Below, piece by piece: positions 1 through 64,000 of a DNA stretch of 64,000 bases. The position numbers and the translations under genes are program-made. Positions within the stretch are counted from its first letter, which is position 1. Every line of letters starts with the position of its first letter. The stretch comes from Chloroflexota bacterium (GTDB taxonomy: Bacteria > Chloroflexota > Limnocylindria > Limnocylindrales > CSP1-4): contig PLLE01000043.1 of NCBI GenBank assembly GCA_003141245.1, positions 36,542-100,541 of the forward strand. Direction: 5' to 3'. The notes beneath the pieces are model-generated. The model made no database searches, was not told the origin of the DNA, and worked only from the letters and a program-made list of their open reading frames with translations.

Positions 1-104
1 AGGATCGCCGGATCGGCTGGCGTCGAACCTGCGTCCCGGGGCGGCGGACTGGCAGGTGTCGTCTCATTGGCATCCGATCTGACCTCGGCGGCTTTCGGCG
101 GCGT

Positions 105-1250
105 TCAGCGCGGCAGGTCGGCGATCGTCAGGCGGCTGCGCACGCGAGTCGCCTGACGGGCCTCGGCCAGCTCCACGATCCGGCGGCAGACGGCCGCGAA
201 GCTGCCCAGCCCCGTCGCCGCCATCTGCGGGAAGAGGCTGATCGGGGTGAAGCCGGGGATCGTGTTGATCTCGTTGAGGTAGAGCTCGTCGCCGGCGAGC
301 AAGAAGTCGACTCGCGCGAACCCCTCGCAGCCGACCGCCCGGTAGGCCTGCCGTGCGATCTGCCGGATCTTCTGCGCCAGGACTTCGGGGATCTCAGCTC
401 GCGGCGTCGTCTCGGAGACGCCGTCGCTGTATTTGGCTACGTAATCGTAGAACTCGCGGCCGGGGAAGATCTCGCCCGGCCCGAAAGCATCGAGCGCGTC
501 CGGATCGTTACCGACAACGGCTACCTCGATCTCGCGCGGGTGGTCGAGGTAGCGCTCGACGATCGCCAGGCTATCGAAGCGGAAGGCCTGATCCAGGGCG
601 CGTCCGCGTTCGGCCGGGGTGTGGGCGATCGACATTCCCACCGACGACCCCATCCGAGCGGGCTTGACCATGAGCCGCCGTTCGTTGCAGTGCTCGGAGA
701 AAGTCGCGACCTCGTCCAGGACCCGCCGGCGATCTGCGGTCCAGCGCGCGGACGTGACCTCGACCCATTCCACGACCGGGATGCCGAGGCCGCGGACCAG
801 GCGCTTGTACAGAGCCTTGTCCATCCCGACAGCCGAGGCGGCCACCCCCGCACCGACATACGGCAGGTCGTACGCCTCGAGCAACGCCTGGACCGTGCCG
901 TCCTCGCCGAATGGACCGTGCAGCGCCGGGAAGACGATCGGGGCGACGGGGCGGGAGGCGATGCGATCGAGGGCCTGACCGGGCAGCCAGGGCCCCTCGG
1001 CACCGACGCCGGCGGGGTCGTCGAAAGTGCCGGGGCGTGGCCGGCCGGAGGCGGCCGTCGACGGAACCCGCCACCAACCCCCCGATAGGTCGATGAAGAT
1101 CCGCTCCACGGCGTAGCCCGATTCGGTCAGCGAATCGGCGATCGCCCAACCCGAAACGACCGAGACGTCGTGCTCGGCCGAGGGGCCGCCGAACAGCACG
1201 ACGACTGCCTTTCCATGGTCGCGTCGCGGTTCCGTGGCACGCGATTCCAT
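105..1250 (-). CDS. ddl: D-alanine--D-alanine ligase. The ORF track extends to 1349; the probable start is ATG at 1250 (MESRATEP...KAVVVLFGGPS), and the N-terminus is still longer than in typical Ddl.
   Basis: Translation has the Ddl N-terminal motif VVLFGGPSAEHDVS and an ATP-grasp C-terminus (LYLNEINTIPGFT). It is the last gene of the dcw cluster. Confidence 0.85.
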   Translation of the reverse strand: MESRATEPRRDHGKAVVVLFGGPSAEHDVSVVSGWAIADSLTESGYAVERIFIDLSGGWWRVPSTAASGRPRPGTFDDPAGVGAEGPWLPGQALDRIASRPVAPIVFPALHGPFGEDGTVQALLEAYDLPYVGAGVAASAVGMDKALYKRLVRGLGIPVVEWVEVTSARWTADRRRVLDEVATFSEHCNERRLMVKPARMGSSVGMSIAHTPAERGRALDQAFRFDSLAIVERYLDHPREIEVAVVGNDPDALDAFGPGEIFPGREFYDYVAKYSDGVSETTPRAEIPEVLAQKIRQIARQAYRAVGCEGFARVDFLLAGDELYLNEINTIPGFTPISLFPQMAATGLGSFAAVCRRIVELAEARQATRVRSRLTIADLPR

Positions 1251-1318
1251 GGCACGCGGTTCGGCGGCGCGGCGGGCGTCCGTCGGAGCCGCGTTCCTCG
1301 GGTCGGTCACGTCGCCTC

Positions 1319-2302
1319 TCATCTCTCCTCCTGCCCCCAGTTGGACCAATCCCCCACGAACTTGACCTCGTACACCAGCTCGATTCCGAACCGCCGAGCG
1401 ACCTCCGCGCGGGCCATCTCGGCCAGGTGGCGCACGTCGGCAGCGGATCCCTGCCGGTCGTTGACGATGAAGTTGGCGTGCATTTCGCTGATTGCGGCGC
1501 CACCCACCCGTGTCATCTTGAGCCGGCAGGCGTCGATCAGCCGGCCCGCGGAGTCGCCCGGGGGGTTGCGGAAGACGCTGCCGGCGCTGGGCAGGTTGAT
1601 CGGCTGATGCTCCTGCCGCCAGCGTCGGATCTCGTCGAGGCGGCCCTTGATCTCGGCCGGATTGGCCGGCGTGAGACGGAAGGTCGCCTGGAGCACGACC
1701 TCGGCGGGCCCACCCGACGCGACGCTCCCCTGCCCGATCAGCTTCAGACGGCTGTCGCGGTAGACGAGTGCGAGCGCGGCGGCCGGTTCGTCGGCCACGA
1801 CTCCGTCGGCGCGCAGTATCAGGGCCGACTCGAGAATCCCAGCCATGTCCGAGCCGTGGGCGCCGGCGTTGGCCCAGACCGCTCCGCCGACGGTGCCCGG
1901 GATCGCCAGTCCGAACTCCAGGCCGCTCAGGCCTGCGCGCTGGGCCACCGTCGCCGCGCGAGCGAGCGGCAGGCCGGCCTCCGCGATCAGCCGCTCACCC
2001 TGAATGCTGTGACCCTCCGCCCGGCAGAGGACGACGAGTCCGCGGACGCCGGCGTCGCTCACGACCAAGTCGCTGCCGCGGCCGACGACGAGGTGCGGAA
2101 TCGCCGCCTCGCGGGCAAACCGGACGAGAGCGGAGAGCTGCCCGACGTCGTGGGCGGTGGCGAGAAGGTCGGCCGGACCGCCGACGCGCATCGTCGTGTG
2201 GCGGGCCATCGGCTCGTCGCGGTGCGGCCTGACGCCGACGACACGGGCGATCTCCGCGGCCAGGGCCGCCCAATCGACCGGCAAAGCCGTCGCCCCGGTC
2301 AC
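1319..2302 (-). CDS. murB: UDP-N-acetylenolpyruvoylglucosamine reductase
   Basis: 327 aa with an FAD-binding MurB fold (HTTMRVGGPAD..., RNPPGDSAGRLID). It overlaps the ddl start and lies directly after murG. Confidence 0.85.
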   Translation of the reverse strand: MTGATALPVDWAALAAEIARVVGVRPHRDEPMARHTTMRVGGPADLLATAHDVGQLSALVRFAREAAIPHLVVGRGSDLVVSDAGVRGLVVLCRAEGHSIQGERLIAEAGLPLARAATVAQRAGLSGLEFGLAIPGTVGGAVWANAGAHGSDMAGILESALILRADGVVADEPAAALALVYRDSRLKLIGQGSVASGGPAEVVLQATFRLTPANPAEIKGRLDEIRRWRQEHQPINLPSAGSVFRNPPGDSAGRLIDACRLKMTRVGGAAISEMHANFIVNDRQGSAADVRHLAEMARAEVARRFGIELVYEVKFVGDWSNWGQEER

Positions 2303-3450
2303 GAGGCCGCTCCCCGGGAAATCGCGTCGATCACACCCGGCTCCGGCAGGCCGCGTCGTTCCGCGGCCGCAAGCACCAGCTCCGCGACCGCGTCCGCGGC
2401 GCCGGGCCGTGCCAGTGAGCGGGCGGCCGCCGCCATAGCGGCGTGCTCGGCGGGGTTGTCGAGGATGGCGGCGGCCGCCAGCAGCGCCTCCGCATCGAAG
2501 GCCTCGTCCTCGACCAGCCGAGCGGCACCGGCCCGCACCATCTCCTCGGCGTTGCGGCGCTGATGCCCCGCGGCGTGCGGGTACGGAACCACGACCATCG
2601 GGAGCCCGAACGCGGCCACTTCCGCCAGCGTCGAGGAGCCGGCGCGGCCGACGACCAGGTCGGCGGCCGCCAGTGCGTCGGTCATCTCGCCGCGCAGGAA
2701 ACGCTCCGGGCGGTAGCGCTCGCGCAGCTCGGCCGGGAGTGCCTCGCGCCCGGCCACGGCCGCCTCATAGCCTTCGTCGCCGGTCACATGCAGGACTCGG
2801 ACCCGCGCGACCAGCCGCGGCAAACCCTCGGCCACCGCCCGGTTAAAGCGCCGCACCGCCTGCGATCCGCCGAAGACGAGCAGCAGCCGCTCGTTCGATC
2901 CGACGCCCATGTGCGCCCGGGCAGCGGCGCGATCGACGCCACGCGGGTCGCGGATCGGAGTCCCGGTCACGAAGCACGGCCGCTTCCGATCGAGAGCGCG
3001 GCACGTTTCCTCGAACGAGACTGCGAGGCAACGGGCAAGTCGAGCGGTCGATCGGACGCTCCGCCCCGGCACCACGTTGCCGTCCCACATCACCACCGGG
3101 ATGCGCAGCAAGGCCGCCCCAAGCAGGATCGGCACCGCCGCGTACCCGCCCGTCGTGAAGATGGCCGCGGGTCTGCGCGCGATCAGCATCGCCACCGCCT
3201 GCGGCACCGACAGGCACAGACGGATCGGATCGAGCAGGGCGTGGACGTCGAGGTCGACGGTCCGGAGCGAGCGCAGCGCCAGGCGCCGGAGTGGGATTCC
3301 CGTCTCCGGAACGACCTGCGACTCCAGGCCGCGGTGGCCGCCGACCCAGGCCAGCTCAGACGCGGCCGGTCGAGCCTGCAGCGATCGAGCGACGGCGAGA
3401 GCCGGGTAGATATGTCCTCCCGTACCCCCGCCCGCTATCAGCAGACGCAT
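2299..3450 (-). CDS. murG: UDP-N-acetylglucosamine--N-acetylmuramyl-(pentapeptide) pyrophosphoryl-undecaprenol N-acetylglucosamine transferase
   Basis: N-terminus MRLLIAGGGTGGHIYPALAVA is the classic MurG G-loop; 383 aa. Confidence 0.9.
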   Translation of the reverse strand: MRLLIAGGGTGGHIYPALAVARSLQARPAASELAWVGGHRGLESQVVPETGIPLRRLALRSLRTVDLDVHALLDPIRLCLSVPQAVAMLIARRPAAIFTTGGYAAVPILLGAALLRIPVVMWDGNVVPGRSVRSTARLARCLAVSFEETCRALDRKRPCFVTGTPIRDPRGVDRAAARAHMGVGSNERLLLVFGGSQAVRRFNRAVAEGLPRLVARVRVLHVTGDEGYEAAVAGREALPAELRERYRPERFLRGEMTDALAAADLVVGRAGSSTLAEVAAFGLPMVVVPYPHAAGHQRRNAEEMVRAGAARLVEDEAFDAEALLAAAAILDNPAEHAAMAAAARSLARPGAADAVAELVLAAAERRGLPEPGVIDAISRGAAS

Positions 3451-4699
3451 TGACCCAACCTCGCTCTGCGGTTTCCCGCGAGATGGATAGCAGAATCCCG
3501 ACGGCCGCGAAACTCACGACGAGCGACGAGCCGCCCTGGGACACGAACGGCAGGGTGATGCCGGTCACCGGAACCAGCGCCAGGACGACGCTGATGTTGA
3601 TGATGGCCTGGAAACAGATCCAGGCCGTGATCCCGGCCGCCAGAAGTCCGCCAAAGGTGTCGGGCGCATGAAGCGCGGTTCGAATCCCTGCCCAGGCGAG
3701 GGCGACGAAGAGGCCGATGACGACCATGCCACCGACGAAACCCAGTTCCTGCCCGATGACGGAGAAGATGAAGTCGTTCCAGTCGTTAGGGACGATGACC
3801 CGATCGTTGCCCAGGCCGGTGCCGAGTAGCCCGCCAGCCGCCAGAGCCTCGAGGCCCTTGATCGTGTGATAGCCGGTGTTGCTCGGATCCGACCAGGGAT
3901 CCAGGAAGACCTGGATGCGTTGCAACGGGTAGGCGCCAACCGTCATGACGAGGAAGGCGGCGCCTGCGATCCCTCCGGCCATGGCCATGCCCAGATGAAG
4001 GAGGCTGGCTCCGGCAACGAAGAAGAGGACGAGGGCGATCAGCACGATGACGGTGGTGGTCCCGAGGTCGGGCTCGCGCGCCACGAGCACGACAAACGGG
4101 AGGACGATGATCCAGAACGGAACGGTCCCGTGAAAGAAGCTCTTGATGCGAGTGCCCCTCGTCGCCAGCCAGTGGGCCATATAGACCACCAGGGCAAGCT
4201 TCGCCACCTCCGACGGGTGGATCTCGAAGAACGGCCCGAGCCTGATCCAACGCGCCGAGCCGTTGCGGATGACGCCGAACATCGGGAGCAGCACGATGAC
4301 CAGGAGCGCGATGGCGATCACCGCGAGGAAGACACTCGCTTTGCGTAAGTAGCGGTAGTCGACCCGAGTCAGGATGATCATCACGATGAGGCCGGCAAGC
4401 CCCGCCGCGATTTGCGGCGCGACCATCTGGAAGGTGTTCCGGCTGGCGCTGTACGAGTCGATTGCCGAGGCCGAGTAGACCATCAGAATCCCGATTGCCG
4501 CCAGAGCTACGACGGCGACTACGATCACCCAGTCGGGGTCGTGGAGCTCGCGCTTGGGTCCGCCATTGGCGCCGATCGAGGACGGTCGGACGGCAGGCGG
4601 TCGCCCGACCGATCTGGTCGGGCCGGTGATGCGGCTGACGCGCTCCAGCTCGACCGGCTCACGCGAGCGGCGTGCATAGCCCTGCCCGAAGTCCGTCAT
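3356..4699 (-). CDS. ftsW: Peptidoglycan glycosyltransferase / lipid II flippase, FtsW/RodA (SEDS) family
   Basis: 447 aa polytopic membrane protein with SEDS motifs (GLGNDRVIVPNDWNDFIFSVIGQELGF, GITLPFVSQGGSSL). Its 3' end overlaps murG by about 95 nt. Confidence 0.85.
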   Translation of the reverse strand: MTDFGQGYARRSREPVELERVSRITGPTRSVGRPPAVRPSSIGANGGPKRELHDPDWVIVVAVVALAAIGILMVYSASAIDSYSASRNTFQMVAPQIAAGLAGLIVMIILTRVDYRYLRKASVFLAVIAIALLVIVLLPMFGVIRNGSARWIRLGPFFEIHPSEVAKLALVVYMAHWLATRGTRIKSFFHGTVPFWIIVLPFVVLVAREPDLGTTTVIVLIALVLFFVAGASLLHLGMAMAGGIAGAAFLVMTVGAYPLQRIQVFLDPWSDPSNTGYHTIKGLEALAAGGLLGTGLGNDRVIVPNDWNDFIFSVIGQELGFVGGMVVIGLFVALAWAGIRTALHAPDTFGGLLAAGITAWICFQAIINISVVLALVPVTGITLPFVSQGGSSLVVSFAAVGILLSISRETAERGWVNASADSGRGYGRTYLPGSRRRSIAAGSTGRV

Positions 4700-6297
4700 C
4701 GCCTCGCCCTCGCCGCCGCGCGGCGTTTGGCCATCGCGGCCGCCGCGGCCCTGAAGGCGGCACCTCGGGCGGCGTAGTCGACGAACATGTCGAAGCTGGC
4801 CGCGGCCGGGCTCAGCAGGACCGTGGCGACGGCCGGCTCCGCCGCGTCGGCCGATCGCGCGTTGGCCGACCGCGCGTTGGCCGCCAGCAATTCCGCGAGC
4901 GCCTCGCGGGCGATCGTGTCGGCCAGCTCCACGGCCTCCTCCAACGTAGCCGCCTGCTCGACGCGCATGACGCCGCTGTCACGGAAGAGGGTCGCGAGCG
5001 CGGGACCGGACTCGCCGATCAGGACGGCCGCATCGGCTCGCTCGGCGGCCACCGGGCCCAGGCCGGAGAGATCGACGCCCTTGTCGCGGCCCCCGGCGAT
5101 CAGCACCAGCGGCCGCGGGAAGGCCTGCAGGGCCGCGATCACCGCGTCGGGCTGCGTCCCCTGCGAGTCGTTGATGAAGCGCACTCCGTCGACGGTCGCG
5201 ACCGGCTCGAGTCGGTGCTCGACGCCGACGAAGGCGGCAGCGGCACGGCGGATGGCGTCCGGCGAGATGCCGAACAGCAGCGCGACCGCGACGGCGGCAA
5301 GGGCATTGGAGACGTTGTGATCGCCGGGGATCGCGAGCTCCGCCAGGGGCAGGATCCGGCCGCCCGGCCCCACCTCCGCCGCACCGCCGCCGGCCAGGGC
5401 CAGCCGCTCCACGCCCGCAGCCACGATCCAGCCATCCTCCACGCCCAGACCGCCTGGTAGCGGCCGGTCGCGCCGATATGCCACGACCGGAGCCACTCCC
5501 AATGCCCCGTACGCGGCCACGATCGGGTCCTCCGCGTTCAGGACGAGCGCTCCCGCCGGATCGACAAGTTCAGCCAGGCGCCGCTTCACTGCCCGGTACG
5601 CCTCGAGCGTCCCGTGGCGGTCCAGGTGATCGGAGGTGACGTTTGTGTAGACGGCGACCGTCGTCCCGTGCGAGAGCGTCGGCAGCTGCAGCTCGGAGAG
5701 CTCGATGACGACCCGATCTTCGGGCGTCAGCTCGGTCAGCCGCTCCACGAGTGGGATCCCGACGTTGCCGCCCAGGATAGCGGGGTGGGCCGGATCGGCG
5801 GCCAGCAGCGCCGCCGTCAGCGACGAGGTCGTGGTCTTGCCCTTGGTCCCGGTGACGCCGATCGTCGGGCAGGGGCACATTCGCAGCACCAGATCGGGCT
5901 CGCTGACCAGGGCGGGCGCGCTCCCGGGATCGACTCGATGGGCCGCCACCAGCGCGGCCAGCGCGGCCCGAAGGCGAGGTTCGGCCGTGGGGAAGTCGGG
6001 GTTGATGCTCGGCGAAGTCGCCACCAGGTCGGCCGATGCCCACGCGCTCGCCGGGTCGACCGCCGGCCCCAGGGCCAGCTCGATCGGCCGGCCGCCAAGG
6101 GCCGCGATCGCCTGCGCGAGCTCGCCCGCGGATCGGCCGTCGTAGATCGTCACGCGTGCGCCCGCGTCGGCGAAGAAGCGCGCCATCGCGATCCCGCTTC
6201 GCGCCAGGCCTAGGACGGTGACCGACCGTCCGCCGAGCGCGCCGTCGCGGACTCCCGCCGCGGTCAGCCGGTCGAGTTCGACGATGCGTCGCACCAT
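4696..6297 (-). CDS. murD: UDP-N-acetylmuramoylalanine--D-glutamate ligase
   Basis: Mur ligase motifs GVTGTKGKTTT and NVTSDHLDRHG; Rossmann N-domain (VTVLGLARSG). Confidence 0.85.
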   Translation of the reverse strand: MVRRIVELDRLTAAGVRDGALGGRSVTVLGLARSGIAMARFFADAGARVTIYDGRSAGELAQAIAALGGRPIELALGPAVDPASAWASADLVATSPSINPDFPTAEPRLRAALAALVAAHRVDPGSAPALVSEPDLVLRMCPCPTIGVTGTKGKTTTSSLTAALLAADPAHPAILGGNVGIPLVERLTELTPEDRVVIELSELQLPTLSHGTTVAVYTNVTSDHLDRHGTLEAYRAVKRRLAELVDPAGALVLNAEDPIVAAYGALGVAPVVAYRRDRPLPGGLGVEDGWIVAAGVERLALAGGGAAEVGPGGRILPLAELAIPGDHNVSNALAAVAVALLFGISPDAIRRAAAAFVGVEHRLEPVATVDGVRFINDSQGTQPDAVIAALQAFPRPLVLIAGGRDKGVDLSGLGPVAAERADAAVLIGESGPALATLFRDSGVMRVEQAATLEEAVELADTIAREALAELLAANARSANARSADAAEPAVATVLLSPAAASFDMFVDYAARGAAFRAAAAAMAKRRAAARARR

Positions 6298-6304
6298 GGC
6301 CGAC

Positions 6305-7327
6305 CTACTTCGGGATCGAGGAGACGAAGAGCGTCACCCCGAGCAATCCCGCCAGCGCGCTGACGATCCAGAACCGCATCGTCACCTTCTCCTCGTCCCA
6401 GCCGCCCAGCTCGAAGTGATGGTGAAGCGGGGCCATCCGGAAGACCCGCTTGCCGCGGAGCTTGTAGCTGCCGACCTGGATGATGTCGGACGCGGTCTCG
6501 ATCACGAAGATCAGGCCGATGAAGGGCAGGATCATCACCTGGCCGGTGATGAGCGCCACCACGGCCAGCATTCCGCCCAACGAGAGCGCGCCCGAGTCCC
6601 CCATGAAGACCTGGGCGGGGTGGACGTTGAACCACAGGAAGCCGACAATCGCGCCGACGACGATGGCGCACACCAGCGCCAGATTTGGCTGCCCGGGATC
6701 GTTGAGCAGGGCGATCATCAGGTAGCTGATGAAGGCAAAGGCGAGCGTGCCGCCGGCCAGCCCGTCGAGTCCGTCGGTCAGGTTCACGCCGTTGCTGCAG
6801 CCGACGATCGCCGCCACGGCGACGACGATGAAGAAGATCCCGCCCAGTTCCACGTTCCGATCGAGGAGCGGCACGAAGATCGTCGAGGTGAACTCGACGT
6901 CGCCGACGAACGGGACGCGGACGCCGTTGAAGCCGAAGTGGTTCTGGACGTAGATGGCCACGCCGATCGCAACGACCGTCTGCCAGACGATCTTGTGGCG
7001 GCCCCGCAGGCCGTATCCGGTTCGGGCGTTGAGGAAGTCGTCCAGCGCACCGAGAGCGCCGACGAGCGCCAGCACGGCGAGCGGCGAGTAGGTCGAGGCA
7101 TCCATGGCGTCGAACAGATATGCCAGCGACAGGATCACGGCTACGAGGAGCACTCCGCCCATCGTCGGCGTTCCCTGCTTGACCAGGTGCGTCCCCGGCC
7201 CGTCCTCGCGGATCTTCTTGCCCATGCCGATCCAATGAAGCAGCCGGATGTACGGCGGCATCAGGATCACGACGCAGGCGAATGCGAGCAGCAATCCCTG
7301 AATGAACACGACCCCGTGCTCGTTCAA
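6305..7327 (-). CDS. mraY: Phospho-N-acetylmuramoyl-pentapeptide transferase
   Basis: 340 aa membrane protein with MraY motifs (NGVNLTDGLDGLAGG, MGDSGALSLGG). Confidence 0.9.
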   Translation of the reverse strand: MNEHGVVFIQGLLLAFACVVILMPPYIRLLHWIGMGKKIREDGPGTHLVKQGTPTMGGVLLVAVILSLAYLFDAMDASTYSPLAVLALVGALGALDDFLNARTGYGLRGRHKIVWQTVVAIGVAIYVQNHFGFNGVRVPFVGDVEFTSTIFVPLLDRNVELGGIFFIVVAVAAIVGCSNGVNLTDGLDGLAGGTLAFAFISYLMIALLNDPGQPNLALVCAIVVGAIVGFLWFNVHPAQVFMGDSGALSLGGMLAVVALITGQVMILPFIGLIFVIETASDIIQVGSYKLRGKRVFRMAPLHHHFELGGWDEEKVTMRFWIVSALAGLLGVTLFVSSIPK

Positions 7328-8859
7328 CGGTCGTCCTCCACGCCATCGGTCGCCGACAAGTCCAGTCCCGTGTCGGCGCCTGCCCTACCCCCGCGATCCC
7401 CCATCAGCCATTCGACTATCCACTCGAATTCGGCCCCGCGTGAGGCCTTGACCAGTACCACGTCGCCGGGCCGGAGAAGCTTGCGCAGAGCCGCCAGGGC
7501 GGCTTCGCGATCGGCCACCGGCACGACCGCCTCGCCCAGCGAGGCCGCCCCGGCCGCGATGCCGCTCGCTTCTTCGCCCACGACCACCACCACGTCGGCG
7601 AGACCGGCAGCTGCCGAGCCCACCGAGCGATGGCCTCGCTCGTGCGCCTCACCGAGCTCCCGCATGACCCCGAGAACCGCCACGTGGCGGCCCGGAAGCG
7701 ACGCCAGCAGCTCCAGCGCGGCGATCATCGACGTTGGAGAGGCATTGTACGAATCGTCGAGGACGGTCAGGCCGCCGGCGCGCACTATCTGGTCGCGGTG
7801 CGGGGCCTGCCAGCCGCGACGCAGGCCAGCCACGATGAGATCGAGATCCAGCCCCGCTGCCAGACCGACGGCCGCGGCTGCCAGCCCATTGTGGATGCCG
7901 TGCCGGCCCAGGGCCGGAGTGGACGCCGCGATCCGGCCGGTGGGAGAGACCAGCGTGAAGCTCATCCCGTCCAGACCGGCCGACACGACCTCCTCGGCAC
8001 GCACCTCGGCGTCCGCCGCGAAACCGTAGCTCAGGGTCCGGGCTGCGGTGCGACCTCGTATCCGCAGCACCCGCGGATCGTCGGCATTGAGGACCGCAAC
8101 CCCGTCCTCGGGAAGCGCCTCTACCAGCTCGGCCTTGGCCCGCTCCACCGCGTCGATCGAGCCGATGCGCGACAGATGGACCTCGCGCACGGCCGTGACG
8201 ACGCCTATCTTCGGCCGCGCTATCGCCGCCAGCTGCGCGACCTCGCCGCCTACGTACATTCCCATCTCCAGAACCACGGCCTCGTGCTCGGGACCCAAAC
8301 GCAGCACGGTCAGCGGCAGGCCGACTTCATTGTTGGCGTTGCCCTCGCTCTTGAGTGTCACGAAGCGTTCGGCCAGGACGGCGGCGATCGCTTCCTTGGT
8401 GGAGGTCTTGGCGATGCTGCCGGTCACGCCGACCACGAGCGGCGAGAAGCGAGCGCGCCACGCGGCGGCCACGGCATGCAGGCCCAGGAGCGTGTCAGGG
8501 ACGGCCACAATGGTGGGTCCGCCCTCCCCCGCCAGGTCGGCCGTTTCGCTGGGCAGGTCGTTCACGAGAAGGGCCGTCGCGCCGGCGTCGACGGCGGCTC
8601 GAAGGAAGCGGTGGCCGTCGGTTCGCTCCCCCCCCAGCGCCACGAAGAGGTTGCCTGGCCGAACCAGCCGTGAATCGACCGCGCCGCCGCGAATCTGTCG
8701 ATCGGAGGAATGCACCAGTCGGCCGCCTGTCGCGGCGGCAAGCTCGGCCGCGGTCAGGGTCAGTAGCCCCGCGCCGAGCCGAGGCTCCGGTTGGCGGGCG
8801 TCGGTCACCTTGTCAGTGTCGCACAGCCAACGGCGCTCGGTGCGGGACCCTCCCGTCAC
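7324..8859 (-). CDS. murF: UDP-N-acetylmuramoyl-tripeptide--D-alanyl-D-alanine ligase
   Basis: MurF-type motifs GSIAKTSTKE and GNANNEVGLP. The MurE signatures are absent, so this ORF is MurF rather than MurE. Confidence 0.8.
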   Translation of the reverse strand: MTGGSRTERRWLCDTDKVTDARQPEPRLGAGLLTLTAAELAAATGGRLVHSSDRQIRGGAVDSRLVRPGNLFVALGGERTDGHRFLRAAVDAGATALLVNDLPSETADLAGEGGPTIVAVPDTLLGLHAVAAAWRARFSPLVVGVTGSIAKTSTKEAIAAVLAERFVTLKSEGNANNEVGLPLTVLRLGPEHEAVVLEMGMYVGGEVAQLAAIARPKIGVVTAVREVHLSRIGSIDAVERAKAELVEALPEDGVAVLNADDPRVLRIRGRTAARTLSYGFAADAEVRAEEVVSAGLDGMSFTLVSPTGRIAASTPALGRHGIHNGLAAAAVGLAAGLDLDLIVAGLRRGWQAPHRDQIVRAGGLTVLDDSYNASPTSMIAALELLASLPGRHVAVLGVMRELGEAHERGHRSVGSAAAGLADVVVVVGEEASGIAAGAASLGEAVVPVADREAALAALRKLLRPGDVVLVKASRGAEFEWIVEWLMGDRGGRAGADTGLDLSATDGVEDDR

Positions 8860-10694
8860 CCCTGTGGCGTCGATTTCTTGGTCCCGGGCGGCGCCGGGCC
8901 GTCGGGGTTGGGCACGATCGAATGGCTCGTGACGGCATCGGTCGCGATTCGGCGGAACAGCTCGTAGGACTGGACCGGCATGTCGAGCACACCCTGCTTG
9001 ATGACCGTCGGCGTGCCTTCATAGATCACAGCACCGATCACCAGTTCCGGCTTGCTGTGGCCCACCCAGCCGTAGAAGCTGTAGTTGTAGACGTCGACTT
9101 TCCAGCCGCCCTTGCCGCCGTCGAGGCCGGGGTCCCAGATCTGGGCAGTTCCGGTCTTCCCGCCGACGTAGTAGCCGGGGATGTAGGTGCGCTGCGCGTA
9201 GGACGGCACCGCGGTCAGGACATACCCCATCAAGCCAGTCAGGGTGCTCGACAGGCTGGCGCTGATCACGCGCGTGTCGGTCAGGGCGGCGGTCGCACTC
9301 TCGCCCACCTTCGCGTCCACGAGCATCACGTGTGGCGTGACGAGGGTTCCACCGTTCGCCATCGCCGCGTACGCACGCGTCAGCTGCATCGGGGTGACCG
9401 CGACGCCCTGGCCGAACGAGGCGTTGGCGAGGTCGATCTGGCGCCACGGCTCGGCTGTGGGGTCGCGGGCGATGCCGGACGCCTCGCCGGCGAGGTCGAT
9501 GCCGGTCTTCTGGCCGATCCCGTAGCTCTGCCAGGTCTGATACAGAACCTTTGAAGCGGCGTCGGTGTTCTTGCCGAGCCGGAAGGCAGCCTGTGAGACA
9601 CCGACGTTGCGTGACCAGGCCACCATGTAGGCGAAGGTCCTCCAGCCCTTGGCCTTGCGGTCGGCATCGGCGACCTCCTGGCCGCCGGCCAGCTTGAGGA
9701 TGCCGTAGTCGTTGATCTGGGTCGTCAGCGCCGTCGTCTTTGATTGCAGTGCGGCCGAGGCGGTGAGCATCTTGAAGACCGACCCGGGTTCGTAAACCTT
9801 GCTGATGATCGGGTCCGTGAACAGGCCCGGGTCCTCGTTGGCGACCGCCACGTAGGAGTTGGCGTCGTACGACGGGTAGCTCGCCTGTGCGAGGATCTCG
9901 CCGGTCTTTGGATCCATGACCACGGCCGAGACGGTCTTTGCCCTGTCAGCGACCCATGCGGCGAACACCTCCTGCTCGAGCTCGAGCTGGAGGCCGGCGT
10001 CGATCGTGGTCCGGATGTCCTGACCGACGGACCCAGGATCGACGATCTTGGTGCCGGCGGGTCCGAGCACGGTAGGATCGATCTGGACGATCTCGGGGCG
10101 TCCGGCCAGCACCGTGTCGTACTGCTGCTCGAGACCGTACTGCCCGATCCCGGCAGCATTGACGAAGCCGAGCACATGCGCCGCCAGCGACGTTCGGGGC
10201 GCGCCTCCGGCTTGGGGATAGATGCGAACCGGCTCCTGCTCGAAGGTGATGCCGACCAGCCCGCCCTGGCTCTGCTGCGTGAGCATTTCCTGGACGACAT
10301 CGGCATCCACGTCGGTGGCGAGCACGATGTAGTACGCGTCCGTGGCCATTGCCTTGCGGAGTTTGGCGGCGTCTTCGTCGCTCAGGGACAGGTAGTCGAT
10401 CAGGGCGGCGATGGTCCGCGCGCTGTCGGTCGCAGAGAGGTCGTGCGGGTCGCCGACGATACGGTAGCGACAGATGGTCCGGGCAAGAACGATCGTCCCG
10501 GTGCGGTCGTAGATGGCGCCGCGCAGGGCCGGGATGCTCTTCTGATAGGTCGAGTTCTGGGCGGACATGGCCGTGAGTTGCTGGCGTTGCCCGATCTGCC
10601 AGTAGGCAAGACGCATCGCCATGCCGGTCGAGGCGAGGAACACGACGAGCAGGAGCAGGAGGAGGCGGACTCGCGAATCGGTTCGGACGAGCAT
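8856..10694 (-). CDS. ftsI: Penicillin-binding protein 3 / FtsI-type transpeptidase
   Basis: 612 aa with an N-terminal TM helix and a transpeptidase domain (SVFK, SxN and KTGTA motifs). It sits at the ftsI position of the dcw cluster. Confidence 0.85.
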   Translation of the reverse strand: MLVRTDSRVRLLLLLLVVFLASTGMAMRLAYWQIGQRQQLTAMSAQNSTYQKSIPALRGAIYDRTGTIVLARTICRYRIVGDPHDLSATDSARTIAALIDYLSLSDEDAAKLRKAMATDAYYIVLATDVDADVVQEMLTQQSQGGLVGITFEQEPVRIYPQAGGAPRTSLAAHVLGFVNAAGIGQYGLEQQYDTVLAGRPEIVQIDPTVLGPAGTKIVDPGSVGQDIRTTIDAGLQLELEQEVFAAWVADRAKTVSAVVMDPKTGEILAQASYPSYDANSYVAVANEDPGLFTDPIISKVYEPGSVFKMLTASAALQSKTTALTTQINDYGILKLAGGQEVADADRKAKGWRTFAYMVAWSRNVGVSQAAFRLGKNTDAASKVLYQTWQSYGIGQKTGIDLAGEASGIARDPTAEPWRQIDLANASFGQGVAVTPMQLTRAYAAMANGGTLVTPHVMLVDAKVGESATAALTDTRVISASLSSTLTGLMGYVLTAVPSYAQRTYIPGYYVGGKTGTAQIWDPGLDGGKGGWKVDVYNYSFYGWVGHSKPELVIGAVIYEGTPTVIKQGVLDMPVQSYELFRRIATDAVTSHSIVPNPDGPAPPGTKKSTPQG

Positions 10695-10706
10695 CGGTCC
10701 GGCGTC

Positions 10707-11102
10707 CTAACGGGCCGGCAGGACGACCGGCGCGCGCAACTGAGTCAGGCCGTCGGCAATCGCCTGCCTGCGGATGGCGGATTGACGACCGACTCGGTCG
10801 ATGTCGGAGAGGATCTGCTGCCGCTGGTTCTGAAGCTGGATGTACTCGTCATTGAGCTGAGCCATGTCATAGCCGCTGGCCGAGATCCGAACCGTCTGGA
10901 CCAGCGAGAAGAAGCTCAGCAGGAATGCCACCACGATCGCGCCAATGATCATTCCGACCGCGCGCGGACGCCGGTTCGCGCGCATGGCGACGCGAGACCG
11001 GCGGCGCGGAAGCGCCGGCGCCTGGGGGCGGAGGAGGGGGGCCTCCAGGCGCCGGCGAGGAAGGAACGTGGAGCGCGGCCGAGCGCCCTCGTAGACGGCC
11101 AT
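10707..11102 (-). CDS. ftsL: FtsL-like cell division protein (start uncertain)
   Basis: Small protein with one TM helix (IIGAIVVAFLLSFFSLV) followed by a coiled-coil region, located between rsmH and ftsI. Confidence 0.55.
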   Translation of the reverse strand: MAVYEGARPRSTFLPRRRLEAPLLRPQAPALPRRRSRVAMRANRRPRAVGMIIGAIVVAFLLSFFSLVQTVRISASGYDMAQLNDEYIQLQNQRQQILSDIDRVGRQSAIRRQAIADGLTQLRAPVVLPAR

Positions 11103-11208
11103 CTAGTCGATTCCTCGATCGGGGTTCAAGCGCTGCCGGTGGCCATAGCTGCGGCGAAGGCTGGCCTGGTGACTCCTGGTCATCGGTTTCCACCTCCCCG
11201 GTCGGCGG

Positions 11209-12228
11209 TCATGCGGCCACTCGCTCCGCGCCCCGTAGTCGCGCACTTCGGGAACGCGGATTGGACTGGATCTCGGCCTCGCTCGGCGTGCGCGACTTGC
11301 CGAGCGATCGAAGACGCGGTAGTCGACCGCAGACGCAGACAGGGACCTCGGGCGGGCAGACGCAGCCCCGCTGCTCGGTCGCGATGAAGCGCTTGACGAT
11401 GCGGTCCTCCAGGGAGTGGTAGCTCAGGACCACGAGGCGGCCGCCAGGGCGAAGCAACACGAGCGACGCGGCAAGTCCGGCCTCGAGGGCGCCAAGTTCG
11501 TCGTTTACGGCGATCCGGAGGGCCTGGAAGACGCGCGTGGCGGGATGGATCCGTCGGGCCCGCGGCGCCGGGACGGATCGCACCACGAGCGCGGCGAGCT
11601 GCTCGGCCGTCTCAATCGGCGTGGCGCGGCGCGTCTCCACGATCGCCCGCGAGATGCGCCCGGCGAAGGGCTCTTCTCCGTAGCGGCGGAAGAGCGCGGT
11701 CAGTTCGGCGGCGGCCATGGTTGCGAGCAGGTCCGCGGCCGGGCGGCCGCGGCCGGTGTCGAAGCGCATGTCGAGACGCCCACCGGCGCGGAACCCGAAG
11801 CCTCGCTCCACGTCGCCGAGTTGGTAGCTGGACAGCCCGAGGTCCATGAACAGCCCGTCGACCGCCCCGAACCCGGCTTTGGGCGCGACTCGCTCCAGCT
11901 CGTGGAAGTTGGTCTGGCGCAGCACCGCCCGATCGCCGAAACGGGCCAGGCGGCGGCGCCCCCTGGCGATGGCCGCCCCGTCAGCGTCGAGTCCGAGGAG
12001 GCGGCCATCAGGGGCGCACGCCTCCAGGATCCGCTCGGCATGGCCGGCTCCACCGAGGGTGGCGTCGATCTGGAGGCTGTCAGGATGCGGTGCGAGTGTC
12101 TCCAAGACCTCGTCGGCCATCACCGGCAGGTGCCCTACCTCCCGTTCGGCGCCCCCCTCGGGAGAGCCGTCGACGGACTCGCCGTCACGGGCCGACCCGA
12201 GCGGATCCCGGAAGTTCATCTCGTTCAC
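11209..12228 (-). CDS. rsmH: 16S rRNA (cytosine1402-N4)-methyltransferase. The ORF may start internally near ...HLPVMADEVL.
   Basis: SAM-MTase motifs (DATLGGAGH, DLGLSSYQLGD) and position immediately downstream of mraZ. Confidence 0.85.
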   Translation of the reverse strand: MNEMNFRDPLGSARDGESVDGSPEGGAEREVGHLPVMADEVLETLAPHPDSLQIDATLGGAGHAERILEACAPDGRLLGLDADGAAIARGRRRLARFGDRAVLRQTNFHELERVAPKAGFGAVDGLFMDLGLSSYQLGDVERGFGFRAGGRLDMRFDTGRGRPAADLLATMAAAELTALFRRYGEEPFAGRISRAIVETRRATPIETAEQLAALVVRSVPAPRARRIHPATRVFQALRIAVNDELGALEAGLAASLVLLRPGGRLVVLSYHSLEDRIVKRFIATEQRGCVCPPEVPVCVCGRLPRLRSLGKSRTPSEAEIQSNPRSRSARLRGAERVAA

Positions 12229-12657
12229 CTAGATGCCGAGCCCGGTCAGATGGGAAGCGAGCGCATCGGCGGAATTGACCGCCTGCTGCGACTTCTCCCA
12301 TCGACCCGGTTCCCAGATTTCGACGTGATCCCGCGATCCCACCACGACGGCGTCCGATCCAACCCCGGACCAGTCGCGGATGGCCGCGGGCAGCAGGATC
12401 CGACCCTGCTGGTCGCTCTCGACCTCGAAAGCGCCCGAGAAGAGGAAGCGCGAGAAGGCTCTTGCCCTCTCGTCCGAGAGAGGCAGCTTCGCTACCTTCT
12501 CGGCGAGGTCCTCGAATGAGGCCCGCGGGAAGATGGCGGCGCAGCCGTCGACCCAGCGAGCCAGCACGGCGCCCTCGCCGAGAGGCGTACGGAACCGGAC
12601 CGGGATTGCAATCCGGCCCTTGGCGTCCACCGAGTGTCTGTATTCGCCGGTGAACAT
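12229..12657 (-). CDS. mraZ: Transcriptional regulator MraZ
   Basis: 142 aa with MFTGEY...DAKGRI and a second D..GR..LP repeat (duplicated MraZ/SpoVT-AbrB fold). It is the first gene of the dcw cluster. Confidence 0.9.
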   Translation of the reverse strand: MFTGEYRHSVDAKGRIAIPVRFRTPLGEGAVLARWVDGCAAIFPRASFEDLAEKVAKLPLSDERARAFSRFLFSGAFEVESDQQGRILLPAAIRDWSGVGSDAVVVGSRDHVEIWEPGRWEKSQQAVNSADALASHLTGLGI

Positions 12658-12774
12658 CTATCCGTCGCCCAATCTCGCTCGTTCGCGGTTCGTCGCGTCC
12701 GCGTAGCTCGGCGGCGGTGGGTTTGGGCCCCAATCCGGGCTCGGTTCCCCACAAGGGAGGCTCGAGCTAGGGCT

Positions 12775-12810
12775 GGCCCATCACTCTTACCCACGAACCA
12801 CCACAATTCG
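12775..12810 (-). promoter_or_regulatory. Putative MraZ operator: three GTGG(G)-type direct repeats spaced about 10 bp apart, upstream of mraZ
   Basis: The minus strand reads GTGGTGGTTCGTGGGTAAGAGTGATGGGCC about 120 to 150 nt upstream of the mraZ start. MraZ proteins are known to bind clustered GTGGG/TGGGN direct repeats in their own promoters. Confidence 0.4.
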
Positions 12811-12976
12811 CCACTGAAGCGGATCATACACCCACTCCGCAACGCGTCAACGCTCGAACGACGCAGGGGCGAGGGCGACGGAGCCCGCAGCGCGCGACGA
12901 CGGCGCCGGTCTCGGCGCGCAACAATCCGGGCCGTCAGGCTACCCTGGCGGCGGCCGCGACAACCGGAGGAGAGCG

Positions 12977-13278
12977 ATGCGCATCCTGGCTATCGAGCGC
13001 CCGGTCGAGGGCGTGACCGACGACCGCTTCACGCCCGAGCTGCCGTCCGCCGAGGCTCGCCGGGCCTGGGAGCTGCATCAGGTCGGGTCGATTCGCGAGA
13101 TCTTCTTCCGGGCTGACGAACCGGCCGCGGTGCTGATGCTGGAGTGCGCCGACGCGGAGAGGCGCGCGGGATCCTGGCGACGCTGCCGCTCGCTGTGACA
13201 GGGCTGATCGACTTCGAGCTGATCCCGCTCCGGGCCTACCCTGGCTTCGCGCGCATCTTCGCTAGCGCGGAGTCGTGA
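12977..13278 (+). pseudogene. Muconolactone delta-isomerase-family gene disrupted by a frameshift near 13157-13162
   Basis: Frame A (12977-13165) translates to MRILAIERPVEG...EARRAWELHQVGSIREIFFRADEPAAVLMLECADAE. A second frame (13171-13278) continues with ILATLPLAVTGLIDFELIPLRAYPGFARIF. Together these align to the full ~96-aa muconolactone isomerase (CatC) fold. A single-base indel in the gagag/gcgcgcggg run joins the two halves. Confidence 0.55.
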
Positions 13279-13666
13279 CGCAGGGTCGAACCATCGTCTC
13301 GGGGCCCGGAATGTAGTTCGCCACCCACTCGGCGAGCTGGCAGGAGAGGCTCTCGGCCAAGTCGGGAGTGGCCCCGCCGCGCTCGAAGGACTGGCGGAAG
13401 CCGGCCATGATCTTGATCAGCTCGGCTCGAGCGGTGCCATTCCATTCCAACGCGGGACACCTGCCGCGCTGCGCGCAGTCCTCGTCCATGGAGAAGTGAC
13501 GAATGGAGTAGTCGCCGAATTCGCGCAGGACGCGCTCCACGACGGGACGCTCGCCACCGGCCTCAATGGCTGCGACCAGGGCGGCGGCGCGCTCCACGAG
13601 CGACCGATGCTGGGCATCGAGAAGCGGAGAGCCAGTCTCCATGCTTGGCTGCCAGGCGATGCCCAT
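13262..13666 (-). CDS. Bacteriohemerythrin-like protein (start at MGIAWQPS...)
   Basis: N-terminus MGIAWQPSMETGSPLLDAQHRSLV with downstream H/D/E ligands (HFSMDED) typical of hemerythrin HHE cation-binding domains. Confidence 0.65.
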   Translation of the reverse strand: MGIAWQPSMETGSPLLDAQHRSLVERAAALVAAIEAGGERPVVERVLREFGDYSIRHFSMDEDCAQRGRCPALEWNGTARAELIKIMAGFRQSFERGGATPDLAESLSCQLAEWVANYIPGPETMVRPCVTTPR

Positions 13667-13880
13667 CGTCTCGCTCTCGTTCGATGCCCCGCCGGACAGG
13701 CCTGGGCTGTCGCTATGCCGTAGCCCGAAGGACCGGGGCGCCTGCATATGAGGCGGCACGGAGCCGCCTTACGGCCAGTGCCATAGGACCCGCGCTAGCG
13801 GGGCCGGGCCGTTCGCGAACGCCGACCGACGCCGACGGACGTCTGCGGCTTCGGGCCGCGGCGCGGACGTTCAGCGCCGG

Positions 13881-14951
13881 TCACTTCGTGGGCGGCGGGA
13901 TCTTCAGCTTGTCTCCGGTGCCGATCGTGCTCCCTTCGCCGAGCCAGGGATTCATCTGCCGAATCGTGGCGAGATCCACGCCGAAGAAGTTGGCGATCGC
14001 CAGGAGGACATCGCCCTTGCGGATGGTGTACACGTAGCAATCGGCCTGGCCCGCGCACGGCACGACGAGGTCCATCCGCGATTTCGTGGCGCCGGGCGGC
14101 CATGAGGAGGAGGCGGACGGAGTGGGCTCGGGCGTCGCGCCGGGTGTGGGCGAGGCGCTCGGACTGGCAGTTGGACTCTCGGACGGCGAGGCCGTTGGAG
14201 CCGGCGAAGCCGTTGGAGCCGGCGAAGCCGTTGGAGCCGGCGAAGCTGTCGGAGCGGAGCTCGGCGTCGCCATCGGCGTCGGGCTGGGAGTCGCCACCGC
14301 AACGCCGGAGGGAGTCGCCGTCGCAACGCCGGAGGGAGTCGCCGTCGGGCCGGCGCTGCCGGTGCCGGGCAGCCAGCCCGCCATCGCCGCCACCAACGCC
14401 AGGCCGGCCAGGGCGACGAGCGCGAGCCCGGCGAGGGTCAGCCGAGGCAGACCTGCCGCAGCCCGCACCTTGGCGGCGGCCGTGGCGGATTCCTCGGCCA
14501 GCAACGTGCCGCGCATGTATCGCGGACAGCTGACGTGGACGCGCTGCAGGCAGACCAGCTCCTGTTGCCTGAGCGATAGCGGCAATGGGTCGCCGTAGGC
14601 GGCGCAACGATGGGTTGGGACAGGTTCCCGGCCAGGGTCGAATAGCTTCCCATCGGGGCCAATACTGCGCAGGAACTTGCAACGCTCCGGGGCGTTGGCC
14701 AGCGGCACAGACTCCGAGCGGCTGCGGAATACGCCTGGCGTTTCGAACCCGCCGGGGGTAGTGCTACCCGTCTCGGCGCCGATCAACTCCGGACCGACGC
14801 CGCCCCTGGGCACCGCCATCTGCAGGGGGTCGCTGCCGCGGGCAGATGCCCTTCCGGCGGCTTGGGCGCGCCCGAGCGTGTTCCCCTCCTGATCGGGCGG
14901 AATGCGACCGTCCCGCCCGTAGCCGCCGTTGGACTCGCCGCGTCCGTCCAC
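13881..14951 (-). CDS. LysM peptidoglycan-binding protein with a cysteine/histidine zinc-finger-like N-terminus, one TM helix and a Pro/Thr/Ser/Ala-rich repeat linker
   Basis: C-terminus YVYTIRKGDVLLAIANFFGVDLATIRQMNPWL...GDKLKIP is a LysM domain. The centre has a hydrophobic helix (LTLAGLALVALAGLALVAAMAGWL) and ASPAPT/ATPSGVA repeats. The N-terminus is CKFL...HRCAAYGD...CLQRVHVSCPRY. Confidence 0.7.
   Translation of the reverse strand: MDGRGESNGGYGRDGRIPPDQEGNTLGRAQAAGRASARGSDPLQMAVPRGGVGPELIGAETGSTTPGGFETPGVFRSRSESVPLANAPERCKFLRSIGPDGKLFDPGREPVPTHRCAAYGDPLPLSLRQQELVCLQRVHVSCPRYMRGTLLAEESATAAAKVRAAAGLPRLTLAGLALVALAGLALVAAMAGWLPGTGSAGPTATPSGVATATPSGVAVATPSPTPMATPSSAPTASPAPTASPAPTASPAPTASPSESPTASPSASPTPGATPEPTPSASSSWPPGATKSRMDLVVPCAGQADCYVYTIRKGDVLLAIANFFGVDLATIRQMNPWLGEGSTIGTGDKLKIPPPTK
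14191..14350 (-). repeat. In-frame tandem DNA repeats (3 x 21 bp, then 2 x ~24 bp) encoding the PT-rich linker of the LysM protein
   Basis: gccgttggagccggcgaagcc occurs three times in a row from 14191 to 14253. cgcaacgccggagggagtcgccgt occurs twice at about 14300-14350. Confidence 0.7.
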
Positions 14952-15091
14952 GGATTCTCCTGACCATCGAAAATGACCCCGGCCACTCGGTCCGGACAGC
15001 CGCCGCCCGGCAGTCTAGTACCTTTCGACCCTTGCCGTGGCGGCTGCTTCGATGGTAGCCTCCCCGCCTTCGGAGGTCGCGAATCGCCGCC

Positions 15092-15334
15092 ATGGCTCTG
15101 CCACAGCGTATCATCGAGTTCGAACCGGTCGCGGGACCCCAACAGGAGCCCCGCATTCGCCGCTGCACTTTCCGACGGCTCAGTCGCATCGAGATCGCGA
15201 ACGAGTCTTCGTACGAGGTGAGTTGCCTGTACCCTGACCGCCGGCTGCCGCTCCCCCTTGGCGACTTGGAGTCGAGCACGGCTGTGTGCGCCGTCTGCGC
15301 CGCGGACCACATCTTCCGTCCGGACGAGGACTGA
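15092..15334 (+). CDS. Hypothetical small protein (80 aa) with two Cys pairs; weak call
   Basis: ORF with high GC3 and an upstream GGAGG, lying in the gap between the LysM gene and rnpB; no recognisable family. Confidence 0.2.
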   Translation: MALPQRIIEFEPVAGPQQEPRIRRCTFRRLSRIEIANESSYEVSCLYPDRRLPLPLGDLESSTAVCAVCAADHIFRPDED

Positions 15335-15389
15335 CGAAGCCCGTCGCCCGCTCGGTTTCCGGTTGCGACTCCCTGCGGTGGCTTCTCAG

Positions 15390-15770
15390 GTGTGGCGGCG
15401 AGCCGGCCTGTAAGCCGAGTTCTGTACCGCGACTCTCGTCGCGGCGACGATCATCCATCTCTGGCCGCCGGTCACCCGACGGCTCAAGCGGCCGACCCGA
15501 GGACTGGGCAGCGCGACCTCTTCCGTCCGAACGACCGGCTTCCCGAACGCTCGAACCGCGTCCTCCTATTTGGCCTTGCTCCGAGCAGAGTTTGCCGCGT
15601 TTCACCTACCGCTCTCGAGTTGCCCCGAGACCGGCTACGTCTCTGTGGCACTGGTCCTCGCCTCACGGCGGACGGGCATTACCCGCTACCCTGCGCTGAG
15701 GAGCTCGGACTTTCCTCGCATGCCGGCCGAAACCGAACACGCGCGACCGTCCGACCGGCTCGCCGATGTC
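15390..15770 (-). ncRNA. rnpB: RNase P RNA, bacterial type A
   Basis: The minus strand reads ...GAGGAAAGUCCGAGCUCC...GGGUAAUGCCC...AGAGAUGGAUGAUCGUCGCC...ACAGAACUCGGCUUACAGGCCGGCUCGCCGCC. The P4 strands (AGGAAAGUCCG / ACAGAAC.CGGCUUA) and the CUAGAUGGAUG-like motif match the RNase P consensus. The 5' GGCGAGCCGG and 3' GGCCGGCUCGCC can pair as P1. The six-frame track covers this locus with spurious ORFs (15392..16399 and others). Confidence 0.85.
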
Positions 15771-15832
15771 GGATTCTAGTCCCGCGGCGAGGGCGGGCCA
15801 ACTCCGGACCGATTTCACGGCAGGAGGCGACG

Positions 15833-16399
15833 ATGGACCCTCAGGACGAGAGCCTGGCGGAGGGAGCCGCGTTCCGGATCCGACGCGCCGGAATCCCGGA
15901 CGCCCGTGCCATCGCCCAGATCGTCGTGGCCGGCTGGCAGGGCGCCTATCGTGGCCTGATGCCCGACGGATTCCTCGATTCGCTCTCGGTTGCGGGCCGC
16001 GAGACCGCCTGGCGAGAGATGCTGGCCCGCGACTCTGAGGGAGGCCTTCCTGCGTGGCTGGCACAGCGAGGGGGGCGGCCCGTCGGCTTCGTCAGCAGCG
16101 GCCGGCCACGGGACGACGACGTGCCACTCTCCACCGCCGAGGTCTACGCGATCTACGTCCTGCCGGAGACCTGGCGTGGCGGCGTCGGCCGGGCACTGTT
16201 GGGGACGGCCACGGGTCACTGGCGAGCGCGCGGATCCGGCACACTGGTCCTGTGGGTGCTCGAGGACAACGACCGGGCTTGCCGCTTCTACGAGGCGATG
16301 GGCTGGCAACCAGATGGGGGGCGCCAGGTGCTCGAGATCGCCGGTGCGAAGCTCTACGAGATCCGCTACCGACTCGGTCCGATCCATCCGGAGGGGTAG
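15833..16399 (+). CDS. GNAT family N-acetyltransferase (true start ATG at 15833, preceded by AGGAGG)
   Basis: Acetyl-CoA binding motif VGFVS...RGGVGRALL and a C-terminal FYEAMGW. The upstream part of the annotated ORF overlaps rnpB and is not coding. Confidence 0.75.
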   Translation: MDPQDESLAEGAAFRIRRAGIPDARAIAQIVVAGWQGAYRGLMPDGFLDSLSVAGRETAWREMLARDSEGGLPAWLAQRGGRPVGFVSSGRPRDDDVPLSTAEVYAIYVLPETWRGGVGRALLGTATGHWRARGSGTLVLWVLEDNDRACRFYEAMGWQPDGGRQVLEIAGAKLYEIRYRLGPIHPEG

Positions 16400-16452
16400 C
16401 ATTGGGGTCCGCCGGCGCGCCGGGCGCGGGCAGACTGAGCCGGGAGCGGACG

Positions 16453-17280
16453 ATGGCTGCCAAGGGCAAGAGTGGTGAGTTCCGGGCGCTTCTCGGCCTG
16501 AAGCCGGGCGACAAGGTCGACCTCGCCAAGTACGACTGTGGCGCGACCTTCGGCCGCAAGAAGGACGAGGCCGAAACCGAGCTGGCCGCCAATCTGGCGC
16601 GCCTTACCGACCTGCAGGCCCGAATCTGGGCGGAGGCAAAGCACGCGGTCCTGATCGTGCTCCAGGGCATCGACGCCGCCGGCAAGGACGGTACGATCAA
16701 GGTCATCGCAGGGGCCTTCAATCCCCAGGGCACGCCGGTGACCTCCTTCAAGGAGCCCTCCTCCCTGGAGCTCGCCCACGATTTCCTGTGGCGAATCCAC
16801 GCCGCCGTCCCGGAAAAGGGCGATATCGGGGTCTTCAATCGCAGCCACTACGAGCAGGTCCTCATCGTGCGTGTCCACGGCCTGGAACCCGAGGCGCGCT
16901 GGCGGAACCACTACCGCCAGATCAATGACTGGGAGGGCATGCTCACCCAGGAGGGCGTGACGATCCTCAAGTTCTTCCTGGCCATCGACAAGGACGAGCA
17001 GCGAAAGCGATTCCAGGATCGAGTCGACGACCCGACGAAGCGCTGGAAGATCTCGCCGACCGACCTCCCCGAGCGCCAGCGCTGGGCCGACTACCAGATC
17101 GCCTTCGAAGACATGCTCTTTGAGACGAGCACCGATTGGGCGCGCTGGCACGTGATCCCGGCCAACCACAACTGGCTGCGCGATCTCGCCATCAGCGAGA
17201 TCGTGGCCGACGCCCTCGACGATTTGAACCCGCAATACCCCGAACCGGCCGCCGGCATCGAGGGCCTCAAGATCGTCTGA
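16453..17280 (+). CDS. ppk2: Polyphosphate kinase 2 (PPK2) family protein, single domain
   Basis: Walker A GIDAAGKDGT, and PPK2 motifs FNRSHYE and FFLAIDKDEQRKRF; start at MAAKGKSGEF. Confidence 0.85.
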   Translation: MAAKGKSGEFRALLGLKPGDKVDLAKYDCGATFGRKKDEAETELAANLARLTDLQARIWAEAKHAVLIVLQGIDAAGKDGTIKVIAGAFNPQGTPVTSFKEPSSLELAHDFLWRIHAAVPEKGDIGVFNRSHYEQVLIVRVHGLEPEARWRNHYRQINDWEGMLTQEGVTILKFFLAIDKDEQRKRFQDRVDDPTKRWKISPTDLPERQRWADYQIAFEDMLFETSTDWARWHVIPANHNWLRDLAISEIVADALDDLNPQYPEPAAGIEGLKIV

Positions 17281-17580
17281 CGGCAGGTTTGGCGGCGCGG
17301 TCCGGGACGAACTGGCCAAATGCTTACCCGGGTAGCCCGAGGCGCGATCCTCTCGTGACGGCGTGCCTCGCGAGGCTCTCAGGGCGATCTCGACCGCCGG
17401 ACCCGAGCGCAAATCCGGCGCCGGAGTCGCGATCGGCAGGCTGACCGCCGACCACCAGCGGGCAGGATCGAGCCACGCGCCACTCCCATTTGCGTCTGGC
17501 AGGAAGCGACCGGCAACCCTTTCTATCCAGCCGTGCGCCCGCCCCGCCCTGTGACCGAACCTCTCGCCCGACCCACTCCC

Positions 17581-18198
17581 CTACTTCGGCCGGACCGCCA
17601 CCGCCCAAGGGCCGCCGGCCTGGACCCGATCGATCGCCTCGTTGCACAACGCGTCGGCCTGCTTGTTCTGGGCCCGCGGAACGTGAGTGGCGCTCCAACG
17701 CGCGAACCGCCCCAGACGAGCCTTCGCCTCGGCGTGGAGCGGGATCAGCTTCGAGTTCTTGACCCGCCAGCGGCCATGGAGCTGCTCGACGATCAGCTTC
17801 GAGTCGAGCAGCATCTCGACCTCGCGCCCGCCCAGTTCCTCGGCCAGGGCCAGGGCTCGCAGCACGGCAGTGTACTCGGCCACGTTGTTCGTCTGGACGC
17901 CGAGGTACTCCGAGATCGAGGCGAGCGGAGCCGCATCGGGGCGTCGCGAGCCGGGGGCCGAGGCATCGATCAGGACCGCGCCCAACGAGGCCGGCCCAGG
18001 GTTGCCCCGCGCCGCGCCGTCGGTCCGGACGACGAAGGCGCGCAGATCGCTGCCGCCGGCCGCCGAGCCGGCCCGGGCAGCAGGCCCGGCTCCAGCGCTT
18101 CCATCCGCACGGGACTCCCCCAGCCCGGCGTCTCCGGCCGCGCGGTCGTCCGGCCTGGCGCCCACCGACCGCCACAGCGAGTCCCACTCCGGATCCAT
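17581..18198 (-). CDS. rnhA: Ribonuclease HI with a low-complexity N-terminal extension
   Basis: C-terminal half has the RNase H catalytic core (VVRTDGAARGNPGPASLGAVLID...TNNVAEYTAVLRALALA...HVPRAQNKQADALCNEA). It starts 8 nt after the sdhB stop. Confidence 0.8.
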   Translation of the reverse strand: MDPEWDSLWRSVGARPDDRAAGDAGLGESRADGSAGAGPAARAGSAAGGSDLRAFVVRTDGAARGNPGPASLGAVLIDASAPGSRRPDAAPLASISEYLGVQTNNVAEYTAVLRALALAEELGGREVEMLLDSKLIVEQLHGRWRVKNSKLIPLHAEAKARLGRFARWSATHVPRAQNKQADALCNEAIDRVQAGGPWAVAVRPK

Positions 18199-18206
18199 TC
18201 TCCCGC

Positions 18207-18905
18207 TCAGCCTCGTCGTCCCACTATCGCCGAAGAGACTTCCAGGATGGCGCGCGTGATGTTGATCCCGCGCGGACAGGCATCGACGCAGTTGAAGATC
18301 GTCCGGCAGCGCCAGACGCCGTCCTCGTCGGACAGGATCTCCAGCCGTTCGGCCGCGCCTTCGTCTCGCGAGTCGAAGATGAAGCGATGGGCCTGGACGA
18401 TCGCCGCCGGTCCGACATAGTCGGACCGGGCCCAGAAAGACGGGCAGGAGGTTGTGCAGGCGGCGCACAGGATGCACTTGGTCGTGTCGTCGTAGCGGGC
18501 CCGATCGGCTGCGCTCTGGAGCCGCTCGCGCTCGGGCTCGGGCTGGTCGTTGATGAGATACGGCTTGACCGAGCGGTACTTGCCGAAGAACCCGCTCATC
18601 TCCACGACCAGGTCCTTCACCACCGGCAGGCCCGGCAGCGGCGCGACCGAGATCTTCTTGCCGAGCTGGTCGACCCGAATGCGGCAGGCCAGCCGGTTGC
18701 GGCTGTTGATGAGCATCGCGTCGGAGCCGCAAATGCCGTGGCCGCAGGAGCGACGGAAGCTGAGCGACCCGTCCCGTTCCGCCTTCACTTTGATCAGCAG
18801 ATCGAGGACGCGGTCCATCGGATCGACGGCGACCTGGTAGCTCTCCCAGTGGGGAGCCGGGTCGCACTCGGGGTTGTAGCGAAGGATGCGCAGATCGACG
18901 TTCAT
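18207..18905 (-). CDS. sdhB: Succinate dehydrogenase iron-sulfur subunit
   Basis: 2Fe-2S motif CGHGICGSD, 4Fe-4S motif CILCAACTTSCP and 3Fe-4S motif CVDACP. Confidence 0.9.
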   Translation of the reverse strand: MNVDLRILRYNPECDPAPHWESYQVAVDPMDRVLDLLIKVKAERDGSLSFRRSCGHGICGSDAMLINSRNRLACRIRVDQLGKKISVAPLPGLPVVKDLVVEMSGFFGKYRSVKPYLINDQPEPERERLQSAADRARYDDTTKCILCAACTTSCPSFWARSDYVGPAAIVQAHRFIFDSRDEGAAERLEILSDEDGVWRCRTIFNCVDACPRGINITRAILEVSSAIVGRRG

Positions 18906-18915
18906 TCGGTCGGCC

Positions 18916-20664
18916 TCAGTACGTCCGCGGCTTCGGCTCGAAGCGGGTGATCGAGACCGGTTTGTACTTGAGAGTCGGCCCCTTCGGCCCCTTGTAGGCG
19001 AGGGTGTGCTTCAGCCACCCGGCGTCGTTTCGCTCGGGGAAGTCTTCGCGCGAATGGGCTCCGCGACTCTCGGTCCTGGCCAGGGCGGAGGCGACCATGA
19101 CCTCGGCCAGATCGAGCAGGTAGCCCAGCTCGTTGGCCTCGAGAAGATCGGTGTTGAAGACCGCGCCGCAGTCGCCGATCGAGACGGCGCCGTTGCGGTC
19201 CTTGAGCTCGCGGACCTTGGCCAGGGCGCCGGTCAGAAGCTTGCCGTCGCGATAGACGCCGACGTTGTCCATCATCACGTCCTGGAGCTCCTTGCGGATG
19301 ACGGCCACCGACTCGCCGCCCGCCTGGCGGCCCCGGATCGCCTCCAGCTCGGCTCGCACCGGCTCCACCGCGTCGGCGATCGGCCGCGGTCGCTCGACCG
19401 AGCCCGCATGGCGCGCCATTTGACGCCCGGCTCGCCGGCCGAAGACCAGCAGGTCCACGAGCGAGTTGGTCCCGAGCCGGTTGGCTCCGTGGACGCTGAC
19501 GCAGGCGCATTCGCCCGCGGCGAAGAGTCCCGGCACCACTGTGCCCTTGTCGTCGCGCACGACCTCGGAGAAGACATTGGTAGGAATGCCGCCCATGGCG
19601 TAGTGAGCGGTGGGCTGAACCGGCACCGGCTCCTTGAGCGGCTCGACGCCCTGGTAGATGCGGGCGAAGTCGGTGATGTCGGGCAACTTCTCCTCGATGA
19701 CCTTGCGGCCGAGATGCCGGACGTCGAGGTAGAGGTAGTCCTTGCCGCCGATGCCCCGGCCGGCACGGATCTCCTGGTACATCGCCCGACTGACCATGTC
19801 GCGTGGGGCCAGCTCCATCAGCTTGGGCGCATAGTTCGACATGAAGCGCTCGCCCTTGTCGTTGAGGAGCGTGCCGCCCTCGCCGCGGGCCGCTTCGGAG
19901 AGAAGGATGCCGATGCCGACTATCCCGGTCGGGTGGAACTGGAAGAACTCCATGTCCTGGATCGGGATGCCGTGGCGGTAGCACAGCGCGACGCCGTCGC
20001 CGGTGAGGCTGTGGGCATTGGACGTGATCCTGAACATCCGCCCGAAACCGCCGGTCGCCAGCAGGACTGCCTTGGCCCGGAAGGTGTGGAGCTGCCCGTC
20101 GGCGACCCTGTAGGCCACGACCCCGGCGGCGCGGCCGCCCTGGGCTGGCTCGCCGCCCTCGAAGAGCAAGTCCACGACCTGGTACTCGTCGAAGAACTTG
20201 ACGCCGTGCTTGATGCACTGCTGGTAGAGCGTCTGCAGGATCATGTGGCCGGTCCTGTCGGCCGCGAAACAGGCCCGCCGAACGGGCGCCTCGCCGTAGT
20301 TGCTGGTATGACCGCCGAATCGCCGCTGGTCGATCTTGCCGTCCGGCGTGCGGTTGAACGGCAGGCCCATGTGCTCGAGCTCGATGACGGTCTCGATGGC
20401 CTCGCGGGCGAGCACTTCGGCGGCATCCTGGTCGACGAGGTAGTCGCCGCCCTTGACCGTGTCGAACATGTGCCACTCCCAGTGGTCCTCCTCGAGGTTG
20501 CCGAGAGCGGCGCAGACACCGCCCTGGGCGGTTCCGGTGTGGGAGCGGGTCGGGTAGAGCTTCGTCAGGACGGCGGTGTTGACGCCTTCGCGGGCCAGCT
20601 CGAGGGCGGCCCACAGACCGGCTCCGCCGGCGCCGACGACGATCGCATCGAACGGGTAGTCCAT
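18916..20664 (-). CDS. sdhA: Succinate dehydrogenase flavoprotein subunit
   Basis: 582 aa with an FAD-binding N-terminus (DAIVVGAGGAGL) and the fumarate reductase/SDH catalytic region (HYAMGGI, RSHTGTAQGG). Confidence 0.9.
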   Translation of the reverse strand: MDYPFDAIVVGAGGAGLWAALELAREGVNTAVLTKLYPTRSHTGTAQGGVCAALGNLEEDHWEWHMFDTVKGGDYLVDQDAAEVLAREAIETVIELEHMGLPFNRTPDGKIDQRRFGGHTSNYGEAPVRRACFAADRTGHMILQTLYQQCIKHGVKFFDEYQVVDLLFEGGEPAQGGRAAGVVAYRVADGQLHTFRAKAVLLATGGFGRMFRITSNAHSLTGDGVALCYRHGIPIQDMEFFQFHPTGIVGIGILLSEAARGEGGTLLNDKGERFMSNYAPKLMELAPRDMVSRAMYQEIRAGRGIGGKDYLYLDVRHLGRKVIEEKLPDITDFARIYQGVEPLKEPVPVQPTAHYAMGGIPTNVFSEVVRDDKGTVVPGLFAAGECACVSVHGANRLGTNSLVDLLVFGRRAGRQMARHAGSVERPRPIADAVEPVRAELEAIRGRQAGGESVAVIRKELQDVMMDNVGVYRDGKLLTGALAKVRELKDRNGAVSIGDCGAVFNTDLLEANELGYLLDLAEVMVASALARTESRGAHSREDFPERNDAGWLKHTLAYKGPKGPTLKYKPVSITRFEPKPRTY

Positions 20665-20666
20665 CT

Positions 20667-21059
20667 CTACTTCCCCAACGGAAGCGGGACGGACATGACG
20701 ACGATCGTGCCCATGACGAAGATCACGGCGCCGACCAGGTAGAGCGTCGCCAGAGCGAGGGTTCGGCGACCGCCCTTGAGGTAGTCCATGGTCACAGTCC
20801 GCAGGCCGAGGAATCCATGGAGGACGACCATCATCAGCAACAGCCAGTCGAAGCCGCGCCAGAAGAGGCTGTTCCAGCGCTGATTGAAGATCCAGGTGCT
20901 GGTCTGCTGCGACGGATCGAAGACGAAATGCTGCAGGCTGAAGTGGACCAGGGCCAGGGCGAAGAGCGCCACACCCGAGAGCCGCATGAAGTACCAGGCC
21001 GCCAGCTCAAAGCCACCGCTTTGCGGTCGGGGCCGGCCGGAGCGCGAATACAGTGCCAT
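20667..21059 (-). CDS. sdhD: Succinate dehydrogenase hydrophobic membrane anchor subunit
   Basis: 130 aa with three TM helices, directly upstream of sdhA. Confidence 0.7.
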   Translation of the reverse strand: MALYSRSGRPRPQSGGFELAAWYFMRLSGVALFALALVHFSLQHFVFDPSQQTSTWIFNQRWNSLFWRGFDWLLLMMVVLHGFLGLRTVTMDYLKGGRRTLALATLYLVGAVIFVMGTIVVMSVPLPLGK

Positions 21060-21071
21060 CTCGACGCTCCT

Positions 21072-21434
21072 CTACAGGCCCAGAGCCGGGCGCATGATGA
21101 TGAAGGCGCCGGGCAGACCCAGGCCGACGAAGATCGCCCAGTTGGCGTACCACATTTGCTTGTGGTACGCGGTCAGCGACGGCCAGAGGTCCATCAGCAT
21201 GATCCGGATGCCGTTGAGGGCGTGGTATAGAAGCGCCGCGCCGAGCAAGACCTCCATGATTCGGCCCGGCGTGCTGGCGTAGAACTTGAGGATGTCGTCG
21301 TACACGTTCGGGTTGCCGCCGGCCAGGTAGATGTCCAGGACGTGGAGCAGCACGAAGAGCCAGATGGCGATCCCCGAGATGCGGTGGAAGGCCCAGGCCA
21401 CCATCCCCTCGGAGCCGCGATAGCGGAGCAGCAT
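21072..21434 (-). CDS. sdhC: Succinate dehydrogenase cytochrome b556 subunit
   Basis: 120 aa with TM helices and HRISG...H ligands; first gene of the sdhCDAB operon. Confidence 0.7.
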   Translation of the reverse strand: MLLRYRGSEGMVAWAFHRISGIAIWLFVLLHVLDIYLAGGNPNVYDDILKFYASTPGRIMEVLLGAALLYHALNGIRIMLMDLWPSLTAYHKQMWYANWAIFVGLGLPGAFIIMRPALGL

Positions 21435-21496
21435 GCAGCCTCCCGAACCTTCTTCGACCGGCTCAACCGATCCCTGCTTACGACGCTTGCGACCGA

Positions 21497-22519
21497 TCAG
21501 GCCGTGGCGGCCACCGATTCCAGGCGGGCGACGATGGCGTGGGCGAACTCTCTTGTGCCGGCGGAGCCGCCGAGATCGTAGGTCACGGTGCGGCCCTCAG
21601 CGATGACCGCCCGTATGGCGTCCTCCACGCGCTCGGCCGCGGCCTGCTCGCCGATGTGGCGGAGCAGCAGCACGCCCGAGAGCATCAGTGCGGTTGGATT
21701 GGCCTTGTTCTGGCCCGCGTACTTGGGGGCGGAGCCGTGGACAGCCTCGAAGACCGCAGCGTCGGCGCCGATGTTGGCCCCGGGTGCGACTCCCAGTCCG
21801 CCGACGAGCCCGGCGGCCAGATCGCTCACGATGTCGCCGTACAGGTTCGGCAGGAGGAGCACGTCGTAGAGCTCGGGCTTCTGTACGAGCTGCATGCACA
21901 TGTTGTCGACGATGCGGTCCTCGAAGGCGATTTTGCCCTCGTACTGCGCGGCTATGGTCCTGCAGCTCTCCAGGAAGAGACCGTCGGAGAACTTCATGAT
22001 GTTGGCCTTGTGAACGGCAGTGACCTTGCGGCGACCGTTCGCGACGGCGTACTCGAATGCGAAGCGCGCGATCCGCTCGGAGGCGGCCCGGGTGATGATC
22101 TTGATGCTCTCGGCGGCATCCGGCCCGACCATGTGCTCGATGCCGGCGTAGAGGTCCTCGGTGTTCTCGCGCACGATGACCAGGTCAACGCCCTCGTAGC
22201 GGGTCTTGAGGCCCGGCATCGAGCGCACCGGCCGAAGGTTCGCGTACAGGCCAAGCGTCTGGCGCAGAGCCACATTGACGGACCGGAAGCCCACCCCGAC
22301 CGGAGTGGTGATGGGTCCCTTGATGGCTACCTTGTTGCGCAGAATCGAGTCGAGGACGGACTGCGGAAGCGGAGTCCCCTCTTTCTCCATGACCGCCTCG
22401 CCGGCGTCGACGACCTCCCAATCGAGCTTGACTCCCGAGGCGTCGAGGACTCGCCTGGTTGCCTCGGCCAGTTCGGGGCCGATCCCGTCTCCCGGAATGA
22501 GCGTCACTGTTAGGGCCAT
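21497..22519 (-). CDS. icd: NAD-dependent isocitrate dehydrogenase / isopropylmalate-dehydrogenase-family enzyme (start at MALTVTL)
   Basis: [20 protein letters not shown] and [19 protein letters not shown] motifs of the beta-decarboxylating dehydrogenase family. Its TCA-cycle neighbourhood favours IDH. Confidence 0.75.
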
Positions 22520-22685
22520 GGGCGGAATTCTAGCCACAAGCCGAGGGGTCTGGCAGCCTGCCCGATAGAGTGGCGGAACGCGGAGACAGCCCGACGCCAT
22601 TCGGGCGGCCTCCTGCTAGGATCGGCCCATTACAAGAGGGCCACGGGCAGATCCGATACCGCCCCTCGTCTGGCAGACATCGGGA

Positions 22686-23869
<1,184 letters not shown>

Positions 23870-23873
<4 letters not shown>

Positions 23874-24754
23874 GCATCCTCGTCGGGCGCGACACGCGCC
23901 TAGTGGTCCAGGGCATCACTGGTCGAGAGGGCGAGTTCCACACCCGTGCGGCGATCGCATACGGGACGAAAGTCGTTGCCGGCACGCGGCCGGGCAAGGG
24001 CGGCCAGACCGCCATCGACGGCACCGTGCCGATCTTCGACACGGTCGTCGAGGCAGTGAACCAGGCCGGCGCCAACACCTCGATCATCTACATCCCCGCC
24101 AACGGCGCTCCGGACGCGGTCCTCGAGTCGGTCGATGCCGGCATCAAGACGATCGTCTGCATCACCGAAGGCATACCTGCGCTCGACATGATCCCGGTCG
24201 TCGAGGCAGTCCGCCGCGCGGGAGCGCAGCTGATCGGGCCCAACTGCCCCGGCGTCACCTCGCCAGGGCGGGCGAAGGTGGGCATCATCCCGGCTTCCAT
24301 CCACAAACCCGGTCGCGTGGGCGTCGTCTCGCGCTCGGGCACGCTCACTTACGAAGCCGTGCAGGCGATGACCGATGCCGGGCTCGGACAGTCCAGCTGC
24401 GTGGGCATCGGCGGTGACCCGATCATAGGCACCACTTTCCTCGACGTGCTCAAGCTCTTCCGCGACGACCCGGAGACCGACGCGATCGTGATGATCGGTG
24501 AGATCGGCGGGTCTGCGGAGGAGGAGGCGGCCGCCTTCGCCGCCGAGCACCTCAAGGGCATCCCGATGGCCGCCTTCATCGCGGGCCGGACGGCGCCCCC
24601 GGGACGGCGCATGGGCCATGCCGGCGCGATCATCTCGGGCGGCACTGGAACCGCGGCGGAGAAGATCGCCGCGCTCGAGGCCGCCGGCGTTCGCGTGGCA
24701 GACTCCCCGACTCAGCTGCCCAGGCTGCTTCTCGAGGCCGGCTACCGGCCGTAA
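23870..24754 (+). CDS. sucD: Succinyl-CoA ligase alpha subunit
   Basis: [10 protein letters not shown], the active-site region [10 protein letters not shown], and a 4-nt overlap with sucC. Confidence 0.9.
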
Positions 24755-24864
24755 TCCCGGCTCGGACGCCCGTCAAAGAGATTCGTGCGGCCCATGAATG
24801 GCATCGCAGCGCTGGATGACCTGATCGATTGCGAGGAATTCGGGTGTCTGGCAGGTTGTTCGGG

Positions 24865-25329
24865 CTAGTAGCCCAGCCTCGCCCAGGCCGGGCCGCCGGG
24901 AGCTTCGATCAACTCGACCAGAACCCCGTGGCAGCTCTTCGGGTGGACGAAGGCGACCGGCCCTTCGGCCCCTTTACGGGCGGTCCCGTCGATGAGCTGG
25001 AGCCCGTCGGCAGCGAGCTTGTCGAGCGCCGCCTGGATATCGGGGACCTCGAAGCAGACGTGGTGGAACCCCTCGCCCTTCGATTCGAGGAACCTGGCCG
25101 CGCCCGTCGTGTCGTCGTTCGGCGCAACGAGTTCGATCTTGACTTCGCCCACCGGCAGGAAGCCGATCGTCACGCGGTCATACGGGATCGGCATGACCGT
25201 CTCTACCGTAAGCCCGAGCTTGTCGCGGTAGAGCTCGAGCGCGGCGTCGAGGTCGCGCACGATGACGGCGACGTGGTGGATCTTGCCGATCCCCAGGCCT
25301 TCGGGCAGGACGGACTTGAGCTGATCCAT
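24865..25329 (-). CDS. mce: Methylmalonyl-CoA epimerase (VOC/glyoxalase superfamily); start at MDQLKS
   Basis: HHVAVIVRDLDAAL...HHVCFEVPDI...GVLVELIE is a two-module VOC fold. It is adjacent to the methylmalonyl-CoA mutase gene. Confidence 0.75.
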   Translation of the reverse strand: MDQLKSVLPEGLGIGKIHHVAVIVRDLDAALELYRDKLGLTVETVMPIPYDRVTIGFLPVGEVKIELVAPNDDTTGAARFLESKGEGFHHVCFEVPDIQAALDKLAADGLQLIDGTARKGAEGPVAFVHPKSCHGVLVELIEAPGGPAWARLGY

Positions 25330-25565
25330 GACACTCCTGCAACCTTCGAGACGGGTGACAGACCGAACAGGCGTTCGATATATGGTGGGCGGCGCGACCG
25401 TATGGCCCGGCCAATGGTACGAAAACGACGGGTGCGCGCGCCAGATCGTCCGTCGAGTCGGCACTGGGCATTCTGTATGGCAGCTGCTGACAGCTGCCAG
25501 GTTCCGGCACGGCAGCTGGTGGCAGCTATTCCAGCTGCGAAGAAGACTCCACTCCCCCACTCGCC

Positions 25566-27269
25566 TCAGACGGTGATCAGCTCGTGGTGCTCACCCCAGA
25601 CCTCGCGCAGTCGGTCGCAGATCTCGCCGACCGTGGCATACGCCTTCACCGCCTCGATCATGGGCGGCAGCAGGTTCTCCTCGCCACGGGCGCATTCCTC
25701 GAGCCGGCGCAGGGCCGCCTTCCATGCCACGGCATCGCGCTCCGCCCTTACCTTCTGGACGCGGGCCACCTGGCGGAGCTCGCCCTCCGGATCGATGCGC
25801 TGAAGCGGCGGCGTGGACGTTTCCTCGTCGCGGAACTTGTTGACGCCGACGACCACCTTCCGGCCGCTCTCCACAGCTCGCTGAACCTGGTATGACGACT
25901 CCTGGATCTGGCGCTGCTGGTAGCCGGCCTCGATTGCGGCGAGGGTGCCTCCGAGCGCGTCGATCTCGGCCAGGTAGTCGTTGGCGGCCTTCTCGAGGTC
26001 GTTCGTCAAAGACTCGACGTAGTAGCTGCCGGCGAGCGGGTCCGGCGTCTCGGTCACTCCCGACTCGTAGGCCAGGATCTGCTGGGTGCGAAGCGCGAGA
26101 CGCGCGGCCTCCGCTGTGGGCAGCGCCAGGGCTTCGTCGCGAGAGTTGGTGTGGAGGCTCTGGGCCCCCCCCAGGACCGCGGCCAGAGCCTGGACCGTGG
26201 TCCGGACCACGTTGTTGTCGATCGACTGGGCCGTGAGCGACGAGCCGGCGGTCTGGACGTGATAACGGCACGCCATCGAACGGGTGTTCGTGGCGCCGAA
26301 ACGCTCCTTCACGATCCGAGCCCACATCCGGCGTGCGGCTCGGAACTTGGCCACTTCCTCGAAGAGCTCACTCCACGAGGCGAAGAAGAAGCTCAGCCGG
26401 TCGGCGAATTCGTCGATGTCGAGGCCACGGCTGAGGGCAGCCTCGACGTACGCGATGCCATCGGCGAGGGTGAAGGCCAACTCCTGGGCGGCGGTGGCTC
26501 CGGCCTCACGCATGTGGTAGCCGCTGATGCTGATGGTATTCCAGCGCGGCAGCTCCTTCGAGCAGAACTCGAAGATGTCAGTCACGAGCCGCATCGAGGG
26601 CCGCGGCGGGAAGATGTACGTTCCCCGGGCGATGTACTCCTTGAGGATGTCGTTCTGGGTAGTGCCGCTGACCTGGCCTCGGGCAACGCCCTGTTTCTCG
26701 GCCGCGGCGACGTAGAGGGCCAACAGGACCGCGGCCGATGCGTTTATGGTCATGGACGTGCTGACCGTGCCGAGGGGCAGCCCGTCGAGGAGAACCTCCA
26801 TGTCGGCCAGCGAGTTGACCGGCACGCCCACCCGTCCGACCTCGCCCTCGGACTGGGGGGCGTCGGAGTCGTAGCCCAGCTGGGTCGGGAGATCGAAGGC
26901 GACCGAAAGGCCGGTCTGACCCTGCTCGAGGAGATAGCGGAACCGGCGGTTGGTCTCCTCGGCCGTGGAGAATCCCGCGTACTGGCGCATGGTCCACAGG
27001 CGTCCCCGATACATGGTCGGCTGGACGCCGCGGGTGTAGGGGTACTCGCCCGGGCGGCCCAGGTCGCGATCCTGGTCGAGGCCGGCCACGTCGGCCGGGG
27101 TGTAGAGATCCTTGACCTCGACGCCGGAGGTGGTCAGGAAGCGCTCCTGGCGTTCGGGCGAGCGGGCGAGCGCCTTCGCCCGCGTGGTGGAGCGCCACCG
27201 CTCCCGGCCCGGATCGGCCGCCGATCCGTCGTTCGCTCCGGCCTTGGGTGTCCCATGGTCCTCCGACAC
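25566..27269 (-). CDS. Methylmalonyl-CoA mutase, catalytic (TIM-barrel) domain only; probable GTG start at 27269 preceded by GGAGGA
   Basis: [50 protein letters not shown] and [12 protein letters not shown] match the MutB/Sbm substrate-binding domain. The protein ends just after ...VNKFRDEE and contains no B12-binding DxHxxG domain. Confidence 0.8.
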
Positions 27270-27556
27270 TTGCCGCTTCCTCCAGCAATGCCCAGCCGCC
27301 GATCGCACACACGTACCGGTGGATGATGGCACGGACCCGGGTCGGCCCGCCAGTCTATTCCCCGAAGGACGCCTGGGTGACGGTCGTTCGTGCCGCTTGG
27401 GTGAAGGCACGGTACATCTGGGGCCTCCGTCAAGAGCCCTCCCCTAGCCCGGCTGTCTTTGCGCAAGGACGATCAACTGTGATCGCGGCGCCGATCTGGC
27501 TTGGCGCGAGGTCCGCATTGCGCATAACTCGTTCGGGGGTGGATTAGATCCGCTGC

Positions 27557-27599
27557 TTATCCACAGAATCGGTGAACAACTCCAAAGTCGTGTGGATAA
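27557..27599. promoter_or_regulatory. Pair of perfect consensus DnaA boxes in inverted orientation, about 110 nt upstream of parA
   Basis: TTATCCACA at 27557-27565 and TGTGGATAA at 27591-27599 are separated by 25 bp. They lie in a 440-bp intergenic region that is comparatively AT-rich for this genome. Confidence 0.6.
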
Positions 27600-27710
27600 G
27601 CTCGGCCGCGGGCGACGGGCTGCGGTAGCATCTTGACACCACTCCGCCTTCCCGGCCCCTCAGAATCGAACCGTCGCGAGACCCAGCGCTCAGTCCGAGG
27701 TGACACTCAG

Positions 27711-28478
27711 GTGGCCATTGTTATCGCGATCGCAAACCAGAAGGGTGGCGTCGGGAAGACGACCACCGCCATCAATCTGGCAGGCGCGCTCGCGGAGCAT
27801 GACCTGCGCGTGTTGTGCGTGGACATGGATGCCCAGGCCAACCTGACGGTCGGGCTCGGGATCAACCTGACGACCGTCGAGAACTCGATGGCGAACGTGC
27901 TGGGTGATCCAAGGATTAGTCTGCGGGAGATCGTGATCTCGACCGAGACTCCCAACATAGACGTCGCCCCTGCCACCCTCGATCTTGCCTCGACAGAGGT
28001 CGACCTCCTGAGCACGATCGGCCGCGAGTACGCCCTCGCCGAGGCAATCGACGACTGGGCTCGGGGCCACTACGACTACATCCTCATCGACTGCCCACCG
28101 ACGCTGGGCCTGCTCACGATCAACGGCCTGGTGGCGGCCAACGGGGTGATCATCCCCGTTCAAACCCAGTACTACGCCCTCAAGGGCCTGGCGGCCCTGG
28201 TCAAGGTCATCGCCACGATCCGCTCCAAGCTGAACAAGGACCTGCGGGTCATGGGTCTGCTTCCTACCTTCCACGACCCCCGCACCGTACTGGGCCGTGA
28301 GATGCTCGAAGAGATGCGGGAGCACACGGAGAACCACGTCTTCCAGACGATCATCCGTAACGCCGTCAAGCTCGGCGAGGCCCCTCTCACCGGCCGCCCC
28401 ATCACCGAGTACGCCAGCGGCTCGGATGCCGCCAACAACTTCCGAGAGCTCGCCAAGGAGGTAATCGCACTTGGCTAG
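27711..28478 (+). CDS. parA: Chromosome partitioning ATPase ParA/Soj (probable GTG start at 27711)
   Basis: Deviant Walker A IAIANQKGGVGKTTTAINLA, ParA signature LLIDCPPTLGLLT, and an 8-nt overlap with parB. Confidence 0.9.
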   Translation: MAIVIAIANQKGGVGKTTTAINLAGALAEHDLRVLCVDMDAQANLTVGLGINLTTVENSMANVLGDPRISLREIVISTETPNIDVAPATLDLASTEVDLLSTIGREYALAEAIDDWARGHYDYILIDCPPTLGLLTINGLVAANGVIIPVQTQYYALKGLAALVKVIATIRSKLNKDLRVMGLLPTFHDPRTVLGREMLEEMREHTENHVFQTIIRNAVKLGEAPLTGRPITEYASGSDAANNFRELAKEVIALG

Positions 28479-29490
28479 GCCAGATTTCCGGGCCGCCGCC
28501 TCTGCTCGCCTGAACGAGGAGCGAGGCCAGGAGCTCTCACACAATGTCCTCAGCCTCTTGCACGCCGATGAGACGACCGTCATCCGGCCGTCCGCGGTCC
28601 GGAACATCCCCGTCGACCGGGTAGATCCGAACCCAAACCAGCCGCGCCTGGCGATGGACCAAACGAACCTGGACGAGCTCACCTCGTCCGTCAAGCAACA
28701 CGGCGTCCTCCAGCCGATCCTGGTCCGTCCGTTGCCTGCCGGTCGCTACCAGATAGTCGCGGGCGAGCGTCGCTGGCGCGCCGCCACAGCCGCGGGCCTC
28801 AAAGAGATTCCCGCCCTGATCGAGGAGATCGACGACGACACGGCCCTCGAGATCGCAATCATCGAGAACCTCCAGCGCGAGGACCTCTCCCCGATCGACG
28901 AGGCTCAGATCTACGACAAGATGATTCGCCAGCACGGCTACAGCATCCGCAAGCTGGCCCAGAAACTCGGCAAGGACAAGGGCTATCTGGAGAACCGCCT
29001 CCGCCTGGCCGATGCCCCGCCGGAGGTACGCGAGCTGGTGTCTGTGCGCAAAGACACCCTCTCCCACGCCTACGAACTGCTCAAGGTCGCGGACCCTCGG
29101 AAGCGTAAGAAGCTGGCCGACATGGTCGCCCGCGGCGAGCTCTCGTTAGTCAAGCTGCGCGAACAGATTGGCGAGACGCCCCGGGCCAAGCGCGCCGGCA
29201 AGACCGACTCCACCGAGGCCAGCCCCGCGGGCGCCGTCGAGGACACGACCGACGTCGAAGCCAACCGGTTGGGGAGCGGCCCCAAACGTTTGCTCACCGA
29301 CGACTCGCTGATTGACGTCCGGGCTCAGCTCGCCGACGCCATTAGCGAGCTGATCTCCGTCATCCAGTCGGATGTGATGAAGTCGATCGACGACACCGAC
29401 CGCCAGAACCTGGCCAAGTTCCTGATGATCTCCCGCGTCCGGCTCGAGAACGCCACCACGCTCGTCCGGCGTGGCAGCTCCGATCACTGA
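28471..29490 (+). CDS. parB: Chromosome partitioning protein ParB/Spo0J
   Basis: ParB box motifs (LQPILVRP, IVAGERRWRAA, IIENLQREDLSPIDEA) and a C-terminal HTH and dimerisation region. Confidence 0.9.
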   Translation: MARPDFRAAASARLNEERGQELSHNVLSLLHADETTVIRPSAVRNIPVDRVDPNPNQPRLAMDQTNLDELTSSVKQHGVLQPILVRPLPAGRYQIVAGERRWRAATAAGLKEIPALIEEIDDDTALEIAIIENLQREDLSPIDEAQIYDKMIRQHGYSIRKLAQKLGKDKGYLENRLRLADAPPEVRELVSVRKDTLSHAYELLKVADPRKRKKLADMVARGELSLVKLREQIGETPRAKRAGKTDSTEASPAGAVEDTTDVEANRLGSGPKRLLTDDSLIDVRAQLADAISELISVIQSDVMKSIDDTDRQNLAKFLMISRVRLENATTLVRRGSSDH

Positions 29491-29640
29491 CCGGCGGCAC
29501 GGCTCAGGCGTCAGCGTGGCCCTGCTCTGGCACCGCACCCTTCGGGCCCGCCCCTGGGGATCCCCCCGCAGCTCCGCTCCAAGCAGCCACCGTCCGCACC
29601 ACAACACACCGCACCGGACGACTCGACGATCCGCGACGAC

Positions 29641-30363
29641 TCAGCCGGTCACGAGCAGACCGGCCGATCCCAGCGTCGCCAGCCAGCCGGCTCCCATGAC
29701 GACCACGCCGACCGCCTGAACCTCCCAGCCCAGCCGCCGTGCCCGCTCGTTCGGGGAGGCCGCAAGACCCAACCCGAGCCAGCCCAGCACCGCTCCTGCC
29801 AACTCAGCGGCCAGGCTTGCCGGAAGCGGCCCGACGACCACCGATGAGGTCACGACGGCCAGCTGCAAGAGCCCCAGGGTGAAGGCGGATCCGACCAGGG
29901 CGCGACCCCGCCCGAGTGCAGTCGCCACGGAGGCGGCCCCCGCCAGTAGATCTCTTTCGAGATCGGCCAGGGCATTCGCGAGGGCCAGTGTCGTGCCGGC
30001 CACGAATGCCAGGGGCACGATCCCCCAGAAGGCGGGAGACAGCGTGCCGGCGACTCCAAGCCACGCGTACACGGGCAGTAGCCCTACGCCGAGAGCGAAT
30101 GGTACCCAGGAGACGGCGGTCCCCTTGAGACGGAGGTCGTAGATGAGCCCGTCGGCGAGTCCCAACACGCCGACGGCAAACGCCGCTACCCCCACCGAGC
30201 CGGCGGCGCACAACCCCGCGGACGAGGCGACAACCAGGACCGCCACCGCATGGCGCGGATTCACCAGGCCGGCCGGGATTGGCTTGTCGGGACGGCTGAC
30301 TCGATCTCGGGGGGCGTCGGCGAGGTCGTTGGCGGCACCGATGGCGAACTGCAGGCCCAGCAT
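29641..30363 (-). CDS. UbiA-family prenyltransferase. The ATG-initiated ORF is N-terminally short; the in-frame upstream region (to 30576) encodes further UbiA-like sequence but has no ATG/GTG/TTG.
   Basis: NDLADAPRD (first Asp-rich motif) sits at residues 11-19 of the ATG-started ORF. The 71 codons upstream in frame read ...RRSGLARLVGFFRLVHPFPSTLDAVAAATIAL..., which is typical of the start of UbiA helix 1. A TGA lies at 30577-30579. Confidence 0.6.
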   Translation of the reverse strand: MLGLQFAIGAANDLADAPRDRVSRPDKPIPAGLVNPRHAVAVLVVASSAGLCAAGSVGVAAFAVGVLGLADGLIYDLRLKGTAVSWVPFALGVGLLPVYAWLGVAGTLSPAFWGIVPLAFVAGTTLALANALADLERDLLAGAASVATALGRGRALVGSAFTLGLLQLAVVTSSVVVGPLPASLAAELAGAVLGWLGLGLAASPNERARRLGWEVQAVGVVVMGAGWLATLGSAGLLVTG

Positions 30364-30532
30364 CCCAAGCGCGAGCCGGACGGCGACAGAAGTCTCCGCG
30401 CCGGCGATCAGGGCAATCGTTGCCGCCGCGACAGCGTCCAGCGTCGACGGGAAGGGATGGACGAGACGAAAAAAGCCGACAAGGCGAGCGAGACCGCTCC
30501 GCCGCGGCGAGTCGGCCGTGCGAGACGCCGGA

Positions 30533-30898
30533 TCAGACGTAGACGATCTCGTCGAAGTTGGCCACCAGGTACTCGATCAGGCGCGCCCTGGCATCGGGGA
30601 GCGCCGCCCGAAGCCCGCCCACGAGGCTGTGGAGTGAGATCGCCGGGACCATCAGATGGCCCTGGGCGTCGAAGCCGACCGTTTGGGGAGCGCCACCGCC
30701 ACGAGCGAATACCCGGCGCAGTTCCGCCTCGTCGAGGTGAGCGGTCCGCTGCACGTCGGTTAGGACCTTGATCACGCCCCGCCGCATGGCGACATCCCTC
30801 ATCAACTCCTTCGACCAGGAATCGAGCTGTTCGTCGGTCTGTTCGCCGAGTCTCTTGCGGTACTCCGTCGGATTGGCGGCAAGGCTCGTAGCGCCCAC
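30533..30898 (-). CDS. Hypothetical protein (121 aa), co-directional between the PlsC-like and UbiA genes
   Basis: ORF with consistent GC3 bias and no recognisable family motif; its 3' end overlaps the extended UbiA reading frame. Confidence 0.4.
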   Translation of the reverse strand: MGATSLAANPTEYRKRLGEQTDEQLDSWSKELMRDVAMRRGVIKVLTDVQRTAHLDEAELRRVFARGGGAPQTVGFDAQGHLMVPAISLHSLVGGLRAALPDARARLIEYLVANFDEIVYV

Positions 30899-31011
30899 TT
30901 CTCCTCCTTCTACTGTCGGCCGCAGTATCGCAGACTCCGTGCTGGAGCCCCGCGCCTCGGGCTCTGCACGCCGGGGCCGTCGGGACCTCGCCCAGGCGGC
31001 TCGACCGCGGA

Positions 31012-31842
31012 CTACGACGTGGCCCCGGCCGAATCTCCTCGCGGTGGAACCGGTGGTCTTGACCCCTCGGGCCAGTCGTTGAAGAGCTCGGTCAGTCTGC
31101 CGCCGATCCAGCGCGATCGGGGTGGGTCGGGATAGTCATCCACCAACTCGAGGAGGGCGTCTCGGACCCGGGCCGTCAGAACACTGACGGCCTCTGGTGT
31201 CGGTCGATCCCCGCCGATCGGCGATGGCTGGATGGGCGGTCCTACTCTCACACGCACTTGCCTCCTGAAGGCCAGCCAGCTGGTTCCGTTGATGGCCATC
31301 GGAACGATCGGCACGCCCGACCGTAGCGCCATGTAGGCCGGGCCTTCCAGCAGCGGCAGGATCACAGCCTCGCCGGCGTGGATCCTTCCCTCCCCCGCGA
31401 TGGCGATTCGATCGCCGCGGATCAGCAGCTCCTCGACTCGGCGCGTGGCCGCGACAAGCCCGCGCTTGCCGGGCCGGTAGGGCAGAGCCACGCCGCCCCA
31501 ACGCATCAGGCGGTTCCGGACGCCGTGGGTCATGTCCTCCTGTTCGGGCCCGAAGAAGTGAATCCGCGGCCTATCGGGTAATGCAGCGATCACGAAGAAC
31601 GGGTCGACCCAGTTCTGGTGGCTGAAACAGACGATCGCCGGCCCGGAGGGCAGCAGCTCGGCTCCCTCCAGCCTGAATCCTGAATACGCCCTCGTAACGA
31701 CGCCCAGGGCGATCCTGATCAGCCGAAACCGTCGATACGACCTCGCGGGAGCCTGAACCCCGAGTCGATCGGCCCTGGACGCCGAGATCGGGACCGAATC
31801 GCCCCCCTCGGGCATTCGCTCGCCGGACGGCCTTCTGAACAT
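31012..31842 (-). CDS. plsC: 1-acyl-sn-glycerol-3-phosphate acyltransferase (PlsC/LPLAT) family protein; start at MFRRPSG
   Basis: Acyltransferase HX4D motif FSHQNWVDP plus FFGPEQE and PMAINGT blocks. The annotated 377-aa ORF's N-terminus runs through the opposite-strand promoter and is not coding. Confidence 0.7.
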   Translation of the reverse strand: MFRRPSGERMPEGGDSVPISASRADRLGVQAPARSYRRFRLIRIALGVVTRAYSGFRLEGAELLPSGPAIVCFSHQNWVDPFFVIAALPDRPRIHFFGPEQEDMTHGVRNRLMRWGGVALPYRPGKRGLVAATRRVEELLIRGDRIAIAGEGRIHAGEAVILPLLEGPAYMALRSGVPIVPMAINGTSWLAFRRQVRVRVGPPIQPSPIGGDRPTPEAVSVLTARVRDALLELVDDYPDPPRSRWIGGRLTELFNDWPEGSRPPVPPRGDSAGATS

Positions 31843-31947
31843 GGCGCGAGTATGCCAAGCCGGAGGGGCCAGCGCTCTGGAGTGGGACTCGCAGCGACCC
31901 GGCGTGGGCGCCCGGAGTCTCCCCGCCGCGCCCCCTGACTGAGCATC

Positions 31948-31975
31948 TTGACATGTTCTCGAAATTGAGTACGCT
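31948..31975 (+). promoter_or_regulatory. Sigma-70-like promoter (TTGACA-16 nt-TACGCT) placed to give a leaderless transcript for the regulator gene at 31982
   Basis: cTTGACAtgttctcgaaattgagTACGCTtgttccATG: the -10 element ends 6 nt before the ATG and there is no Shine-Dalgarno sequence. The block is locally AT-rich. Confidence 0.5.
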
Positions 31976-31981
31976 TGTTCC

Positions 31982-32413
31982 ATGTTTGAGAGCGATCGTA
32001 CCGTGATTGAGAACATCTCGGGGGTTGACTTGGTGATCGGCAGGTCAACCGTTCGACGCCGAATCCTCGCCCTCCTGATGGCCGGGCCGGAGCGGCGTTT
32101 GCACCTGCGCGAGATCCAGCGTCGTGCCACCACCAGCCCGGGCACCGCCAGCCGAGAACTTGGGCGACTCGTCGCCTCGGGCCTCGTCGAGCGCGAGGCC
32201 GAGGGGCACCAGGTCTACTTCCGCACCATCACCTCGCCCTATGCGACGATGATCCGGACCCTGCTCGGGGTCCCCGCCGCGCCGGCGTCGGCAGCCGAAC
32301 CGATCGCCCCGCCTCCTGCCGAACCCGAGACCGAGGGCGAGGGCGAGTCTCGTCAGTTGATGCTGTTCACCAGCGCGCCGCTACGCGACGATTGCCGCGA
32401 CCGATGGGCCTGA
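31982..32413 (+). CDS. Winged-helix transcriptional regulator (ArsR/MarR-like HTH) with a Pro/Ala-rich C-terminal tail
   Basis: ILALLMAGPERRLHLREIQRRATTSPGTASRELGRLVASGLVERE is an HTH plus wing; the stop overlaps the tag start region. Confidence 0.55.
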   Translation: MFESDRTVIENISGVDLVIGRSTVRRRILALLMAGPERRLHLREIQRRATTSPGTASRELGRLVASGLVEREAEGHQVYFRTITSPYATMIRTLLGVPAAPASAAEPIAPPPAEPETEGEGESRQLMLFTSAPLRDDCRDRWA

Positions 32414-32424
32414 CAAGACAGCCG

Positions 32425-33009
32425 ATGGAGCCAGGCGATCGGCCACGCTGCTGGTGGCCGAATGGGATCGCCGGGGTCGACTCGCTCATGGTCGCCTATC
32501 ACGATGAGGAGTGGGGCGAGCCCGTCTCGGACGACCGCACGCTGTTCGAGCGCCTTGCGCTGGAAGGCTTCCAGGCCGGACTCTCCTGGGCGACGATCCT
32601 GCGCAAGCGCGAGGCCTTCCGCCGAGCCTTCGTCGACTTCGAGCCGAAGGTCGTCGCCGGATTCGGCGATCTCGACCGTGAACGCCTCCTGGCGGACCCC
32701 GGAATCGTCCGCAATCGAGCCAAGATCGACGCCACGATCGGCAACGCCGCGCAGGTCCTGGCCCTCGCTGCCGAATGCGGCTCTTTCGCGGCCTATCTGG
32801 CGGCCAGGCTTCCTCGCCCCACCCCTACGTTGGCACACGGATCGGGCTGGGCGGACGTGCCGGCAACCGCGCCGGAATCCGACGCACTGTCGGCCGACTT
32901 GCGTCGTCTAGGCTTCCGATTCGTCGGCTCGACGATCGTCTACAGCTTCATGCAAAGCGTCGGCCTCGTGGACGACCATCTGCCCGGCTGCTACCGGCAT
33001 CGCGGCTGA
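32425..33009 (+). CDS. tag: DNA-3-methyladenine glycosylase I
   Basis: RCWWPNG...YHDEEWGEPVSDDRTLFERLALEGFQAGLSWATILRKREAFR matches Tag (Zn-binding C..H..H..C region and an HhH). Confidence 0.85.
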   Translation: MEPGDRPRCWWPNGIAGVDSLMVAYHDEEWGEPVSDDRTLFERLALEGFQAGLSWATILRKREAFRRAFVDFEPKVVAGFGDLDRERLLADPGIVRNRAKIDATIGNAAQVLALAAECGSFAAYLAARLPRPTPTLAHGSGWADVPATAPESDALSADLRRLGFRFVGSTIVYSFMQSVGLVDDHLPGCYRHRG

Positions 33010-33759
33010 CCGACGCCCGACCGACGCCCGACCGGCGCGTCGATTCCGTGTATGAGAGAAGTTCCCCAGGGAGGGTCGCTTGTCGCGAAGTGCGCCTAGG
33101 ACCCGCTTAGCAGCGTCTCGATGGACCGGGCGGGCATCCGGGTCCTGCGCGAGACGTAGTTGGCAATTCGGGCCGTGTCACAGCCGCATCTTGCGAGAGC
33201 GCGTCGATCCAGTCGCGGCCAGATGACCATCGCGCGAACGGCAGCGGGACACAGGTCCCGCGCGCGTGTGCTCATCGGGCGTGTCAGGGGCTCGACCGCC
33301 ATCGAGATCGCCATTGATCGCCTTTCCTCGCGGAGCCATGAATGGAGTTCGTCCGGTGCGTCCGCTCACCGGACTTTGGGAACATAATCCTAAGTAGAGC
33401 ACTCCAGTATTTCAATATCCTGAAACCGGCGGAAGGGTTGCGAAAGAAGTCGAACGAACTTCTGCACTGTCCCGTCTGAATGGCCGGCGATACGGCAACG
33501 CCTGGGCCGACAGGATGGCGCCGCTGCTCGATCGGCGGCGGGCAGCGCGAACTTCCGAGGGCCATCCGGGGGAGACGGCGGCGACGCTGCCAGTCAGCCT
33601 GCGCCGCCGCTGGCGGCAGCATTGCACAATTCTGAATCGCGTGCCTGCGGCGCAGGACGGCGCGAGCGGCGTGCCTGTCGGCCAGTTCCTCGAGCCTGCC
33701 GGCCAGCGCTGCTCGAACGTCTCCGGGGCGCTTCTCGGGCGCGGCACCATAATGCAACC

Positions 33760-34599
33760 ATGACTCGAGACCGTCGTGCGACCGAGCCTTCGTCTCGGAT
33801 GACGGACACCGTGCCGCTCTTCGGACTGCGGCGGGTCGAGCAGATCATGGGCACCGCGATCGGGTTCGACGTACGCGACCCCGACATTCCCGGGGAGGCG
33901 CTCGACCGGGCATTCGATTACTTGCGCCAGGTCGACCTGCGCTTCAGCACCTACAAGCCCGAGAGCGAAGTCAGCCGCCTGAGCCGCGGCGAGATTGTCT
34001 CCGAGGACGAATACAGTCCGGAGCTGCGCCAGGTCCTGGAGCTGTGTGAGGAAGTACGTCAGACAAGCGACGGCTACTTCGACATCCGAGCACATCGATC
34101 CGGAGGCGGGCTGGATCCGTCCGGCCTCGTCAAGGGTTGGTCGCTCGAGGGCGCAGGCCGAATCCTCGAGGCCGCGGGAGCCCGCAACTTCTGCATCAAC
34201 GGCGGCGGCGACATCGTCGTGCGCGGCGAGGCCGCGCCGGCCACGCCCTGGCGAATCGGCATCCGACACCCGCTCCAGGCCGACAAGGTGGCCACGGTCG
34301 TGAGCGTCCGCGACGGGGCGATCGCCACGTCGGGCGCGTACGAGCGAGGCGAGCACGTGCGCGACCCCTTCACCGGGAAGGCGCCCGCCGGCGTGCTCAG
34401 CGTCACGATCGTCGGGCCGAGCCTGACCTACGCCGATGCCTACGCCACGGCCGCCTTCGCGATGGGACCGACCGGCCTTGCCTGGGTGGCCCGACTCGCA
34501 GGCTACGCCGGCTGCGCGATCACCGTCGACCCGGACGGTTCGAATGGACGCCTGACGTGGACCCCCGGCTTCGAGCGCTGCTTCGCCGACCACCGCTGA
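33760..34599 (+). CDS. apbE: FAD:protein FMN transferase (ApbE family)
   Basis: IMGTAIGFDV near the N-terminus, and GAIATSGAYERGEH and DAYATAAF motifs of the ApbE flavin transferase family. Confidence 0.8.
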   Translation: MTRDRRATEPSSRMTDTVPLFGLRRVEQIMGTAIGFDVRDPDIPGEALDRAFDYLRQVDLRFSTYKPESEVSRLSRGEIVSEDEYSPELRQVLELCEEVRQTSDGYFDIRAHRSGGGLDPSGLVKGWSLEGAGRILEAAGARNFCINGGGDIVVRGEAAPATPWRIGIRHPLQADKVATVVSVRDGAIATSGAYERGEHVRDPFTGKAPAGVLSVTIVGPSLTYADAYATAAFAMGPTGLAWVARLAGYAGCAITVDPDGSNGRLTWTPGFERCFADHR

Positions 34600-34669
34600 A
34601 CACCGGCGATCGTCGAGCTCAGCGGTAGCAGCCCGGGATCCAGCGGCAGCAGCCCGGGGACGCTCACGC

Positions 34670-36037
34670 CTACCAGAGGAACGGTCGAATGCCCAGCGCC
34701 GACTGGGCGGCGATGGCCGCCAGATAGCCAGCCAGGAGCAAGAGCGCCACGACCATGTGCAGCTGGATGTTGGTCCCCATCGACGCCATGAGGGCGTAGG
34801 GGTTGTCGTAGAAGAGGATCAGACCGCCGTGAACCCGGCGGGCCAGCGGGACCGCCAGCAGCACTATGAGGGTGGGCACCGGCAACAGCCCGACCGCCAC
34901 TCCCCCGCCGACCGCCACGAATGCCGCGGCGGCGGCAACGTCCCAGCCGCGGATCACCGCCGCCTGCGACCAGCGCACCGGCAGCGTTCGCTTGCCCGCC
35001 TTCGCGTCGCCGGTCCGGTCGGGGATCTCATTCACATACAGGATGAGCATCACCAGCAGGGCAACGGGGATCGAGGCGACGAAGGCTTCCCAGGAGAGCG
35101 AGCCACGGGTCTGGACGACGTAGGCGCCGAGAAGCATCACCGGCCCGAACCCGATCGCGGTGGCAATCTCGCCCAGACCGCGATAGACCAGCTTGAACGG
35201 CGGCATGGTGTAGGCCAGGCTGATGAAGAGGCCGACAGCCGAGATGACGACCAGCGCCACGGACCCGCGCATGGCGAAGAGGGCCAGCCCCAACGCCCCG
35301 GCGAGGAGGTAGCAGCCGAGCGCCAGCAGCGACATGCCGCGCATGGAGATGAGCCCGTTCTGGAGGACGCGCGAGCCGCCGCTGAACTTGGTCGGCGTGG
35401 CGTTGGCGTCGTCGGCGCCCTGCATCGTGTCGAAGACGTCGTTGGCGACGTTGAGCCCGAAATGGACGACGCTGGCGGCCACGACGGTGATCAGCGCAGT
35501 CGCCGGGTCGAAGAACCCGGCCCGCGCCGCCACGGCCAGTCCGAGCAACACCGGCGCGAAGGTCGCGCTCAGGAACGGCGCCCGGGTCGCGCGAAAGAGC
35601 AGCCAGCCGGTCGAGAGCCGCGGACGAACCCTCCTACCGCGCTCGGCGGAGAGCGCCTCGAAGTAGCGACGGGCCTTGGGCACGTCGCGTTCGTAGGCGG
35701 CCGGGAGCGGCAGGTCGCGCTCATCCCAGGCCCACGTTCGGGTCACGCGAACGGCCAGGCGGCCGTGGGACTCGGCCGAGGCCGCGCCCCACGCAGTCAC
35801 GTGGCTGCGCTCGTCGAAGCCGCCCTGCAGGCCGGGCCGGATGTGGCTGCCCGTGACCGCGACGCTGGCACCGGTCGGAATCGCGAACCCGGTCGGGGCC
35901 GCGAATCGGACGATCCCCTCCCCCGCCCGGACCTCCGCCGCGACGACGACGTTGACCGGGTATCCGTCCTCTCCGACCCAGGCCAGGACCGCCTGCGGGA
36001 AATCCGCCAGCTTCGCGAGATCGTCGGTCGCGCTCAC
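34670..36037 (-). CDS. Fusion protein: N-terminal PNPOx-like / FDOR-like split beta-barrel domain (~150 aa) fused to a MenA-type (1,4-dihydroxy-2-naphthoate polyprenyltransferase-like) UbiA-family membrane prenyltransferase
   Basis: N-terminal domain AVLAWVGEDGYPVNVVVAAEVRAGEGIVRFAAP... is a PNPOx-like fold. The C-terminal domain has about 8 TM helices, the first Asp-rich motif NDVFDTMQGADD, and the MenA-type second motif YVNEIPDRTGDAKAGKRTLPVRW. The start overlaps (ATGA) the stop of the upstream PNPOx gene. Confidence 0.75.
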   Translation of the reverse strand: MSATDDLAKLADFPQAVLAWVGEDGYPVNVVVAAEVRAGEGIVRFAAPTGFAIPTGASVAVTGSHIRPGLQGGFDERSHVTAWGAASAESHGRLAVRVTRTWAWDERDLPLPAAYERDVPKARRYFEALSAERGRRVRPRLSTGWLLFRATRAPFLSATFAPVLLGLAVAARAGFFDPATALITVVAASVVHFGLNVANDVFDTMQGADDANATPTKFSGGSRVLQNGLISMRGMSLLALGCYLLAGALGLALFAMRGSVALVVISAVGLFISLAYTMPPFKLVYRGLGEIATAIGFGPVMLLGAYVVQTRGSLSWEAFVASIPVALLVMLILYVNEIPDRTGDAKAGKRTLPVRWSQAAVIRGWDVAAAAAFVAVGGGVAVGLLPVPTLIVLLAVPLARRVHGGLILFYDNPYALMASMGTNIQLHMVVALLLLAGYLAAIAAQSALGIRPFLW

Positions 36038-36600
36038 CGGGCCGCCTCTGCCGTGTTCACCGCGGGTGCGCCGTCGGTTCGGCCGTCGGCCCAGTAGAGC
36101 GTCCGCTTGGGAGTGAGTTCGATCAGCGCCCGTTCAAAGATCAGCGGGAACCCCACGCGCGCCTTCAGCAGCGCCGGGATCGAGGGATCCTTGCGTCCGA
36201 TCTCGGGCAGCAGGCGCTCCCACCCGGAGTGAAGATCGTCCTCGATCACGCGCGCGTCGCCCTGGATCGTGGCTCGCTCGGTCCTGCCGGCCGACGTGGC
36301 CGGGTCGGTCACGGAGAGGCAGACCCTGGGGTTCGACTTGATGTGGCCGAGCTTTCGGCTGTCGAGCGCGCTCGAGGTCATGACAATGCGGTCGTCATCG
36401 AGGACCGGCACGAGCGGATAGGTCATCGGACGGCCGTCTTCCGCGACGACCGTCAACTCGCCGACGAGGGCAGCGTCCACCAGGCGCGCAACCGGATCAG
36501 GCAGCAAGGGCACGTTGATCTCCGAGACGGGACGACAATGGGAAGGTGGCCGCGCAGATTGTACGTGCCTAGCGGGCCCGGTCACGGTCCGGGGAGCCAC
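36034..36600 (-). CDS. Pyridoxamine 5'-phosphate oxidase-family (PPOX-class, possibly F420/FMN-dependent) split-barrel protein; the start may be internal (GTG at 36513)
   Basis: LVGELTVVAEDGRPMTYPLVPVLDDDRIVMTSSALDSRKLGHIKSNPRVCLSV is the typical PNPOx-like signature. Confidence 0.65.
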   Translation of the reverse strand: MAPRTVTGPARHVQSARPPSHCRPVSEINVPLLPDPVARLVDAALVGELTVVAEDGRPMTYPLVPVLDDDRIVMTSSALDSRKLGHIKSNPRVCLSVTDPATSAGRTERATIQGDARVIEDDLHSGWERLLPEIGRKDPSIPALLKARVGFPLIFERALIELTPKRTLYWADGRTDGAPAVNTAEAAR

Positions 36601-37330
36601 CGAAGAGGCGGACCGAAGCGGCGCTGGCCTCGTGCTGCTCCGTGGTGATCAACTGGCGGCGATCCGACGTGCTGTTGTGGGCGTACTCGGCGAGGGCCTT
36701 CTGCAGCGTCTCCAATCGGGCGAGCTGGACGGCCAGGACCCCGCTCCAACGGCTCTGCACTTCCTTCGGGCCGGCGGCCGCGGCAGTCCACAGCGCGCAC
36801 ATGTCGTCCAGGCAGATCTCGCCGCCGCCCAGCGCCGCGGACCACGCCGCATCCGCCGAGAGCTCCAGAAGCCGGCTCACCGCCGTCCGCGAGGCCTCCT
36901 CGGCCCGGGCGCATACGGGGCACCGGGGCGCGGCCAGTTCCGCCAGCCGACGCCCCTGCGCGGCGGCGTTCGCGCCTGAGAGCTTCTCCAGGGCCGCCAG
37001 GCGCCGCCGCAGGATGGCGTCCAGCAGAACCGCCGTAGCGAGCTGGCTGCTCGTCTGCAGCAGCTCCATCTTCGAGAGGCCGACGCTGTGCGGCTGGCAG
37101 AAGCCCACGCCCTTGTCCAGCTCTGCCCGGAAGCCCCTGTCCGTAGCCCCCTCGCGCGCCAGACCGCGCAGGGCCGCGTGGGAGGCCTCCTGGCGGGCAT
37201 CGCAGATCGGGCAGCGACCGCCCTCGAGGGCCTCGGCCAGGCGGATCTCCTCGAAATCGCGAGCGGGCAGCTTGCCCGGCTGCCCGCTCATCGGTCGAGT
37301 GTCGTTACGATCGGCCACGTCATCGGCCAA
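36569..37330 (-). CDS. Hypothetical protein with two tandem zinc-ribbon-like modules (CPxC...C..H and CPxC...C..C)
   Basis: Internal duplication: RCPICDARQEASHAALRGLA...FCQPH and RCPVCARAEEASRTAVSRLL...ICLDDMCALW; I recognise no family. Confidence 0.45.
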   Translation of the reverse strand: MADDVADRNDTRPMSGQPGKLPARDFEEIRLAEALEGGRCPICDARQEASHAALRGLAREGATDRGFRAELDKGVGFCQPHSVGLSKMELLQTSSQLATAVLLDAILRRRLAALEKLSGANAAAQGRRLAELAAPRCPVCARAEEASRTAVSRLLELSADAAWSAALGGGEICLDDMCALWTAAAAGPKEVQSRWSGVLAVQLARLETLQKALAEYAHNSTSDRRQLITTEQHEASAASVRLFGGSPDRDRAR

Positions 37331-37343
37331 GCCTAGCTCCCCA

Positions 37344-38078
37344 TCAACCCCGCCGCGTCATCGCCGCGTACGTGACCGCAAAGCCGAGCACGCACCACAC
37401 CGCAAGCGTCAGGAACGCACCGGGCGGCAGGGGGAATTCGTTCGGCGCGATAGTGCCGCGGGTCACCTCACCCATCGCCTGGATCGGCAGTAGCCGGTGG
37501 ATCGTCTCCAGCCAGCCAGGCAGCTTGTCGGGCAGGAAGGTCAGCGGCGAGAACATGAAGACGAAGACGACGATCGCCTGGGTGATGATCACGGTGAGCA
37601 TGTACGGCAGGACTGACGCCAGGGCGTAGCCCACGCAAGTCGAGGTCAAGGCCACCATCAGAACGGCTGGGATGACCAGCGGGCTGACCTGCAGGTCCAG
37701 GCCGAACCGCCAGGCCCCAACGAGCACGCCCAGGACCACACCCGGCACGACGATCGCGAGCCAGACCGTGAGGTCGGCGACAAGGTAGGAAAGCCTCGGG
37801 ACCGGCAGCGAGCGCATGTAGGCGAGGCTGCCCTCTGTCTTCTGCTCGCCCACCGTCTGGGGCAGGGCCACCAGTCCGACCGAGAGCATGGAGATCGCAG
37901 GCGCGCCGGTGGCGATCAGGTAGACCGTCACCCGGTCCAGCGTCGGGAAGAGAAGCGGATAGCCGAGCACGATACCGAGCGAGAAGAGGGTCTGAACCGC
38001 CATCATCAACGGCAGGTAGGCCTTCTTGCGCAGGGCCTGCCAGGTCACGAGCAACCGATAGCTACGCAGCGCTTGCAT
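37344..38078 (-). CDS. ABC-2 type transporter permease (start at MQALRSY)
   Basis: Six predicted TM helices, an ABC-2 family fold, and a 17-nt overlap with the upstream ATPase gene. Confidence 0.7.
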   Translation of the reverse strand: MQALRSYRLLVTWQALRKKAYLPLMMAVQTLFSLGIVLGYPLLFPTLDRVTVYLIATGAPAISMLSVGLVALPQTVGEQKTEGSLAYMRSLPVPRLSYLVADLTVWLAIVVPGVVLGVLVGAWRFGLDLQVSPLVIPAVLMVALTSTCVGYALASVLPYMLTVIITQAIVVFVFMFSPLTFLPDKLPGWLETIHRLLPIQAMGEVTRGTIAPNEFPLPPGAFLTLAVWCVLGFAVTYAAMTRRG

Positions 38079-39024
38079 CGAAGCTCTCCTCCGTCTCGGC
38101 GGGTCGGACGTCTCCACCTCCGACCAGCGCCACATACACGTCTTCCAGCGTCGCCGGCCCGAGGGTGAACTCCTCGACCGCTCCGGCCCGTTGCAGCGAT
38201 TCGGCCCAGGCGACGGCGGGGCCGGCGGCGTCCATCGGGACACCGACCATCAGCCGATTACCGACCGCGACGACCGACCGACCGAACGGCGAGACCGGCG
38301 CCTCGGCCGCTCTGGGGTCGACGACGAGCTCCAGCCGAAGCTCCGCGCCGAGGACGGCCTTGAGCTCCGCCGGCGTCCCCTCGGCGATGACCCGGCCCGC
38401 GTCGAGGATCGCCAGGCGATCCACCGAGCGCTCTGCCTCGATGACGTTGTGCGTGACCAGCAGCACCGCGGCGCCGTCGTCGGCGAGCGCCCGCACTTGC
38501 TGCCACAGCAGCCGGCGGCGGACCGGATCCACGTCGTTGGTCGGCTCGTCGAGCATCACCAGGCGGCCCGGGGCGACCGAGGCCATGGCGAAAGCCACCA
38601 GCCGCTTGACGCCACCGGAGAGCCGGGCCGCGTCTACGTCGAGCCACTCCCCGAGTTCGAGGGCGTCGACGAGAATCCCGCGGCGGCGCCGAACCTCCGC
38701 CTTGGACGCGCCGCGCAACTGGCCGAGCAGCTCGATCGCCTGGCGCGGCGTCAGGCCGTCGATCGGGACCTGGGCCTGAGCCTGGAACGAGCACAGCCGG
38801 CGGGCCAGCCCCGGGTCCGCGACCAGGTCATGACCGTCGATCAGGATGGAGCCGGAGGTCGGCTTGAGCAGCCCCACGACCTGGTTGACGAGGGTCGTCT
38901 TGCCGGCGCCGTTGTGGCCGAGCAGACCGAAGACTTCACCCTCCTCGACCGACAGGGTGATGCCGTCGTTGGCCCTTGTTCCGGTCCGGTACACCTTGGT
39001 CAGGTTCTCGATTTCCAGCAACAT
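38062..39024 (-). CDS. ABC transporter ATP-binding protein (ABC-2/DrrA-like exporter ATPase)
   Basis: Walker A GHNGAGKTT, signature LSGGVKRL and Walker B LVMLDEPTNDVD. Confidence 0.85.
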   Translation of the reverse strand: MLLEIENLTKVYRTGTRANDGITLSVEEGEVFGLLGHNGAGKTTLVNQVVGLLKPTSGSILIDGHDLVADPGLARRLCSFQAQAQVPIDGLTPRQAIELLGQLRGASKAEVRRRRGILVDALELGEWLDVDAARLSGGVKRLVAFAMASVAPGRLVMLDEPTNDVDPVRRRLLWQQVRALADDGAAVLLVTHNVIEAERSVDRLAILDAGRVIAEGTPAELKAVLGAELRLELVVDPRAAEAPVSPFGRSVVAVGNRLMVGVPMDAAGPAVAWAESLQRAGAVEEFTLGPATLEDVYVALVGGGDVRPAETEESFDASAA

Positions 39025-39208
39025 CCTTGTCCTCTTTCGCCTCGTCTATCGGCTGCCGGGAGTTGATAGGGCTGGCGCCCCGGTCGGGTCTCGCTCCCGG
39101 CGTCCGCCAGCTGTCTTCCATTTGTTTCAGGCAACACCCGTCCAGGCCGAGGTCGGCGACCGACCCGGGACGGCTCGATGGATTGGATTGCGGCGCGGGG
39201 CCGCGAGA

Positions 39209-39643
39209 CTACTCGATGGCTATCCGAACCTCGTCGCCATCGTCGGAGACCTCCAGAATCGGCCCGGTCATCCCGCTCCGGATCGCCTCCGCGATGCGGG
39301 ACCGGTGGTCCGGCGAAAGACCCGGCACCTGGTCGATCGCGAACCCCGCCGCAGCCAGAGGGATCTGAAGGTTGATTACCTGGCGGCCCTTCTCGGCCAC
39401 ATAGACTCTGATCTTACGACCGTCGAGCAGCTCTTGGGCACCGCCGGCTCGACGGCCTCCTTCACGGCCGGTCTCCTTTGCGCTTTGGCGCGCGCCGGCG
39501 GCGCCGGAACCGGTTCCGACGCCGTTGGGGCGAGTCTCGCTGGGGGCTCTCTCCTCGAGTGCGGCCACGATCGGCGCCGCTTCCTCGGCCGTGATGCGGC
39601 CCTCCGAAACGAGACGGAGCAATACCTCCAGCGCACCGGACAT
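39209..39643 (-). CDS. Small hypothetical protein with a SHOCT-like N-terminal motif
   Basis: LVSEGRITAEEAAPIVAALEE resembles SHOCT/DUF1707 segments; it is the last gene of the DUF2089-DUF4097 string. Confidence 0.4.
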   Translation of the reverse strand: MSGALEVLLRLVSEGRITAEEAAPIVAALEERAPSETRPNGVGTGSGAAGARQSAKETGREGGRRAGGAQELLDGRKIRVYVAEKGRQVINLQIPLAAAGFAIDQVPGLSPDHRSRIAEAIRSGMTGPILEVSDDGDEVRIAIE

Positions 39644-39648
39644 CGCCG

Positions 39649-40821
39649 CTACCTCCCCGTCCGGTCGAGCCGCGACGCGGCCTCGTCGACCCCGATCTCG
39701 CCTCGCTCGAGGGCCTGGAGGATCGCCAGCGCATCATCGTCGGCCTGGTCGTCGCGGGCATGGTCGGCGGCTTCCTCGACGGTCTCGTCCGGGTTCCAGC
39801 TCTCCGCCGACCCATCGGCCGGCGCTTCGGTGGTGGGGGTCGCGGCTGCCACGGCGGCGGTGGCGCCTGGTTGTGGCCGAGCGGTATCGCCGCTGGCGAC
39901 GGCCGCATGGGTCTCGGCCGGCGCGGGCTCGCTTCGCCCGGGGCCAGCGACAGGTTGCGTGGCGGCCGCCCTGCCGGAGGTGCCGACGACCGTGTCGGAT
40001 GGGCGAGGCGCCAGCAGACGCAACGAGCCCGAGGTCGAATTGACTCGCAGGTTCGCCCGCCCGTCGCCGACGATCGCTCGCCAGAACCCACGCGTGCCCT
40101 CGATGTGGCGCTCGATTTCGGAGTGGATCGAGCCCGAGACCGTCTTGAGCTCGGCGCTGACTCCGGATAGAGGCGTGAAGTCCACGCTGCCGGAGATCGA
40201 CTCGGCGCGGTGGTCGCCCGCCGGGTCCAGGGCTCCGACGACGATCATGCTGCCGCTCGTCGTCGAGAGGCTCAGGTCGTGGAAGAGGCCGGCGCGGGCC
40301 TTGATGCCGCCGGAGATGGTGCTGGCCCGGAGGCGCAGCGCCGATCCGCCGTCTAGGGTGATGCCGCCCGAGATGGTTCCGGCCTCCACGTGTCCGCCCA
40401 GATTCCACATGCGGATCTCGCCCGAGACCGTCCTGTACTTCTGGTCGCCGACGAGATTCTCGGCCTCGATGGAGCCGCTCAACGTCTCGAACCGGAGCTT
40501 CGTGCCCCAGGGGGCCTCGACGAGAACGTCGGCGCTGACCCGGGCGCCGCCGAAGAGCCAGGCCAGGCCCGTGGAGAGCCGCCGCTCCGGCGTCTCGATC
40601 TCGAGCGAACCGTCGCCGCGCTCGATGGCCACGCGGCCGCTGTCGAGGGCTCGTTCGGCGGAGGCGTGGTCGGTCGCCCTAATGCGATAAGCCACCGTCA
40701 CGCGCGCGTCGTCACCGTCGATCCCTCGGACGCGAACCAGGCCGGTGACGGTCTTGACCGAAAGCCGTCCGGCGGAACCCAATCGATGCGTGAGCGACTC
40801 CCGGCGCTCCAGCGTGCCCAT
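39649..40821 (-). CDS. DUF4097-family (LiaG/YvlB-like, putative beta-helical adhesin-like) protein with a Pro/Ala-rich spacer and a C-terminal SHOCT-like tail
   Basis: Repeated TVSGSI / TISGGI / SISGSV beta-strand repeats characteristic of DUF4097; C-terminal ALAILQALERGEIGVDEAASRL. Confidence 0.6.
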   Translation of the reverse strand: MGTLERRESLTHRLGSAGRLSVKTVTGLVRVRGIDGDDARVTVAYRIRATDHASAERALDSGRVAIERGDGSLEIETPERRLSTGLAWLFGGARVSADVLVEAPWGTKLRFETLSGSIEAENLVGDQKYRTVSGEIRMWNLGGHVEAGTISGGITLDGGSALRLRASTISGGIKARAGLFHDLSLSTTSGSMIVVGALDPAGDHRAESISGSVDFTPLSGVSAELKTVSGSIHSEIERHIEGTRGFWRAIVGDGRANLRVNSTSGSLRLLAPRPSDTVVGTSGRAAATQPVAGPGRSEPAPAETHAAVASGDTARPQPGATAAVAAATPTTEAPADGSAESWNPDETVEEAADHARDDQADDDALAILQALERGEIGVDEAASRLDRTGR

Positions 40822-40824
40822 CTC

Positions 40825-41298
40825 CTACTCCTTCCGAGAGCGGATCAGGGCCGCGGCCTCGTCCGCCGTGATCTCATGTCGAGCCAGCCGCTCCAGAACC
40901 TCGCGGCGCAGCCCACTCATCTCACCCCGCCCCGAACCGTCGTCAGAGCCGTCGTCGGCGAAGGTGCCTTCCGCCAGGCCGAGCGCCCGAACGAGGGCGT
41001 CGATCCGAGCGCGGACCGTCGGGTAGGAGAGCTTGAGTTCCCGCTCCAGCTCCTTCAGGTTGCCCCGAGCGCGCAGGAAGCTCTCCAGGAGAGCCAGCTG
41101 CTCGCGGCTCAGGCGCCCAAAGCGGCCGACGCTGAAGTCGCCCTCGATGGCGGTGCCGCAGCTTCGACATTGCAGCCGGGTCACGAACAGCTCGCTCGAG
41201 CAGACCGGACAGGTCGAGATCACGTCGCGTGTCATTGGTACCGTCACTCCGGAGATCACGACCGGCCAGTGGCTGGTCTGGACCTCGTGAGTTGTCAC
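40825..41298 (-). CDS. DUF2089-family protein (zinc ribbon plus HTH; YvlA-like). Probable GTG start.
   Basis: CPVCSSEL...CRSCG zinc-ribbon, then LSREQLALLESFLRARGNLKELERELKLSYPTVRARI, an HTH. Confidence 0.6.
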   Translation of the reverse strand: MTTHEVQTSHWPVVISGVTVPMTRDVISTCPVCSSELFVTRLQCRSCGTAIEGDFSVGRFGRLSREQLALLESFLRARGNLKELERELKLSYPTVRARIDALVRALGLAEGTFADDGSDDGSGRGEMSGLRREVLERLARHEITADEAAALIRSRKE

Positions 41299-41358
41299 TA
41301 TTGCATAAGGCCTTTCTATATGTCAAGGACACCTTACCATTTTGATAAACTGGCCTCC

Positions 41359-41373
41359 TAGATACCTAGATAC
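41359..41373. promoter_or_regulatory. Direct repeat TAGATAC-C-TAGATAC in the AT-rich divergent promoter region between the DUF2089 and DUF3090 genes
   Basis: tagatacctagatac lies within the 220-bp intergenic region. A TTGACA hexamer sits on the minus strand (plus coordinates 41321-41326), upstream of the DUF2089 GTG start. Confidence 0.4.
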
Positions 41374-41517
41374 GGCCGGCCGGAGACGGGCATGACGGCC
41401 CGAGTCGCCGGATTCGGCCGGTGAGCGCGCGGTCCCGGACTTCAGAGCCGTCTGGTGTAGGGGGTATAGATTCGCCTCGACGGCGCGCGATGCGCCTTCG
41501 ATCTCCTGGAGGCGCAA

Positions 41518-42098
41518 TGGCTCGTCGGGTCTACCTAATCGAGAATCCCGATCGTTTCGTCGCCGGCGCGGTCGGTCAGCCGGGCAGCCGCATCTTCTAT
41601 CTGCAGGCCCGCGAGGGCTCTCGCGTCGTCACCGTCGTCCTGGAAAAGACCCAGGTCGCGCTGCTCGCGGAACGCCTGAGCGAGCTGCTGGCGGAGGTGC
41701 GCAGCCGCGGCGCGGACGTGCCCGACGATCTATCGACCGACGAGGTGGACCGGGCTCCCCTCGAAGAGCCCCTCGTCGAGGCCTTCCGGGTCGGGACGAT
41801 GGCGATCGTATGGGACGGAGACGACGAGAGCGTCGTCGTGGAGGCGCGCGAGGTCAAGGTAGACGAGGGCGACGAGGGCGACGAAGAGACGGACGAAGAG
41901 ACGGACGAAGCCGCGGACGACGAGGACGACGAAGACGGCGACCTCATGCGCGTCCACATGGAGCCGCGCAAGGCGCTCGCATTCGCCGGCCGAGCCCTGG
42001 AAGTCGTCGCGGCGGGCCGGCCGCCGTGCCCTTTCTGCGGCCAGCCACTCAACGCCGAGGGCCACATCTGCACCCGCCGAAACGGCTACATGCACTGA
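41518..42098 (+). CDS. DUF3090-family protein (three-Cys-motif partner of SCO1664-family proteins) with an internal poly-acidic tandem repeat
   Basis: C-terminus PPCPFCGQPLNAEGHICTRRNGYMH is the family's characteristic ending. The middle is DEGDEGDEETDEETDEAADDEDDEDGD, encoded by tandem 9/12-nt repeats. The start is MARRVYLIENPDRF, preceded by GGAGG. Confidence 0.65.
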
Positions 42099-42105
42099 GA
42101 TCGAG

Positions 42106-42939
42106 ATGGCCGAATCGAGAGCAGACGAGAGCCGCAGTCAGGCCGAGTCGCGTCTCACTCGCGAGGAGATGGAAGCAGCCGCCCTCGACGGACGTCAGGT
42201 CGGCGGCGAGATCGACACGGAGACCGCGCTGCGAGTCCTCAACGACGGCGAGCTGACCGTCGTGGGCAGGCTGCTGTCGGCCTCGAACGCGACCTTCTTC
42301 TGTCTCGTGGAGGAGCATCGGCCCGGCGGCGAGCCAGGGCCGATCGCCAGTTGCGTCTACAAACCGATCCGCGGCGAGCGGCCCCTGATCGACTTCCCCG
42401 ACGGGACCCTGGCCTGCCGCGAGGCGGCCGCTTACGCCGTCTCGGAGGCGAGCGGCTGGAACCTGATCCCACCCACAGTGCTGCGCGACGGACCCTTCGG
42501 CCCGGGCATGGTCCAACTCTGGATGGAGGCCGACGAGACGGTCGACGTGGCCGCGCTCATCGGCGACGACCTCCCCGCACTGCGCCGCATCGCCCTCTTC
42601 GACGCCGTCCTCAACAACGCCGACCGCAAGGGCGGGCACCTGCTGCCACTCCCCGACGGGCGGATCCTGGGCATCGACAACGGGCTGTGCTTCGCCGTCG
42701 AGCCGAAGCTGAGGACGGTCCTGTGGCTGTGGCGCGGTCAGCCGCTGGACGAAGACGAAGTTACGGCGCTGTCGCGTTTGCGCGAGCGACTGGGTGGGAC
42801 GCTGGGCGAGCAGCTGCGCGCGCTGCTGGTGCCGACCGAAATACTCGCGACGGTGCGACGGATCGACGGCCTGCTGACCAACCGCCGCTTCCCCCTCCCC
42901 GACCGCGATCGGCCGGCCATTCCATGGCCGCCGTTCTAG
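42106..42939 (+). CDS. SCO1664-family protein (actinobacterial PI3/4-kinase-like fold, function unknown)
   Basis: LTVVGRLLSASNATFFCLVEEH...VYKPIRGERPL...NNADRKGGHLL...LGIDNGLCF. The last two blocks resemble kinase catalytic-loop and DxG regions. It is tightly linked (7 nt) to the DUF3090 gene. Confidence 0.65.
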   Translation: MAESRADESRSQAESRLTREEMEAAALDGRQVGGEIDTETALRVLNDGELTVVGRLLSASNATFFCLVEEHRPGGEPGPIASCVYKPIRGERPLIDFPDGTLACREAAAYAVSEASGWNLIPPTVLRDGPFGPGMVQLWMEADETVDVAALIGDDLPALRRIALFDAVLNNADRKGGHLLPLPDGRILGIDNGLCFAVEPKLRTVLWLWRGQPLDEDEVTALSRLRERLGGTLGEQLRALLVPTEILATVRRIDGLLTNRRFPLPDRDRPAIPWPPF

Positions 42940-43036
42940 GTCAGGCCCTGGCCGCCGGTTCGCGGCTCCTCTCGTGCGGCGATCGGCGCACGAGGCGCCT
43001 GCTCCTCCGGCACAATCGCGCCAGGAGGGAGATGAC

Positions 43037-44125
43037 TTGCTGAGCTATCTCGCAATCCGGACCCGGATCATCGCCAGCGTCGCCATAGCGGCCACGTGCG
43101 GCGCCCTGGTGTTGCGCGCCGCGGACGCGGCGCCGGCGACCGTCTTCATCGTGACCTGTGTGGCCCTGGCCGGCCTGGCCGCGATGGTCGGCGAGGTGAC
43201 GGACCAGCTCAGCGGGCGACTCGGGCCCGGCGCGACCGGCGTCCTCCAGTCGGCGCTCGGCAACCTGCCGGAGTTCTTCATCGGCATCTTCGCCCTGCGG
43301 GCGGGCCTGGTCGACGTCGTCCGATCGGCTCTCGTCGGCTCGATCCTGGCGAACACGCTTCTGGTTCTCGGCCTCGCCTTCATCGCCGGAGGACTTCGCC
43401 ACGGAGCCCAGAAGTTCGGCGGCGATCAGACCCGCACCATGTCGACGCTGCTGCTGCTGGCGGTCGCGGCCCTGGCCATCCCGACGATCGCGGCGGCCCC
43501 CGGCGGCCCGGATCGCGGTCACGAGACCGAGATTTCGGTCGTCGTCTCGGTCGTCCTGCTGATCGTCTTCGCGGCCAGCATCCCGTTCTCGATCGGCAAG
43601 GGCGGCCCGGCGGTCGGAGCCGAAGAAGGCCTCGTCCTGACCGACACGCTGTGGCCCCTCGGCGTAGCGCTCGGGGTCCTGGCGGCGGCGGGAGTCGGGG
43701 CCGCCTTCGCCTCCGATTGGTTCGTCGAGGCTCTCCAGCCCACGATGCAGACTTTCGGGATGTCGCAGTCGTTCGCCGGCCTGGTGGTCGTCGCGATCGC
43801 CGGCAATGCCGTCGAGAACTTCACCGGGATAAGGGCCATGCTCGCCGACAAGGGCGACCTGGCGATCAGCCTGATCCTCAACTCGAGCCTGCAGGTGGCG
43901 CTTGCCCTCACGCCGATCCTGGTGATCGCCAGCCTGCTGCTGGGCGGGGCCACGCTCACGCTGGTCGTCTCGCCGCTCCTGGTCGTCGCGCTCGCGCTGG
44001 CGACCCTGCTGGCGGCCTTTGTCGTGATCGACGGCGAGTCGACCTGGCTCGAAGGTCTGGCGCTGGTGGGGCTGTACGTGATCGTCGCCGCCAGCGTCTG
44101 GTGGGGCGCGCCGATCGCGGGTTGA
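43037..44125 (+). CDS. Ca2+/H+ (cation/proton) antiporter, CaCA family. The ORF track starts at 42974; a TTG at 43037 preceded by GGAGGG is the more likely start.
   Basis: Two alpha-repeat regions (GNLPEFFIGIFALRAG and GNAVENFTGIRAMLADKGDLAISLILNSSLQVAL) flank a hydrophilic loop; 10-11 TM helices. Confidence 0.8.
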   Translation: MLSYLAIRTRIIASVAIAATCGALVLRAADAAPATVFIVTCVALAGLAAMVGEVTDQLSGRLGPGATGVLQSALGNLPEFFIGIFALRAGLVDVVRSALVGSILANTLLVLGLAFIAGGLRHGAQKFGGDQTRTMSTLLLLAVAALAIPTIAAAPGGPDRGHETEISVVVSVVLLIVFAASIPFSIGKGGPAVGAEEGLVLTDTLWPLGVALGVLAAAGVGAAFASDWFVEALQPTMQTFGMSQSFAGLVVVAIAGNAVENFTGIRAMLADKGDLAISLILNSSLQVALALTPILVIASLLLGGATLTLVVSPLLVVALALATLLAAFVVIDGESTWLEGLALVGLYVIVAASVWWGAPIAG

Positions 44126-44144
44126 CCCGAACGCTCGGCTAGAC

Positions 44145-45245
44145 TTGCCTCCCTTGGATCCCGCCGCGCAGCCGTCACGCGATGCCCGACCGAGCCCGAG
44201 TCAGGGCCGGCGCGTCTTCCGCAGGATCGTCGCCGGCCCGAGGACCTACGAGACGCTGTGGCAAGTCTTCGCCGTCAGCCTCTTCCTGACGATCGGCGTC
44301 CAGGTCGCGGTCGGCGTGGCCACGAGGCTCATGGTCGACTCGTGGCCCGCCTACGACACCAATGCCTACTGGCTGGCGTCGCGTCACATCCTTCAGGGAC
44401 AGCCTCTGTACGAGCAGTCGACGATCTGGGCCGGCGGCGTCTACAAGTACCCACCGATCTTCGCCCAACTCACCTTCCTGATCGCGTTGGTACCCGAGGT
44501 CTTCGTCGACTGGGCCTGGCGCATCCTCGGCATAATGTGCTTGCGCTACCTCTGCGGGTCCTGGCGGCTGACCCTGATCGCGACCCTGCAGTGGCCCGTC
44601 TGGGCCGAGCTCGACTTCGGCAACGTCACGCTGCAGCTCGGGGCAGTGCTGCTCTTCGCGCTGCGCGATCGTCGCGGCGCATATCTGCTGCCTTGGTTCG
44701 CGGCGCTAAAGTTCGGGCCCGGCCTGCTGATCCCCTACCTGTGGCTGACCAGGCCCGACTACCGCCGACCGCTGGCTATCGGCTGCGGGGTCTTCGCGGC
44801 CGCTTGCGCCGTCTCGGCCCTCGCCGCGCCCGGGCTGTGGGTCGACTATCTGGGCACGTTCGGCTGGGAGGCCGCCTCGGAGATGCGGGCCCTGCACGTG
44901 CTTGCGATCGTCCCGGACCACGGCGGATTGGACTTCGCGATTCGCTGTGCGATCGCGGCGGCGGCCGTTCTCGTGGCGATTCGCCGGCGGGCGGACTGGC
45001 TGGCATTCCTGGCCGCCGCGGCGACGATGCCGATCTTCTCCCTCACCCGGCTGGCGGTGCTCGTGGGCCTGTGGCCCTTGTGGCTGCGCGACCGTGTGGA
45101 CGAGTGGCGGCGCAGCGGGGGTCGAGTGCGTGGCGCGGCCTCGGATGCGCTGGAGCATCTGGGACTCGTGTCAGGGCCCGTGGCTCCTGCGCCGACTGCG
45201 GCTCCGGCGCCGACCGCGGGCCCGACGCAGTCCGGTCGGAGCTAG
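44145..45245 (+). CDS. GT87 / DUF2029 family integral-membrane glycosyltransferase (PimE/AftA-like mannosyl- or arabinosyltransferase family)
   Basis: Polytopic membrane protein with the conserved VYKYPP loop after the first helices, as in GT87. Confidence 0.6.
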   Translation: MPPLDPAAQPSRDARPSPSQGRRVFRRIVAGPRTYETLWQVFAVSLFLTIGVQVAVGVATRLMVDSWPAYDTNAYWLASRHILQGQPLYEQSTIWAGGVYKYPPIFAQLTFLIALVPEVFVDWAWRILGIMCLRYLCGSWRLTLIATLQWPVWAELDFGNVTLQLGAVLLFALRDRRGAYLLPWFAALKFGPGLLIPYLWLTRPDYRRPLAIGCGVFAAACAVSALAAPGLWVDYLGTFGWEAASEMRALHVLAIVPDHGGLDFAIRCAIAAAAVLVAIRRRADWLAFLAAAATMPIFSLTRLAVLVGLWPLWLRDRVDEWRRSGGRVRGAASDALEHLGLVSGPVAPAPTAAPAPTAGPTQSGRS

Positions 45246-46264
45246 ACGCGCCTTTCGCGCCAGGCCGGATCGCCGTGGCGCTGTGCCACCAGGGGCCACG
45301 CCCCCACGAGGCCCACGTCCTTGCCCAACTCGGAAGGCACGATCTTGACGCGCGCCGCCGGAGCTCGCAGGGCCGAGCTCTCGACGGCCGCACGCGCCGG
45401 AGCCAGCCAGCGCTCTCCCTGTCGCTCGGCCAGCGTCCCGCCGACGACGATGCGCTCGGGGTTGAAGGCATTGACCCAGCCGACGCAGGCGATCGCGAAG
45501 GCCTGCCGCGCACGCTGCATCAGCCGGGCGCACACCTCGTCTCCCGCCGCTTCGCCCTCGGCCACGTCCTTGCCGGTCAGCGGCGCCAGATCGGCCCGCG
45601 CCCGCAGGAAGTCGGACGCTCCCCGAGCCACCTCGTCCTGGGCCTGCATAGCCAGTCCCGCTCCGGCGGCTATCCCCTCGAGATGGCCCCTGCCTCCGCA
45701 GCCGCAACGCGGCCCGCCGTTCGCGACCAGGCAGACGTGGCCAAGCTCGCCCGCCGTGCCGTCGGGTCCGAGCATCAAGCAGCCGTCGTGGAAGATGGCC
45801 CCGCCCAGGCCCGTGGAGACGGTGAGGTACAGGAAATCGCCACAGCCGCGGGCGGCGCCCAACCAGTGCTCGGCCAGGGCGGCGACATTAGTGTCACGCT
45901 CCAGGTACGCGGGCAATCCGACGCGAGCTTCCATCTCATCCGCGAGCGGCGCGTCGCGGAAGACCTCCACGTTGGGCGGATCGACCACCAGACCTCGCCA
46001 CGGATCCACGGGTCCCATCGAAGAGATGCCGATGGCCGCCACTCGGGCGCGCACCGCCGCCGGCAGGCCATCGGCCGCTTCCCTCAAGAGCGCCGCGCAA
46101 GCCCGATAGATCGCCTCGGCGCCGTCCGCCACAGGCGTCGGAGCCGAGCAGCGACCCAGGCGCATCCCGTCCGGCTCGATGGCGGCGGCCCGGATCTGGG
46201 TGCCGCCGATGTCCAGGGCCAGAACCACCATTCGGTCCGAGGTGGTCTCGGCACCCTCGGCCAC
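45242..46264 (-). CDS. ROK-family sugar kinase (glucokinase-like)
   Basis: N-terminal LALDIGGTQIR, the ROK signature, and the zinc motif GHVCLVANGGPRCGCGGRGHLE. Confidence 0.8.
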   Translation of the reverse strand: MAEGAETTSDRMVVLALDIGGTQIRAAAIEPDGMRLGRCSAPTPVADGAEAIYRACAALLREAADGLPAAVRARVAAIGISSMGPVDPWRGLVVDPPNVEVFRDAPLADEMEARVGLPAYLERDTNVAALAEHWLGAARGCGDFLYLTVSTGLGGAIFHDGCLMLGPDGTAGELGHVCLVANGGPRCGCGGRGHLEGIAAGAGLAMQAQDEVARGASDFLRARADLAPLTGKDVAEGEAAGDEVCARLMQRARQAFAIACVGWVNAFNPERIVVGGTLAERQGERWLAPARAAVESSALRAPAARVKIVPSELGKDVGLVGAWPLVAQRHGDPAWRERRV

Positions 46265-46267
46265 CCG

Positions 46268-47488
46268 TCAGATCTCGCCGACCGGCTGCTCCGGGGCAGG
46301 AGTCGCCGAGGACGGAGACGCCGGCGGGCTCGCCATCGGCCCTGCGGATGCTTTCGCCCGTCGAATCGTCAGCCGGCCCGGGATCGGGTGCCGTCCTTCG
46401 CCTTCGGTCCTATGTCCGGATTCTTCGGGATAGAGTTCGTGCAGGGTCACGTTCAGCGCGGCGGCGACGGGGACGCCCAACAGTCCGCCGAGCACGCCCC
46501 AGACGCTGAGCCCGACGAGCACGGCGAAGATCGTGACGACCGGATGCAGATGGACGGCTCGTCCGATGACAAGCGGCATGACGATCTGGTCCTCGATCTG
46601 TCGCACCACGAGATAGACCACCAGAACGACGATCATCGTGTCCGGGCCGCGAGTTGCGAAGGCCACTGTGCCGGCCAGGCCGGCGGCGATGATCGGCCCG
46701 ACCAGCGGGATGATCTCGAAGGCGCCGCTCAGGATCGCGAGCGCCAGGGCGTACGGCACGCCGAGAATCGGCCCCAGGATCACGTACAAGACCACCGCCA
46801 CGAGGCCGATCAGCAGCAGCTGGCCACGGAGCCAGCGACCCAGGACGACGTGGATCCGATGACCGATGCGGAGCGCCTCGGCCCGCTGAGATCGATCGAG
46901 AAAGCGCAGCGCGAACTGCCCGAATCGCCGCCCGTCGAGCAGCAAGTAGAAGGTGACGATCAACGCCAGGACTGTCTGGAGCGCCACATTCACCGCCTGC
47001 TCGGCCATGTGGATCGCGTCGGACGGGGTCTGGATCATGCCAAGAAGCGAAGCCCTGATCTGGGCCGCTAGGTCTGCGGTCTGGTAGGTCTGGCCGGCGA
47101 CGACGAGCTGATCGCCAAAGAGCTTGCGCAGCGCGGTGGCGATTACGTCCGACCCCCCGGACGAGAGGTACTGGAGCTCCGATCCGGCCCGTTCCGCCGC
47201 GATCACGGCCAGCGCCGCGATCAGGCCGAGGACGAGCACGAAGCCGACGCCAACGATCAGCGCACGCGGCGCATGGGTCTTCTCCGCCACCGCCGAAACG
47301 ATTGGCGAGAAGGCGTACGCCAGGACTGCCGCGACCACGAACGGCCCGATGATCCCGCGGGCGAGCCACAGGACCACCAGCATCGCGGCGCCGAGCGCCA
47401 ACAATCTGCCGCGTCCGCCGAAGAGGCTAAGGATGGGCCCGGGCGAGACGTTGAAGGATTCGCTCTTGGGGCCAGCCGGAGTGGTCAT
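46268..47488 (-). CDS. AI-2E family transporter (PerM/UPF0118)
   Basis: Eight TM helices and the conserved ...ILSGAFEIIPLVGPIIAAGLAG... block. Confidence 0.75.
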   Translation of the reverse strand: MTTPAGPKSESFNVSPGPILSLFGGRGRLLALGAAMLVVLWLARGIIGPFVVAAVLAYAFSPIVSAVAEKTHAPRALIVGVGFVLVLGLIAALAVIAAERAGSELQYLSSGGSDVIATALRKLFGDQLVVAGQTYQTADLAAQIRASLLGMIQTPSDAIHMAEQAVNVALQTVLALIVTFYLLLDGRRFGQFALRFLDRSQRAEALRIGHRIHVVLGRWLRGQLLLIGLVAVVLYVILGPILGVPYALALAILSGAFEIIPLVGPIIAAGLAGTVAFATRGPDTMIVVLVVYLVVRQIEDQIVMPLVIGRAVHLHPVVTIFAVLVGLSVWGVLGGLLGVPVAAALNVTLHELYPEESGHRTEGEGRHPIPGRLTIRRAKASAGPMASPPASPSSATPAPEQPVGEI

Positions 47489-47585
47489 CTCGCGCGTCCC
47501 TTGTGTTCGGTGTGGTCAGGCGCAGACCGACACCCGTAGCCTACAGCGCGCCCTGACAGACGGGGGCTGATGGTACGCTCAGGTC

Positions 47586-48452
47586 ATGGAGAACGAACCC
47601 TTGTCCGAAGAAAGGACATCGATGGCGAGCGCGCCCGGGCCCGATGAGGCCGGCGCCGGCGCACCCGGAGAACCCGAGAAGGCGGTCGCGCCGGATGACC
47701 CAGGCGAGGCCCGCACCGAGATCGAAGCGGCAACCGACTCCGCCGTCGAGCACTCCTCCGGCGGTTTCGTGGGTCACCTCCAGGCCGTCGCGGACGCCGT
47801 TGCCCCTGTCGCCGGGGTCCTGGGAACGGTCCTCGATGCCGCCAACAGCGTTTGGTCCGGGAGGAACGCCGCAATAGAGCGGCGCCTGCACCGCCAGGCC
47901 AGGGAGCCGCTGGCCAACCTGTACGAGCTGTGCCCCGAGGCCCGGTTCGCTTCCCCTCGAGAGTTGGGGCTGCGCTTCGTGCCGGTGGAGGAGATCCGCG
48001 GCACGGCAGTGGCCGGGGCCGCCCAGCGAGGCGGCGACTTCCTGCCACTCAAGCCGTTTCGGGGGGAAAACTGGGAAGCGCGCTGGCAGCGCATCCGGGC
48101 GGCCAACGAGCGCATGCAACCGTTGCCTCCGGTCGATCTCGTGAAGTTCGACGGCGATTACTGGGTCGTCGACGGTCATAACCGGGTGGCCGCGGTTCTG
48201 TACGCCGGCGGCACCGGCCTCGACGCCATGGTTACGGAGCTGGTTCCTCTCGACGGCCAGATGAGCGAGCGGCCATCGCAACTGCTGGCCTTCCTGGGAG
48301 AAGCCGGTGCGCTTCGGGCGGCGGTCCAGGGCCACCGACCGGCGATCGGGATGCGCTACTCGGAGCAACACACGGCCACCGCCCTGGAAGGGCCGTCGAC
48401 CGACGAGTCACCCGCCGCTGACGAAGCGGCCGACCCGCCGGCTGCGCACTGA
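47586..48452 (+). CDS. Hypothetical protein with a ParB/sulfiredoxin-like (ParB N-terminal, DGHHR-type) domain in its C-terminal half; acidic low-complexity N-terminus
   Basis: VDLVKFDGDYWVVDGHNRVAAVLYAG matches the ParB/Srx fold core; no HTH or GERRxR box follows. Confidence 0.45.
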   Translation: MENEPLSEERTSMASAPGPDEAGAGAPGEPEKAVAPDDPGEARTEIEAATDSAVEHSSGGFVGHLQAVADAVAPVAGVLGTVLDAANSVWSGRNAAIERRLHRQAREPLANLYELCPEARFASPRELGLRFVPVEEIRGTAVAGAAQRGGDFLPLKPFRGENWEARWQRIRAANERMQPLPPVDLVKFDGDYWVVDGHNRVAAVLYAGGTGLDAMVTELVPLDGQMSERPSQLLAFLGEAGALRAAVQGHRPAIGMRYSEQHTATALEGPSTDESPAADEAADPPAAH

Positions 48453-48453
48453 C

Positions 48454-49200
48454 GTGACCCGTCACATTGCGATCGTCTGGCCTGATCCGGCACCATTCCG
48501 GGGCCGTGGCGGTGCACCTATCCGGCTGCTGGCCGTCTCCGACCAGCTCGACCCGACGCTCGTCGACCGGCGCAACCGCGAGGCGATCGGCCCGATCGAT
48601 TTGATAGTCGGCTGCGGCGACCTCGACTGCGACGATCTGTCGTTCATTGCCGACGGCTTCGACGCTCCCCTGGTTTACGTACACGGCAATCACGACTCTG
48701 ACGCGCGATGGGCGGCGTGCAAGTCGTATTGCCCGGAGGCGATCGATTCCACGGCGGTGCGCCACGAAGTCGGCCTCTCCATCGTGGGCCTGACCTGGCC
48801 GGGGCCGCGGGGGCCGGGAGCCGCCCGCAGCGAACGCAAGGCATGGAGTCAGGCGCTGCTACTGGCGACGCGTCGGCTGGGTCGACACGGGCCGGTGCTG
48901 GTCATCAGCCACGTGCCACCTCTCGGAGCCGGCGACATTCCCAGCAACGGCTATCACCGCGGCTTTGGCGCCTATCTCTGGCTGCTACGCAGACTGGAGC
49001 CGCCGCTATGGCTCCACGGTCACACGCCGCCGGCGGCCACGTCAGACTGGCATATCAAGCGCGGCCCGACGACCCTGGTGAATGCCACCGGGGCCGTCGT
49101 CATCGAGCTGTCTCCGCCGGGCACGGGAGCAGCGCCGGAGGGCAGCGACGTCACCTCGTCCTCAAGTCAGCATAAGCCTGGGCGAGCACCTCGGCTCTAG
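48454..49200 (+). CDS. Calcineurin-like metallophosphoesterase (GTG start one nucleotide after the upstream stop)
   Basis: GDLDCDD, GNHD and ...GHTP motifs (metal-ligand blocks of the MPE superfamily). Confidence 0.65.
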   Translation: MTRHIAIVWPDPAPFRGRGGAPIRLLAVSDQLDPTLVDRRNREAIGPIDLIVGCGDLDCDDLSFIADGFDAPLVYVHGNHDSDARWAACKSYCPEAIDSTAVRHEVGLSIVGLTWPGPRGPGAARSERKAWSQALLLATRRLGRHGPVLVISHVPPLGAGDIPSNGYHRGFGAYLWLLRRLEPPLWLHGHTPPAATSDWHIKRGPTTLVNATGAVVIELSPPGTGAAPEGSDVTSSSSQHKPGRAPRL

Positions 49201-51902
49201 AGCGAGCGCGGGTCCGGCGCCTCCGGGTCGATGCCCAGCTCGCGCATGACGGCCGCAGCCTCCTTGCCGTCGATCTGCCCGGCGCGCGCCAGGCCAACCA
49301 TGGCCGCGGCGGCGATGTGTGGCGGGTCGATCTCGAACAGCTGGCGCAGCGCCTCGCGCGCGTCCGACCGCCCGAAACCATCGGTGCCGAGAATCAGCCG
49401 GTTGGCCGGCAGCCAGGGCGCAATTAGCTCCGGGTAGGAGCGGATCCAGTCGGTGGCGACCACAACCGGGCCACCGCCGGGCGGTAGGATCTGGGCCACG
49501 TACGGGACCCGCGGAGCGGCCTCGGGATGCAGCCGGTTCCATCGATCGGCCGACAGGCCGTCGGCGCGGAGCTGCTGGAACGACGTGGCGCTGTAGACCT
49601 CGGCGGCCACGCCGCGCTCGGCGAGGAGCTGCCGCGCGGCGACGACCTGCTGCAGGATCGAACCGCTGCCGACCAGCCGCACCAGCGCGTTGGCCGAGGC
49701 GCCGGTTCGGGCCGACTTGCCCAGCTCGGGCGCTCCGTGGAGCCGGTACATGCCCCTGGAGATCTGCTCGTCGGTCACGTCGGCTGCCCGCTTTGGCATC
49801 GGGTAGTTCTCGTTGTAGAGCGTGATGTAGTAGAAGACGTCCTCGCCCCGGACGTACATGCGGTCGATCCCCTCCCGGACGATCGCCGCCATCTCGTACG
49901 CATAGGCCGGGTCGTAGGCGCGAATGTTGGGAATGACCGAGGCCAACACGTGCGAGTGGCCGTCGTCGTGCTGGAGCCCCTCGCCCATGAGCGTCGTGCG
50001 ACCGGCCGTGGCGCCCATTACGAAGCCGCGTCCGCGCTCGTCGGCCAGGGCCCAGAACTGGTCGCCGGTCCGCTGGAAGCCGAACATCGAGTAGAAGATG
50101 TAGAACGGGACGAGGCTCACGCCGTGCGTGGCGTAGGCCGTGGCGGCGGCTTGCAGCGAAGCGACGGCGCCCGCCTCTGTGATCCCCTCCTCCAGAACCT
50201 GCCCGTCGACCGCCTCGCGGTAGCTCAACACCAGGTCCGAGTCCACGGGCTCGTAGCGCTGGCCCAGGGCGGAATAGATCCCGACTTCCTTGAAGAGCGG
50301 GTCGAGGCCGAAGGTGCGGGCCTCGTCAGGGACGATCGGCACGATTCGCGGCCCGACTTGCGGGTCGCGAATCAGGTTCCGCAGCAGCCGCCCGAAGGCC
50401 ATCGTGGTGCTGACCGCCATCTCCGACCCGGCGTCGAACTCACGGTCCACCTCCGGACGCGGCGCCGGCAACGGCTTGGCCCGTACCACGCGCCGAGGGA
50501 CGGAACCGCCCAGGGCCCGGCGCCGCTCGATCATGTAGCGGATCTCATCCGAGTCGGGGCCGGGGTGGTAGTAGGGCGCTTCCTTGAGCTTCGAATCGGG
50601 GATCGGGAGCTGAAGCCGATCGCGGAAGATGCGCAGCTCGGCCTCAGAGAGCTTCTTGGCCTGGTGCGTGATGTTGCGCGCTTCCACGCCGGGGCCCAGG
50701 GCCCAGCCCTTGATCGTCTTGGCCAGGATCACCGTCGGGGCGCCACGGTGCTCGGTCGCCGCACGATACGCGGCGTAGAGCTTGCGATAGTCGTGGCCGC
50801 CGCGCCGCAGTCGAGCCAGCTCATCGTCGGTGAGGTGCTCGACCAGGCGCCGGAGGCGCGGATCCGGCCCGAAGAAGTGCTCCCTAACATAGGCCCCGCC
50901 AGCAACCGAGAACTTCTGGAAGTCGCCGTCGAGCAGCTCGTTCATCTTGTTGACCAGGGCTCCGTCGACGTCACGGGCCAGCAGGTCGTCCCACTCACGA
51001 CCCCAGATGACCTTAATCACGTTCCAGCCGGCGCCGCGGAAGAGCCCCTCGAGTTCCTGGATGATCTTGCCGTTGCCGCGGACCGGCCCGTCCAGACGCT
51101 GCAGGTTGCAGTTGACGACGAAGGTCAGGTTGTCGAGGCCCTCGCGGGCTGCCAGCGAGAGACCGGCCAGCGCCTCGGGTTCGTCCATTTCGCCGTCGCC
51201 CAGGAATGCCCAGACGCGACTGCCGGAGGTATCCGCCAGACCGCGGTTGGCCAGATAGCGGTTGAGGCGAGCCTGATACACGGCGGCCATCGGACCCAGG
51301 CCCATCGAGACCGTCGGGAACTCCCAGAAGTTGGGAAGCGTGCGAGGATGCGGGTAGCTGGGCAGTCCGACTCCCCCGGAGAGCGCTTCCTGGCGGAAGT
51401 GGTCCAGGTTCTCCTCCGTGAGGCGGCCCTCCAGGAAGGCCCGGGCGTAGATGCCTGGCGCGGCATGGCCCTGGAAGAAGATCTGGTCGCCCGAACTGCC
51501 GTCGTCCTTGCCGCGGAAGAAGTGGTTGAAGCCGACCTCGTACAGGCTGGCGGCGCTGGCGTAGGTGGCGAGGTGGCCGCCGATGCCGGGCGCTCGATTG
51601 TTCGCTCGCAGAACCATGGCCACGGCGTTCCAGCGGATCAGCCGGCGGATACGGCGCTCTATCTCCTCGTCGCCCGGGAAGAAGGGCTCCTGCTCGGGGC
51701 TGATGGTGTTGATGTAGCGGGTCTGAGTCAGCGGCGGCAGGCCGATGTGCAGCTGTCGGGAGCGCTTGAGCAGCTTGTACAGGACGAACCTGGCGCGCTC
51801 GTCGCCTTCCTGGGCGTGGATCTGGTCGAGCGAATCCAGCCAGTCCTGCGTCTCGGCAGGGTCGGTGTCGGGCAGCTGATGCTTGAACTGGTCGAAGTAC
51901 AT
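49197..51902 (-). CDS. aceE: Pyruvate dehydrogenase E1 component, homodimeric type (start at MYFDQFKHQLPDTDPAETQDWLDS)
   Basis: 901 aa. The N-terminus matches the AceE start (DP.ET.DWL.S...EG.ERA.YL). The ThDP-binding region is GDGEMDEPE and a transketolase-like C-domain follows. Confidence 0.85.
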   Translation of the reverse strand: MYFDQFKHQLPDTDPAETQDWLDSLDQIHAQEGDERARFVLYKLLKRSRQLHIGLPPLTQTRYINTISPEQEPFFPGDEEIERRIRRLIRWNAVAMVLRANNRAPGIGGHLATYASAASLYEVGFNHFFRGKDDGSSGDQIFFQGHAAPGIYARAFLEGRLTEENLDHFRQEALSGGVGLPSYPHPRTLPNFWEFPTVSMGLGPMAAVYQARLNRYLANRGLADTSGSRVWAFLGDGEMDEPEALAGLSLAAREGLDNLTFVVNCNLQRLDGPVRGNGKIIQELEGLFRGAGWNVIKVIWGREWDDLLARDVDGALVNKMNELLDGDFQKFSVAGGAYVREHFFGPDPRLRRLVEHLTDDELARLRRGGHDYRKLYAAYRAATEHRGAPTVILAKTIKGWALGPGVEARNITHQAKKLSEAELRIFRDRLQLPIPDSKLKEAPYYHPGPDSDEIRYMIERRRALGGSVPRRVVRAKPLPAPRPEVDREFDAGSEMAVSTTMAFGRLLRNLIRDPQVGPRIVPIVPDEARTFGLDPLFKEVGIYSALGQRYEPVDSDLVLSYREAVDGQVLEEGITEAGAVASLQAAATAYATHGVSLVPFYIFYSMFGFQRTGDQFWALADERGRGFVMGATAGRTTLMGEGLQHDDGHSHVLASVIPNIRAYDPAYAYEMAAIVREGIDRMYVRGEDVFYYITLYNENYPMPKRAADVTDEQISRGMYRLHGAPELGKSARTGASANALVRLVGSGSILQQVVAARQLLAERGVAAEVYSATSFQQLRADGLSADRWNRLHPEAAPRVPYVAQILPPGGGPVVVATDWIRSYPELIAPWLPANRLILGTDGFGRSDAREALRQLFEIDPPHIAAAAMVGLARAGQIDGKEAAAVMRELGIDPEAPDPRSL

Positions 51903-52194
51903 CGTCGGCGTTGTCTCCAGGCCGCCGTGAGACGACGGGTCTCGGCCCGCGGAAGCTCCAGTGGCAGAGTAAGCCCATCGCCGTTCGGCCGTGGTTCGGG
52001 TAGGCTCGCGGACCGGCCGTGAAGACGCCGGCGGCGAAGCAACGACCGTCCGATATCCGGTTGGAGCAGGCCGGTAAGCCGAATCGGTCGCTTGCGCCTT
52101 CGTCACGCATCGCGTACAAAGCCGGGGAACGCACGGTACGGCCGCGCAGGCGGGAGCTTCGACTCCGGTCGAGCGGCAGGAGGAATGCCAGGAG

Positions 52195-52854
52195 ATGTCG
52201 GGCAGCTTGAGAGTCCCACGGAGCGGCCCGTGGTCGGCAGTGGATCCGGGCTCGCGCTACGGCCCACAGGTCGGATTGGTGATCGTGGACGTCCAGAACG
52301 ACTTCGCCGATCCCGCCGGCAGCCTACACGTCCGGGGCGGCTCGGAGATCGTGCCGCTGGTGAATGCCGAGATCGAACGAGCGCTGCAGGCCGGCGCGGC
52401 GGTGGTGTACACGCAGGACTGGCACCCGGCCCACACTCCCCACTTCGCCGGCGACGGCGGCATCTGGCCCGCCCACTGCGTGCAGGGAACCTGGGGAGCG
52501 GCGCTTCATCCGCGGCTGTCGGTCCGCGGGCCGATCGTCCGCAAGGGCGCGCACGGCGAGGACGGCTACTCGGGCTTCTCGATGCGTGACCAGGCCGGCG
52601 GCCATCCGATCCCCACCGGGCTCGACACGACGCTGGCCCGCGGCGGCGCCACACGGATTGTCGTGTGCGGCCTGGCCACGGACTACTGCGTCAAGGCCAC
52701 CGCCCTCGACGGCGTCCGTCTGGGCTATGAGACCGCCGTCCTGCTCGATGCGGTGCGGGCGGTCGAACTGCGGCCCGGCGACGGCAATCGGGCGCTGGAC
52801 GAGCTCGTCGCGGCAGGCGTAGTCCTGGTCGGCGATCGAACCAGGGCGGGCTGA
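52195..52854 (+). CDS. pncA: Nicotinamidase/pyrazinamidase (isochorismatase family)
   Basis: GLVIVDVQNDF; catalytic Cys in VCGLATDYCV; metal-binding D/H/H (QDWHPAHTPHF). Confidence 0.8.
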   Translation: MSGSLRVPRSGPWSAVDPGSRYGPQVGLVIVDVQNDFADPAGSLHVRGGSEIVPLVNAEIERALQAGAAVVYTQDWHPAHTPHFAGDGGIWPAHCVQGTWGAALHPRLSVRGPIVRKGAHGEDGYSGFSMRDQAGGHPIPTGLDTTLARGGATRIVVCGLATDYCVKATALDGVRLGYETAVLLDAVRAVELRPGDGNRALDELVAAGVVLVGDRTRAG

Positions 52855-52863
52855 CGCGTCCCG

Positions 52864-53745
52864 GTGGAGCTTCACCTCGTCGACGCCACCTACGAGCTGT
52901 TCCGGGCCCACTATAGCCCGCGCCCGCCGGTCAGAGCGCCCGACGGACGGGAAGTCGGTGCGGTCACAGGGCTGATGTACACGCTCCTGACGCTGCTGCG
53001 CGACGAAGGCGCGACCCATGTCGGCTGCGCCACGGACCAGGTGATCCGATCCTTCCGCAACCGGCTCTACGCCGGATACAAGACGGAGGCCGGCGTCCCG
53101 GCCGAGCTCCTTGCGCAGTTCCCGTTGGCCGAGCGGGCAATGGAGACGCTCGGGGTTGTCGTCTGGCCGATGGTCGAATTCGAGGCCGACGATGCGCTGG
53201 CCACCGCGGCGGCGCGCTGGGCGGATCGACCCGAAGTGGAGCGTATCTGGATTTGCACGCCCGACAAGGACCTGGCCCAGTGCGTTCGGGGCGAGCGCGT
53301 GGTCACGCGCGACCGGCGTCGCGACCGCACCGTCGACGAGGCCGGCGTGGTGGCTCGCTGGGGAGTGGGGCCGGCCTCGATACCCGACTACCTGGCCCTG
53401 GTCGGGGACTCGGCCGACGGCTTCCCGGGACTGCCCGGCTGGGGCGCGCGGTCCGCGGCCGCCGTCCTGGGCCGCTTCGAACACCTCGAGGCCATCCCCG
53501 CGAACGTCGGCGAGTGGCACGTGGACGTGCGTTCGCCGGCCCCTCTCAACGCCACTCTGCGGGCGCGCTGGTCGGACGCCCTGCTGTTCCGACGCCTGGC
53601 CACTCTGGCCACGGACGCTCCGCTGCCCCAGCGAGATCCGGAAGAGTTGCTCTGGCAAGGCGCCCGACGGGCCGAGTTCACGGCTCTGTGCGATGAGCTG
53701 GGGCAGCCACGACTGGCCGAACGCCCCCACCTCTGGCAGGACTGA
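52864..53745 (+). CDS. 5'-3' exonuclease / flap endonuclease (Pol I N-terminal-domain-like, ExoIX/Xni family)
   Basis: MELHLVDATYELFRA...; acidic active-site clusters (EFEADDALAT, TPDKDLAQ) and an H3TH (YLALVGDSADGFPGLPGWGARSAAAVL). Confidence 0.8.
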   Translation: MELHLVDATYELFRAHYSPRPPVRAPDGREVGAVTGLMYTLLTLLRDEGATHVGCATDQVIRSFRNRLYAGYKTEAGVPAELLAQFPLAERAMETLGVVVWPMVEFEADDALATAAARWADRPEVERIWICTPDKDLAQCVRGERVVTRDRRRDRTVDEAGVVARWGVGPASIPDYLALVGDSADGFPGLPGWGARSAAAVLGRFEHLEAIPANVGEWHVDVRSPAPLNATLRARWSDALLFRRLATLATDAPLPQRDPEELLWQGARRAEFTALCDELGQPRLAERPHLWQD

Positions 53746-53756
53746 GTCGCGCGATC

Positions 53757-53797
53757 CTCGCCTGCTCGCAAGTCCTGCTCGCAAGTCCTGCTCGCAA
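53757..53797. repeat. Three tandem copies of a 13-bp unit (TCCTGCTCGCAAG), each with internal dyad symmetry, in the exonuclease-GH26 intergenic region
   Basis: cctgctcgcaagtcctgctcgcaagtcctgctcgcaagg. The core TGCTCGCA is near-palindromic. It sits about 110 nt upstream of the GH26 start. Confidence 0.55.
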
Positions 53798-53907
53798 GGC
53801 ACCTGCCGAGACGGGCGGAAGACTTGCGGCGGTCCCGTCCCGCCGTTAGGCTCGGGCCAGAACAGCCATTCCACACGGAGCGTGGCCCAGCCCTGGAGGG
53901 TACCGGC

Positions 53908-54858
53908 ATGATGATCGGGACGTTCACCTTTGACGGGGAGGCGAGGTTCCCCGACAACGGGGAGGCCGGCATCCGCGCATTCGAGGAACTCATCGGGCGG
54001 AAACTGGCCCAGGTGCTGTGGTTCATCACCTGGGATGACGGCTTCCCGGCGAAAGCCTGCCAGACGGTGATCGATCACGGGTCGATCCCCCAGGTCACCT
54101 GGGAGATCTTCTGGCCCTCCATCAATCCCAACAACGCCGACACGAGATCCACTGCCCTCGACGACGTGCTCGCCCACAAACACGACGCATACATCGACGC
54201 CTTCGCCCGCGATGCAGCGGCCTACGGCAAGCCGGTCCTGATCCGCTTCCTTCACGAGTTCAACGGCAACTGGTACATCTGGGGCGGCGTCAAGAACGGT
54301 GGAGCGGCCGGCGGTCCCCAGAAGGTGAAGGCCGTCTGGAAATACGTGGTGGACCGGTGCCGAGCCGCCGGCGCCGCCAACGTGCTCTGGCTGTGGTGCC
54401 CTCATGGTCCCACCGTGGACGTGCCGACAGACGCCTGGAACGACCTTGAGAACTACTACCCCGGCGATGACTATGTCGACTGGTTCGGCATGGACGGATA
54501 CAACTGGTATCCGAAGGATCCCAGGGGCGGCGTTCGTCCGTTTCAGGATTTCGATACGGCCTTCAAGCCTCTCTACGACAAGCTCGTGGCCCTGGCCGAC
54601 AAGCCGATCGCCATCCCCGAGATGGCTTCAGGCGAGTTCACCTACGGGCAGATCACCAAGGCGGACTGGATCATCGACATCTTCTCGCGAATGAAGGACT
54701 GCCCGGCCCTCAAGATGTTCAGCTGGTTCAACATCAACAAGGAGCTGGACTGGCGCGTCAACTCGACTCCCGCGGTCCTGGCGGCCTTTCGGAAGATGAT
54801 GTCGGACCCGTACTTCGAGTCCGAGTACGAGGATCCTCGCCCGGCCGTTGCGCGCTAG
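53908..54858 (+). CDS. Glycoside hydrolase family 26-like (beta-mannanase-type) protein without a signal peptide
   Basis: RFLHEFNGNWYIWGG (catalytic acid region), WLWCPHG, and YYPGDDYVDWFGMDGYNW blocks typical of GH26. Confidence 0.6.
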   Translation: MMIGTFTFDGEARFPDNGEAGIRAFEELIGRKLAQVLWFITWDDGFPAKACQTVIDHGSIPQVTWEIFWPSINPNNADTRSTALDDVLAHKHDAYIDAFARDAAAYGKPVLIRFLHEFNGNWYIWGGVKNGGAAGGPQKVKAVWKYVVDRCRAAGAANVLWLWCPHGPTVDVPTDAWNDLENYYPGDDYVDWFGMDGYNWYPKDPRGGVRPFQDFDTAFKPLYDKLVALADKPIAIPEMASGEFTYGQITKADWIIDIFSRMKDCPALKMFSWFNINKELDWRVNSTPAVLAAFRKMMSDPYFESEYEDPRPAVAR

Positions 54859-54900
54859 TCGCCTGCGCCCACAGGCGACGGCCAGCTCCCGGCGCTTCGC

Positions 54901-55755
54901 CTACTTGAGCATCGCCAGCATGACGGCGTGGTGGCGCGGCGAGGCAGCCAGGCACGACCACTTCTTAGCAGGGTAGGCCAGGTCGAACCATGGCCTGCCC
55001 TCCAGGTCGGTGACGGTGGCGCCGGCCCCTTCGGCGATGAGCCCGGCCGCGGCCACGTCCCAGGCGGAGAGCCCGGCGCCCTGGGCGTAGACGTCGAACC
55101 GGCCGCAGCCCACGTAGGCCAGAGTCAGCGCGGCGGAGCCCATCGAGCGGTGGGCGCGGATGGCCTTGAGCGCCTCGCGGCGCTTATGGACGGTGCCGCG
55201 ACCGCCGACGGCGAGTGTGGCGACCAGGTCCCCGAGAAACTCCTTGTCGGCAACGTGGATCGGCTCCCCATTGCGAAGAGACGGCCCGTCGATCGCCCCG
55301 GCGAACGTCTCGTCGCGAGTCGGGTCGTAGACCACGCCCACGACCGGACGACCCTCGGCCGCCAGCGCGATCGAGATGCAGAAGAACGGAATGCCGTTGG
55401 CGTAGTTGATCGTGCCGTCGAGCGGATCGACGATCCAGACCCGGCCCGACTTCGTGACGCTCTTTGCGGCCACCTCGCCGATCTCCTCGGCGTAGAACGA
55501 ATCGCTCGGGTAGCGCTCCTGGACGGCCCGCATGACCAGGCCCTCGCACAGGTGGTCCACCTCCGTCACGACGTCGCGCGGCCCTTTGGCCCGGATCTGT
55601 TCGAGCCGCTCGTAGCGCTCCATCTGGATTCGACCGGCCTGGTGGGCCAGATCGATGGCCAGCTCGATCTCAGGGCCGTAGGCAGCCGACCGGCCAAGCC
55701 GGCTCAGCCGGGCCCTCGACTCGGCGGTCGATTCGGCGGTCGATTCGAAGGCCAT
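54901..55755 (-). CDS. Inositol monophosphatase family protein (SuhB/ImpA/CysQ-like); start at MAFESTAESTAES
   Basis: EEIGE..., WIVDPLDGTINYANG and WDVAAAGLIAEGAG motifs. Its start ATG shares a base with the deoD TGA stop. Confidence 0.8.
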   Translation of the reverse strand: MAFESTAESTAESRARLSRLGRSAAYGPEIELAIDLAHQAGRIQMERYERLEQIRAKGPRDVVTEVDHLCEGLVMRAVQERYPSDSFYAEEIGEVAAKSVTKSGRVWIVDPLDGTINYANGIPFFCISIALAAEGRPVVGVVYDPTRDETFAGAIDGPSLRNGEPIHVADKEFLGDLVATLAVGGRGTVHKRREALKAIRAHRSMGSAALTLAYVGCGRFDVYAQGAGLSAWDVAAAGLIAEGAGATVTDLEGRPWFDLAYPAKKWSCLAASPRHHAVMLAMLK

Positions 55756-56501
55756 CAGACCGCGATCCCGGCTTCGAGGGCGATCTCGATCGTCGGCTCG
55801 ATCGATCGGTTCAGCTGATCGAGCGGAAGGTACGACTCCTCGGAGGTGGCTTCCTCGGAGAGCACGTCGCTGACCGTCAGGATCGCCGCCGCGGCGACCT
55901 CCCCGCCGGCCGCCTTCGCTCGCGACGCCAGGTAGTACAGGACCGAGGTCTCCATTTCGAAGGCCAGGACGCCGCGGCTGCGCCATTTGGAGAAGTCGTC
56001 CGAGTCGGGGTTGTAGAAGACGTCGACCGTGGCGACCTGGCCGACGTGTGGCTTCTGGCCGTGGCGCTCCGCCGCTTCAATGAGCGACCGGACCAGGCCG
56101 AAATCGGCCGTCGGCGCGTAGGGCTCGCCGTGGAGGTAGGTGCGGGTGGCGCCGTCGACAGGCGCGGCCGACAAAGCAATCACGATCTCGCCGGTCTTGA
56201 TCCCGGGCCCGATGCCGCCGCAGGTGCCGACACGCACGAAGCGTCTCGCGCCCAGGCGGAGCAGCTCCTCGAGGACGATCGACATGCTCGGCGCGCCCAT
56301 GCCGCTGGTCTGGACGCTCACCGGAACGCCGTGGTAGGTCCCCGTGTAGCCGAGCAACCCGCGGTGGGAGTTGACCAGTCGGGCGGCGCCGGGGCCGCCG
56401 TCGAACTTCTCGGCGATCCAGGTGGCGCGGTTCGGGTCGCCAGGGAGCAGCACTAGTGGAGCGTAGTCGTCCGGTTGGGCCCGGAGGTGGATCTGAGGCA
56501 T
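55755..56501 (-). CDS. deoD: Purine nucleoside phosphorylase, DeoD type (PNP/UDP family 1)
   Basis: PLVLLPGDPNRATWIAEKF...LGYTGTYHGVPVSVQTSGMGAPS...RVGTCGG...EMET. Confidence 0.8.
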   Translation of the reverse strand: MPQIHLRAQPDDYAPLVLLPGDPNRATWIAEKFDGGPGAARLVNSHRGLLGYTGTYHGVPVSVQTSGMGAPSMSIVLEELLRLGARRFVRVGTCGGIGPGIKTGEIVIALSAAPVDGATRTYLHGEPYAPTADFGLVRSLIEAAERHGQKPHVGQVATVDVFYNPDSDDFSKWRSRGVLAFEMETSVLYYLASRAKAAGGEVAAAAILTVSDVLSEEATSEESYLPLDQLNRSIEPTIEIALEAGIAV

Positions 56502-56620
56502 CTTCCGCTCCAGCTCGGCAGGTGAATTGGGATGATCGGTGGCAAGCCGCGAGGCGCGGCGTAGCGCTCAGGTAATTTCCTGCAGGCTCGCGAGACGACG
56601 TCGACGCCGTGCCCGCGCGA

Positions 56621-56642
56621 GGGAGGGGCGGCGCCCCTCCCC
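56621..56642 (-). terminator. Perfect GC-rich inverted repeat (GGGAGGGGCG/GCGCCCCTCCCC), 25 nt downstream of the phzF stop
   Basis: A 10-bp stem with a 2-nt loop and no U-tract. High-GC bacteria often use such tract-less hairpins as terminators. Confidence 0.4.
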
Positions 56643-56668
56643 TTCGCGATCGAGTCTACATGCGACTT

Positions 56669-57514
56669 CTAGCCTGCGAGTTCGCCGCGAATCACCGTCA
56701 CCGCCTGACCGCCCAGGATCGCCCGATCGCCTGCGACGCGAACCCGCACGACGCCGCCTCGGGTGGAGGCCTGATAGCCGACCATCTCGTCCCGACCCAG
56801 GCGGGGCGCCCAGAACGGGCCGAGCGCGCAATGCGCCGAACCGGTCACCGGATCTTCCGGAATCCCCCACGCGGGCACGAAAGTCCGCGAAACGAAGTCG
56901 GCTCCCGCGGCCACCGGCGGCAGTCCCCTCGCCGCTCCCCCGACGGCGGCCGTCACGATGATCATGTCGCCCAGGCGCGCCACCGCCGCGAAGTCCGGCT
57001 CGATTCGCCCCACCGCAGCCACACTCTCGGCCAGCAGCACCCAGTCGCGGCCCCCGCTCGCGGCCGCGCCGACCTCAATGCCCAGGGCCGCGCCGAGCAC
57101 CTCCGCCTCCGGCCAGCGGGCCGCCTCTCGCTCCACCGGCTCGAATCGATTCGCCGGGAAGTCCATCTCGATCCAACCGTCCGGAGCCTGCCACGCCCGC
57201 AGCCGGCCACTGGCCGTGGCGAACTCGATCGTCCGGCCGGCTGGCACGACCCCGCGCTCCCAGAGGACGTGCGCGGCCGCCAGCGTGGCATGCCCGCACA
57301 GCCGGACTTCGACCGTCGGCGTGAACCAGCGCAGGTCGAACGACGACTCTCCACGCTCCACCAGGAACGCGGTCTCGGCGAGATTCATCTCCGCCGCGAT
57401 CGCCTGCATCCACTTCGGATCGCCCGGCGAGGCCAGCAAACAGACCCCAGCTGGATTGCCGGCGTATTGGCGAACCGTGAAGGCGTCGACCTGGAGCAAC
57501 GGAATCGACATCAC
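56669..57514 (-). CDS. phzF: PhzF-family phenazine-biosynthesis-like isomerase
   Basis: MMSIPLLQVDAFTVRQYAGNPAGVCLL...AETAFL and FTP..EVRLCGHATLAAAH motifs (DAP-epimerase-like fold). Confidence 0.8.
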   Translation of the reverse strand: MMSIPLLQVDAFTVRQYAGNPAGVCLLASPGDPKWMQAIAAEMNLAETAFLVERGESSFDLRWFTPTVEVRLCGHATLAAAHVLWERGVVPAGRTIEFATASGRLRAWQAPDGWIEMDFPANRFEPVEREAARWPEAEVLGAALGIEVGAAASGGRDWVLLAESVAAVGRIEPDFAAVARLGDMIIVTAAVGGAARGLPPVAAGADFVSRTFVPAWGIPEDPVTGSAHCALGPFWAPRLGRDEMVGYQASTRGGVVRVRVAGDRAILGGQAVTVIRGELAG

Positions 57515-57785
57515 GTCCTCTGCGGGTTGGGACCGGTTTCGGTGAGACTAGGGCGGTTCGGTGTGGACAAAGTGTGGAAAACCTGGGATACATATGCACG
57601 AACGATCTCATGGAACGCCGGACCGTCGTGTGGGTCCGGACGAACCCAGAATGAGCTGTACGCCCAGATGCTAGGACCGGCGCAAGATAGCGCCAACATG
57701 AGACATCCACGGCCCTCGATCTGGCCGCTTCCATCTCTCGACCAAGGTGCCCGCCCGAAGGGCTACAGGTAGGCGAGGAACAAGC

Positions 57786-58949
57786 GTGAGGCTCACCAGG
57801 GCTCGGCAGGGGGCGGCCGAGCGTCTGCTTTGGTCCCGTGACAGCCGAGTCGTGGCGCGGCTGACCGAACATCTGCCCGAGGCTCGTGTGATCGAGCTCG
57901 CGGATTCGGGCTGGTGTGTCATCGCCTCCGCGGAGAAACTGACGGAGGACCTCGTCGCCCGCGTCGCGGACGGCACGGGCTGCGGCATGGCCGACGTCGA
58001 TCCATCTCTGCCACTCGACGAACGCTATGTCGTGGCTCTCGGTCATGCCGTCCAGGTTTCCGGGCTCGGAGACCGGATCGGTATGGGCGGGACTCCGGAA
58101 ATCGCGAGCCGCAAGGTGATGTCCTTGTTCTTCGTCTGCAAGGAGCACCACGTCGAGTTCCAACCCATCGTGGATCTGCAGACGATGAAAGCCCACGAGT
58201 GGGAGTGTCTGTTCCGTCTGAGCCCCGGCATGGGAACGGAAACGATCGGCAGCGTCGTCGAAGCCGCGCTCGCGGCGAAGCGCCCGGTGGAATTCGACAC
58301 GTTCGTAGTCGACGCCACACTGACGCGCATCGCACAGGTGGTTGAGGCGGGCCCCGCGGGCCGGCGAACGCGGTTCGGCGTCAACTTCTTGCCGGCGAGT
58401 CTGCTGGCGCCGACCTTCGAGGCCGAGGCCCTGGCCGAAATGGTTCGCAGGGCAGGCCTGTCGCCTCGACAGATCATCGTCGAATGCACCGAGCAGCAAG
58501 CCATCCATGACGTGCCGCGGCTCAAGAAGCAGGTCAAAGCTCTTCGCCACCTTGGGTTCGGTTTCGCCATCGACGACGCTGGCGCGGGATACGCAAGCTT
58601 CACCGTCATCGCCGCCCTGGAGCCCTCGATCATCAAGATCGACCGCGAGATCGTCGCCGGGATCGGCAACAAGGATGCCGAGGCCAAAAAGGCCCTCGTC
58701 GAGGCTTTCGTCTCGTTCAGCCGCCGCATCGACGCGCAGATCGTCGCCGAGGGGATCGAGAATCGCCGCGATCTGCTGGCCCTCCAGGATCGCGAGGTCG
58801 ACTTCGGTCAGGGCTACCTACTCGGCCGATCGGCCGTGACGCCGCTGCAGCCGCGACGAATCCGGAACGTCGACGACCTGACGCTGGTGATCTCGAGCGT
58901 CGGCGCCTGGGACGGGGGCGTCTCTCCGAGCGTCGCCTCCAGCGAGTAG
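57786..58949 (+). CDS. EAL-domain protein (c-di-GMP phosphodiesterase-type) with an uncharacterised ~130-aa N-terminal region; GTG start
   Basis: EAL (as ECLFRL), QIIVECTE, FAIDDAGAGYASF and EGIENRRDLLALQDREVDFGQGYLLG blocks. Confidence 0.75.
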   Translation: MRLTRARQGAAERLLWSRDSRVVARLTEHLPEARVIELADSGWCVIASAEKLTEDLVARVADGTGCGMADVDPSLPLDERYVVALGHAVQVSGLGDRIGMGGTPEIASRKVMSLFFVCKEHHVEFQPIVDLQTMKAHEWECLFRLSPGMGTETIGSVVEAALAAKRPVEFDTFVVDATLTRIAQVVEAGPAGRRTRFGVNFLPASLLAPTFEAEALAEMVRRAGLSPRQIIVECTEQQAIHDVPRLKKQVKALRHLGFGFAIDDAGAGYASFTVIAALEPSIIKIDREIVAGIGNKDAEAKKALVEAFVSFSRRIDAQIVAEGIENRRDLLALQDREVDFGQGYLLGRSAVTPLQPRRIRNVDDLTLVISSVGAWDGGVSPSVASSE

Positions 58950-59020
58950 CGCGCGGCCGGGCGCGCCACCTCGCAAGCGGTCGGCACACGTTCGCGTCAA
59001 CTCGTCGTACCATCGAGGCG

Positions 59021-59461
59021 ATGACCGCCCTCGATTCGATCGCACCTGCCTCTCCCACCCTATCGGCTGCCGCATGCCGATTCCTCGAGGCGCCGCGCTT
59101 CGCGGTCGTCGCGACCCTCAACCCGGACGGCAGCCCGCTCCAGGCCGTGATCTGGTACCGCCTCGAGGACGACACGATCGTCTTCAACAGCCGCCTGGGT
59201 CGCCACTGGCCAACCAACATCCAGCGCGACCGGCATGTCTCGATCACCGTGGTCGACGGCTATGACTACATCGAGATGCGCGGCGAGGTCGAGATCGACG
59301 AGGATCCGCAGCTCGGTCAGGCCGTCATCGCGGGCTTGACCCGACGTTACGAGTCGAACGGCGAGGCCGCCGAGGCTCAGATCGCGGGCTTTGCCAGGGA
59401 GCGACGCGTGACCTTCAAGCTGCGTCCGAGCAGAATCTTCGAGCGTCTGTCGAGCAACTGA
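59021..59461 (+). CDS. PPOX-class F420-dependent enzyme family protein (pyridoxamine 5'-phosphate oxidase-like split barrel)
   Basis: FAVVATLNPDGSPLQAVIWYRLEDDTIVFNS... is a PNPOx-like fold of the kind common to actinobacterial F420 users. It lies directly upstream of fgd. Confidence 0.65.
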   Translation: MTALDSIAPASPTLSAAACRFLEAPRFAVVATLNPDGSPLQAVIWYRLEDDTIVFNSRLGRHWPTNIQRDRHVSITVVDGYDYIEMRGEVEIDEDPQLGQAVIAGLTRRYESNGEAAEAQIAGFARERRVTFKLRPSRIFERLSSN

Positions 59462-59499
59462 CGGAGAAGCCCGGCAAGCGGTCCACCGGAGGAGACGAG

Positions 59500-60489
59500 A
59501 TGGCCCAGGCGAAGATCGGCTACGCGGCAATGCTCGAGCAGTTCGGGCCGGCCGAAATACTGGATCTCTGCGCCCGGGCCGAGTCTGCCGGCTTTTCGGG
59601 CGTCATGGCCGCCGATCACTTCCAGCCGTGGGTCCCGCGCCAGGGCCAGGCCTCGTTCGTGTGGGAGGTCCTGGCGGTCGCCGGGGCACGCACCCGCGGC
59701 GACCTGGGACCCGGCGTGGCTTGCCCGTCGTTCCGGATGCATCCCGCCATCGTCGCCCAGGCCGCGGCGACGCTCGAGGTCATGTATCCGGGGCGAACGT
59801 GGCTGGGTCTTGGCTCCGGTGAGGCGCTCAACGAGCACGTCGTGGCCGGCTACTGGCCGGAGGTGCCGGAGCGCATCAACCGCATGTTCGAGGCGATCGA
59901 GATCATCGCCAAGCTCTTCAGCGGCAAAGAGGTCAAGCACGACGGCCGCTTCTTCAAGATGGAGACCTGCCGCCTTTGGACACTGCCGGAGAAGGCGCCC
60001 CCGATCTACATCGCCACGGCCGGCCCGGTGACCGCCAAGCGAACGGGTAAGTTCGCCGACGGGATCATCACCGTCGGCGCGCCGGAGGAGAAGATCGACG
60101 GCATCTTCGCAAAGTTCGCCGAAGGAGCGCGCGAGGGCGGCAAGGATCCGGCGACGATGCCGAAGATCCTGCAGCTCCACCTGTCCTGGGCCGAAACGGA
60201 TGCCGAGGCGGTCGCGAACGCGATCTCCGAATGGCCCAACGGCGGCATGCGCTTCCCCAAGCAGGACATCAGGTCGCCCAAGGACTTCGAGCAGGTGGCG
60301 GCACTGGTCCGGCCCGAGGACTTCACCGGTCGGATGCTCATGTCGGCCGACCCCGAGGTCCACCGCCGCGAGATCCAGAAGTTCCTCGACCTCGGCTTCG
60401 ACCAGATCTACCTGCACAACGTCGGCCGAAACCAGGCGGCCTGGCTCGACCTCTTCGGCCGCGAGGTGCTGCCGAAGCTGACGGCCTGA
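59500..60489 (+). CDS. fgd: F420-dependent glucose-6-phosphate dehydrogenase (LLM-class luciferase-like oxidoreductase)
   Basis: Near-collinear match to mycobacterial Fgd1: KIGY.A..EQFGP.E...L...AE..GF......DHFQPW, YPGR..LG.G.GEALNE, PIYIA..GP..AK..G...DG.I, and a C-terminal F.ELF.R..LP.L. Confidence 0.8.
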   Translation: MAQAKIGYAAMLEQFGPAEILDLCARAESAGFSGVMAADHFQPWVPRQGQASFVWEVLAVAGARTRGDLGPGVACPSFRMHPAIVAQAAATLEVMYPGRTWLGLGSGEALNEHVVAGYWPEVPERINRMFEAIEIIAKLFSGKEVKHDGRFFKMETCRLWTLPEKAPPIYIATAGPVTAKRTGKFADGIITVGAPEEKIDGIFAKFAEGAREGGKDPATMPKILQLHLSWAETDAEAVANAISEWPNGGMRFPKQDIRSPKDFEQVAALVRPEDFTGRMLMSADPEVHRREIQKFLDLGFDQIYLHNVGRNQAAWLDLFGREVLPKLTA

Positions 60490-60628
60490 GAGGCGGCCCT
60501 CGAGCGCGACCCGGAGCCGGTCATCGTGCGCCCAGACGAGCACCGCGTGAGAGACGCCTCGAAGCGACACCATCGTCGCCCGGCGCTACGCTTTCGGGAA
60601 CAGGTTTGGCCGCCAACTGGGAGGAGCG

Positions 60629-61579
60629 ATGCGGGTCGTTTGTCTGGCCGGTGGCGTCGGAGGCGCGAAGCTGGCCGACGGGCTCCAGCGCGCGCTCGAA
60701 CCCGGTGAGCTGACCGTCGTCGTCAACACCGGCGACGACTTTGAGCGGCACTCCCTGCTGGTCTGCCCCGACCAGGACACCGTGCTCTACACCCTGGCGG
60801 GGATCGCCGAGCCGGCTCAGGGCTGGGGAATCGCCGGCGAGACGTGGCAGGTCATGAGCCAGCTCGCTCGCCTCGGCGAAGAGACCTGGTTCCGCCTGGG
60901 CGACAAGGACGTCGCCACACACCTCTTCCGCACTGAGCGACTCCGCGGCGGCAAACGCCTGAGCGCCGTGGCGCTGGAGTTGTGCGCCGCGCTGGACGTG
61001 CCGTCGCGGATCCTGCCGATGGCCGACGAGCCCGTTCGAACGCGGGTCCGAACCGACGACGGCTGGCTCGACTTCCAGGACTACTTCGTCCGCCTGCGCC
61101 AGGCCCCCGAGGTACGCGAGGTCCGTTTCGAGGGCGCCGATCTCTCCTCGATCACCCCGGAGGTTGAGGAGGCGCTGGCGGGAGCCGAAGCCATCGTCGT
61201 GGCGCCATCGAATCCGATCGTCTCGATCGGTCCGATCCTGGCCGTTCCCGGGATCGACGAGGCGATAGCCGCCGCCAGGGCGCGCGGCGTTCGGAGCGTC
61301 GGCGTCTCCGGCATCGTCGGCGGGAAGGCGCTGCGCGGCCCGGCCGATCGAATGATGGCCAGCCTTGGCGACGAGCCGACGGCGCTCGGGGTCGCCCGCC
61401 GATATGCATCGATGGGGCTGCTGGACGTCTTCGTCCTCGACCGGCTCGACGAATCGCTCGCGAGAGACGTCATCGCGCTGGGGCTGGAGGTCGTCGTGAC
61501 CGAGACGGTGATGACCGACGTCGGCGCGCGAGTCCAGCTCGCGCGGGACGTCCTGGCCGCGACCCTGCCTCCCGCATGA
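60629..61579 (+). CDS. cofD: 2-phospho-L-lactate (or EPPG) transferase CofD/FbiA
   Basis: MRVVCLAGGVGGAKLADGL, NTGDDFERHSL, PSNPIVSIGPIL; GGGAGG-like SD upstream. Confidence 0.85.
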   Translation: MRVVCLAGGVGGAKLADGLQRALEPGELTVVVNTGDDFERHSLLVCPDQDTVLYTLAGIAEPAQGWGIAGETWQVMSQLARLGEETWFRLGDKDVATHLFRTERLRGGKRLSAVALELCAALDVPSRILPMADEPVRTRVRTDDGWLDFQDYFVRLRQAPEVREVRFEGADLSSITPEVEEALAGAEAIVVAPSNPIVSIGPILAVPGIDEAIAAARARGVRSVGVSGIVGGKALRGPADRMMASLGDEPTALGVARRYASMGLLDVFVLDRLDESLARDVIALGLEVVVTETVMTDVGARVQLARDVLAATLPPA

Positions 61580-62223
61580 GCGGAGCCGACCTCTCCCGGA
61601 TCGTGGCGATCGTGCCCGTGCGATCGCTGAGCGGAGCCAAGTCGCGCCTCGGCGAGCCGCTCGACCCCGAGGAGCGGGCCGAGCTGATCCTGGCCCTCCT
61701 GCGCCGGACCGTGTCCGCGGCCCTGGCAGCGCGGCGGCTTGACGGTGTGGCCGTCGTCTCCCAGGACGCGGAGCTGCTGACCCAGGCCCGCGCCATGGGC
61801 GCGGCATCGTTCCTGCAGGAGAGCGACGGGCTCAACGAGGGGCTCTCCGAGACGCGAGATTCGGCCTGTACCGAGGCCACCGCCGTGCTGGTGCTGCCGG
61901 CGGACCTGCCTGCGGTCAGCGCCGAGGCGATCGAACGGCTCGTCGAGGCGGGCGAGGAAACGGCCCGGCGCGAGCCCGAGCGGCCGGTCGTCGTGCTGGT
62001 CCCCGATCGCCATGGCACTGGTACGAATGCGTTGCTCGTGGCGCCGCCGAATGCGATCGAGTTCCGCTTCGGCGAGGGGAGTCGGGCGGCGCACGCGGCC
62101 GAGGCGATCGCTGCCGGAGCCACGTACGTAGAGTTGGACGGGCCGCTGGCGTTCGATCTCGACACGCCCGAAGACCTGCGTGAGGCCGACATGGGCGGTC
62201 TCGACCACGAGGCGGGCCGGTGA
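61576..62223 (+). CDS. cofC: 2-phospho-L-lactate guanylyltransferase CofC/FbiD
   Basis: IVAIVPVRSLSGAKSRL...VLPADLPAVS, an MobA-like nucleotidyltransferase fold; 4-nt overlap with cofD. Confidence 0.8.
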   Translation: MSGADLSRIVAIVPVRSLSGAKSRLGEPLDPEERAELILALLRRTVSAALAARRLDGVAVVSQDAELLTQARAMGAASFLQESDGLNEGLSETRDSACTEATAVLVLPADLPAVSAEAIERLVEAGEETARREPERPVVVLVPDRHGTGTNALLVAPPNAIEFRFGEGSRAAHAAEAIAAGATYVELDGPLAFDLDTPEDLREADMGGLDHEAGR

Positions 62224-63071
62224 GCACGGACGGCAGGAGCGCGCGCGAGGCACCCGGTTCGGCCGGGAGCTCATCGAGGGCACCGCTGCCCGCGGAGCCT
62301 CTGCCGGGCGGTCGCCTCGAGGTCTTCGCACTCGACGGGATCCCGGAGATCCGGCCCGGCGACGACCTGTCGGCGCTGCTCGTCTCGGCCCTCCGGGCGG
62401 CGTCCGAGGTGCTGCCTCTGCGCACGGACGACGTCCTGGTCGTCACCCAGAAGATCGTCTCGAAGGCCGAGGGGGCGATCGTCGACCTGACGGCCGTCGA
62501 GCCGCGTCCCGAGGCCATCGAGTTCGCCCAACGCTGGGACCGCGACGCCCGCCAGCTCGAGGTCGTCCTGCGCCAGGCCCGCCGCGTCGTCCGGTGGGAG
62601 CGCGGCGTCCTCATCACCGAAACGCCCCACGGCTTCGTCTGCGCAAACGGCGGCGTCGACGCCTCCAACGTAGGGCCGCAGAGCGGCAACATCGTGACCC
62701 TCCTGCCGAAGGACCCCGACGCCTCCGCCGCTCGAATCCGCGCCGCCGTCGCCGAGGCGCTCGGTGTGGATGTGCCGGTCATCATCTCGGACAGCTTCGG
62801 TCGCCCGTGGCGATGGGGAATCATGGACATCGCGATCGGCGTAAGCGGCATGAAGCCGCTCGACGACATGCGCGGCACGCCGGACGCCGACGGGCGCGTC
62901 ATGCACAGCACAGTCCGCGCCACTGCCGACGAGATCGCCACGGCCGCCGAACTGGCCCTCGGCAAGACCGCACGCCGGCCGGCCGCCATCGTCCGGGGCG
63001 CCAACCCCAGCCGCGGCGAGGGCCGGATCGCCGACGTACTGATGCCGAGCGAGTTCGACCTCTTCCGATGA
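62220..63071 (+). CDS. cofE: F420-0:gamma-glutamyl ligase CofE, single domain with no fused nitroreductase-like FbiB C-domain
   Basis: VVTQKIVSKAEG...ETPHGFVCANGGVDASNV...ISDSFGRPWRWG. It is 283 aa, and the next gene starts 4 nt before its stop. Confidence 0.8.
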   Translation: MSTDGRSAREAPGSAGSSSRAPLPAEPLPGGRLEVFALDGIPEIRPGDDLSALLVSALRAASEVLPLRTDDVLVVTQKIVSKAEGAIVDLTAVEPRPEAIEFAQRWDRDARQLEVVLRQARRVVRWERGVLITETPHGFVCANGGVDASNVGPQSGNIVTLLPKDPDASAARIRAAVAEALGVDVPVIISDSFGRPWRWGIMDIAIGVSGMKPLDDMRGTPDADGRVMHSTVRATADEIATAAELALGKTARRPAAIVRGANPSRGEGRIADVLMPSEFDLFR

Positions 63072-64000
63072 CCGGCCCGACCGTGTCGGCAGGATCGGGT
63101 GGATCGGCCGGGTCGGTAGGCGCGCGCTTCTCCGTCCCCTCCCCGATCGACCTGCGACTTACCCTCGCTCCGCTCCGTCACGGCCGCGACGACCCGACGA
63201 TCCGGTTCGCGAGCGACGGCGTGTGGCTGGCTCGGGCCACGGCCGAAGGACCAGCCACTCTGCGCCTGGCGGCCGCCAGGGTGGCAGAGATGGATCCCGA
63301 GGCTGGCGTCATCGTTGCCGAGGCGTGGGGCCCGGGTGCACGGCTCGCGCTGGAAGCGGCGCCCGGCCTGGCCGGCCTGCTCGACGACCCCGGTCCTCTG
63401 ATCCCGCATCATCCCCTGATCCGCGAGCTCCAGCGCCGGTTCGCCGGCCTGCGCCTGCCACGATCAGGGCAGCTGCTGCCGGCCCTGATACCGGCGGTGA
63501 CCGAGCAGAAGGTGACCGCCACCGAAGCTCACGGCGCATACGCGGGCCTCGTCCGGCGACTCGGCCGACCCGCACCCGGCCCCGTCCCGCTGCTCCTCCC
63601 GCCGGGCGCCGAGATACTGGCGTCCCTACCCTACTTCGAGTTCCATCCGCTGGGGCTGGAGCGACGTCGGGCGGAGTTGCTCCGTCGCATCGGCCGCAGC
63701 GAATCGCAGATAGAGGCGTGGATGGCGCTCCCGCCGGACCAGGCGCGCGCACGACTCCAGGCGATACCGGGAATCGGGCCGTGGACGGCGGCAGAGGCCA
63801 CCCGTGCCGCCTTCGGCGATCCGGACGCGGTCAGCGTCGGGGACGCTCATCTCCCCGATCTCGTCTCGTGGGCGCTCGCCGGCGAGGCCCGCGCCGACGA
63901 TGCGCGGATGCTCGAGCTCCTCGCCCCGTACGCGGGCCAGCGCGCCAGGGTCGTCCGCCTTCTGGAAGCTTCGGGGATACAGATCCCGCGGTTCGGCCCG
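63068..64000 (+). CDS. HhH-GPD superfamily DNA glycosylase (AlkA-like), 3' end outside the window
   Basis: AlkA-like N-terminal domain, then the helix-hairpin-helix IPGIGPWTAAEA and a catalytic Asp region (VGDAHL). Confidence 0.6.
   Translation, partial: MTGPTVSAGSGGSAGSVGARFSVPSPIDLRLTLAPLRHGRDDPTIRFASDGVWLARATAEGPATLRLAAARVAEMDPEAGVIVAEAWGPGARLALEAAPGLAGLLDDPGPLIPHHPLIRELQRRFAGLRLPRSGQLLPALIPAVTEQKVTATEAHGAYAGLVRRLGRPAPGPVPLLLPPGAEILASLPYFEFHPLGLERRRAELLRRIGRSESQIEAWMALPPDQARARLQAIPGIGPWTAAEATRAAFGDPDAVSVGDAHLPDLVSWALAGEARADDARMLELLAPYAGQRARVVRLLEASGIQIPRFGP

What the first reader, a model, noticed from the sequence alone, without database searches (positions are those of the whole stretch)
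27540..27610. Two perfect inverted DnaA boxes directly upstream of parAB, with no dnaA or dnaN nearby
TTATCCACA and its exact reverse complement TGTGGATAA lie 25 bp apart in the intergenic region between the divergently oriented methylmalonyl-CoA mutase and parA genes. In a ~70% GC genome this AT-rich 9-mer is rare, and two perfect copies within 45 bp is unlikely by chance. The parAB operon normally sits next to oriC, and gene orientation in the window switches around this point: minus-strand genes to the left, parAB on the plus strand to the right. This could be part of a non-canonical or bipartite replication origin, or a DnaA-box cluster analogous to datA, DARS or DnaA-controlled soj promoters.
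Basis: seen in the sequence. Interest (0 to 1): 0.6.

Follow-up and report, generated by a model that had tools for sequence, protein, structure and literature searches.

The report
Conserved DnaA-box trio upstream of parAB
Two perfect binding sites for the replication initiator DnaA, with a weaker third site between them, form a conserved module just upstream of the chromosome-partition genes parAB in uncultured soil and peat Chloroflexota; it most likely lets the initiator tune partition-gene expression and is not a replication origin.

Summary
TTATCCACA (27557-27565) and TGTGGATAA (27591-27599) lie 25 nt apart, between a methylmalonyl-CoA mutase gene and parA. They are the only perfect DnaA boxes in 64 kb (0.02 expected by chance).

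They belong to a larger module: box, 5 nt, GGTGAACAA (a weak inverted box), 11 nt, box. The module is present in all 22 relatives retrieved by protein similarity and in 100 metagenome stretches, always 140-197 bp upstream of parA. Both spacers keep their length while their sequence varies. The two strong boxes vary mainly at position 3 (A/T/G), where DnaA-box consensus sequences differ between bacteria.

The module sits 26-31 nt upstream of a conserved -10-like TAGNNT with no conserved -35.

Nothing supports an origin:
- no AT-rich unwinding element and no DnaA-trios
- GC-skew change of the wrong sign
- no dnaA or dnaN in 1.25 Mb of window plus related loci
- one relative has lost the boxes but kept the promoter

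The best reading is a DnaA-dependent control module for the parAB promoter, as shown experimentally in Pseudomonas aeruginosa in 2026. The head-to-head pair 5 bp apart also matches half of the E. coli DARS core.

Side finding: the ParB here has changed DNA-contact residues, there is no canonical parS, and a conserved palindrome is a candidate new parS.

The parts
27557..27565 (+). DnaA box 1, TTATCCACA (perfect consensus here; the conserved core is positions 2-9)
   Evidence: In 22 protein-retrieved relatives, positions 2-9 read TATCCACA in 18, TATCCACC in 2, TTTCCACA in 1 and TGTCCACA in 1. Position 1 is free.
27566..27570 (.). 5-nt spacer (GAATC): length fixed, sequence free across the wider family
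   Evidence: GAATC 14, GATTC 3, GAAAC 2, AATTC 1, AGGAT 1, ACCAT 1, always 5 nt. It is 6 nt in the deep-clade locus L129.
27571..27579 (-). Middle 9-mer GGTGAACAA (TTGTTCACC on the minus strand): a weak inverted DnaA-box-like site
   Evidence: Invariant in 22 of 22 unbiased loci and 87 of 87 motif-retrieved loci. In the deep clade it reads GGTGGACGG or TGTGGACGG, so the shared core is GTGNAC, the complement of GTNCAC in the DnaA box. It has 2 mismatches to TTWTNCACA.
27580..27590 (.). 11-nt spacer: length fixed, last 8-10 nt variable
   Evidence: 18 different 11-mers among 22 loci. It is 12 nt in L127.
27591..27599 (-). DnaA box 2, TGTGGATAA (TTATCCACA on the minus strand)
   Evidence: It reads TGTGGATAA in 20 of 22 unbiased and 82 of 87 motif-retrieved sequences. 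The variants are TGTGGAAAA (5) and TGTGGACAA (2), which differ only at box position 3. It was never part of the search pattern.
27626..27631 (+). -10-like hexamer TAGCAT of the presumed parAB promoter (within the conserved TGCGGTAGCAT); no conserved -35
   Evidence: Conserved as TAG[C/G/A][A/C/T]T in all clades, 26-31 nt after box 2. It is retained in L128, which lacks the boxes. Its promoter function is inferred; the consensus scan found no sigma-70-type site.
27697..27702 (+). Ribosome-binding site GAGGTG for parA
   Evidence: Conserved as CGAGGTGA in all clades, 8 nt before the start codon.
27711..28478 (+). parA (255 aa, Soj-type deviant Walker A ATPase)
   Evidence: Pfam AAA_31, CbiA, ParA and MipZ. 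The upstream in-frame stretch is non-coding, because its indels in relatives are not multiples of 3.
28471..29490 (+). parB (339 aa) with non-canonical DNA-contact residues
   Evidence: Pfam ParB_N and HTH_ParB. Aligned with Caulobacter ParB 6t1f, the contact positions named in PMC7383237 read I162, D172, K173, S201 and Y204.
27455..27470 (.). 16-bp palindrome GTCTTTGCGCAAGGAC (family consensus GTCTTTGCGCAAAGAC): candidate lineage-specific parS or ParB operator
29040..29055 (.). Second copy of the palindrome, inside parB (GTCTGTGCGCAAAGAC), held on rare codons
   Evidence: TCT is 5% of Ser codons, AAA 10% of Lys codons. It is a perfect palindrome using Leu TTG (5.7% of Leu codons) in L118-L126.
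25566..27269 (-). Methylmalonyl-CoA mutase, the divergent upstream neighbour (not tied to the module)
   Evidence: Pfam MM_CoA_mutase. In other clades the immediate neighbour is a carboxyltransferase, yet the module stays with parA.
27538..27546 (-). Extra weak box GGTGGATTA (TAATCCACC): not a conserved part of the module
   Evidence: A GTGGAT motif at this position occurs in only 17 of 47 near-clade and 5 of 53 other distinct sequences.

Best explanation
This is a three-site DnaA-binding module that belongs to the parAB promoter of a class-level lineage of Chloroflexota (Candidatus Limnocylindrales and relatives). It is not a replication origin. Two consensus DnaA boxes in inverted orientation flank a weaker inverted box, at fixed spacings of 5 and 11 bp. 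The module ends 26-31 bp upstream of a conserved -10 element (TAGNNT) that has no conserved -35. Proposed mechanism: DnaA occupies the two strong boxes and fills the weak middle site cooperatively. Bound at roughly -40 to -85, it then modulates RNA polymerase at a promoter without a -35, more likely activating than repressing. parA and parB output would therefore follow the level or nucleotide state of the initiator, coupling the supply of segregation proteins to replication initiation. What is shown: the sequence, its conservation, its linkage to parA, its variation pattern and the absence of origin features. What is inferred: DnaA binding, the promoter assignment and the direction of the effect.
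For: - Chance: both perfect boxes are the only ones in 64 kb, with 0.02 expected.
- Conservation: the module is present in 22 of 22 relatives retrieved by ParA or ParB similarity, i.e. without regard to the motif.
- Linkage: in 100 metagenome stretches it is always 140-197 bp upstream of parA. It follows parA when the upstream gene changes from mutase to carboxyltransferase.
- Variation pattern: box 2 varies only at position 3 (A, T or G). Box 1 also varies at position 3, and additionally at position 1 and, in 2 loci, position 9. Spacer sequences change freely while their lengths stay at 5 and 11 nt. This is the pattern expected of fixed protein-contacted 9-mers with the TT[A/T/G]TNCACA consensus.
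- Specificity: in 920 kb of related loci the strict consensus occurs 132 times inside the module and twice elsewhere.
- Promoter: the -10-like element is conserved in all clades at 26-31 nt from box 2.
- Loss in one relative: L128 lost the boxes but kept the -10, as expected of an accessory regulatory element.
- Rival readings excluded: the RNA fold is no better than shuffles (z = 0.30) and there is no Rfam hit.
- Precedent: in Pseudomonas aeruginosa, DnaA boxes upstream of the p1 promoter bind DnaA in EMSA and raise gidAB-parAB expression (PMC13438810).
Against: - DnaA binding has not been measured, and the DnaA of this lineage was not seen.
- The promoter elements are inferred from conservation only, and the sigma-70 consensus scan found nothing.
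- The distance from box 2 to the -10 varies by 5 bp, about half a helical turn. That is awkward for strict face-of-helix activation.
- The complete invariance of the middle 9-mer, a poor DnaA box, is not fully explained and could reflect a second protein.
- The position of oriC and dnaA on the replicon is unknown, so the module could still lie close to the origin.
Confidence: 0.6

Rival explanations
1. DARS-like site. The head-to-head pair (box 1 and the middle box, 5 bp apart) together with the co-oriented box 2 assembles DnaA so as to change its nucleotide state or availability. E. coli DARS1 and DARS2 do this by promoting ADP release. Any effect on parAB transcription would be secondary or additional.
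For: - DARS1 read from MG1655 is TTATCCACT-5 bp-TGTGGATAA-3 bp-TGTGTATTA. DARS2 is TTATTCACC-5 bp-TGTGGATAG-3 bp-TGTGAAGAA.
- Here the order and orientation are the same (-> 5 bp <- ... <-). The 5-nt length is kept while its sequence varies.
- The invariant 23-mer equals box + 5 nt + inverted 9-mer.
- DARS1 itself lies in a promoter region (bioD-uvrB).
Against: - The second spacing is 11-12 bp, not 3 bp.
- The middle box is the weakest site, whereas DARS1 box II is the full consensus.
- L129 has a 6-nt first spacer.
- A box with at most 2 mismatches at some nearby spacing is not improbable by chance (my estimate is about 15% if spacing and orientation are free).
- I found no evidence for DARS function outside E. 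coli and its relatives.
Confidence: 0.12
2. The site, or at least the invariant middle 9-mer GGTGAACAA, is bound by a different sequence-specific protein, such as an unknown regulator of parAB. The resemblance to DnaA boxes would then be partial coincidence, or the site would be shared between DnaA and a partner.
For: - The middle 9-mer is more strictly conserved than either true box, although it is a poor match to the DnaA consensus.
- In the closest clades the 5-nt spacer is also invariant.
- Nothing is known about transcription factors in this lineage.
Against: - Boxes 1 and 2 are perfect matches to a 9-mer recognised by a universal, essential protein.
- Their only common variation is at the known degenerate position 3.
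- In the deep clade the middle element becomes more DnaA-box-like (TGTGGACGG).
- The 15-mer GAATCGGTGAACAAC occurs nowhere else in the window or in 920 kb of loci, so there is no sign of a regulon for another factor.
Confidence: 0.15
3. It is part of the chromosomal replication origin (a minimal or bipartite oriC next to parAB).
For: - parAB and parS-type sites usually lie near oriC (established knowledge).
- Two perfect boxes are very rare in this GC-rich DNA.
- The real origin of this lineage has not been located.
Against: - No AT-rich stretch beyond the boxes themselves, and no DnaA-trio runs.
- Only 2 strong boxes.
- With gene strand controlled, the skew change at 27.5 kb has the opposite sign to an origin (t = -2.3 to -2.7), and cumulative skew shows a local maximum.
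- No dnaA, dnaN, recF, gyrB, rpmH, rnpA, yidC, jag or rsmG in the window.
- No DnaA or DnaN homologue in 1.25 Mb of window plus loci.
- The flanks are GC-rich and variable in length in relatives.
- L128, on a 1.41-Mb contig, lacks the boxes at this locus.
Confidence: 0.04
4. The inverted repeat forms an RNA hairpin (a leader or small RNA), or the region encodes a leader peptide or an N-terminal extension of ParA.
For: The 11-nt arms can pair. The closest relatives have a conserved 5' leader.
Against: - The fold energy is no better than shuffled sequence (z = 0.30), and there is no Rfam match at E <= 1.
- The change of box 2 to TGTGGAAAA or TGTGGACAA is not compensated in box 1.
- The boxes lie upstream of the conserved -10, so they are probably not transcribed.
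- Indels in the leader are not multiples of 3.
Confidence: 0.02

Closest known systems
DnaA-box-dependent p1 promoter of the Pseudomonas aeruginosa gidAB-parAB operon (oriCII region), PMC13438810
   Same: DnaA boxes immediately upstream of the promoter that drives parA-parB. In that system DnaA binds the boxes in EMSA, and its overproduction raises promoter activity only when the boxes are present. It links the initiator to expression of the partition genes.
   Different: There the site has five boxes (6-10) that are part of an origin-type region, and the operon starts with gidA-gidB. Here there are two strong boxes and one weak box at fixed spacing, the operon is parA-parB alone, it sits among propionate and TCA-cycle genes with no origin genes nearby, and the organism belongs to a different phylum. 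Nothing has been tested experimentally here.
E. coli DARS1 and DARS2 cores (DnaA-reactivating sequences), PMC6868365
   Same: Three DnaA boxes, the first two oppositely oriented with a 5-bp gap and the third co-oriented with the second. As in DARS, the first box can deviate at its last base (TATCCACC in L122 and L123). DARS1 also lies in a promoter region (bioD-uvrB).
   Different: The spacing between the second and third boxes is 11-12 bp here and 3 bp in DARS. The strongest box is in the middle in DARS1 and at the ends here. Nucleotide-exchange activity is unknown here.
Other promoters regulated by DnaA as a transcription factor (E. coli dnaA, nrdAB, uvrB; Bacillus subtilis dnaA, sda and other DnaA-box clusters; PMC4447404, PMC3245932, PMC6015884)
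   Same: A few consensus boxes outside oriC, in an intergenic promoter region, and conserved among relatives.
   Different: B. subtilis clusters hold many boxes and also titrate DnaA. The rigid three-site geometry and its exclusive association with parAB are particular to this lineage. The comparison with those systems rests on the abstracts listed and on my own knowledge, not on sequence analysis done here.
Canonical chromosomal parS / ParB (for the side finding), PMC7383237
   Same: A 16-bp palindrome in or beside parB, in 1-3 copies per locus. The ParB has the N-terminal GERRWRAA motif, which I identify from my own knowledge as the CTP-binding motif, and an HTH domain.
   Different: The sequence is GTCTTTGCGCAAAGAC, not TGTTNCACGTGAAACA. 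Five of the ten parS-contacting residues are changed, including R173 and G201, which that paper describes as absolutely conserved in ParB orthologues.

Membership tests
DnaA box (DnaA domain IV binding site) | 9-mer matching TT(A/T)TNCACA | tested here: met
   Two perfect matches at 27557-65 and 27591-99. The consensus is as quoted in PMC6868365.
DnaA box (DnaA domain IV binding site) | Across relatives, variation is confined to the degenerate positions of the consensus | tested here: met
   Box 2 reads TTATCCACA, TTTTCCACA or TTGTCCACA only. Box 1 varies at position 3 (A/T/G), at position 1 and, in 2 loci, at position 9.
DnaA box (DnaA domain IV binding site) | Specific binding by DnaA | not testable with these tools
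   Needs EMSA, footprinting or ChIP.
Bacterial replication origin (oriC) | AT-rich DNA-unwinding element next to the boxes | tested here: not met
   The most AT-rich 20-30 nt in the spacer are the boxes themselves (60% AT). Relatives are the same.
Bacterial replication origin (oriC) | DnaA-trio repeats beside a box | tested here: not met
   No run of even 2 consecutive YTW triplets on either strand of 27270-27710.
Bacterial replication origin (oriC) | Cluster of several (typically 5 or more) DnaA boxes | tested here: not met
   Two strong boxes, one conserved weak box, and 1-2 non-conserved weak boxes.
Bacterial replication origin (oriC) | GC-skew sign change (minimum of cumulative skew) | tested here: not met
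   There is a local maximum, not a minimum, within the window. The side effect is negative after controlling for gene strand. The whole replicon was not available.
Bacterial replication origin (oriC) | Linkage to dnaA, dnaN or other origin-region genes | tested here: not met
   None in the window. tblastn was negative on 1.25 Mb, with validated queries.
Bacterial replication origin (oriC) | Present in every related genome at the orthologous place | tested here: not met
   L128 has the same gene order and the same -10 but no boxes.
DARS (DnaA-reactivating sequence) core | Boxes I and II oppositely oriented with a 5-bp space | tested here: met
   Box 1, 5 nt, then an inverted weak box in 22 of 22 loci, with spacer length kept while its sequence varies. 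It is 6 nt in L129. Reference geometry.
DARS (DnaA-reactivating sequence) core | Box III co-oriented with box II at the conserved short spacing (3 bp in DARS1 and DARS2) | tested here: not met
   The orientation is the same, but the spacing is 11 bp (12 in L127).
DARS (DnaA-reactivating sequence) core | Promotes ADP release from ADP-DnaA | not testable with these tools
   A biochemical assay is needed.
datA or DnaA-box titration cluster | Four or more boxes over a few hundred bp (with an IHF site in datA) | tested here: not met
   Only the triad is present.
DnaA-regulated promoter | Boxes within or just upstream of a promoter | tested here: inconclusive
   A conserved -10-like TAGNNT lies 26-31 nt downstream of box 2 in all clades. 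However, the promoter is inferred, and the consensus scan found none.
DnaA-regulated promoter | Transcription changes with DnaA level or box mutation | not testable with these tools
   Needs reporter or transcript assays.
Canonical chromosomal parS | TGTTNCACGTGAAACA-type 16-mer near parB | tested here: not met
   No match with up to 3 mismatches in the window. There is one 3-mismatch hit in all of L001-L015 and none in L127-L129.
Canonical ParB (parS-specific) | R173 and G201 (Caulobacter numbering), plus Q162, S172 and R204, at the DNA interface | tested here: not met
   The residues are K173, S201, I162, D172 and Y204. They are invariant in about 60 distinct relatives and are shared by about 40 of the 150 nearest 50%-identity representatives.

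The most novel reading that the evidence does not exclude
The triad is a DARS-type DnaA-remodelling site built into the partition locus. A head-to-head DnaA pair 5 bp apart would reset or sense the initiator's nucleotide state at the promoter of parAB. In the same lineage, ParB has been re-specified to a new centromere sequence (GTCTTTGCGCAAAGAC). This would make a physically integrated initiation-segregation control node, in a phylum where neither DARS-like elements nor non-canonical chromosomal parS are known.
Probability: 0.12. Interest if true: 0.8.

Novelty: new variant of a known kind. Interest (0 to 1): 0.5.

Why it matters
DnaA acting on partition genes has so far been shown experimentally in one proteobacterium, where the boxes are part of an origin-type region. 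Here the same link appears in an uncultured class of Chloroflexota. It takes the form of a compact module with rigid spacing, and it stays with parAB even though no origin genes are nearby. That argues that coupling initiator status to partition-gene supply is selected for in its own right and is not a by-product of lying next to oriC.

The fixed geometry (-> 5 bp <- 11 bp <-) gives a defined 43-bp substrate for testing how DnaA assembles on head-to-head sites outside E. coli.

The accompanying ParB, with K173, S201 and Y204 and a candidate new parS, contradicts the stated invariance of the parS-recognition residues. It offers a natural example of a change in centromere specificity on what appears to be a main chromosome.

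Tried and rejected
- **RNA element:** the fold of 27530-27712 is no better than shuffles, and there is no Rfam hit even at E <= 1.
- **Coding extension or leader peptide:** the in-frame TTG at 27633 is not a start, because indels in relatives are not multiples of 3.
- **Sigma-70 promoter or terminator scan:** nothing found. The perfect TTGACA at 27633-27638 is not conserved.
- **Canonical parS:** absent.
- **DnaA-trios and unwinding element:** absent.
- **Third box at 27538-27546, and a 1-mismatch box at 27519-27527:** not conserved.
- **Second CAGAATCG copy and the conserved 5' leader:** seen in the close clade only, not in other clades.
- **The 15-mer next to box 1 as the motif of another regulon:** it occurs nowhere else in the window or in 920 kb of loci.
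- **MarR (31982-32413) as the binder of the palindrome:** there is no copy of the palindrome near its own gene. This is not excluded.
- **Locating dnaA in this lineage:** not possible.
- **Look-up of the PhzF-like protein** (to test conservation of the 57.56-kb boxes): failed, because the called start codon differs.
- **Two literature searches returned nothing useful**.
Full report
**1. The observation**

TTATCCACA lies at 27557-27565 on the plus strand. Its exact reverse complement TGTGGATAA lies at 27591-27599, 25 nt further on. The complementary arms extend to 11 nt. These are the only perfect DnaA boxes in the 64-kb window. Dinucleotide-preserving shuffles give 0.02 per window, and none of 100 shuffles reaches two. 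With the relaxed consensus TTWTNCACA and one mismatch allowed, the whole window holds seven sites. Three are in this spacer and two are adjacent at 57.56 kb.

**2. Context**

The boxes sit in a 441-bp spacer. On one side is a methylmalonyl-CoA mutase gene (minus strand, start 27269). On the other is parA (plus strand, GTG at 27711), followed by parB.

The rest of the window holds:
- the dcw cell-wall and division cluster
- RNase P RNA
- succinate dehydrogenase, isocitrate dehydrogenase and succinyl-CoA ligase
- prenyltransferases and transporters
- F420 genes

There is no dnaA, dnaN, recF, gyrB, rpmH, rnpA, yidC, jag or rsmG. A tblastn with E. coli DnaA and DnaN found nothing in the window or in 129 fetched loci, 1.25 Mb in all.

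The window is part of a 123-kb metagenome contig. Its relatives are MAGs labelled Chloroflexi/Chloroflexota, several of them Candidatus Limnocylindrales.

**3. What is conserved**

Fourteen genomes found through ParB (72-87% identity) have the same gene order. In all 13 whose sequence reaches the spacer, box 2 is perfect and is the only such 9-mer in about 20 kb.

The alignment shows much more than two 9-mers:
- an invariant 23-mer, TATCCACAGAATCGGTGAACAAC
- about ten variable bases
- the invariant TGTGGATAA
- a variable GC-rich stretch
- a conserved TGCGGTAGCAT
- a leader and the ribosome-binding site

An exact-match scan of metagenome contigs with the 23-mer returned 100 stretches. Wherever the contig is long enough, parA starts 140-197 bp downstream, and the motif never appears in any other context. 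These stretches include a clade with only about 67% ParA identity, where the upstream neighbour is a carboxyltransferase and not the mutase. The element therefore belongs to parAB.

**4. Unbiased sampling and the real architecture**

The 23-mer scan forces that sequence to be invariant. I therefore also retrieved loci by protein similarity alone, with two further searches and twelve contexts. All 22 distinct protein-retrieved loci that reach the spacer carry the module. They show what is actually constrained.
- Box 1, positions 2-9: TATCCACA (18), TATCCACC (2), TTTCCACA (1), TGTCCACA (1).
- First spacer: always 5 nt, with free sequence (GAATC, GATTC, GAAAC, AATTC, AGGAT, ACCAT).
- Middle 9-mer: GGTGAACAA in all 22.
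- Second spacer: always 11 nt, with 18 different sequences.
- Box 2: TGTGGATAA (20) or TGTGGACAA (2). The motif-retrieved set adds TGTGGAAAA (5 of 87).

So the '23-mer' is two fixed 9-mers held 5 bp apart. Box 2 varies only at box position 3 (A, T or G). Box 1 varies there too, and also at its first base and, in two loci, its last. Position 3 is where the E. coli-type (TTATCCACA), TTTTCCACA and high-GC (TTGTCCACA) consensus forms differ; that comparison is from my own knowledge.

The middle 9-mer read on the other strand is TTGTTCACC, a weak box. In a deeper ParB clade it becomes GGTGGACGG (L127) or TGTGGACGG (L129). The core shared by all clades is GTGNAC, the complement of GTNCAC inside the DnaA box.

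In 920 kb of related loci, the strict consensus occurs 132 times in the module and twice elsewhere. This pattern is what DnaA sites should show. It is hard to reconcile with an RNA hairpin: the changes in box 2 are not compensated in box 1, the fold has z = 0.30, and there is no Rfam match. It is also hard to reconcile with a coding sequence, because indels in the leader are not multiples of three.

**5. Not an origin**

- The spacer has no AT-rich stretch other than the boxes themselves, and no run of even two DnaA-trio-type triplets.
- The flanks in relatives are GC-rich and variable in length.
- Cumulative GC skew has a local maximum near 27-28 kb, not a minimum. A per-gene regression that separates gene strand from position gives a side effect of the sign opposite to an origin (t = -2.3 to -2.7).
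- No origin-linked gene is nearby in any of the loci.
- In L128, on a 1.41-Mb contig, the orthologous spacer has no DnaA box at all but keeps the -10 element. An accessory regulatory module can be lost in this way, but a chromosome's origin cannot.

The true origin of the lineage could not be located with the tools, so closeness to oriC on the replicon scale remains open.

**6. How it probably works**

Only five non-coding features are conserved across clades:
- a palindrome next to a minus-strand -10 (TATCAT or TATGAT) for the divergent gene
- the triad
- a plus-strand TAG[C/G/A]NT hexamer
- the parA ribosome-binding site
- nothing resembling a -35 element

The hexamer lies 26-31 nt after box 2. 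If it is the -10, box 2 is centred near -45 and the head-to-head pair near -65 to -80, all in DNA that is not transcribed.

I infer that DnaA bound to the strong outer boxes recruits a third protomer to the weak middle site, and that the complex modulates a promoter without a -35. I think activation is more likely than repression, for two reasons: there is no -35 element, and upstream DnaA boxes raise gidAB-parAB p1 activity in Pseudomonas aeruginosa, where DnaA binds them in EMSA (PMC13438810). The 5-bp scatter in the distance from box 2 to the -10 is a caveat. The sign of regulation is a guess.

**7. Comparison with DARS**

I read the E. coli DARS cores directly from MG1655:
- DARS1: TTATCCACT-5 bp-TGTGGATAA-3 bp-TGTGTATTA
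- DARS2: TTATTCACC-5 bp-TGTGGATAG-3 bp-TGTGAAGAA

The module here has the same order and orientation, and the same 5-bp first gap, whose length is conserved while its sequence is not. However, the second gap is 11-12 bp, not 3 bp, and the weakest box is in the middle where DARS1 has its strongest. One defining feature is met and one is not. I do not file it as a DARS, but I keep a DARS-like function as the most novel reading not excluded (about 0.12).

**8. Side finding: ParB and a candidate new parS**

No canonical parS occurs in the window or in the loci checked. Instead, a 16-bp palindrome, GTCTTTGCGCAAAGAC, occurs twice in the window (0.12 expected), once upstream of parA (27455-27470) and once inside parB (29040-29055).

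- The internal copy is conserved in most relatives, on rare codons: TCT is 5% of Ser, AAA 10% of Lys and TTG 5.7% of Leu.
- A sub-clade that lacks the internal copy often has two or three upstream copies.

I aligned the ParB here with Caulobacter ParB and compared the ten DNA-contact positions listed in PMC7383237. Five differ: I162, D172, K173, S201 and Y204. Two of these replace R173 and G201, which that paper calls absolutely conserved in extant ParB orthologues. The variant motif (GKDKGYLENRLRL ... SHAYEL) is invariant in about 60 distinct relatives. It is shared by about 40 of the 150 nearest 50%-identity cluster representatives, and the canonical residues take over below about 47% identity.

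The palindrome is therefore a good candidate for a re-specified centromere or ParB operator. Three caveats apply:
- Two deep-clade loci show no copy within the region scanned.
- In some clades the palindrome lies just downstream of the divergent gene's -10, so it could act as an operator there.
- I could not check whether these genomes also carry a second, canonical parABS.

**9. Verdict**

The origin interpretation fails every local test I could apply. The best-supported reading is a conserved DnaA-box triad that controls, or is at least tied to, the parAB promoter (confidence 0.6). It is a new variant of a known kind of element. Interest is moderate, raised by the rigid DARS-like geometry and by the unusual ParB and palindrome next to it.

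Noticed in passing
window 27455-27470 and 29040-29055; parB 28471-29490: A 16-bp palindrome (consensus GTCTTTGCGCAAAGAC) flanks parA. One copy is held inside parB on rare codons. The ParB has five changed parS-contact residues (I162, D172, K173, S201, Y204), and no canonical parS is present. This is a candidate re-specified chromosomal ParB-parS pair, conserved across the lineage.
   Followed up: partly
window 57562-57581 (minus strand): Two tandem near-consensus DnaA boxes, TTGTCCACA and TTTTCCACA, 2 bp apart. They lie in the divergent spacer between a PhzF-like gene (56669-57514) and an EAL-domain gene (57747-58949). These are the same two box variants seen at box 2 in other clades, so this may be a second DnaA-controlled promoter. 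Conservation could not be tested.
   Followed up: partly
window 30533-30898 (minus strand): A 121-aa ORF with no Pfam match is syntenic with parAB in every clade examined. It appears as a 121-123-aa gene of unknown function just downstream of parB (or of the UbiA-family gene) in L118-L129. It may be a functional partner of the partition locus.
   Followed up: no
L128 about 9030-9060 (spacer upstream of parA at 9238): In the one relative that lacks the DnaA-box triad, the equivalent place carries two tandem copies of GTCTCCACGC (TGTCTCCACGCGTCTCCACGC). The -10-like TAGATT is retained.
   Followed up: no
window 27640-27700: The parA 5' leader is conserved (about 80%) among the closest relatives and holds a second CAGAATCG copy (27661-27668). 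It is non-coding by its indel pattern and is not conserved in the more distant clades.
   Followed up: partly
window 25566-27269 and loci L118-L129: parAB is always next to propionate-pathway genes (methylmalonyl-CoA mutase, epimerase-like glyoxalase, carboxyltransferase, biotin carboxylase) throughout the lineage. This is an unusual and stable neighbourhood for chromosomal partition genes.
   Followed up: partly
window 15395-15762 (minus strand): Bacterial RNase P RNA class A (193.6 bits). Together with the dcw cluster at 105-12657 and the TCA-cycle genes, it indicates that the window is chromosomal and not from a plasmid.
   Followed up: yes
L124 11025-11972: A second gene with only a ParB_N domain (315 aa) lies about 4 kb downstream of parB in one relative.
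   Followed up: no

What the first reader, a model, noticed from the sequence alone, without database searches (positions are those of the whole stretch)
29641..31842. PlsC-like acyltransferase, hypothetical and UbiA prenyltransferase operon in which the UbiA gene has no canonical start codon
Three co-directional minus-strand genes suggest a lipid or prenyl-lipid pathway. The UbiA ORF beginning at its only ATG places the first Asp-rich motif (NDLADAPRD) at residues 11-19, too near the N-terminus for this family. The 71 in-frame codons upstream encode a typical UbiA helix-1 region (LARLVGFFRLVHPFPSTLDAV...), yet contain no ATG, GTG or TTG before the in-frame TGA at 30577. The gene therefore either uses a non-standard initiation codon (for example CTG or ATC), carries a frameshift at its 5' end, or is a recent pseudogene.
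Basis: seen in the sequence. Interest (0 to 1): 0.55.

Follow-up and report, generated by a model that had tools for sequence, protein, structure and literature searches.

The report
UbiA gene lacking any start codon

Summary
The minus-strand UbiA frame is open from the TGA at 30579-30577, but its only ATG/GTG/TTG is the ATG at 30363. The 35 codons before that ATG encode an invariant helix 1 (RxVHPFPS) that belongs to the UbiA fold.

It is not an assembly error: two independent assemblies are identical there, and relatives show no indel. It is not a pseudogene: 19 of 50 distinct orthologous loci also lack a canonical start, yet all keep intact ORFs, and helix 1 has a dN/dS like the rest of the gene.

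The distance from the stop of the upstream 121-aa gene (hyp121) to helix 1 takes ten different lengths, and 46 of 50 are 1 mod 3. In contrast, the spacer upstream of hyp121 is not frame-locked, and hyp121 always has AGGAGG plus GTG/ATG. Canonical start triplets before helix 1 occur only at the chance rate.

The UbiA frame is therefore most likely entered at the end of hyp121, through translational coupling at a near-cognate codon. In this window only ACG is available. A +1 recoding event that makes a hyp121-UbiA fusion is not excluded. The mechanism is inferred, not shown.

The parts
31012..31842 (-). PlsC-like acyltransferase CDS (276 aa, start at ATG 31842)
   Evidence: PF01553 E=3e-11, above the gathering score. 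The HX4D motif FSHQNWVDPF can be read directly in the translation. The first ATG is the conserved one in L002 and L003. The gene lies upstream of hyp121 in every locus that extends far enough.
30533..30898 (-). hyp121: a conserved 121-aa protein of unknown function, with its GTG start at 30898 and TGA stop at 30535-30533
   Evidence: No Pfam, NCBIfam or PADLOC hit. It has 1162 homologues, nearly all exactly 121 aa and 70-99% identical. The AF2 model has pLDDT 91, is mostly helical, and has no PDB fold match.
30903..30908 (-). AGGAGG Shine-Dalgarno sequence of hyp121, 4 nt before its GTG
   Evidence: Read. An AGGAGG-type motif followed by GTG or ATG is present in 37 of 37 loci.
30533..30559 (-). 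Junction block: the last 8 codons of hyp121 (NFDEIVYV) plus its stop, overlapped by the open UbiA frame. It contains ACG 30552-30550 and ACG 30540-30538.
   Evidence: Synonymous-codon identity is 1.48x expectation here, against 0.95-1.26 in the 14 other 8-codon windows. In L009, L010, L043 and L061 the UbiA frame opens only 10 codons before the hyp121 stop, so any shared entry point must lie in this stretch.
30469..30532 (-). Linker between the hyp121 stop and helix 1 (peptide DPASRTADSPRRSGLARLVGFF in the UbiA frame; its first codon, GAT 30534-30532, overlaps the stop by two bases). It holds no canonical start and a third ACG at 30519-30517.
   Evidence: The length is frame-locked across relatives: 46 of 50 are 1 mod 3 over ten different lengths. 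GC by codon position in the second half is .76/.61/.82, which is coding-like. The sequence itself is nearly unconstrained.
30364..30468 (-). Helix-1 / early helix-2 coding region of UbiA (RLVHPFPSTLDAV...RLALG), upstream of the only ATG
   Evidence: H, P, P, S, L, A and G are invariant in 36 homologues. Substitutions by codon position are 46/36/151. dN/dS is 0.12-0.76 between start-less pairs. In the AF2 model this region forms helices 15-31 and 36-68.
29641..30363 (-). Rest of the UbiA CDS, from the conserved internal Met (ATG 30363) to the stop
   Evidence: PF01040 E=1.3e-25. The Asp-rich motifs NDLADAPRD and NALADLERD are present. Foldseek matches 7bpu, 6m31 and 4od5 over 270-285 columns.
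30468..30482 (-). Window-specific feature: an out-of-frame TTG (30482-30480) followed by the heptamer U UUU UUC (30474-30468), from which a -1 slip would land in the UbiA frame
   Evidence: Read directly. The T6 run arose from the same G-to-T change that removed the in-frame TTG found in the 97%-identical L001, L006 and L039. It is not conserved elsewhere.

Best explanation
The gene encodes a full-length, functional UbiA-superfamily intramembrane prenyltransferase. Its N-terminus lies at or near the 3' end of the upstream gene hyp121, not at ATG 30363.

Proposed mechanism: hyp121 is translated efficiently from a strong AGGAGG-GTG site. Ribosomes finishing hyp121 at TGA 30535-30533 then give rise to a small amount of UbiA by translational coupling (termination-reinitiation or local scanning). 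They use a weak near-cognate codon in the +1 frame inside or just after the overlap. In this window the only candidates are ACG 30540-30538, ACG 30552-30550 and ACG 30519-30517. The product carries a 20-30-residue Arg/Pro-rich cytoplasmic tail before helix 1.

In relatives, in-frame GTG, ATG, TTG, CTG or ATC codons come and go in this tail without being required.

Confidence by step:
- The gene is intact and the N-terminus is upstream of the ATG: shown, about 0.9.
- The frame is set at the end of hyp121: inferred from the frame lock, about 0.7.
- Entry is by initiation at ACG or another near-cognate rather than by recoding: inferred, about 0.45.
For: N-terminus and integrity:
- Helix 1 is invariant and part of the fold. 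ATG 30363 is residue 46 of the model, inside helix 36-68.
- Helix 1 is under purifying selection in start-less lineages: dN/dS 0.12-0.76 against 0.2-0.35 for the rest of the gene, and codon-position differences of 46/36/151.
- The junction is identical in independent assemblies, and close relatives show no indel.

No requirement for a canonical start:
- Nineteen of 50 distinct loci have no canonical start, and all 19 are frame-locked.
- The number of canonical triplets per locus fits chance: 19 loci with zero observed, 17.7 expected. Where such triplets exist, their positions are scattered.

Frame lock:
- Ten different linker lengths from 37 to 121 nt occur, and 46 of 50 are 1 mod 3.
- The three clean exceptions (L020, L021, L078) each have their own GTG or TTG in the linker.
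- As a control, the acyltransferase-to-hyp121 spacer (63-206 nt) falls in all three classes (8/11/18), and hyp121 has an SD plus GTG/ATG in 37 of 37 loci.

Junction block:
- Synonymous conservation is raised exactly in the last 8 hyp121 codons.
- Synonymous variants that would create ATG or TTG in the UbiA frame there are rare. From the counts, my own arithmetic gives about 25 expected and 4 seen (TTT 0/31, TAT 0/31, GAT 3/27).

Plausibility of the mechanism:
- In E. coli, ACG supports initiation at roughly 0.1-1% of AUG, with Met at the N-terminus (10.1101/063800).
- Post-termination ribosomes can restart tens of nucleotides either side of a stop, without an SD (PMC12548453).
Against: - No experiment bears on this. 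All the data come from metagenome assemblies.
- ACG is among the weakest near-cognates.
- Neither ACG is universal in start-less loci. The first is AGG in the L022 clade, and the second is ACA in L077.
- No convincing SD precedes either ACG.
- The first half of the linker shows no codon-position bias in substitutions (28/31/31). Its translation therefore rests only on the frame lock and on weak GC periodicity.
- Synonymous conservation at the gene end could instead reflect a termination-context or codon-bias effect.
Confidence: 0.45

Rival explanations
1. Programmed +1 recoding at or near the hyp121 stop. A fraction of ribosomes shift from the hyp121 frame into the UbiA frame (for example GUC U GAU) and make a hyp121-linker-UbiA fusion of about 420 aa. 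hyp121 would then be a cytoplasmic N-terminal domain of the enzyme.
For: - The frame relation is +1 in 46 of 50 loci despite ten different linker lengths.
- Canonical starts are not selected for.
- The UbiA frame is open across the stop in all but one locus.
- A block conserved at synonymous sites sits at the hyp121 end.
- The window's UGA U context resembles the antizyme shift site UCC UGA U (my own knowledge).
- GeneTack-type analyses treat a conserved frame transition without a co-located start as a signature of programmed frameshifting (PMC3711429).
Against: - There is no slippery P-site codon: GUC, GUU, GCC or AUC followed by U re-pair poorly in +1.
- The stop is TGA in most loci but TAG in L016, L048, L049 and L026, and the base after it varies.
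- There is no prfB-like SD 3 nt upstream.
- There is no RNA structure (z=+1.07) and no Rfam hit.
- No clean in-frame hyp121-UbiA fusion exists among 120 + 128 listed homologues. The long proteins found are noisy ORFs with multiple frameshifts.
- UbiA evidently works on its own where the lock is broken (L020, L021, L078, L026).
Confidence: 0.15
2. A recent loss-of-function allele in this particular lineage. The real start of this subclade was the in-frame TTG seen in the 97%-identical relatives (GGC TTG TTT). The window's G-to-T change destroyed it, and the gene is a young pseudogene or a very weak hypomorph.
For: L001, L006 and L039 have TTG exactly where the window has TTT. Divergence from them is too small to measure selection on the window allele itself.
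Against: - The allele is carried on 5 contigs from several assemblies, so it is a population variant.
- The ORF is fully intact.
- L002, the next relative, also has no canonical start at a different sequence.
- Start-less orthologues persist under purifying selection with dS above 1.
- The TTG lies 2 codons before helix 1, has no SD, and does not explain the frame lock.
Confidence: 0.1
3. A window-specific rescue. Initiation occurs at the out-of-frame TTG 30482-30480, followed three codons later by a -1 tandem slip on U UUU UUC (30474-30468), or by transcriptional slippage on the T6 run. This would give MSAFF-RLVHPFPS...
For: The heptamer fits the X XXY YYZ pattern in the TTG frame, and the slip lands exactly in the UbiA frame. 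It was created by the same mutation that removed the in-frame TTG.
Against: It is not present in any other start-less locus. There is no SD at a usable distance (GGAG lies 14 nt upstream). There is no stimulatory structure. It requires two inefficient steps, and it does not explain the frame lock.
Confidence: 0.07
4. The short protein is genuine. Translation starts at ATG 30363 and this subfamily works without helix 1.
For: The Met is conserved in all homologues, and 21 of 120 database proteins are called from it.
Against: The upstream 35 codons are conserved at the protein level with third-position-biased substitutions. The ATG falls in the middle of a transmembrane helix of a pLDDT-96 model that superposes on full-length UbiA-family structures. 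In solved relatives the first Asp motif sits at about residue 58-60.
Confidence: 0.03
5. A sequencing or assembly error (an indel in the T6 run or a miscalled base) hides a normal start.
For: A homopolymer lies next to an out-of-frame TTG.
Against: An ENA MEGAHIT contig and a Logan assembly of a different run are identical over the whole junction. Relatives have the same length through this stretch. Eighteen other distinct loci show the same absence.
Confidence: 0.01

Closest known systems
UbiA-superfamily intramembrane prenyltransferases (DGGGP synthase 6M31/7BPU, ApUbiA 4OD4/4OD5, AfUbiA 4TQ3, chlorophyll synthase 9SAU)
   Same: Pfam PF01040 is matched. There are two Asp-rich motifs (NDxxDxxxD and NxxxDxxxD). 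The all-helical fold aligns over the full length (Foldseek E 5e-8 to 3e-6, TM up to 0.76). The first motif lies about 57 residues after the start of the domain.
   Different: Sequence identity to any solved or named subfamily is only 14-19%. All NCBIfam equivalogs score far below their cut-offs (best 61 bits against a cut-off of 269), so the substrate is unknown. The helix-1 motif RxVHPFPSxLDA is specific to the lineage. The gene has no conserved start codon.
Translational coupling by termination-reinitiation at overlapping gene pairs (ATGA / TGATG type; phage fr/MS2 coat-lysis scanning)
   Same: The downstream gene has no SD of its own, lies at the stop of a well-translated upstream gene, and is in a fixed frame relation to it. 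Known cases tolerate restarts tens of nucleotides from the stop (PMC12548453).
   Different: Known cases restart at AUG, GUG or UUG. Here a canonical start within 10 nt of the stop is present in only a few loci (L003, L045, L057, L020, L021) and is absent in 19 of 50. The overlap is not the -4/-1 type.
prfB (RF2) +1 programmed frameshift, and antizyme UCC UGA U
   Same: A +1 frame relation across an in-frame stop, conserved across many genomes, with a nucleotide block conserved beyond coding needs.
   Different: There is no CUU-U-type re-pairing site, no SD 3 nt upstream, variable stop identity and 3' context, and no downstream structure. Both ORFs are separate functional proteins in some relatives.
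Near-cognate initiation in bacteria (infC AUU; the measurements of all 64 codons in E. coli)
   Same: A weak non-AUG codon is used to keep expression low. ACG measurably initiates with Met (10.1101/063800).
   Different: Natural bacterial genes are not known (to my knowledge) to depend on ACG. Here no single near-cognate is conserved across all start-less loci.
PlsC / LPLAT acyltransferases (PF01553)
   Same: The neighbouring gene matches PF01553 and carries the HX4D catalytic motif.
   Different: It scores below the TIGR00530 cut-off (39 against 103 bits), so it is not shown to be a 1-acylglycerol-3-phosphate acyltransferase. Its link to the prenyltransferase rests on synteny only.

Membership tests
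UbiA prenyltransferase superfamily (PF01040) | Profile match above the curated gathering score | tested here: met
   90.6 bits against a cut-off of 34.2, E=1.3e-25.
UbiA prenyltransferase superfamily (PF01040) | Two Asp-rich motifs (N/DDxxDxxxD and DxxxD) on cytoplasmic loops | tested here: met
   NDLADAPRD and NALADLERD are in the translation. N57, D58, D61, D65, N175, D179 and D183 are invariant in 36 homologues.
UbiA prenyltransferase superfamily (PF01040) | A helical bundle of about nine transmembrane helices, including TM1 ahead of the first Asp motif | tested here: met
   The AF2 model has pLDDT 96.2 and pTM 0.92. Foldseek matches 7bpu_A (E=5e-8, 280 columns) and 4od5_A (TM 0.76). This holds only when the 46 residues upstream of ATG 30363 are included.
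Named UbiA subfamilies (DGGGP synthase, ChlG/BchG, UbiA/MenA, EboC, SCO3242) | Score above the NCBIfam equivalog or subfamily cut-off | tested here: not met
   The best hit is PRK12884 at 61.5 bits against 269. All 17 hits are far below their cut-offs.
PlsC-type acyltransferase (PF01553) | Pfam match above the gathering score, plus the HX4D motif | tested here: met
   43.7 bits against 23. The motif H-QNWV-D is in FSHQNWVDPF.
1-acylglycerol-3-phosphate O-acyltransferase (TIGR00530) | Score above the curated cut-off | tested here: not met
   39.2 bits against 102.95.
Classical translational coupling (termination-reinitiation) | A canonical start codon overlapping, or within a few nucleotides of, the upstream stop | tested here: not met
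   There is none in the window. A canonical start is found within about 10 nt of the stop only in L003, L045, L057, L020 and L021.
Classical translational coupling (termination-reinitiation) | Downstream expression depends on translation of the upstream ORF | not testable with these tools
   This needs reporter constructs. The only indirect evidence is the frame lock and the lack of an own SD or start.
prfB-like +1 programmed ribosomal frameshift | A conserved shift site whose P-site tRNA can re-pair in +1, next to a slowly decoded or stop codon | tested here: not met
   The codon before the stop is GTC, GTT, GCC or ATC, and its +1 re-pairing is poor. The stop is TGA or TAG.
prfB-like +1 programmed ribosomal frameshift | A stimulatory element (an SD about 3 nt upstream, or a downstream structure) | tested here: not met
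   GACGAG / GAGGAG lies 9 nt upstream of the last sense codon. The fold z-score is +1.07.
prfB-like +1 programmed ribosomal frameshift | Homologues in which the two ORFs are fused in one frame | tested here: inconclusive
   None were found among the 120 best hyp121 hits, the 120 best UbiA hits or the 128 representatives. The long ORFs found are error-ridden. Only the top of the 1162 hits could be inspected.

The most novel reading that the evidence does not exclude
Across a whole bacterial class, the UbiA frame is entered from the end of hyp121 by a mechanism that needs no start codon. This would be either a new type of +1 recoding at a non-slippery GUC-UGA/UAG site that yields a hyp121-UbiA fusion, or start-codon-independent reinitiation. 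The scattered canonical starts seen in relatives would then be irrelevant.
Probability: 0.18. Interest if true: 0.85.

Novelty: new variant of a known kind. Interest (0 to 1): 0.62.

Why it matters
If correct, this is a natural case spanning a whole lineage in which an essential-looking membrane enzyme is made without ATG, GTG or TTG and depends on the reading of the gene in front of it. That bears on three questions: how strictly bacteria need start codons when genes are coupled; how low-abundance membrane proteins are throttled; and whether non-slippery +1 recoding exists in bacteria.

There is also a practical consequence. Half of the database entries for this protein family are N-terminally truncated gene calls. 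These would fail in structure prediction, topology prediction or expression. Gene finders restricted to ATG/GTG/TTG will systematically mis-annotate such genes.

Finally, the work flags hyp121, a very conserved protein of unknown fold, as a likely functional partner of a lipid-modifying prenyltransferase / acyltransferase pair in the abundant soil and peat group Limnocylindria.

Tried and rejected
1. Homopolymer indel. The out-of-frame TTG followed by T6 suggested a one-base assembly error. This was rejected because relatives keep the same length and independent assemblies are identical.

2. Natural hyp121-UbiA fusions. None were found among the top hits or the 50%-identity representatives. 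The 300-470-aa proteins are multi-frameshift artefacts.

3. RNA elements. There is no Rfam match, no significant fold at the junction, no tRNA in the window, and no promoter-like or terminator-like sites.

4. Absence of stops in the linker as evidence of coding. This was uninformative in such GC-rich DNA: 1, 3 and 10 of 39 loci have stops in the three frames.

5. Other genes in the window with the same defect. A crude GC3-based scan found long start-less 5' stretches only where an ORF overlaps a neighbouring gene in another frame. It was not pursued further.

6. Function of hyp121. Pfam, NCBIfam, PADLOC and Foldseek against the PDB all gave nothing.

7. Literature. Searches on Limnocylindria found nothing on start codons.

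8. CTG overlapping the stop (GTC TGA). It lies in the third frame, not the UbiA frame, so it was rejected.
Full report
**What is in the window**

On the minus strand there are three co-directional genes:
- A PlsC-like acyltransferase (31842..31012; PF01553, E=3e-11; HX4D motif FSHQNWVDPF).
- A 121-aa protein with no family match, here called hyp121 (30898..30533). It is preceded by AGGAGG 4 nt before its GTG.
- A UbiA-family gene (PF01040, E=1.3e-25) ending at 29641.

The UbiA frame is open from the TGA at 30579-30577. Its only ATG/GTG/TTG is the ATG at 30363. The 71 codons before that ATG read ...TSDPASRTADSPRRSGLARLVGFFRLVHPFPSTLDAVAAATIALIAGAETSVAVRLALG.

The Asp motif is at residues 12-20 of the ATG-started protein, not 11-19. 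Only three ACG codons do (30552-50, 30540-38, 30519-17).

**The N-terminus really lies upstream of the ATG**

- The Pfam match starts at profile position 8, upstream of the ATG.
- In 36 homologues at 50-87% identity, the motif R-x-V-H-P-F-P-S-x-L-D-A and the following A-G are invariant or nearly so.
- An AlphaFold model of the extended protein has pLDDT 96.2 and pTM 0.92. It has helices at residues 2-12, 15-31 and 36-68.
- That model superposes over its full length on DGGGP synthase (7bpu, 6m31), AfUbiA and ApUbiA (4od5, TM 0.76).
- ATG 30363 corresponds to residue 46, in the middle of the second long helix.
- In solved relatives the first Asp motif sits at about residue 58-60.

No named UbiA subfamily is matched, so the substrate is unknown.

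**Not an error and not an indel**

The closest relatives (L001, L006, L039; 97% identical) read GGC TTG TTT CGT where the window reads GGC TTT TTT CGT. L002 reads TTC ATT and L003-5 read TTC CTT. All have the same length, so the T6 run is a substitution, not a slip. The exact 240-aa product occurs on five contigs. An ENA contig (L091) and a Logan assembly of another run (L092) are base-identical to the window across the whole junction.

**Not a pseudogene, and not confined to this genome**

Scans of genome and metagenome collections gave 50 distinct junctions in which hyp121 precedes the UbiA gene. All are from Limnocylindria-type Chloroflexota MAGs. Synteny is conserved: MarR, acyltransferase, hyp121, UbiA, then convergent parB and parA.

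- Nineteen of the 50 have no ATG, GTG or TTG between the in-frame stop and helix 1. This includes most of one deep subclade (L022, L023, L071, L072).
- The 13 start-less loci examined in detail keep 273-275-codon ORFs.
- Between start-less pairs, helix 1 has dN/dS 0.12-0.76, against 0.2-0.35 for the rest of the gene, with dS often above 1.
- Differences by codon position in helix 1 are 46/36/151.
- Where canonical starts exist, they sit anywhere from 2 to 50 codons before helix 1.
- In 45 clean loci there are 44 such triplets in 1834 codons. The number of loci with none (19) equals the chance expectation (17.7).

So there is no sign that a canonical start is selected for. Consistently, 60 of the 120 best database homologues are gene-called from a point downstream of helix 1, 21 of them from the conserved Met.

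**The frame lock**

The distance from the hyp121 stop to the Arg codon of helix 1 takes the values 37, 40, 43, 61, 64, 67, 73, 79, 112 and 121 nt. In 46 of 50 junctions it is 1 mod 3.

- The exceptions are L020 and L021 (36 nt) and L078 (114 nt), each with its own GTG or TTG in the linker.
- The fourth exception is L037 (68 nt), a long-read MAG with further frameshifts in both genes.
- Counting at least nine in-frame length changes against two out-of-frame ones, the chance probability is about 1e-3 or less (my arithmetic).

The spacer upstream of hyp121 serves as an internal control. It varies from 63 to 206 nt and falls in all three residue classes (8/11/18). In the same loci hyp121 carries an AGGAGG-type SD and GTG or ATG in 37 of 37 cases. 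This lineage therefore uses normal initiation signals, and the UbiA gene is the anomaly.

The linker is Arg/Pro/Ala/Gly-rich. GC by codon position is coding-like in its second half (.76/.61/.82) and ambiguous in its first half. Its substitutions show little or no codon-position bias. This fits an unconstrained tail whose length, but not sequence, matters.

In several loci the UbiA frame opens only ten codons before the hyp121 stop. The last eight hyp121 codons (NFDEIVYV) are also the one stretch of that gene with excess synonymous conservation: 1.48x expectation, against 0.95-1.26 elsewhere. There TTC is 31/31, GAG 30/31, GTC 30/31 and TAC 31/31. Synonymous alternatives that would create TTG or ATG in the UbiA frame there (TTT, GAT, TAT) are strongly under-used relative to the same amino acids elsewhere in hyp121. 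This last point is my arithmetic on the counts.

**Mechanism**

The data say that the UbiA reading frame is set at the 3' end of hyp121 and that no canonical codon is needed.

The most economical reading is translational coupling. Ribosomes terminating on a well-translated hyp121 restart locally at a weak near-cognate codon. Restarts tens of nucleotides from a stop, without an SD, are documented (PMC12548453). ACG initiates at about 0.1-1% of AUG in E. coli and yields N-terminal Met (10.1101/063800). The avoidance of strong starts in the overlap would fit a need for very low UbiA output.

This reading has weaknesses. No single near-cognate is universal: the first ACG is AGG in one clade, and the second is ACA in L077. 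No SD is evident. Nothing has been tested experimentally.

The main rival is +1 recoding at the stop, giving a hyp121-UbiA fusion. It explains the lock equally well. However, it lacks a slippery codon, a stimulator, a conserved stop context and any clean natural fusion.

For the window alone there are two further possibilities. One is a young null allele created by loss of the TTG seen in its 97% relatives. The other is initiation at the out-of-frame TTG 30482 followed by a -1 slip on U UUU UUC (30474-30468).

**What the cluster does**

Only the family level is established: an intramembrane prenyltransferase, an HX4D acyltransferase, and a very conserved small helical protein of unknown fold (pLDDT 91, no PDB match). 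The three are kept together across the class. A role in making or modifying a prenylated or acylated lipid is an inference from family membership and synteny.

**Verdict**

The notable result is the family-wide absence of a required start codon, combined with a frame lock to the upstream stop. To my knowledge this has not been described. It is best classed as a new variant of translational coupling or near-cognate initiation, with a minority chance of being a new recoding mechanism.

Noticed in passing
window 30533-30898 (-): hyp121 is a lineage-restricted protein of exactly 121 aa. It has 1162 homologues at 70-99% identity and is more conserved than the UbiA gene next to it. It gives a confident helical AF2 model (pLDDT 91) that matches nothing in the PDB, and it has no Pfam, NCBIfam or PADLOC hit. 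Its function is unknown.
   Followed up: partly
L001:583-660, L006, L039 (equivalent to window ~30515-30530): The 97%-identical relatives carry a 12-nt expansion of a GGCGTC hexamer directly after the hyp121 stop. It encodes (AS)n in the UbiA frame, and the hexamer repeat preserves the frame.
   Followed up: partly
database proteins P0006, P0007, P0018, P0059 and others (homologues of window 29641-30540): Half (60 of 120) of the best public homologues are annotated with N-termini that cut away the invariant helix 1. Some loci (L003-L005) do have an in-frame GTG that the gene caller ignored in favour of the downstream ATG.
   Followed up: yes
window 27600-29490 (+) and 25566-27443 (-): The cluster is convergent with parA and parB homologues (ParB_N / HTH_ParB and ParA / CbiA hits on the identical contig L091 and on L001-L005). 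A methylmalonyl-CoA-mutase-like gene lies beyond them. The arrangement is conserved in all relatives with enough flank.
   Followed up: partly
window 31982-32413 (+) and 32392-33009 (+): A MarR-family regulator gene is transcribed divergently from the acyltransferase. It is followed by a DNA-3-methyladenine glycosylase I-like ORF (Adenine_glyco in relatives). On the coordinates of the mechanically listed ORFs, the second ORF begins 22 nt before the first one ends.
   Followed up: no
window 31815-31842 (-): Gene callers on the identical contigs start the acyltransferase at the second ATG (267 aa). The first ATG (31842, 276 aa) is the one conserved in L002 and L003, where the second Met is absent.
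   Followed up: partly
L037, L038 and proteins P0311, P0315, P0337, P0343: Long-read-derived MAGs of this clade carry many frameshifts in these GC-rich genes. These produce spurious 300-470-aa chimeric ORFs that look like hyp121-UbiA fusions, which is a trap for fusion-based inference.
   Followed up: yes

What the first reader, a model, noticed from the sequence alone, without database searches (positions are those of the whole stretch)
34670..37330. Operon fusing a PNPOx/FDOR-like split barrel to a MenA-type prenyltransferase, with a second free split-barrel protein and a duplicated zinc-ribbon protein
The MenA-like membrane prenyltransferase carries both UbiA Asp-rich motifs (NDVFDTMQGADD and YVNEIPDRTGDAKAGKRTLPVRW). 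It bears an N-terminal soluble domain of ~150 aa with the pyridoxamine-5'-phosphate-oxidase / F420-dependent FDOR fold. The gene immediately upstream encodes another PNPOx-like protein, and above that is a protein with two tandem CPxC zinc-ribbon modules; all three overlap translationally. The same window contains fgd and cofD, cofC and cofE, so the organism makes F420. Actinobacterial FDORs of the Ddn type reduce menaquinone with F420H2. I do not know this PNPOx-MenA domain architecture from characterised menaquinone or ubiquinone pathways.
Basis: partly seen in the sequence, partly recalled or inferred. Interest (0 to 1): 0.8.

Follow-up and report, generated by a model that had tools for sequence, protein, structure and literature searches.

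The report
Split-barrel domain fused to MenA-like prenyltransferase
A membrane enzyme resembling the one that attaches the lipid tail to vitamin K2 carries a previously undescribed flavin-enzyme-like domain and is always encoded with a second such protein, in a widespread group of Chloroflexota and in some archaea, which suggests an uncharacterised redox-assisted step in quinone synthesis.

Summary

The fusion is not an artefact. All 120 best protein homologues and the 80 best genome loci carry it. It also occurs in archaea.

A ~160-aa PNPOx_N protein sits immediately upstream in every locus that extends far enough. The start and stop codons overlap by 4 nt in 74 of 86 loci. In several lineages it is fused in frame. 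The core unit is therefore partner plus fusion. DUF6062 and ApbE accompany it only in the closest clade. An ABC-2 transporter ATPase lies near it in 76 of 85 loci.

cofC, cofD and cofE are confirmed in the window. The organism is a Limnocylindria-class Chloroflexota, not an actinobacterium.

My best reading is a MenA-type quinone prenyltransferase that docks a flavin- or deazaflavin-dependent reductase at its cytoplasmic active site. The cofactor, substrate and role are inferred, not shown.

The parts
34670..36037 (-). Fusion gene (455 aa): N-terminal split-barrel domain plus a MenA-like UbiA prenyltransferase. The GTG start overlaps the stop of the upstream gene by 4 nt.
   Evidence: ORF. Junction sequence GGTGA with GAGG 8-9 nt upstream. 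Full-length homologues.
35603..36037 (-). N-domain, residues 1-145. It comprises helix 3-10, a barrel built from strands spanning residues 16-105, and amphipathic helices 111-133. A basic stretch (RGRRVRPRLSTGWLLFRATR) leads into TM1.
34673..35602 (-). UbiA/MenA-like membrane domain, residues 146-455, with nine predicted TM helices and the N-terminus inside the cell.
   Evidence: PF01040. MenA NCBIfam models are the top hits but all fall below cut-off. UBIAD1 8djk matches at 4e-13. Hydropathy analysis.
35408..35443 (-). First Asp-rich motif, NDVFDTMQGADD (residues 199-210), at the cytoplasmic end of TM2.
   Evidence: Translation. N199, D200, D203 and D209 are invariant across the family.
34970..35038 (-). 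Second Asp-rich motif, YVNEIPDRTGDAKAGKRTLPVRW (residues 334-356), after TM6.
   Evidence: Translation. Y334, N336, P339, D340, D344, K349 and R355 are invariant.
36034..36513 (-). Free PNPOx-like partner (159 aa), translationally coupled to the fusion gene.
   Evidence: PF01243 at 6e-11. TIGR03618 scores 44.5 against a cut-off of 79. The closest solved structure is 3f7e, the MSMEG_3380 F420 reductase, at 5.7e-7. It is present upstream in 81 of 85 loci, and the other 4 are cut at the contig end.
36558..36585 (-). Sigma-70-like promoter match (GTGACC-16-TACAAT) about 45 nt upstream of the partner's start codon.
   Evidence: Consensus scan only: 2 sites found against 0.2 expected. This is not evidence of function.
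36569..37330 (-). DUF6062 protein with two CPxC...C modules (an internal duplication). The gene caller starts it at 37291 (240 aa). It accompanies the core pair only in the nearest clade.
   Evidence: Pfam. Repeat test. Present in 22 of 85 loci. The protein at the equivalent position in L003 is unrelated.
37344..39024 (-). ABC-2 type exporter: ATPase at 38062-39024 and permease at 37344-38078. It lies upstream on the same strand here and is divergently oriented in the more distant clade.
   Evidence: Pfam and NCBIfam, DrrA/NodI-like. An ATPase homologue is found near the fusion gene in 76 of 85 loci.
33799..34599 (+). ApbE-family flavin transferase, convergent with the fusion gene. No signal peptide is evident. 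It is present only in the near clade.
   Evidence: PF02424 at 5.8e-44. Present in 25 of 85 loci.
59021..63071 (+). F420-related block, 23 kb from the fusion gene and not part of the module. It holds a PPOX-class protein (59021-59461), an F420-type LLM oxidoreductase (59500-60489), cofD (60629-61579), cofC (61576-62223) and cofE (62220-63071).
   Evidence: NCBIfam. cofD scores 314 against 257, cofC 156 against 105, and cofE 252 against 181.

Best explanation
The 455-aa protein is this lineage's MenA-type polyprenyltransferase. Its most likely substrate is 1,4-dihydroxy-2-naphthoate or a close naphthoquinol, on the way to menaquinone.

Its cytoplasmic N-terminus is a divergent split-barrel domain. 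That domain lies on the same side of the membrane as the two Asp-rich catalytic loops. It has probably lost its own canonical nucleotide-binding helix. I propose that it serves as a docking half-barrel for the separately encoded PNPOx/FDOR-B-like partner, which is made in equal amounts through translational coupling.

Together the two barrels would form a membrane-tethered flavin- or deazaflavin-dependent oxidoreductase. This would keep or regenerate the oxygen-labile head group in its hydroquinone form at the mouth of the prenyltransferase, or reduce the product for the next step.

Shown:
- the domain architecture
- the fold
- the topology, at the level of hydropathy
- the conservation of the pairing and the recurrent fusions
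- the presence of F420 biosynthesis genes

Inferred:
- heterodimer formation
- the identity of the cofactor
- the identity of the aromatic substrate
- the direction and purpose of the redox step
For: Prenyltransferase identity. PF01040 matches. MenA models take eight of the nine best NCBIfam places (best E 6e-39), and the best non-quinone UbiA subfamily reaches only E 4e-7. UBIAD1 is the closest solved structure. Both Asp-rich motifs are invariant over bacterial and archaeal members.

Real fusion. All 120 best homologues and the 80 best genome loci begin their match at residues 1-7. GC3 is 0.89 in frame.

Obligate partner. The PNPOx gene lies directly upstream in every locus that reaches far enough. 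Of 86 loci, 74 have a 4-nt overlap, 7 a 1-nt overlap, and 1 is an in-frame fusion. The same holds in distant relatives of 28-68% GC.

Rosetta-stone fusions. The order partner/N-domain/UbiA occurs in P0059, P0111, P0152, P0208 and L079. The order N-domain/partner-like/UbiA occurs in P0247 and P0251.

Cofactor features. The partner keeps the canonical TSSxxxSRKLxHIxxNPRV cofactor-helix motif and aligns to the F420 reductase MSMEG_3380. The N-domain model has only a loop there, at residues 47-57.

Topology. Nine TM helices are predicted. Seven basic residues precede TM1, and the Asp motifs follow TM2 and TM6. The barrel and the active site are therefore both cytoplasmic.

F420 genes. cofC, cofD and cofE are in the window. 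cofG and cofH lie 7-10 kb from the archaeal orthologue.

A quinone is needed. A succinate dehydrogenase is encoded in the window, implying a membrane quinone.

Established knowledge, not tested here. UbiA-type aromatic prenylation needs an electron-rich (hydroquinone) ring. Cyanobacteria and plants need a dedicated reductase (NdbB/NDC1) in late phylloquinone synthesis. FDORs reduce quinones (PMC8498797).
Against: - No curated MenA model reaches its cut-off. TIGR00751 scores 75 against 102 here, and 96.6 in the archaeal orthologue. Orthology to MenA is therefore not established.
- No men or mqn genes lie near the module in any locus examined.
- I could not check whether a canonical menA exists elsewhere in these genomes.
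- The N-domain has no detectable sequence relationship to any flavoprotein family and lacks the canonical phosphate-binding helix. It may bind nothing, or something other than a flavin.
- The partner fails the F420-specific TIGR03618 cut-off (44.5 against 79).
- Heterodimer formation was not modelled.
- The co-occurrence with F420 genes is anecdotal: two lineages, and no statistics.
Confidence: 0.45

Rival explanations
1. It is a MenA-type prenyltransferase, but the fused barrel is a cofactor-free ligand-binding, chaperone or regulatory domain. It might capture DHNA or another aromatic acid, or gate the active site. The PNPOx-like partner would then perform an unrelated or merely adjacent task, such as heme or flavin handling or general-stress functions. 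No redox step would be coupled to prenylation.
Against: The partner is coupled by a 1-4 nt overlap in nearly all loci and is repeatedly fused in frame, in two different orders. That is hard to explain without a physical and functional complex. The partner keeps the canonical PNPOx cofactor motif and aligns to an F420 reductase.
Confidence: 0.25
2. The UbiA domain prenylates an acceptor other than DHNA, and that acceptor is presented by the two split barrels. It might be a flavin, deazaflavin, phenazine-like or tetrapyrrole-derived molecule. The product would be a new lipid-anchored redox carrier, comparable in logic to methanophenazine.
For: All MenA equivalog cut-offs are missed. The motif after the first Asp box, PT(P/K/Q)(F/Y)SGGSR, is specific to this family. 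Split barrels bind flavins, F420, prenyl-FMN (PhdC; Foldseek 1.3e-3) and heme. No men or mqn genes lie nearby. An ABC-2 exporter is a frequent neighbour.
Against: MenA and UBIAD1 are by far the closest relatives, about 30 orders of magnitude in E-value ahead of any other UbiA subfamily. The archaeal orthologue almost reaches the menA cut-off (96.6 against 102). Quinone-dependent respiration genes are present and need a quinone prenyltransferase. There is no positive evidence for any alternative substrate.
Confidence: 0.1
3. The fusion is an artefact: a frameshift or assembly join of two genes, or an over-extended start codon in a high-GC open frame.
For: In 70% GC DNA long open frames arise by chance. 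The N-domain matches no known family by sequence.
Against: The same continuous architecture is found in all 120 best homologues from independent assemblies, and in the 80 best genome loci, which include a complete chromosome (OY969885.1). It is also found in a 28% GC archaeon. N-domain residues are conserved. GC3 is 0.89, and the other frames carry stops. The AF2 model is confident.
Confidence: 0.01

Closest known systems
MenA (1,4-dihydroxy-2-naphthoate polyprenyltransferase) and its animal relative UBIAD1
   Same: It shares the UbiA fold with nine predicted TM helices. It has N-D-x-x-D-x-x-x-G-x-D and N-x-x-x-D-x-x-x-D-x-x-x-G-K-x-T-L motifs of the MenA type. MenA models are the best NCBIfam hits, and UBIAD1 is the best solved structure.
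   Different: It scores below all ten MenA model cut-offs. It carries a ~140-aa cytoplasmic split-barrel domain that I do not know from any characterised MenA or UBIAD1; that statement rests on my own knowledge, and the literature searches found nothing. It has a family-specific PTxFSGGSR insert after the first Asp box. It is always paired with a PNPOx-like gene.
FDOR-B / PNPOx-like split-barrel oxidoreductases of mycobacteria (MSMEG_6526, MSMEG_5243, MSMEG_3380, Rv1155, Rv2074)
   Same: Both the N-domain (by structure) and the partner (by sequence) have this fold. The organism encodes cofC, cofD and cofE.
   Different: The known members are soluble homodimers. Here one barrel is welded to a membrane enzyme, has no recognisable sequence signature and lacks the cofactor helix. 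The other barrel is a distinct ~160-aa family that falls below the F420-PPOX cut-offs.
Ddn / FDOR-A1 F420H2:menaquinone reductases
   Same: The conceptual link is a split-barrel deazaflavin enzyme acting on menaquinone at the membrane (PMC8498797).
NdbB/NDC1-dependent step of phylloquinone synthesis in cyanobacteria and plants
   Same: It is a precedent for a dedicated reductase being required next to the MenA/MenG steps because they need the quinol form. This rests on my own knowledge and was not tested here.
   Different: That reductase is a type II NAD(P)H dehydrogenase. It is unrelated in fold, not fused, and not encoded with menA.
Listeria flavin-based extracellular electron transfer locus (DmkA MenA-paralogue plus FmnB ApbE-like)
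   Same: A MenA-like prenyltransferase and an ApbE-family gene are neighbours, as they are here (33799-34599). This comparison rests on my own knowledge.
   Different: ApbE accompanies the module only in the nearest clade (25 of 85 loci), is convergent, and lacks a signal peptide. I did not look for PplA, Ndh2 or EetAB homologues, and none of the annotated neighbours resembles them. No ApbE target motif was seen in either barrel.

Membership tests
UbiA prenyltransferase superfamily (PF01040) | HMM match above the gathering score | tested here: met
   97.3 bits against 34.2, residues 160-400.
UbiA prenyltransferase superfamily (PF01040) | Two Asp-rich motifs on cytoplasmic loops of a multi-TM bundle | tested here: met
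   The motifs are at residues 199-210 and 334-356, after predicted TM2 and TM6. They are invariant across the family.
MenA, DHNA polyprenyltransferase (TIGR00751, NF004749-54, NF009926, TIGR02235) | Score at or above the curated equivalog cut-off | tested here: not met
   The best is NF004751, 134 against 264. TIGR00751 scores 75 against 102.15. All ten models are below cut-off. The archaeal orthologue scores 96.6 against 102.15 on TIGR00751.
MenA, DHNA polyprenyltransferase | Closer to MenA/UBIAD1 than to any other UbiA subfamily | tested here: met
   MenA models reach E 6e-39 to 1e-11. The next subfamilies (PRK12884, chlorophyll synthase) reach E 4e-7 to 2e-6. UBIAD1 is the top PDB hit.
MenA, DHNA polyprenyltransferase | Prenylates and decarboxylates DHNA; sole menA of the genome; other men or mqn genes present | not testable with these tools
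   There are no men or mqn genes in the window or in the flanks of 85 loci. Whole genomes could not be queried.
PNPOx-like / FMN-binding split barrel (PF01243 and relatives): fused N-domain | Sequence-profile match | tested here: not met
   No PNPOx-like Pfam family matches any of 22 members even at E up to 10. There is no PDB sequence hit. hhalign against the partner family gives probability 1.9%.
PNPOx-like / FMN-binding split barrel: fused N-domain | Split-barrel fold | tested here: met
PNPOx-like / FMN-binding split barrel: fused N-domain | Binds FMN, FAD or F420 (helix after strand 3 with an S/T..K/R phosphate site) | tested here: inconclusive
   The model shows a loop at residues 47-57 where the helix is expected, and no S/T..K motif is present. 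Binding itself cannot be tested here.
PNPOx_N (PF01243): free partner | HMM match above the gathering score | tested here: met
   43.2 bits against 28.1. The homologues are annotated PF01243/PF12900.
F420-dependent PPOX class (TIGR03618, TIGR03666, TIGR03667): free partner | Score at or above the curated cut-off | tested here: not met
   44.5 against 79.05, 30.3 against 84.9, and 27 against 125.3. The closest solved relative is nonetheless the F420 reductase MSMEG_3380 at 5.7e-7.
DUF6062 (PF19538): zinc-ribbon protein | HMM match above the gathering score; paired Cys motifs | tested here: met
   28.5 bits against 27. The motifs are CPIC/CQPH and CPVC/CLDDMC, and the internal repeat is significant.
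F420 biosynthesis capacity of the organism | cofC, cofD and cofE equivalogs | tested here: met
   All three are above cut-off. The FO synthase genes cofG and cofH were not found in this window.

The most novel reading that the evidence does not exclude
The partner barrel and the fused barrel form an asymmetric heterodimer with a single deazaflavin or flavin site directly over the prenyltransferase cavity. This would be the first redox-coupled UbiA enzyme. It would either reduce its aromatic substrate in situ with F420H2 immediately before prenylation, or prenylate a non-naphthoquinone redox head group held by the barrels to make a new membrane electron carrier. The module would be an ancient one, shared by Limnocylindria and Caldarchaeales-type archaea.
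Probability: 0.12. Interest if true: 0.85.

Novelty: new variant of a known kind. Interest (0 to 1): 0.62.

Why it matters
Limnocylindria are among the most abundant Chloroflexota in soils and fresh waters. The archaeal carriers belong to little-studied thermophilic lineages. In both, this appears to be the quinone prenyltransferase, yet it is annotated as plain MenA and its first 140 residues belong to no described family.

If the two barrels deliver reducing equivalents to the prenylation site, this would be a new way of protecting an oxygen-sensitive hydroquinone intermediate. If the donor is F420H2, it would also be a new physiological role for F420 outside Actinobacteria and methanogens.

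The pair is small (160 + 455 aa) and self-contained, so it can be tested directly by co-expression. Even on the conservative reading, the work defines a new domain family (about 180 clusters at 50% identity among 1.84 billion representatives) and an invariant gene pair. Both can improve annotation.

Tried and rejected
- Single-sequence AF2 of the whole protein gave an unusable model (pLDDT 48.6). I replaced it with an alignment-based model of residues 1-150.
- A word-indexed homologue search with the N-domain alone returned only three short fragments. The index seems to favour targets of similar length. The exhaustive HMMER search was needed.
- Sequence-level links of the N-domain to flavoproteins all failed. 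This covers Pfam on 22 members, the PDB profile search and hhalign against the partner family.
- The afdb50 fold library was unavailable.
A full-length alignment was used instead.
- I tested the idea that the gene next to the ABC transporter in the distant clade is a diverged DUF6062. It is unrelated and has no CPxC motif.
- I considered the PNP_UDP_1 gene at 55755-56501 as a possible futalosine hydrolase (MqnB). It is DeoD-like.
- The radical-SAM pair near the archaeal orthologue might have been MqnC/MqnE. It is CofH/CofG, above cut-offs.
- I considered whether ApbE might flavinylate one of the barrels. By eye, no [S/T]GA[S/T]-type target motif is conserved in either barrel, and ApbE is clade-restricted.
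- Seven literature searches found no description of this architecture, of DUF6062, or of quinone synthesis in Limnocylindria.
Full report
**What is at the locus**

The window is about 69% GC chromosomal DNA. It carries the dcw cell-wall cluster, succinate dehydrogenase, TCA-cycle genes and parAB.

By Pfam, the 455-aa protein has a UbiA domain at residues 160-400 (E 1.2e-27). The middle gene is PNPOx_N (E 6e-11). The third gene is DUF6062, just above threshold. Upstream on the same strand lies an ABC-2 exporter (ATPase plus permease). Downstream, in convergent orientation, lies an ApbE-family gene.

**The junctions**

The fusion gene starts with a GTG that overlaps the TGA of the PNPOx gene (GGTGA). 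A GAGG sits 8-9 nt upstream.

The PNPOx gene's conserved start is the GTG at 36513 (MPLLPDPV...), preceded by GGAG. This leaves 55 nt after the DUF6062 stop codon. That gap holds a sigma-70-like match. So only two of the three genes overlap, not all three.

**The prenyltransferase half**

NCBIfam ranks ten MenA-type models first among its hits (E 6e-39 to 1e-11). Other UbiA subfamilies follow far behind (E 4e-7 and worse). No MenA model reaches its curated cut-off: NF004751 scores 134 against 264, and TIGR00751 scores 75 against 102. The closest solved structure is human UBIAD1 (E 4e-13).

That alignment also shows a family-specific PT(P/K/Q)(F/Y)SGGSR segment after the first motif.

Hydropathy gives nine TM helices. 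The stretch before TM1 is strongly basic, and the two Asp motifs follow TM2 and TM6. This is the standard N-in UbiA topology, with the active site facing the cytoplasm. The N-terminal domain is therefore on the active-site side.

**The N-terminal 145 residues**

They are coding. GC3 is 0.89 in frame, and the other frames contain stops. They are conserved at 44-90% identity in all 120 best homologues.

By sequence they belong to nothing known:
- No PNPOx-like Pfam family matches any of 22 diverse members, even at E up to 10.
- There is no PDB sequence hit.
- There is no hhalign relationship to the partner family (probability 1.9%).

A single-sequence AlphaFold run was useless (pLDDT 48.6). With a 108-sequence alignment the model of residues 1-150 reached pLDDT 84.5.

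The fold claim is therefore confirmed. Cofactor binding is not. In the model, strand 42-46 is joined to strand 58-68 by a loop. Canonical members, and the partner protein, have a helix there with the phosphate-binding S/T..K motif (TSSxxxSRKLxHIxxNPRV in the partner).

The residues invariant across the whole family are G25, G73, R77, G84, W104 and Y125; D105 and E106 are conserved in at least 90% of members. They are not a known flavin signature.

**Spread and architecture**

A profile of the N-domain was searched exhaustively against 1.84 billion representative proteins. It found only 180 clusters at E <= 1e-3. Where the proteins are complete, the domain sits at the N-terminus of a 440-470-aa UbiA protein. 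I saw no convincing free-standing copy.

The 80 best are almost all Limnocylindria-type Chloroflexota MAGs, including a complete chromosome. All of them match from residue 1-7. This identifies the window's organism as a member of that class.

More distant members (34-48% identity) include a cluster annotated Candidatus Caldarchaeales. They also include a 28% GC organism whose neighbours are archaeal: NurA, HerA-type DUF87 and archaeal riboflavin reductase. The L090 locus has tRNA-intron endonuclease, archease and aeRF1 as neighbours.

**The partner**

The ~160-aa PNPOx_N gene lies directly upstream on the same strand in 81 of 85 loci. The other four loci are truncated at that point. Among 86 loci with both genes, the spacing is as follows:

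| Arrangement | Loci |
|---|---|
| 4-nt start/stop overlap | 74 |
| 1-nt overlap | 7 |
| Gap of 1-2 nt | 3 |
| Gap of 21 nt | 1 |
| In-frame fusion (L079) | 1 |

The same arrangement holds in the distant bacterial and archaeal loci. There the upstream protein is an unambiguous orthologue (hmmsearch E 1e-43 to 1e-55).

Triple-domain proteins exist in two orders. Partner/N-domain/UbiA occurs in P0059, P0111, P0152 and P0208. N-domain/partner-like/UbiA occurs in P0247 and P0251; there the middle domain matches the partner profile only weakly (E 2e-4 for P0247 and 0.36 for P0251).

By sequence, the partner's nearest solved relatives are the F420 reductase MSMEG_3380 (E 5.7e-7), Rv2991 and the FAD-binding Mll6688. 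It falls below the F420-PPOX NCBIfam cut-offs.

**What is not core**

DUF6062 (22 loci), ApbE (25) and the local synteny with adenine glycosylase, MarR, PlsC and a second small UbiA gene are confined to the nearest clade.

In the more distant Limnocylindria clade the ABC-2 transporter is still adjacent but divergently oriented. The small gene between it and the partner is unrelated to DUF6062.

The DUF6062 protein really is an internal duplication of a CPxC...C module (score 64 against 31 +/- 5 for shuffles). I found nothing about its function.

**F420 context**

cofD, cofC and cofE are confirmed 23 kb away. They sit with an F420-type LLM oxidoreductase (the TIGR03557 family, not the Fgd equivalog) and another PPOX-class protein. 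The low-GC archaeon has cofG and cofH above cut-off 7-10 kb from its copy. This is compatible with a deazaflavin cofactor. It amounts to two anecdotes, not a test.

**Interpretation**

The facts that need explaining are these:
- a MenA-like enzyme
- a cytoplasmic split barrel welded to it on the active-site side
- an obligate, stoichiometrically coupled canonical PNPOx/FDOR-B-like partner that evolution has repeatedly fused to it

PNPOx-like proteins are dimers whose cofactor sites lie at the subunit interface (established knowledge). The most economical model is that the degenerate fused barrel pairs with the partner barrel. That would tether one functional flavin or deazaflavin site to the prenyltransferase.

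UbiA-type aromatic prenylation needs the electron-rich hydroquinone. DHNA and menadiol oxidise readily in air. The cyanobacterial and plant phylloquinone pathway needs its own reductase next to MenA/MenG (my knowledge). FDORs reduce quinones (PMC8498797). I therefore favour substrate (or product) reduction coupled to prenylation, at about 45% confidence.

The main rival is a non-redox ligand-binding or regulatory barrel (25%). A different aromatic acceptor altogether is possible but has no positive support (10%). An artefactual fusion is excluded.

**Limits**

I could not do the following:
- query whole genomes for other men or mqn genes or a second menA
- inspect the model coordinates for a pocket
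- distinguish FMN, FAD, F420 or heme as the ligand

**Verdict**

The core is a two-gene (sometimes one-gene) module conserved across a bacterial class and some archaea. It contains a domain family absent from Pfam and NCBIfam. It is a new variant of a known enzyme kind. The mechanism is plausible but untested, and it can be addressed directly by experiment.

Noticed in passing
L004:8001-9797, L005:8001-9737; proteins P0008-P0094: Many Limnocylindria orthologues carry a 50-160-aa Pro/Ala/Glu-rich, apparently disordered extension before the N-domain. It begins with a conserved MSPxxR(L/M)P motif exactly at the partner's stop codon. The window's copy lacks it. It looks like a linker, as if the partner and the fusion were one protein interrupted by a stop and frame change. 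Programmed frameshifting or readthrough was not examined.
   Followed up: partly
window 29641-30363 (-), with 30533-30898 (-) and 31012-31815 (-): A second, short UbiA-family gene (240 aa) has the archaeal-type PRK12884/GGGP-transferase-like models as its best hits, all below cut-off. It sits next to a conserved 121-aa protein with no family match and a PlsC-like acyltransferase. The trio is conserved in the nearest clade (17-25 of 85 loci). It may be a lipid-synthesis module.
   Followed up: partly
L090:7676-9426 (-), next to the partner at 9505-9999: In the Caldarchaeales-type archaeal locus, the electron-transfer flavoprotein alpha and beta genes lie immediately and divergently upstream of the partner/fusion pair. 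A DGGGP-synthase-like UbiA and a geranylgeranyl-reductase-family gene are within 8 kb.
   Followed up: no
L086:2090-2944 (+): In a distant relative (59% GC), the gene directly downstream of the fusion gene is a ComA-family (2R)-phospho-3-sulfolactate synthase. An MmgE/PrpD protein follows it.
   Followed up: no
L079 (CAWGQH010000001.1), about 9500-11377: In one species-representative genome, the partner ORF reads through in frame to the end of the fusion gene. This is a natural three-domain protein like P0059 and P0111.
   Followed up: partly
window 39209-41298 (-): A DUF2089 zinc-ribbon/HTH protein, a DUF4097 (LiaG-like) protein and a 144-aa protein lie directly upstream of the ABC transporter. 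In relatives the 144-aa protein is SHOCT-like. The trio travels with the transporter in the nearest clade (21 loci). It could be a stress-sensing unit that controls the exporter.
   Followed up: no
window 41421-42939 (+): A DUF3090 protein and a TIGR03843 (SCO1664 family) protein form an adjacent pair. Both are conserved hypotheticals better known from Actinobacteria.
   Followed up: no
window 13800-18200: My GC3-based gene filter called nothing convincing in this 4.4-kb stretch between the mraZ side of the dcw cluster and sdhB, although long ORFs exist on both strands. I did not examine it further.
   Followed up: no
window 33799-34599 (+): The ApbE-family protein has no evident signal peptide or lipobox in either possible start version, so it would be cytoplasmic. 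Its flavinylation target, if any, is unknown.
   Followed up: partly
record titles: L074, L076, L084, L034, L080: A few loci that are 57-61% identical to the query, like the Limnocylindria ones, sit in MAGs labelled Polarisedimenticolia, Saccharimonadales, Verrucomicrobiia or Anaerolineaceae. These are probably mis-binned contigs rather than true spread.
   Followed up: no
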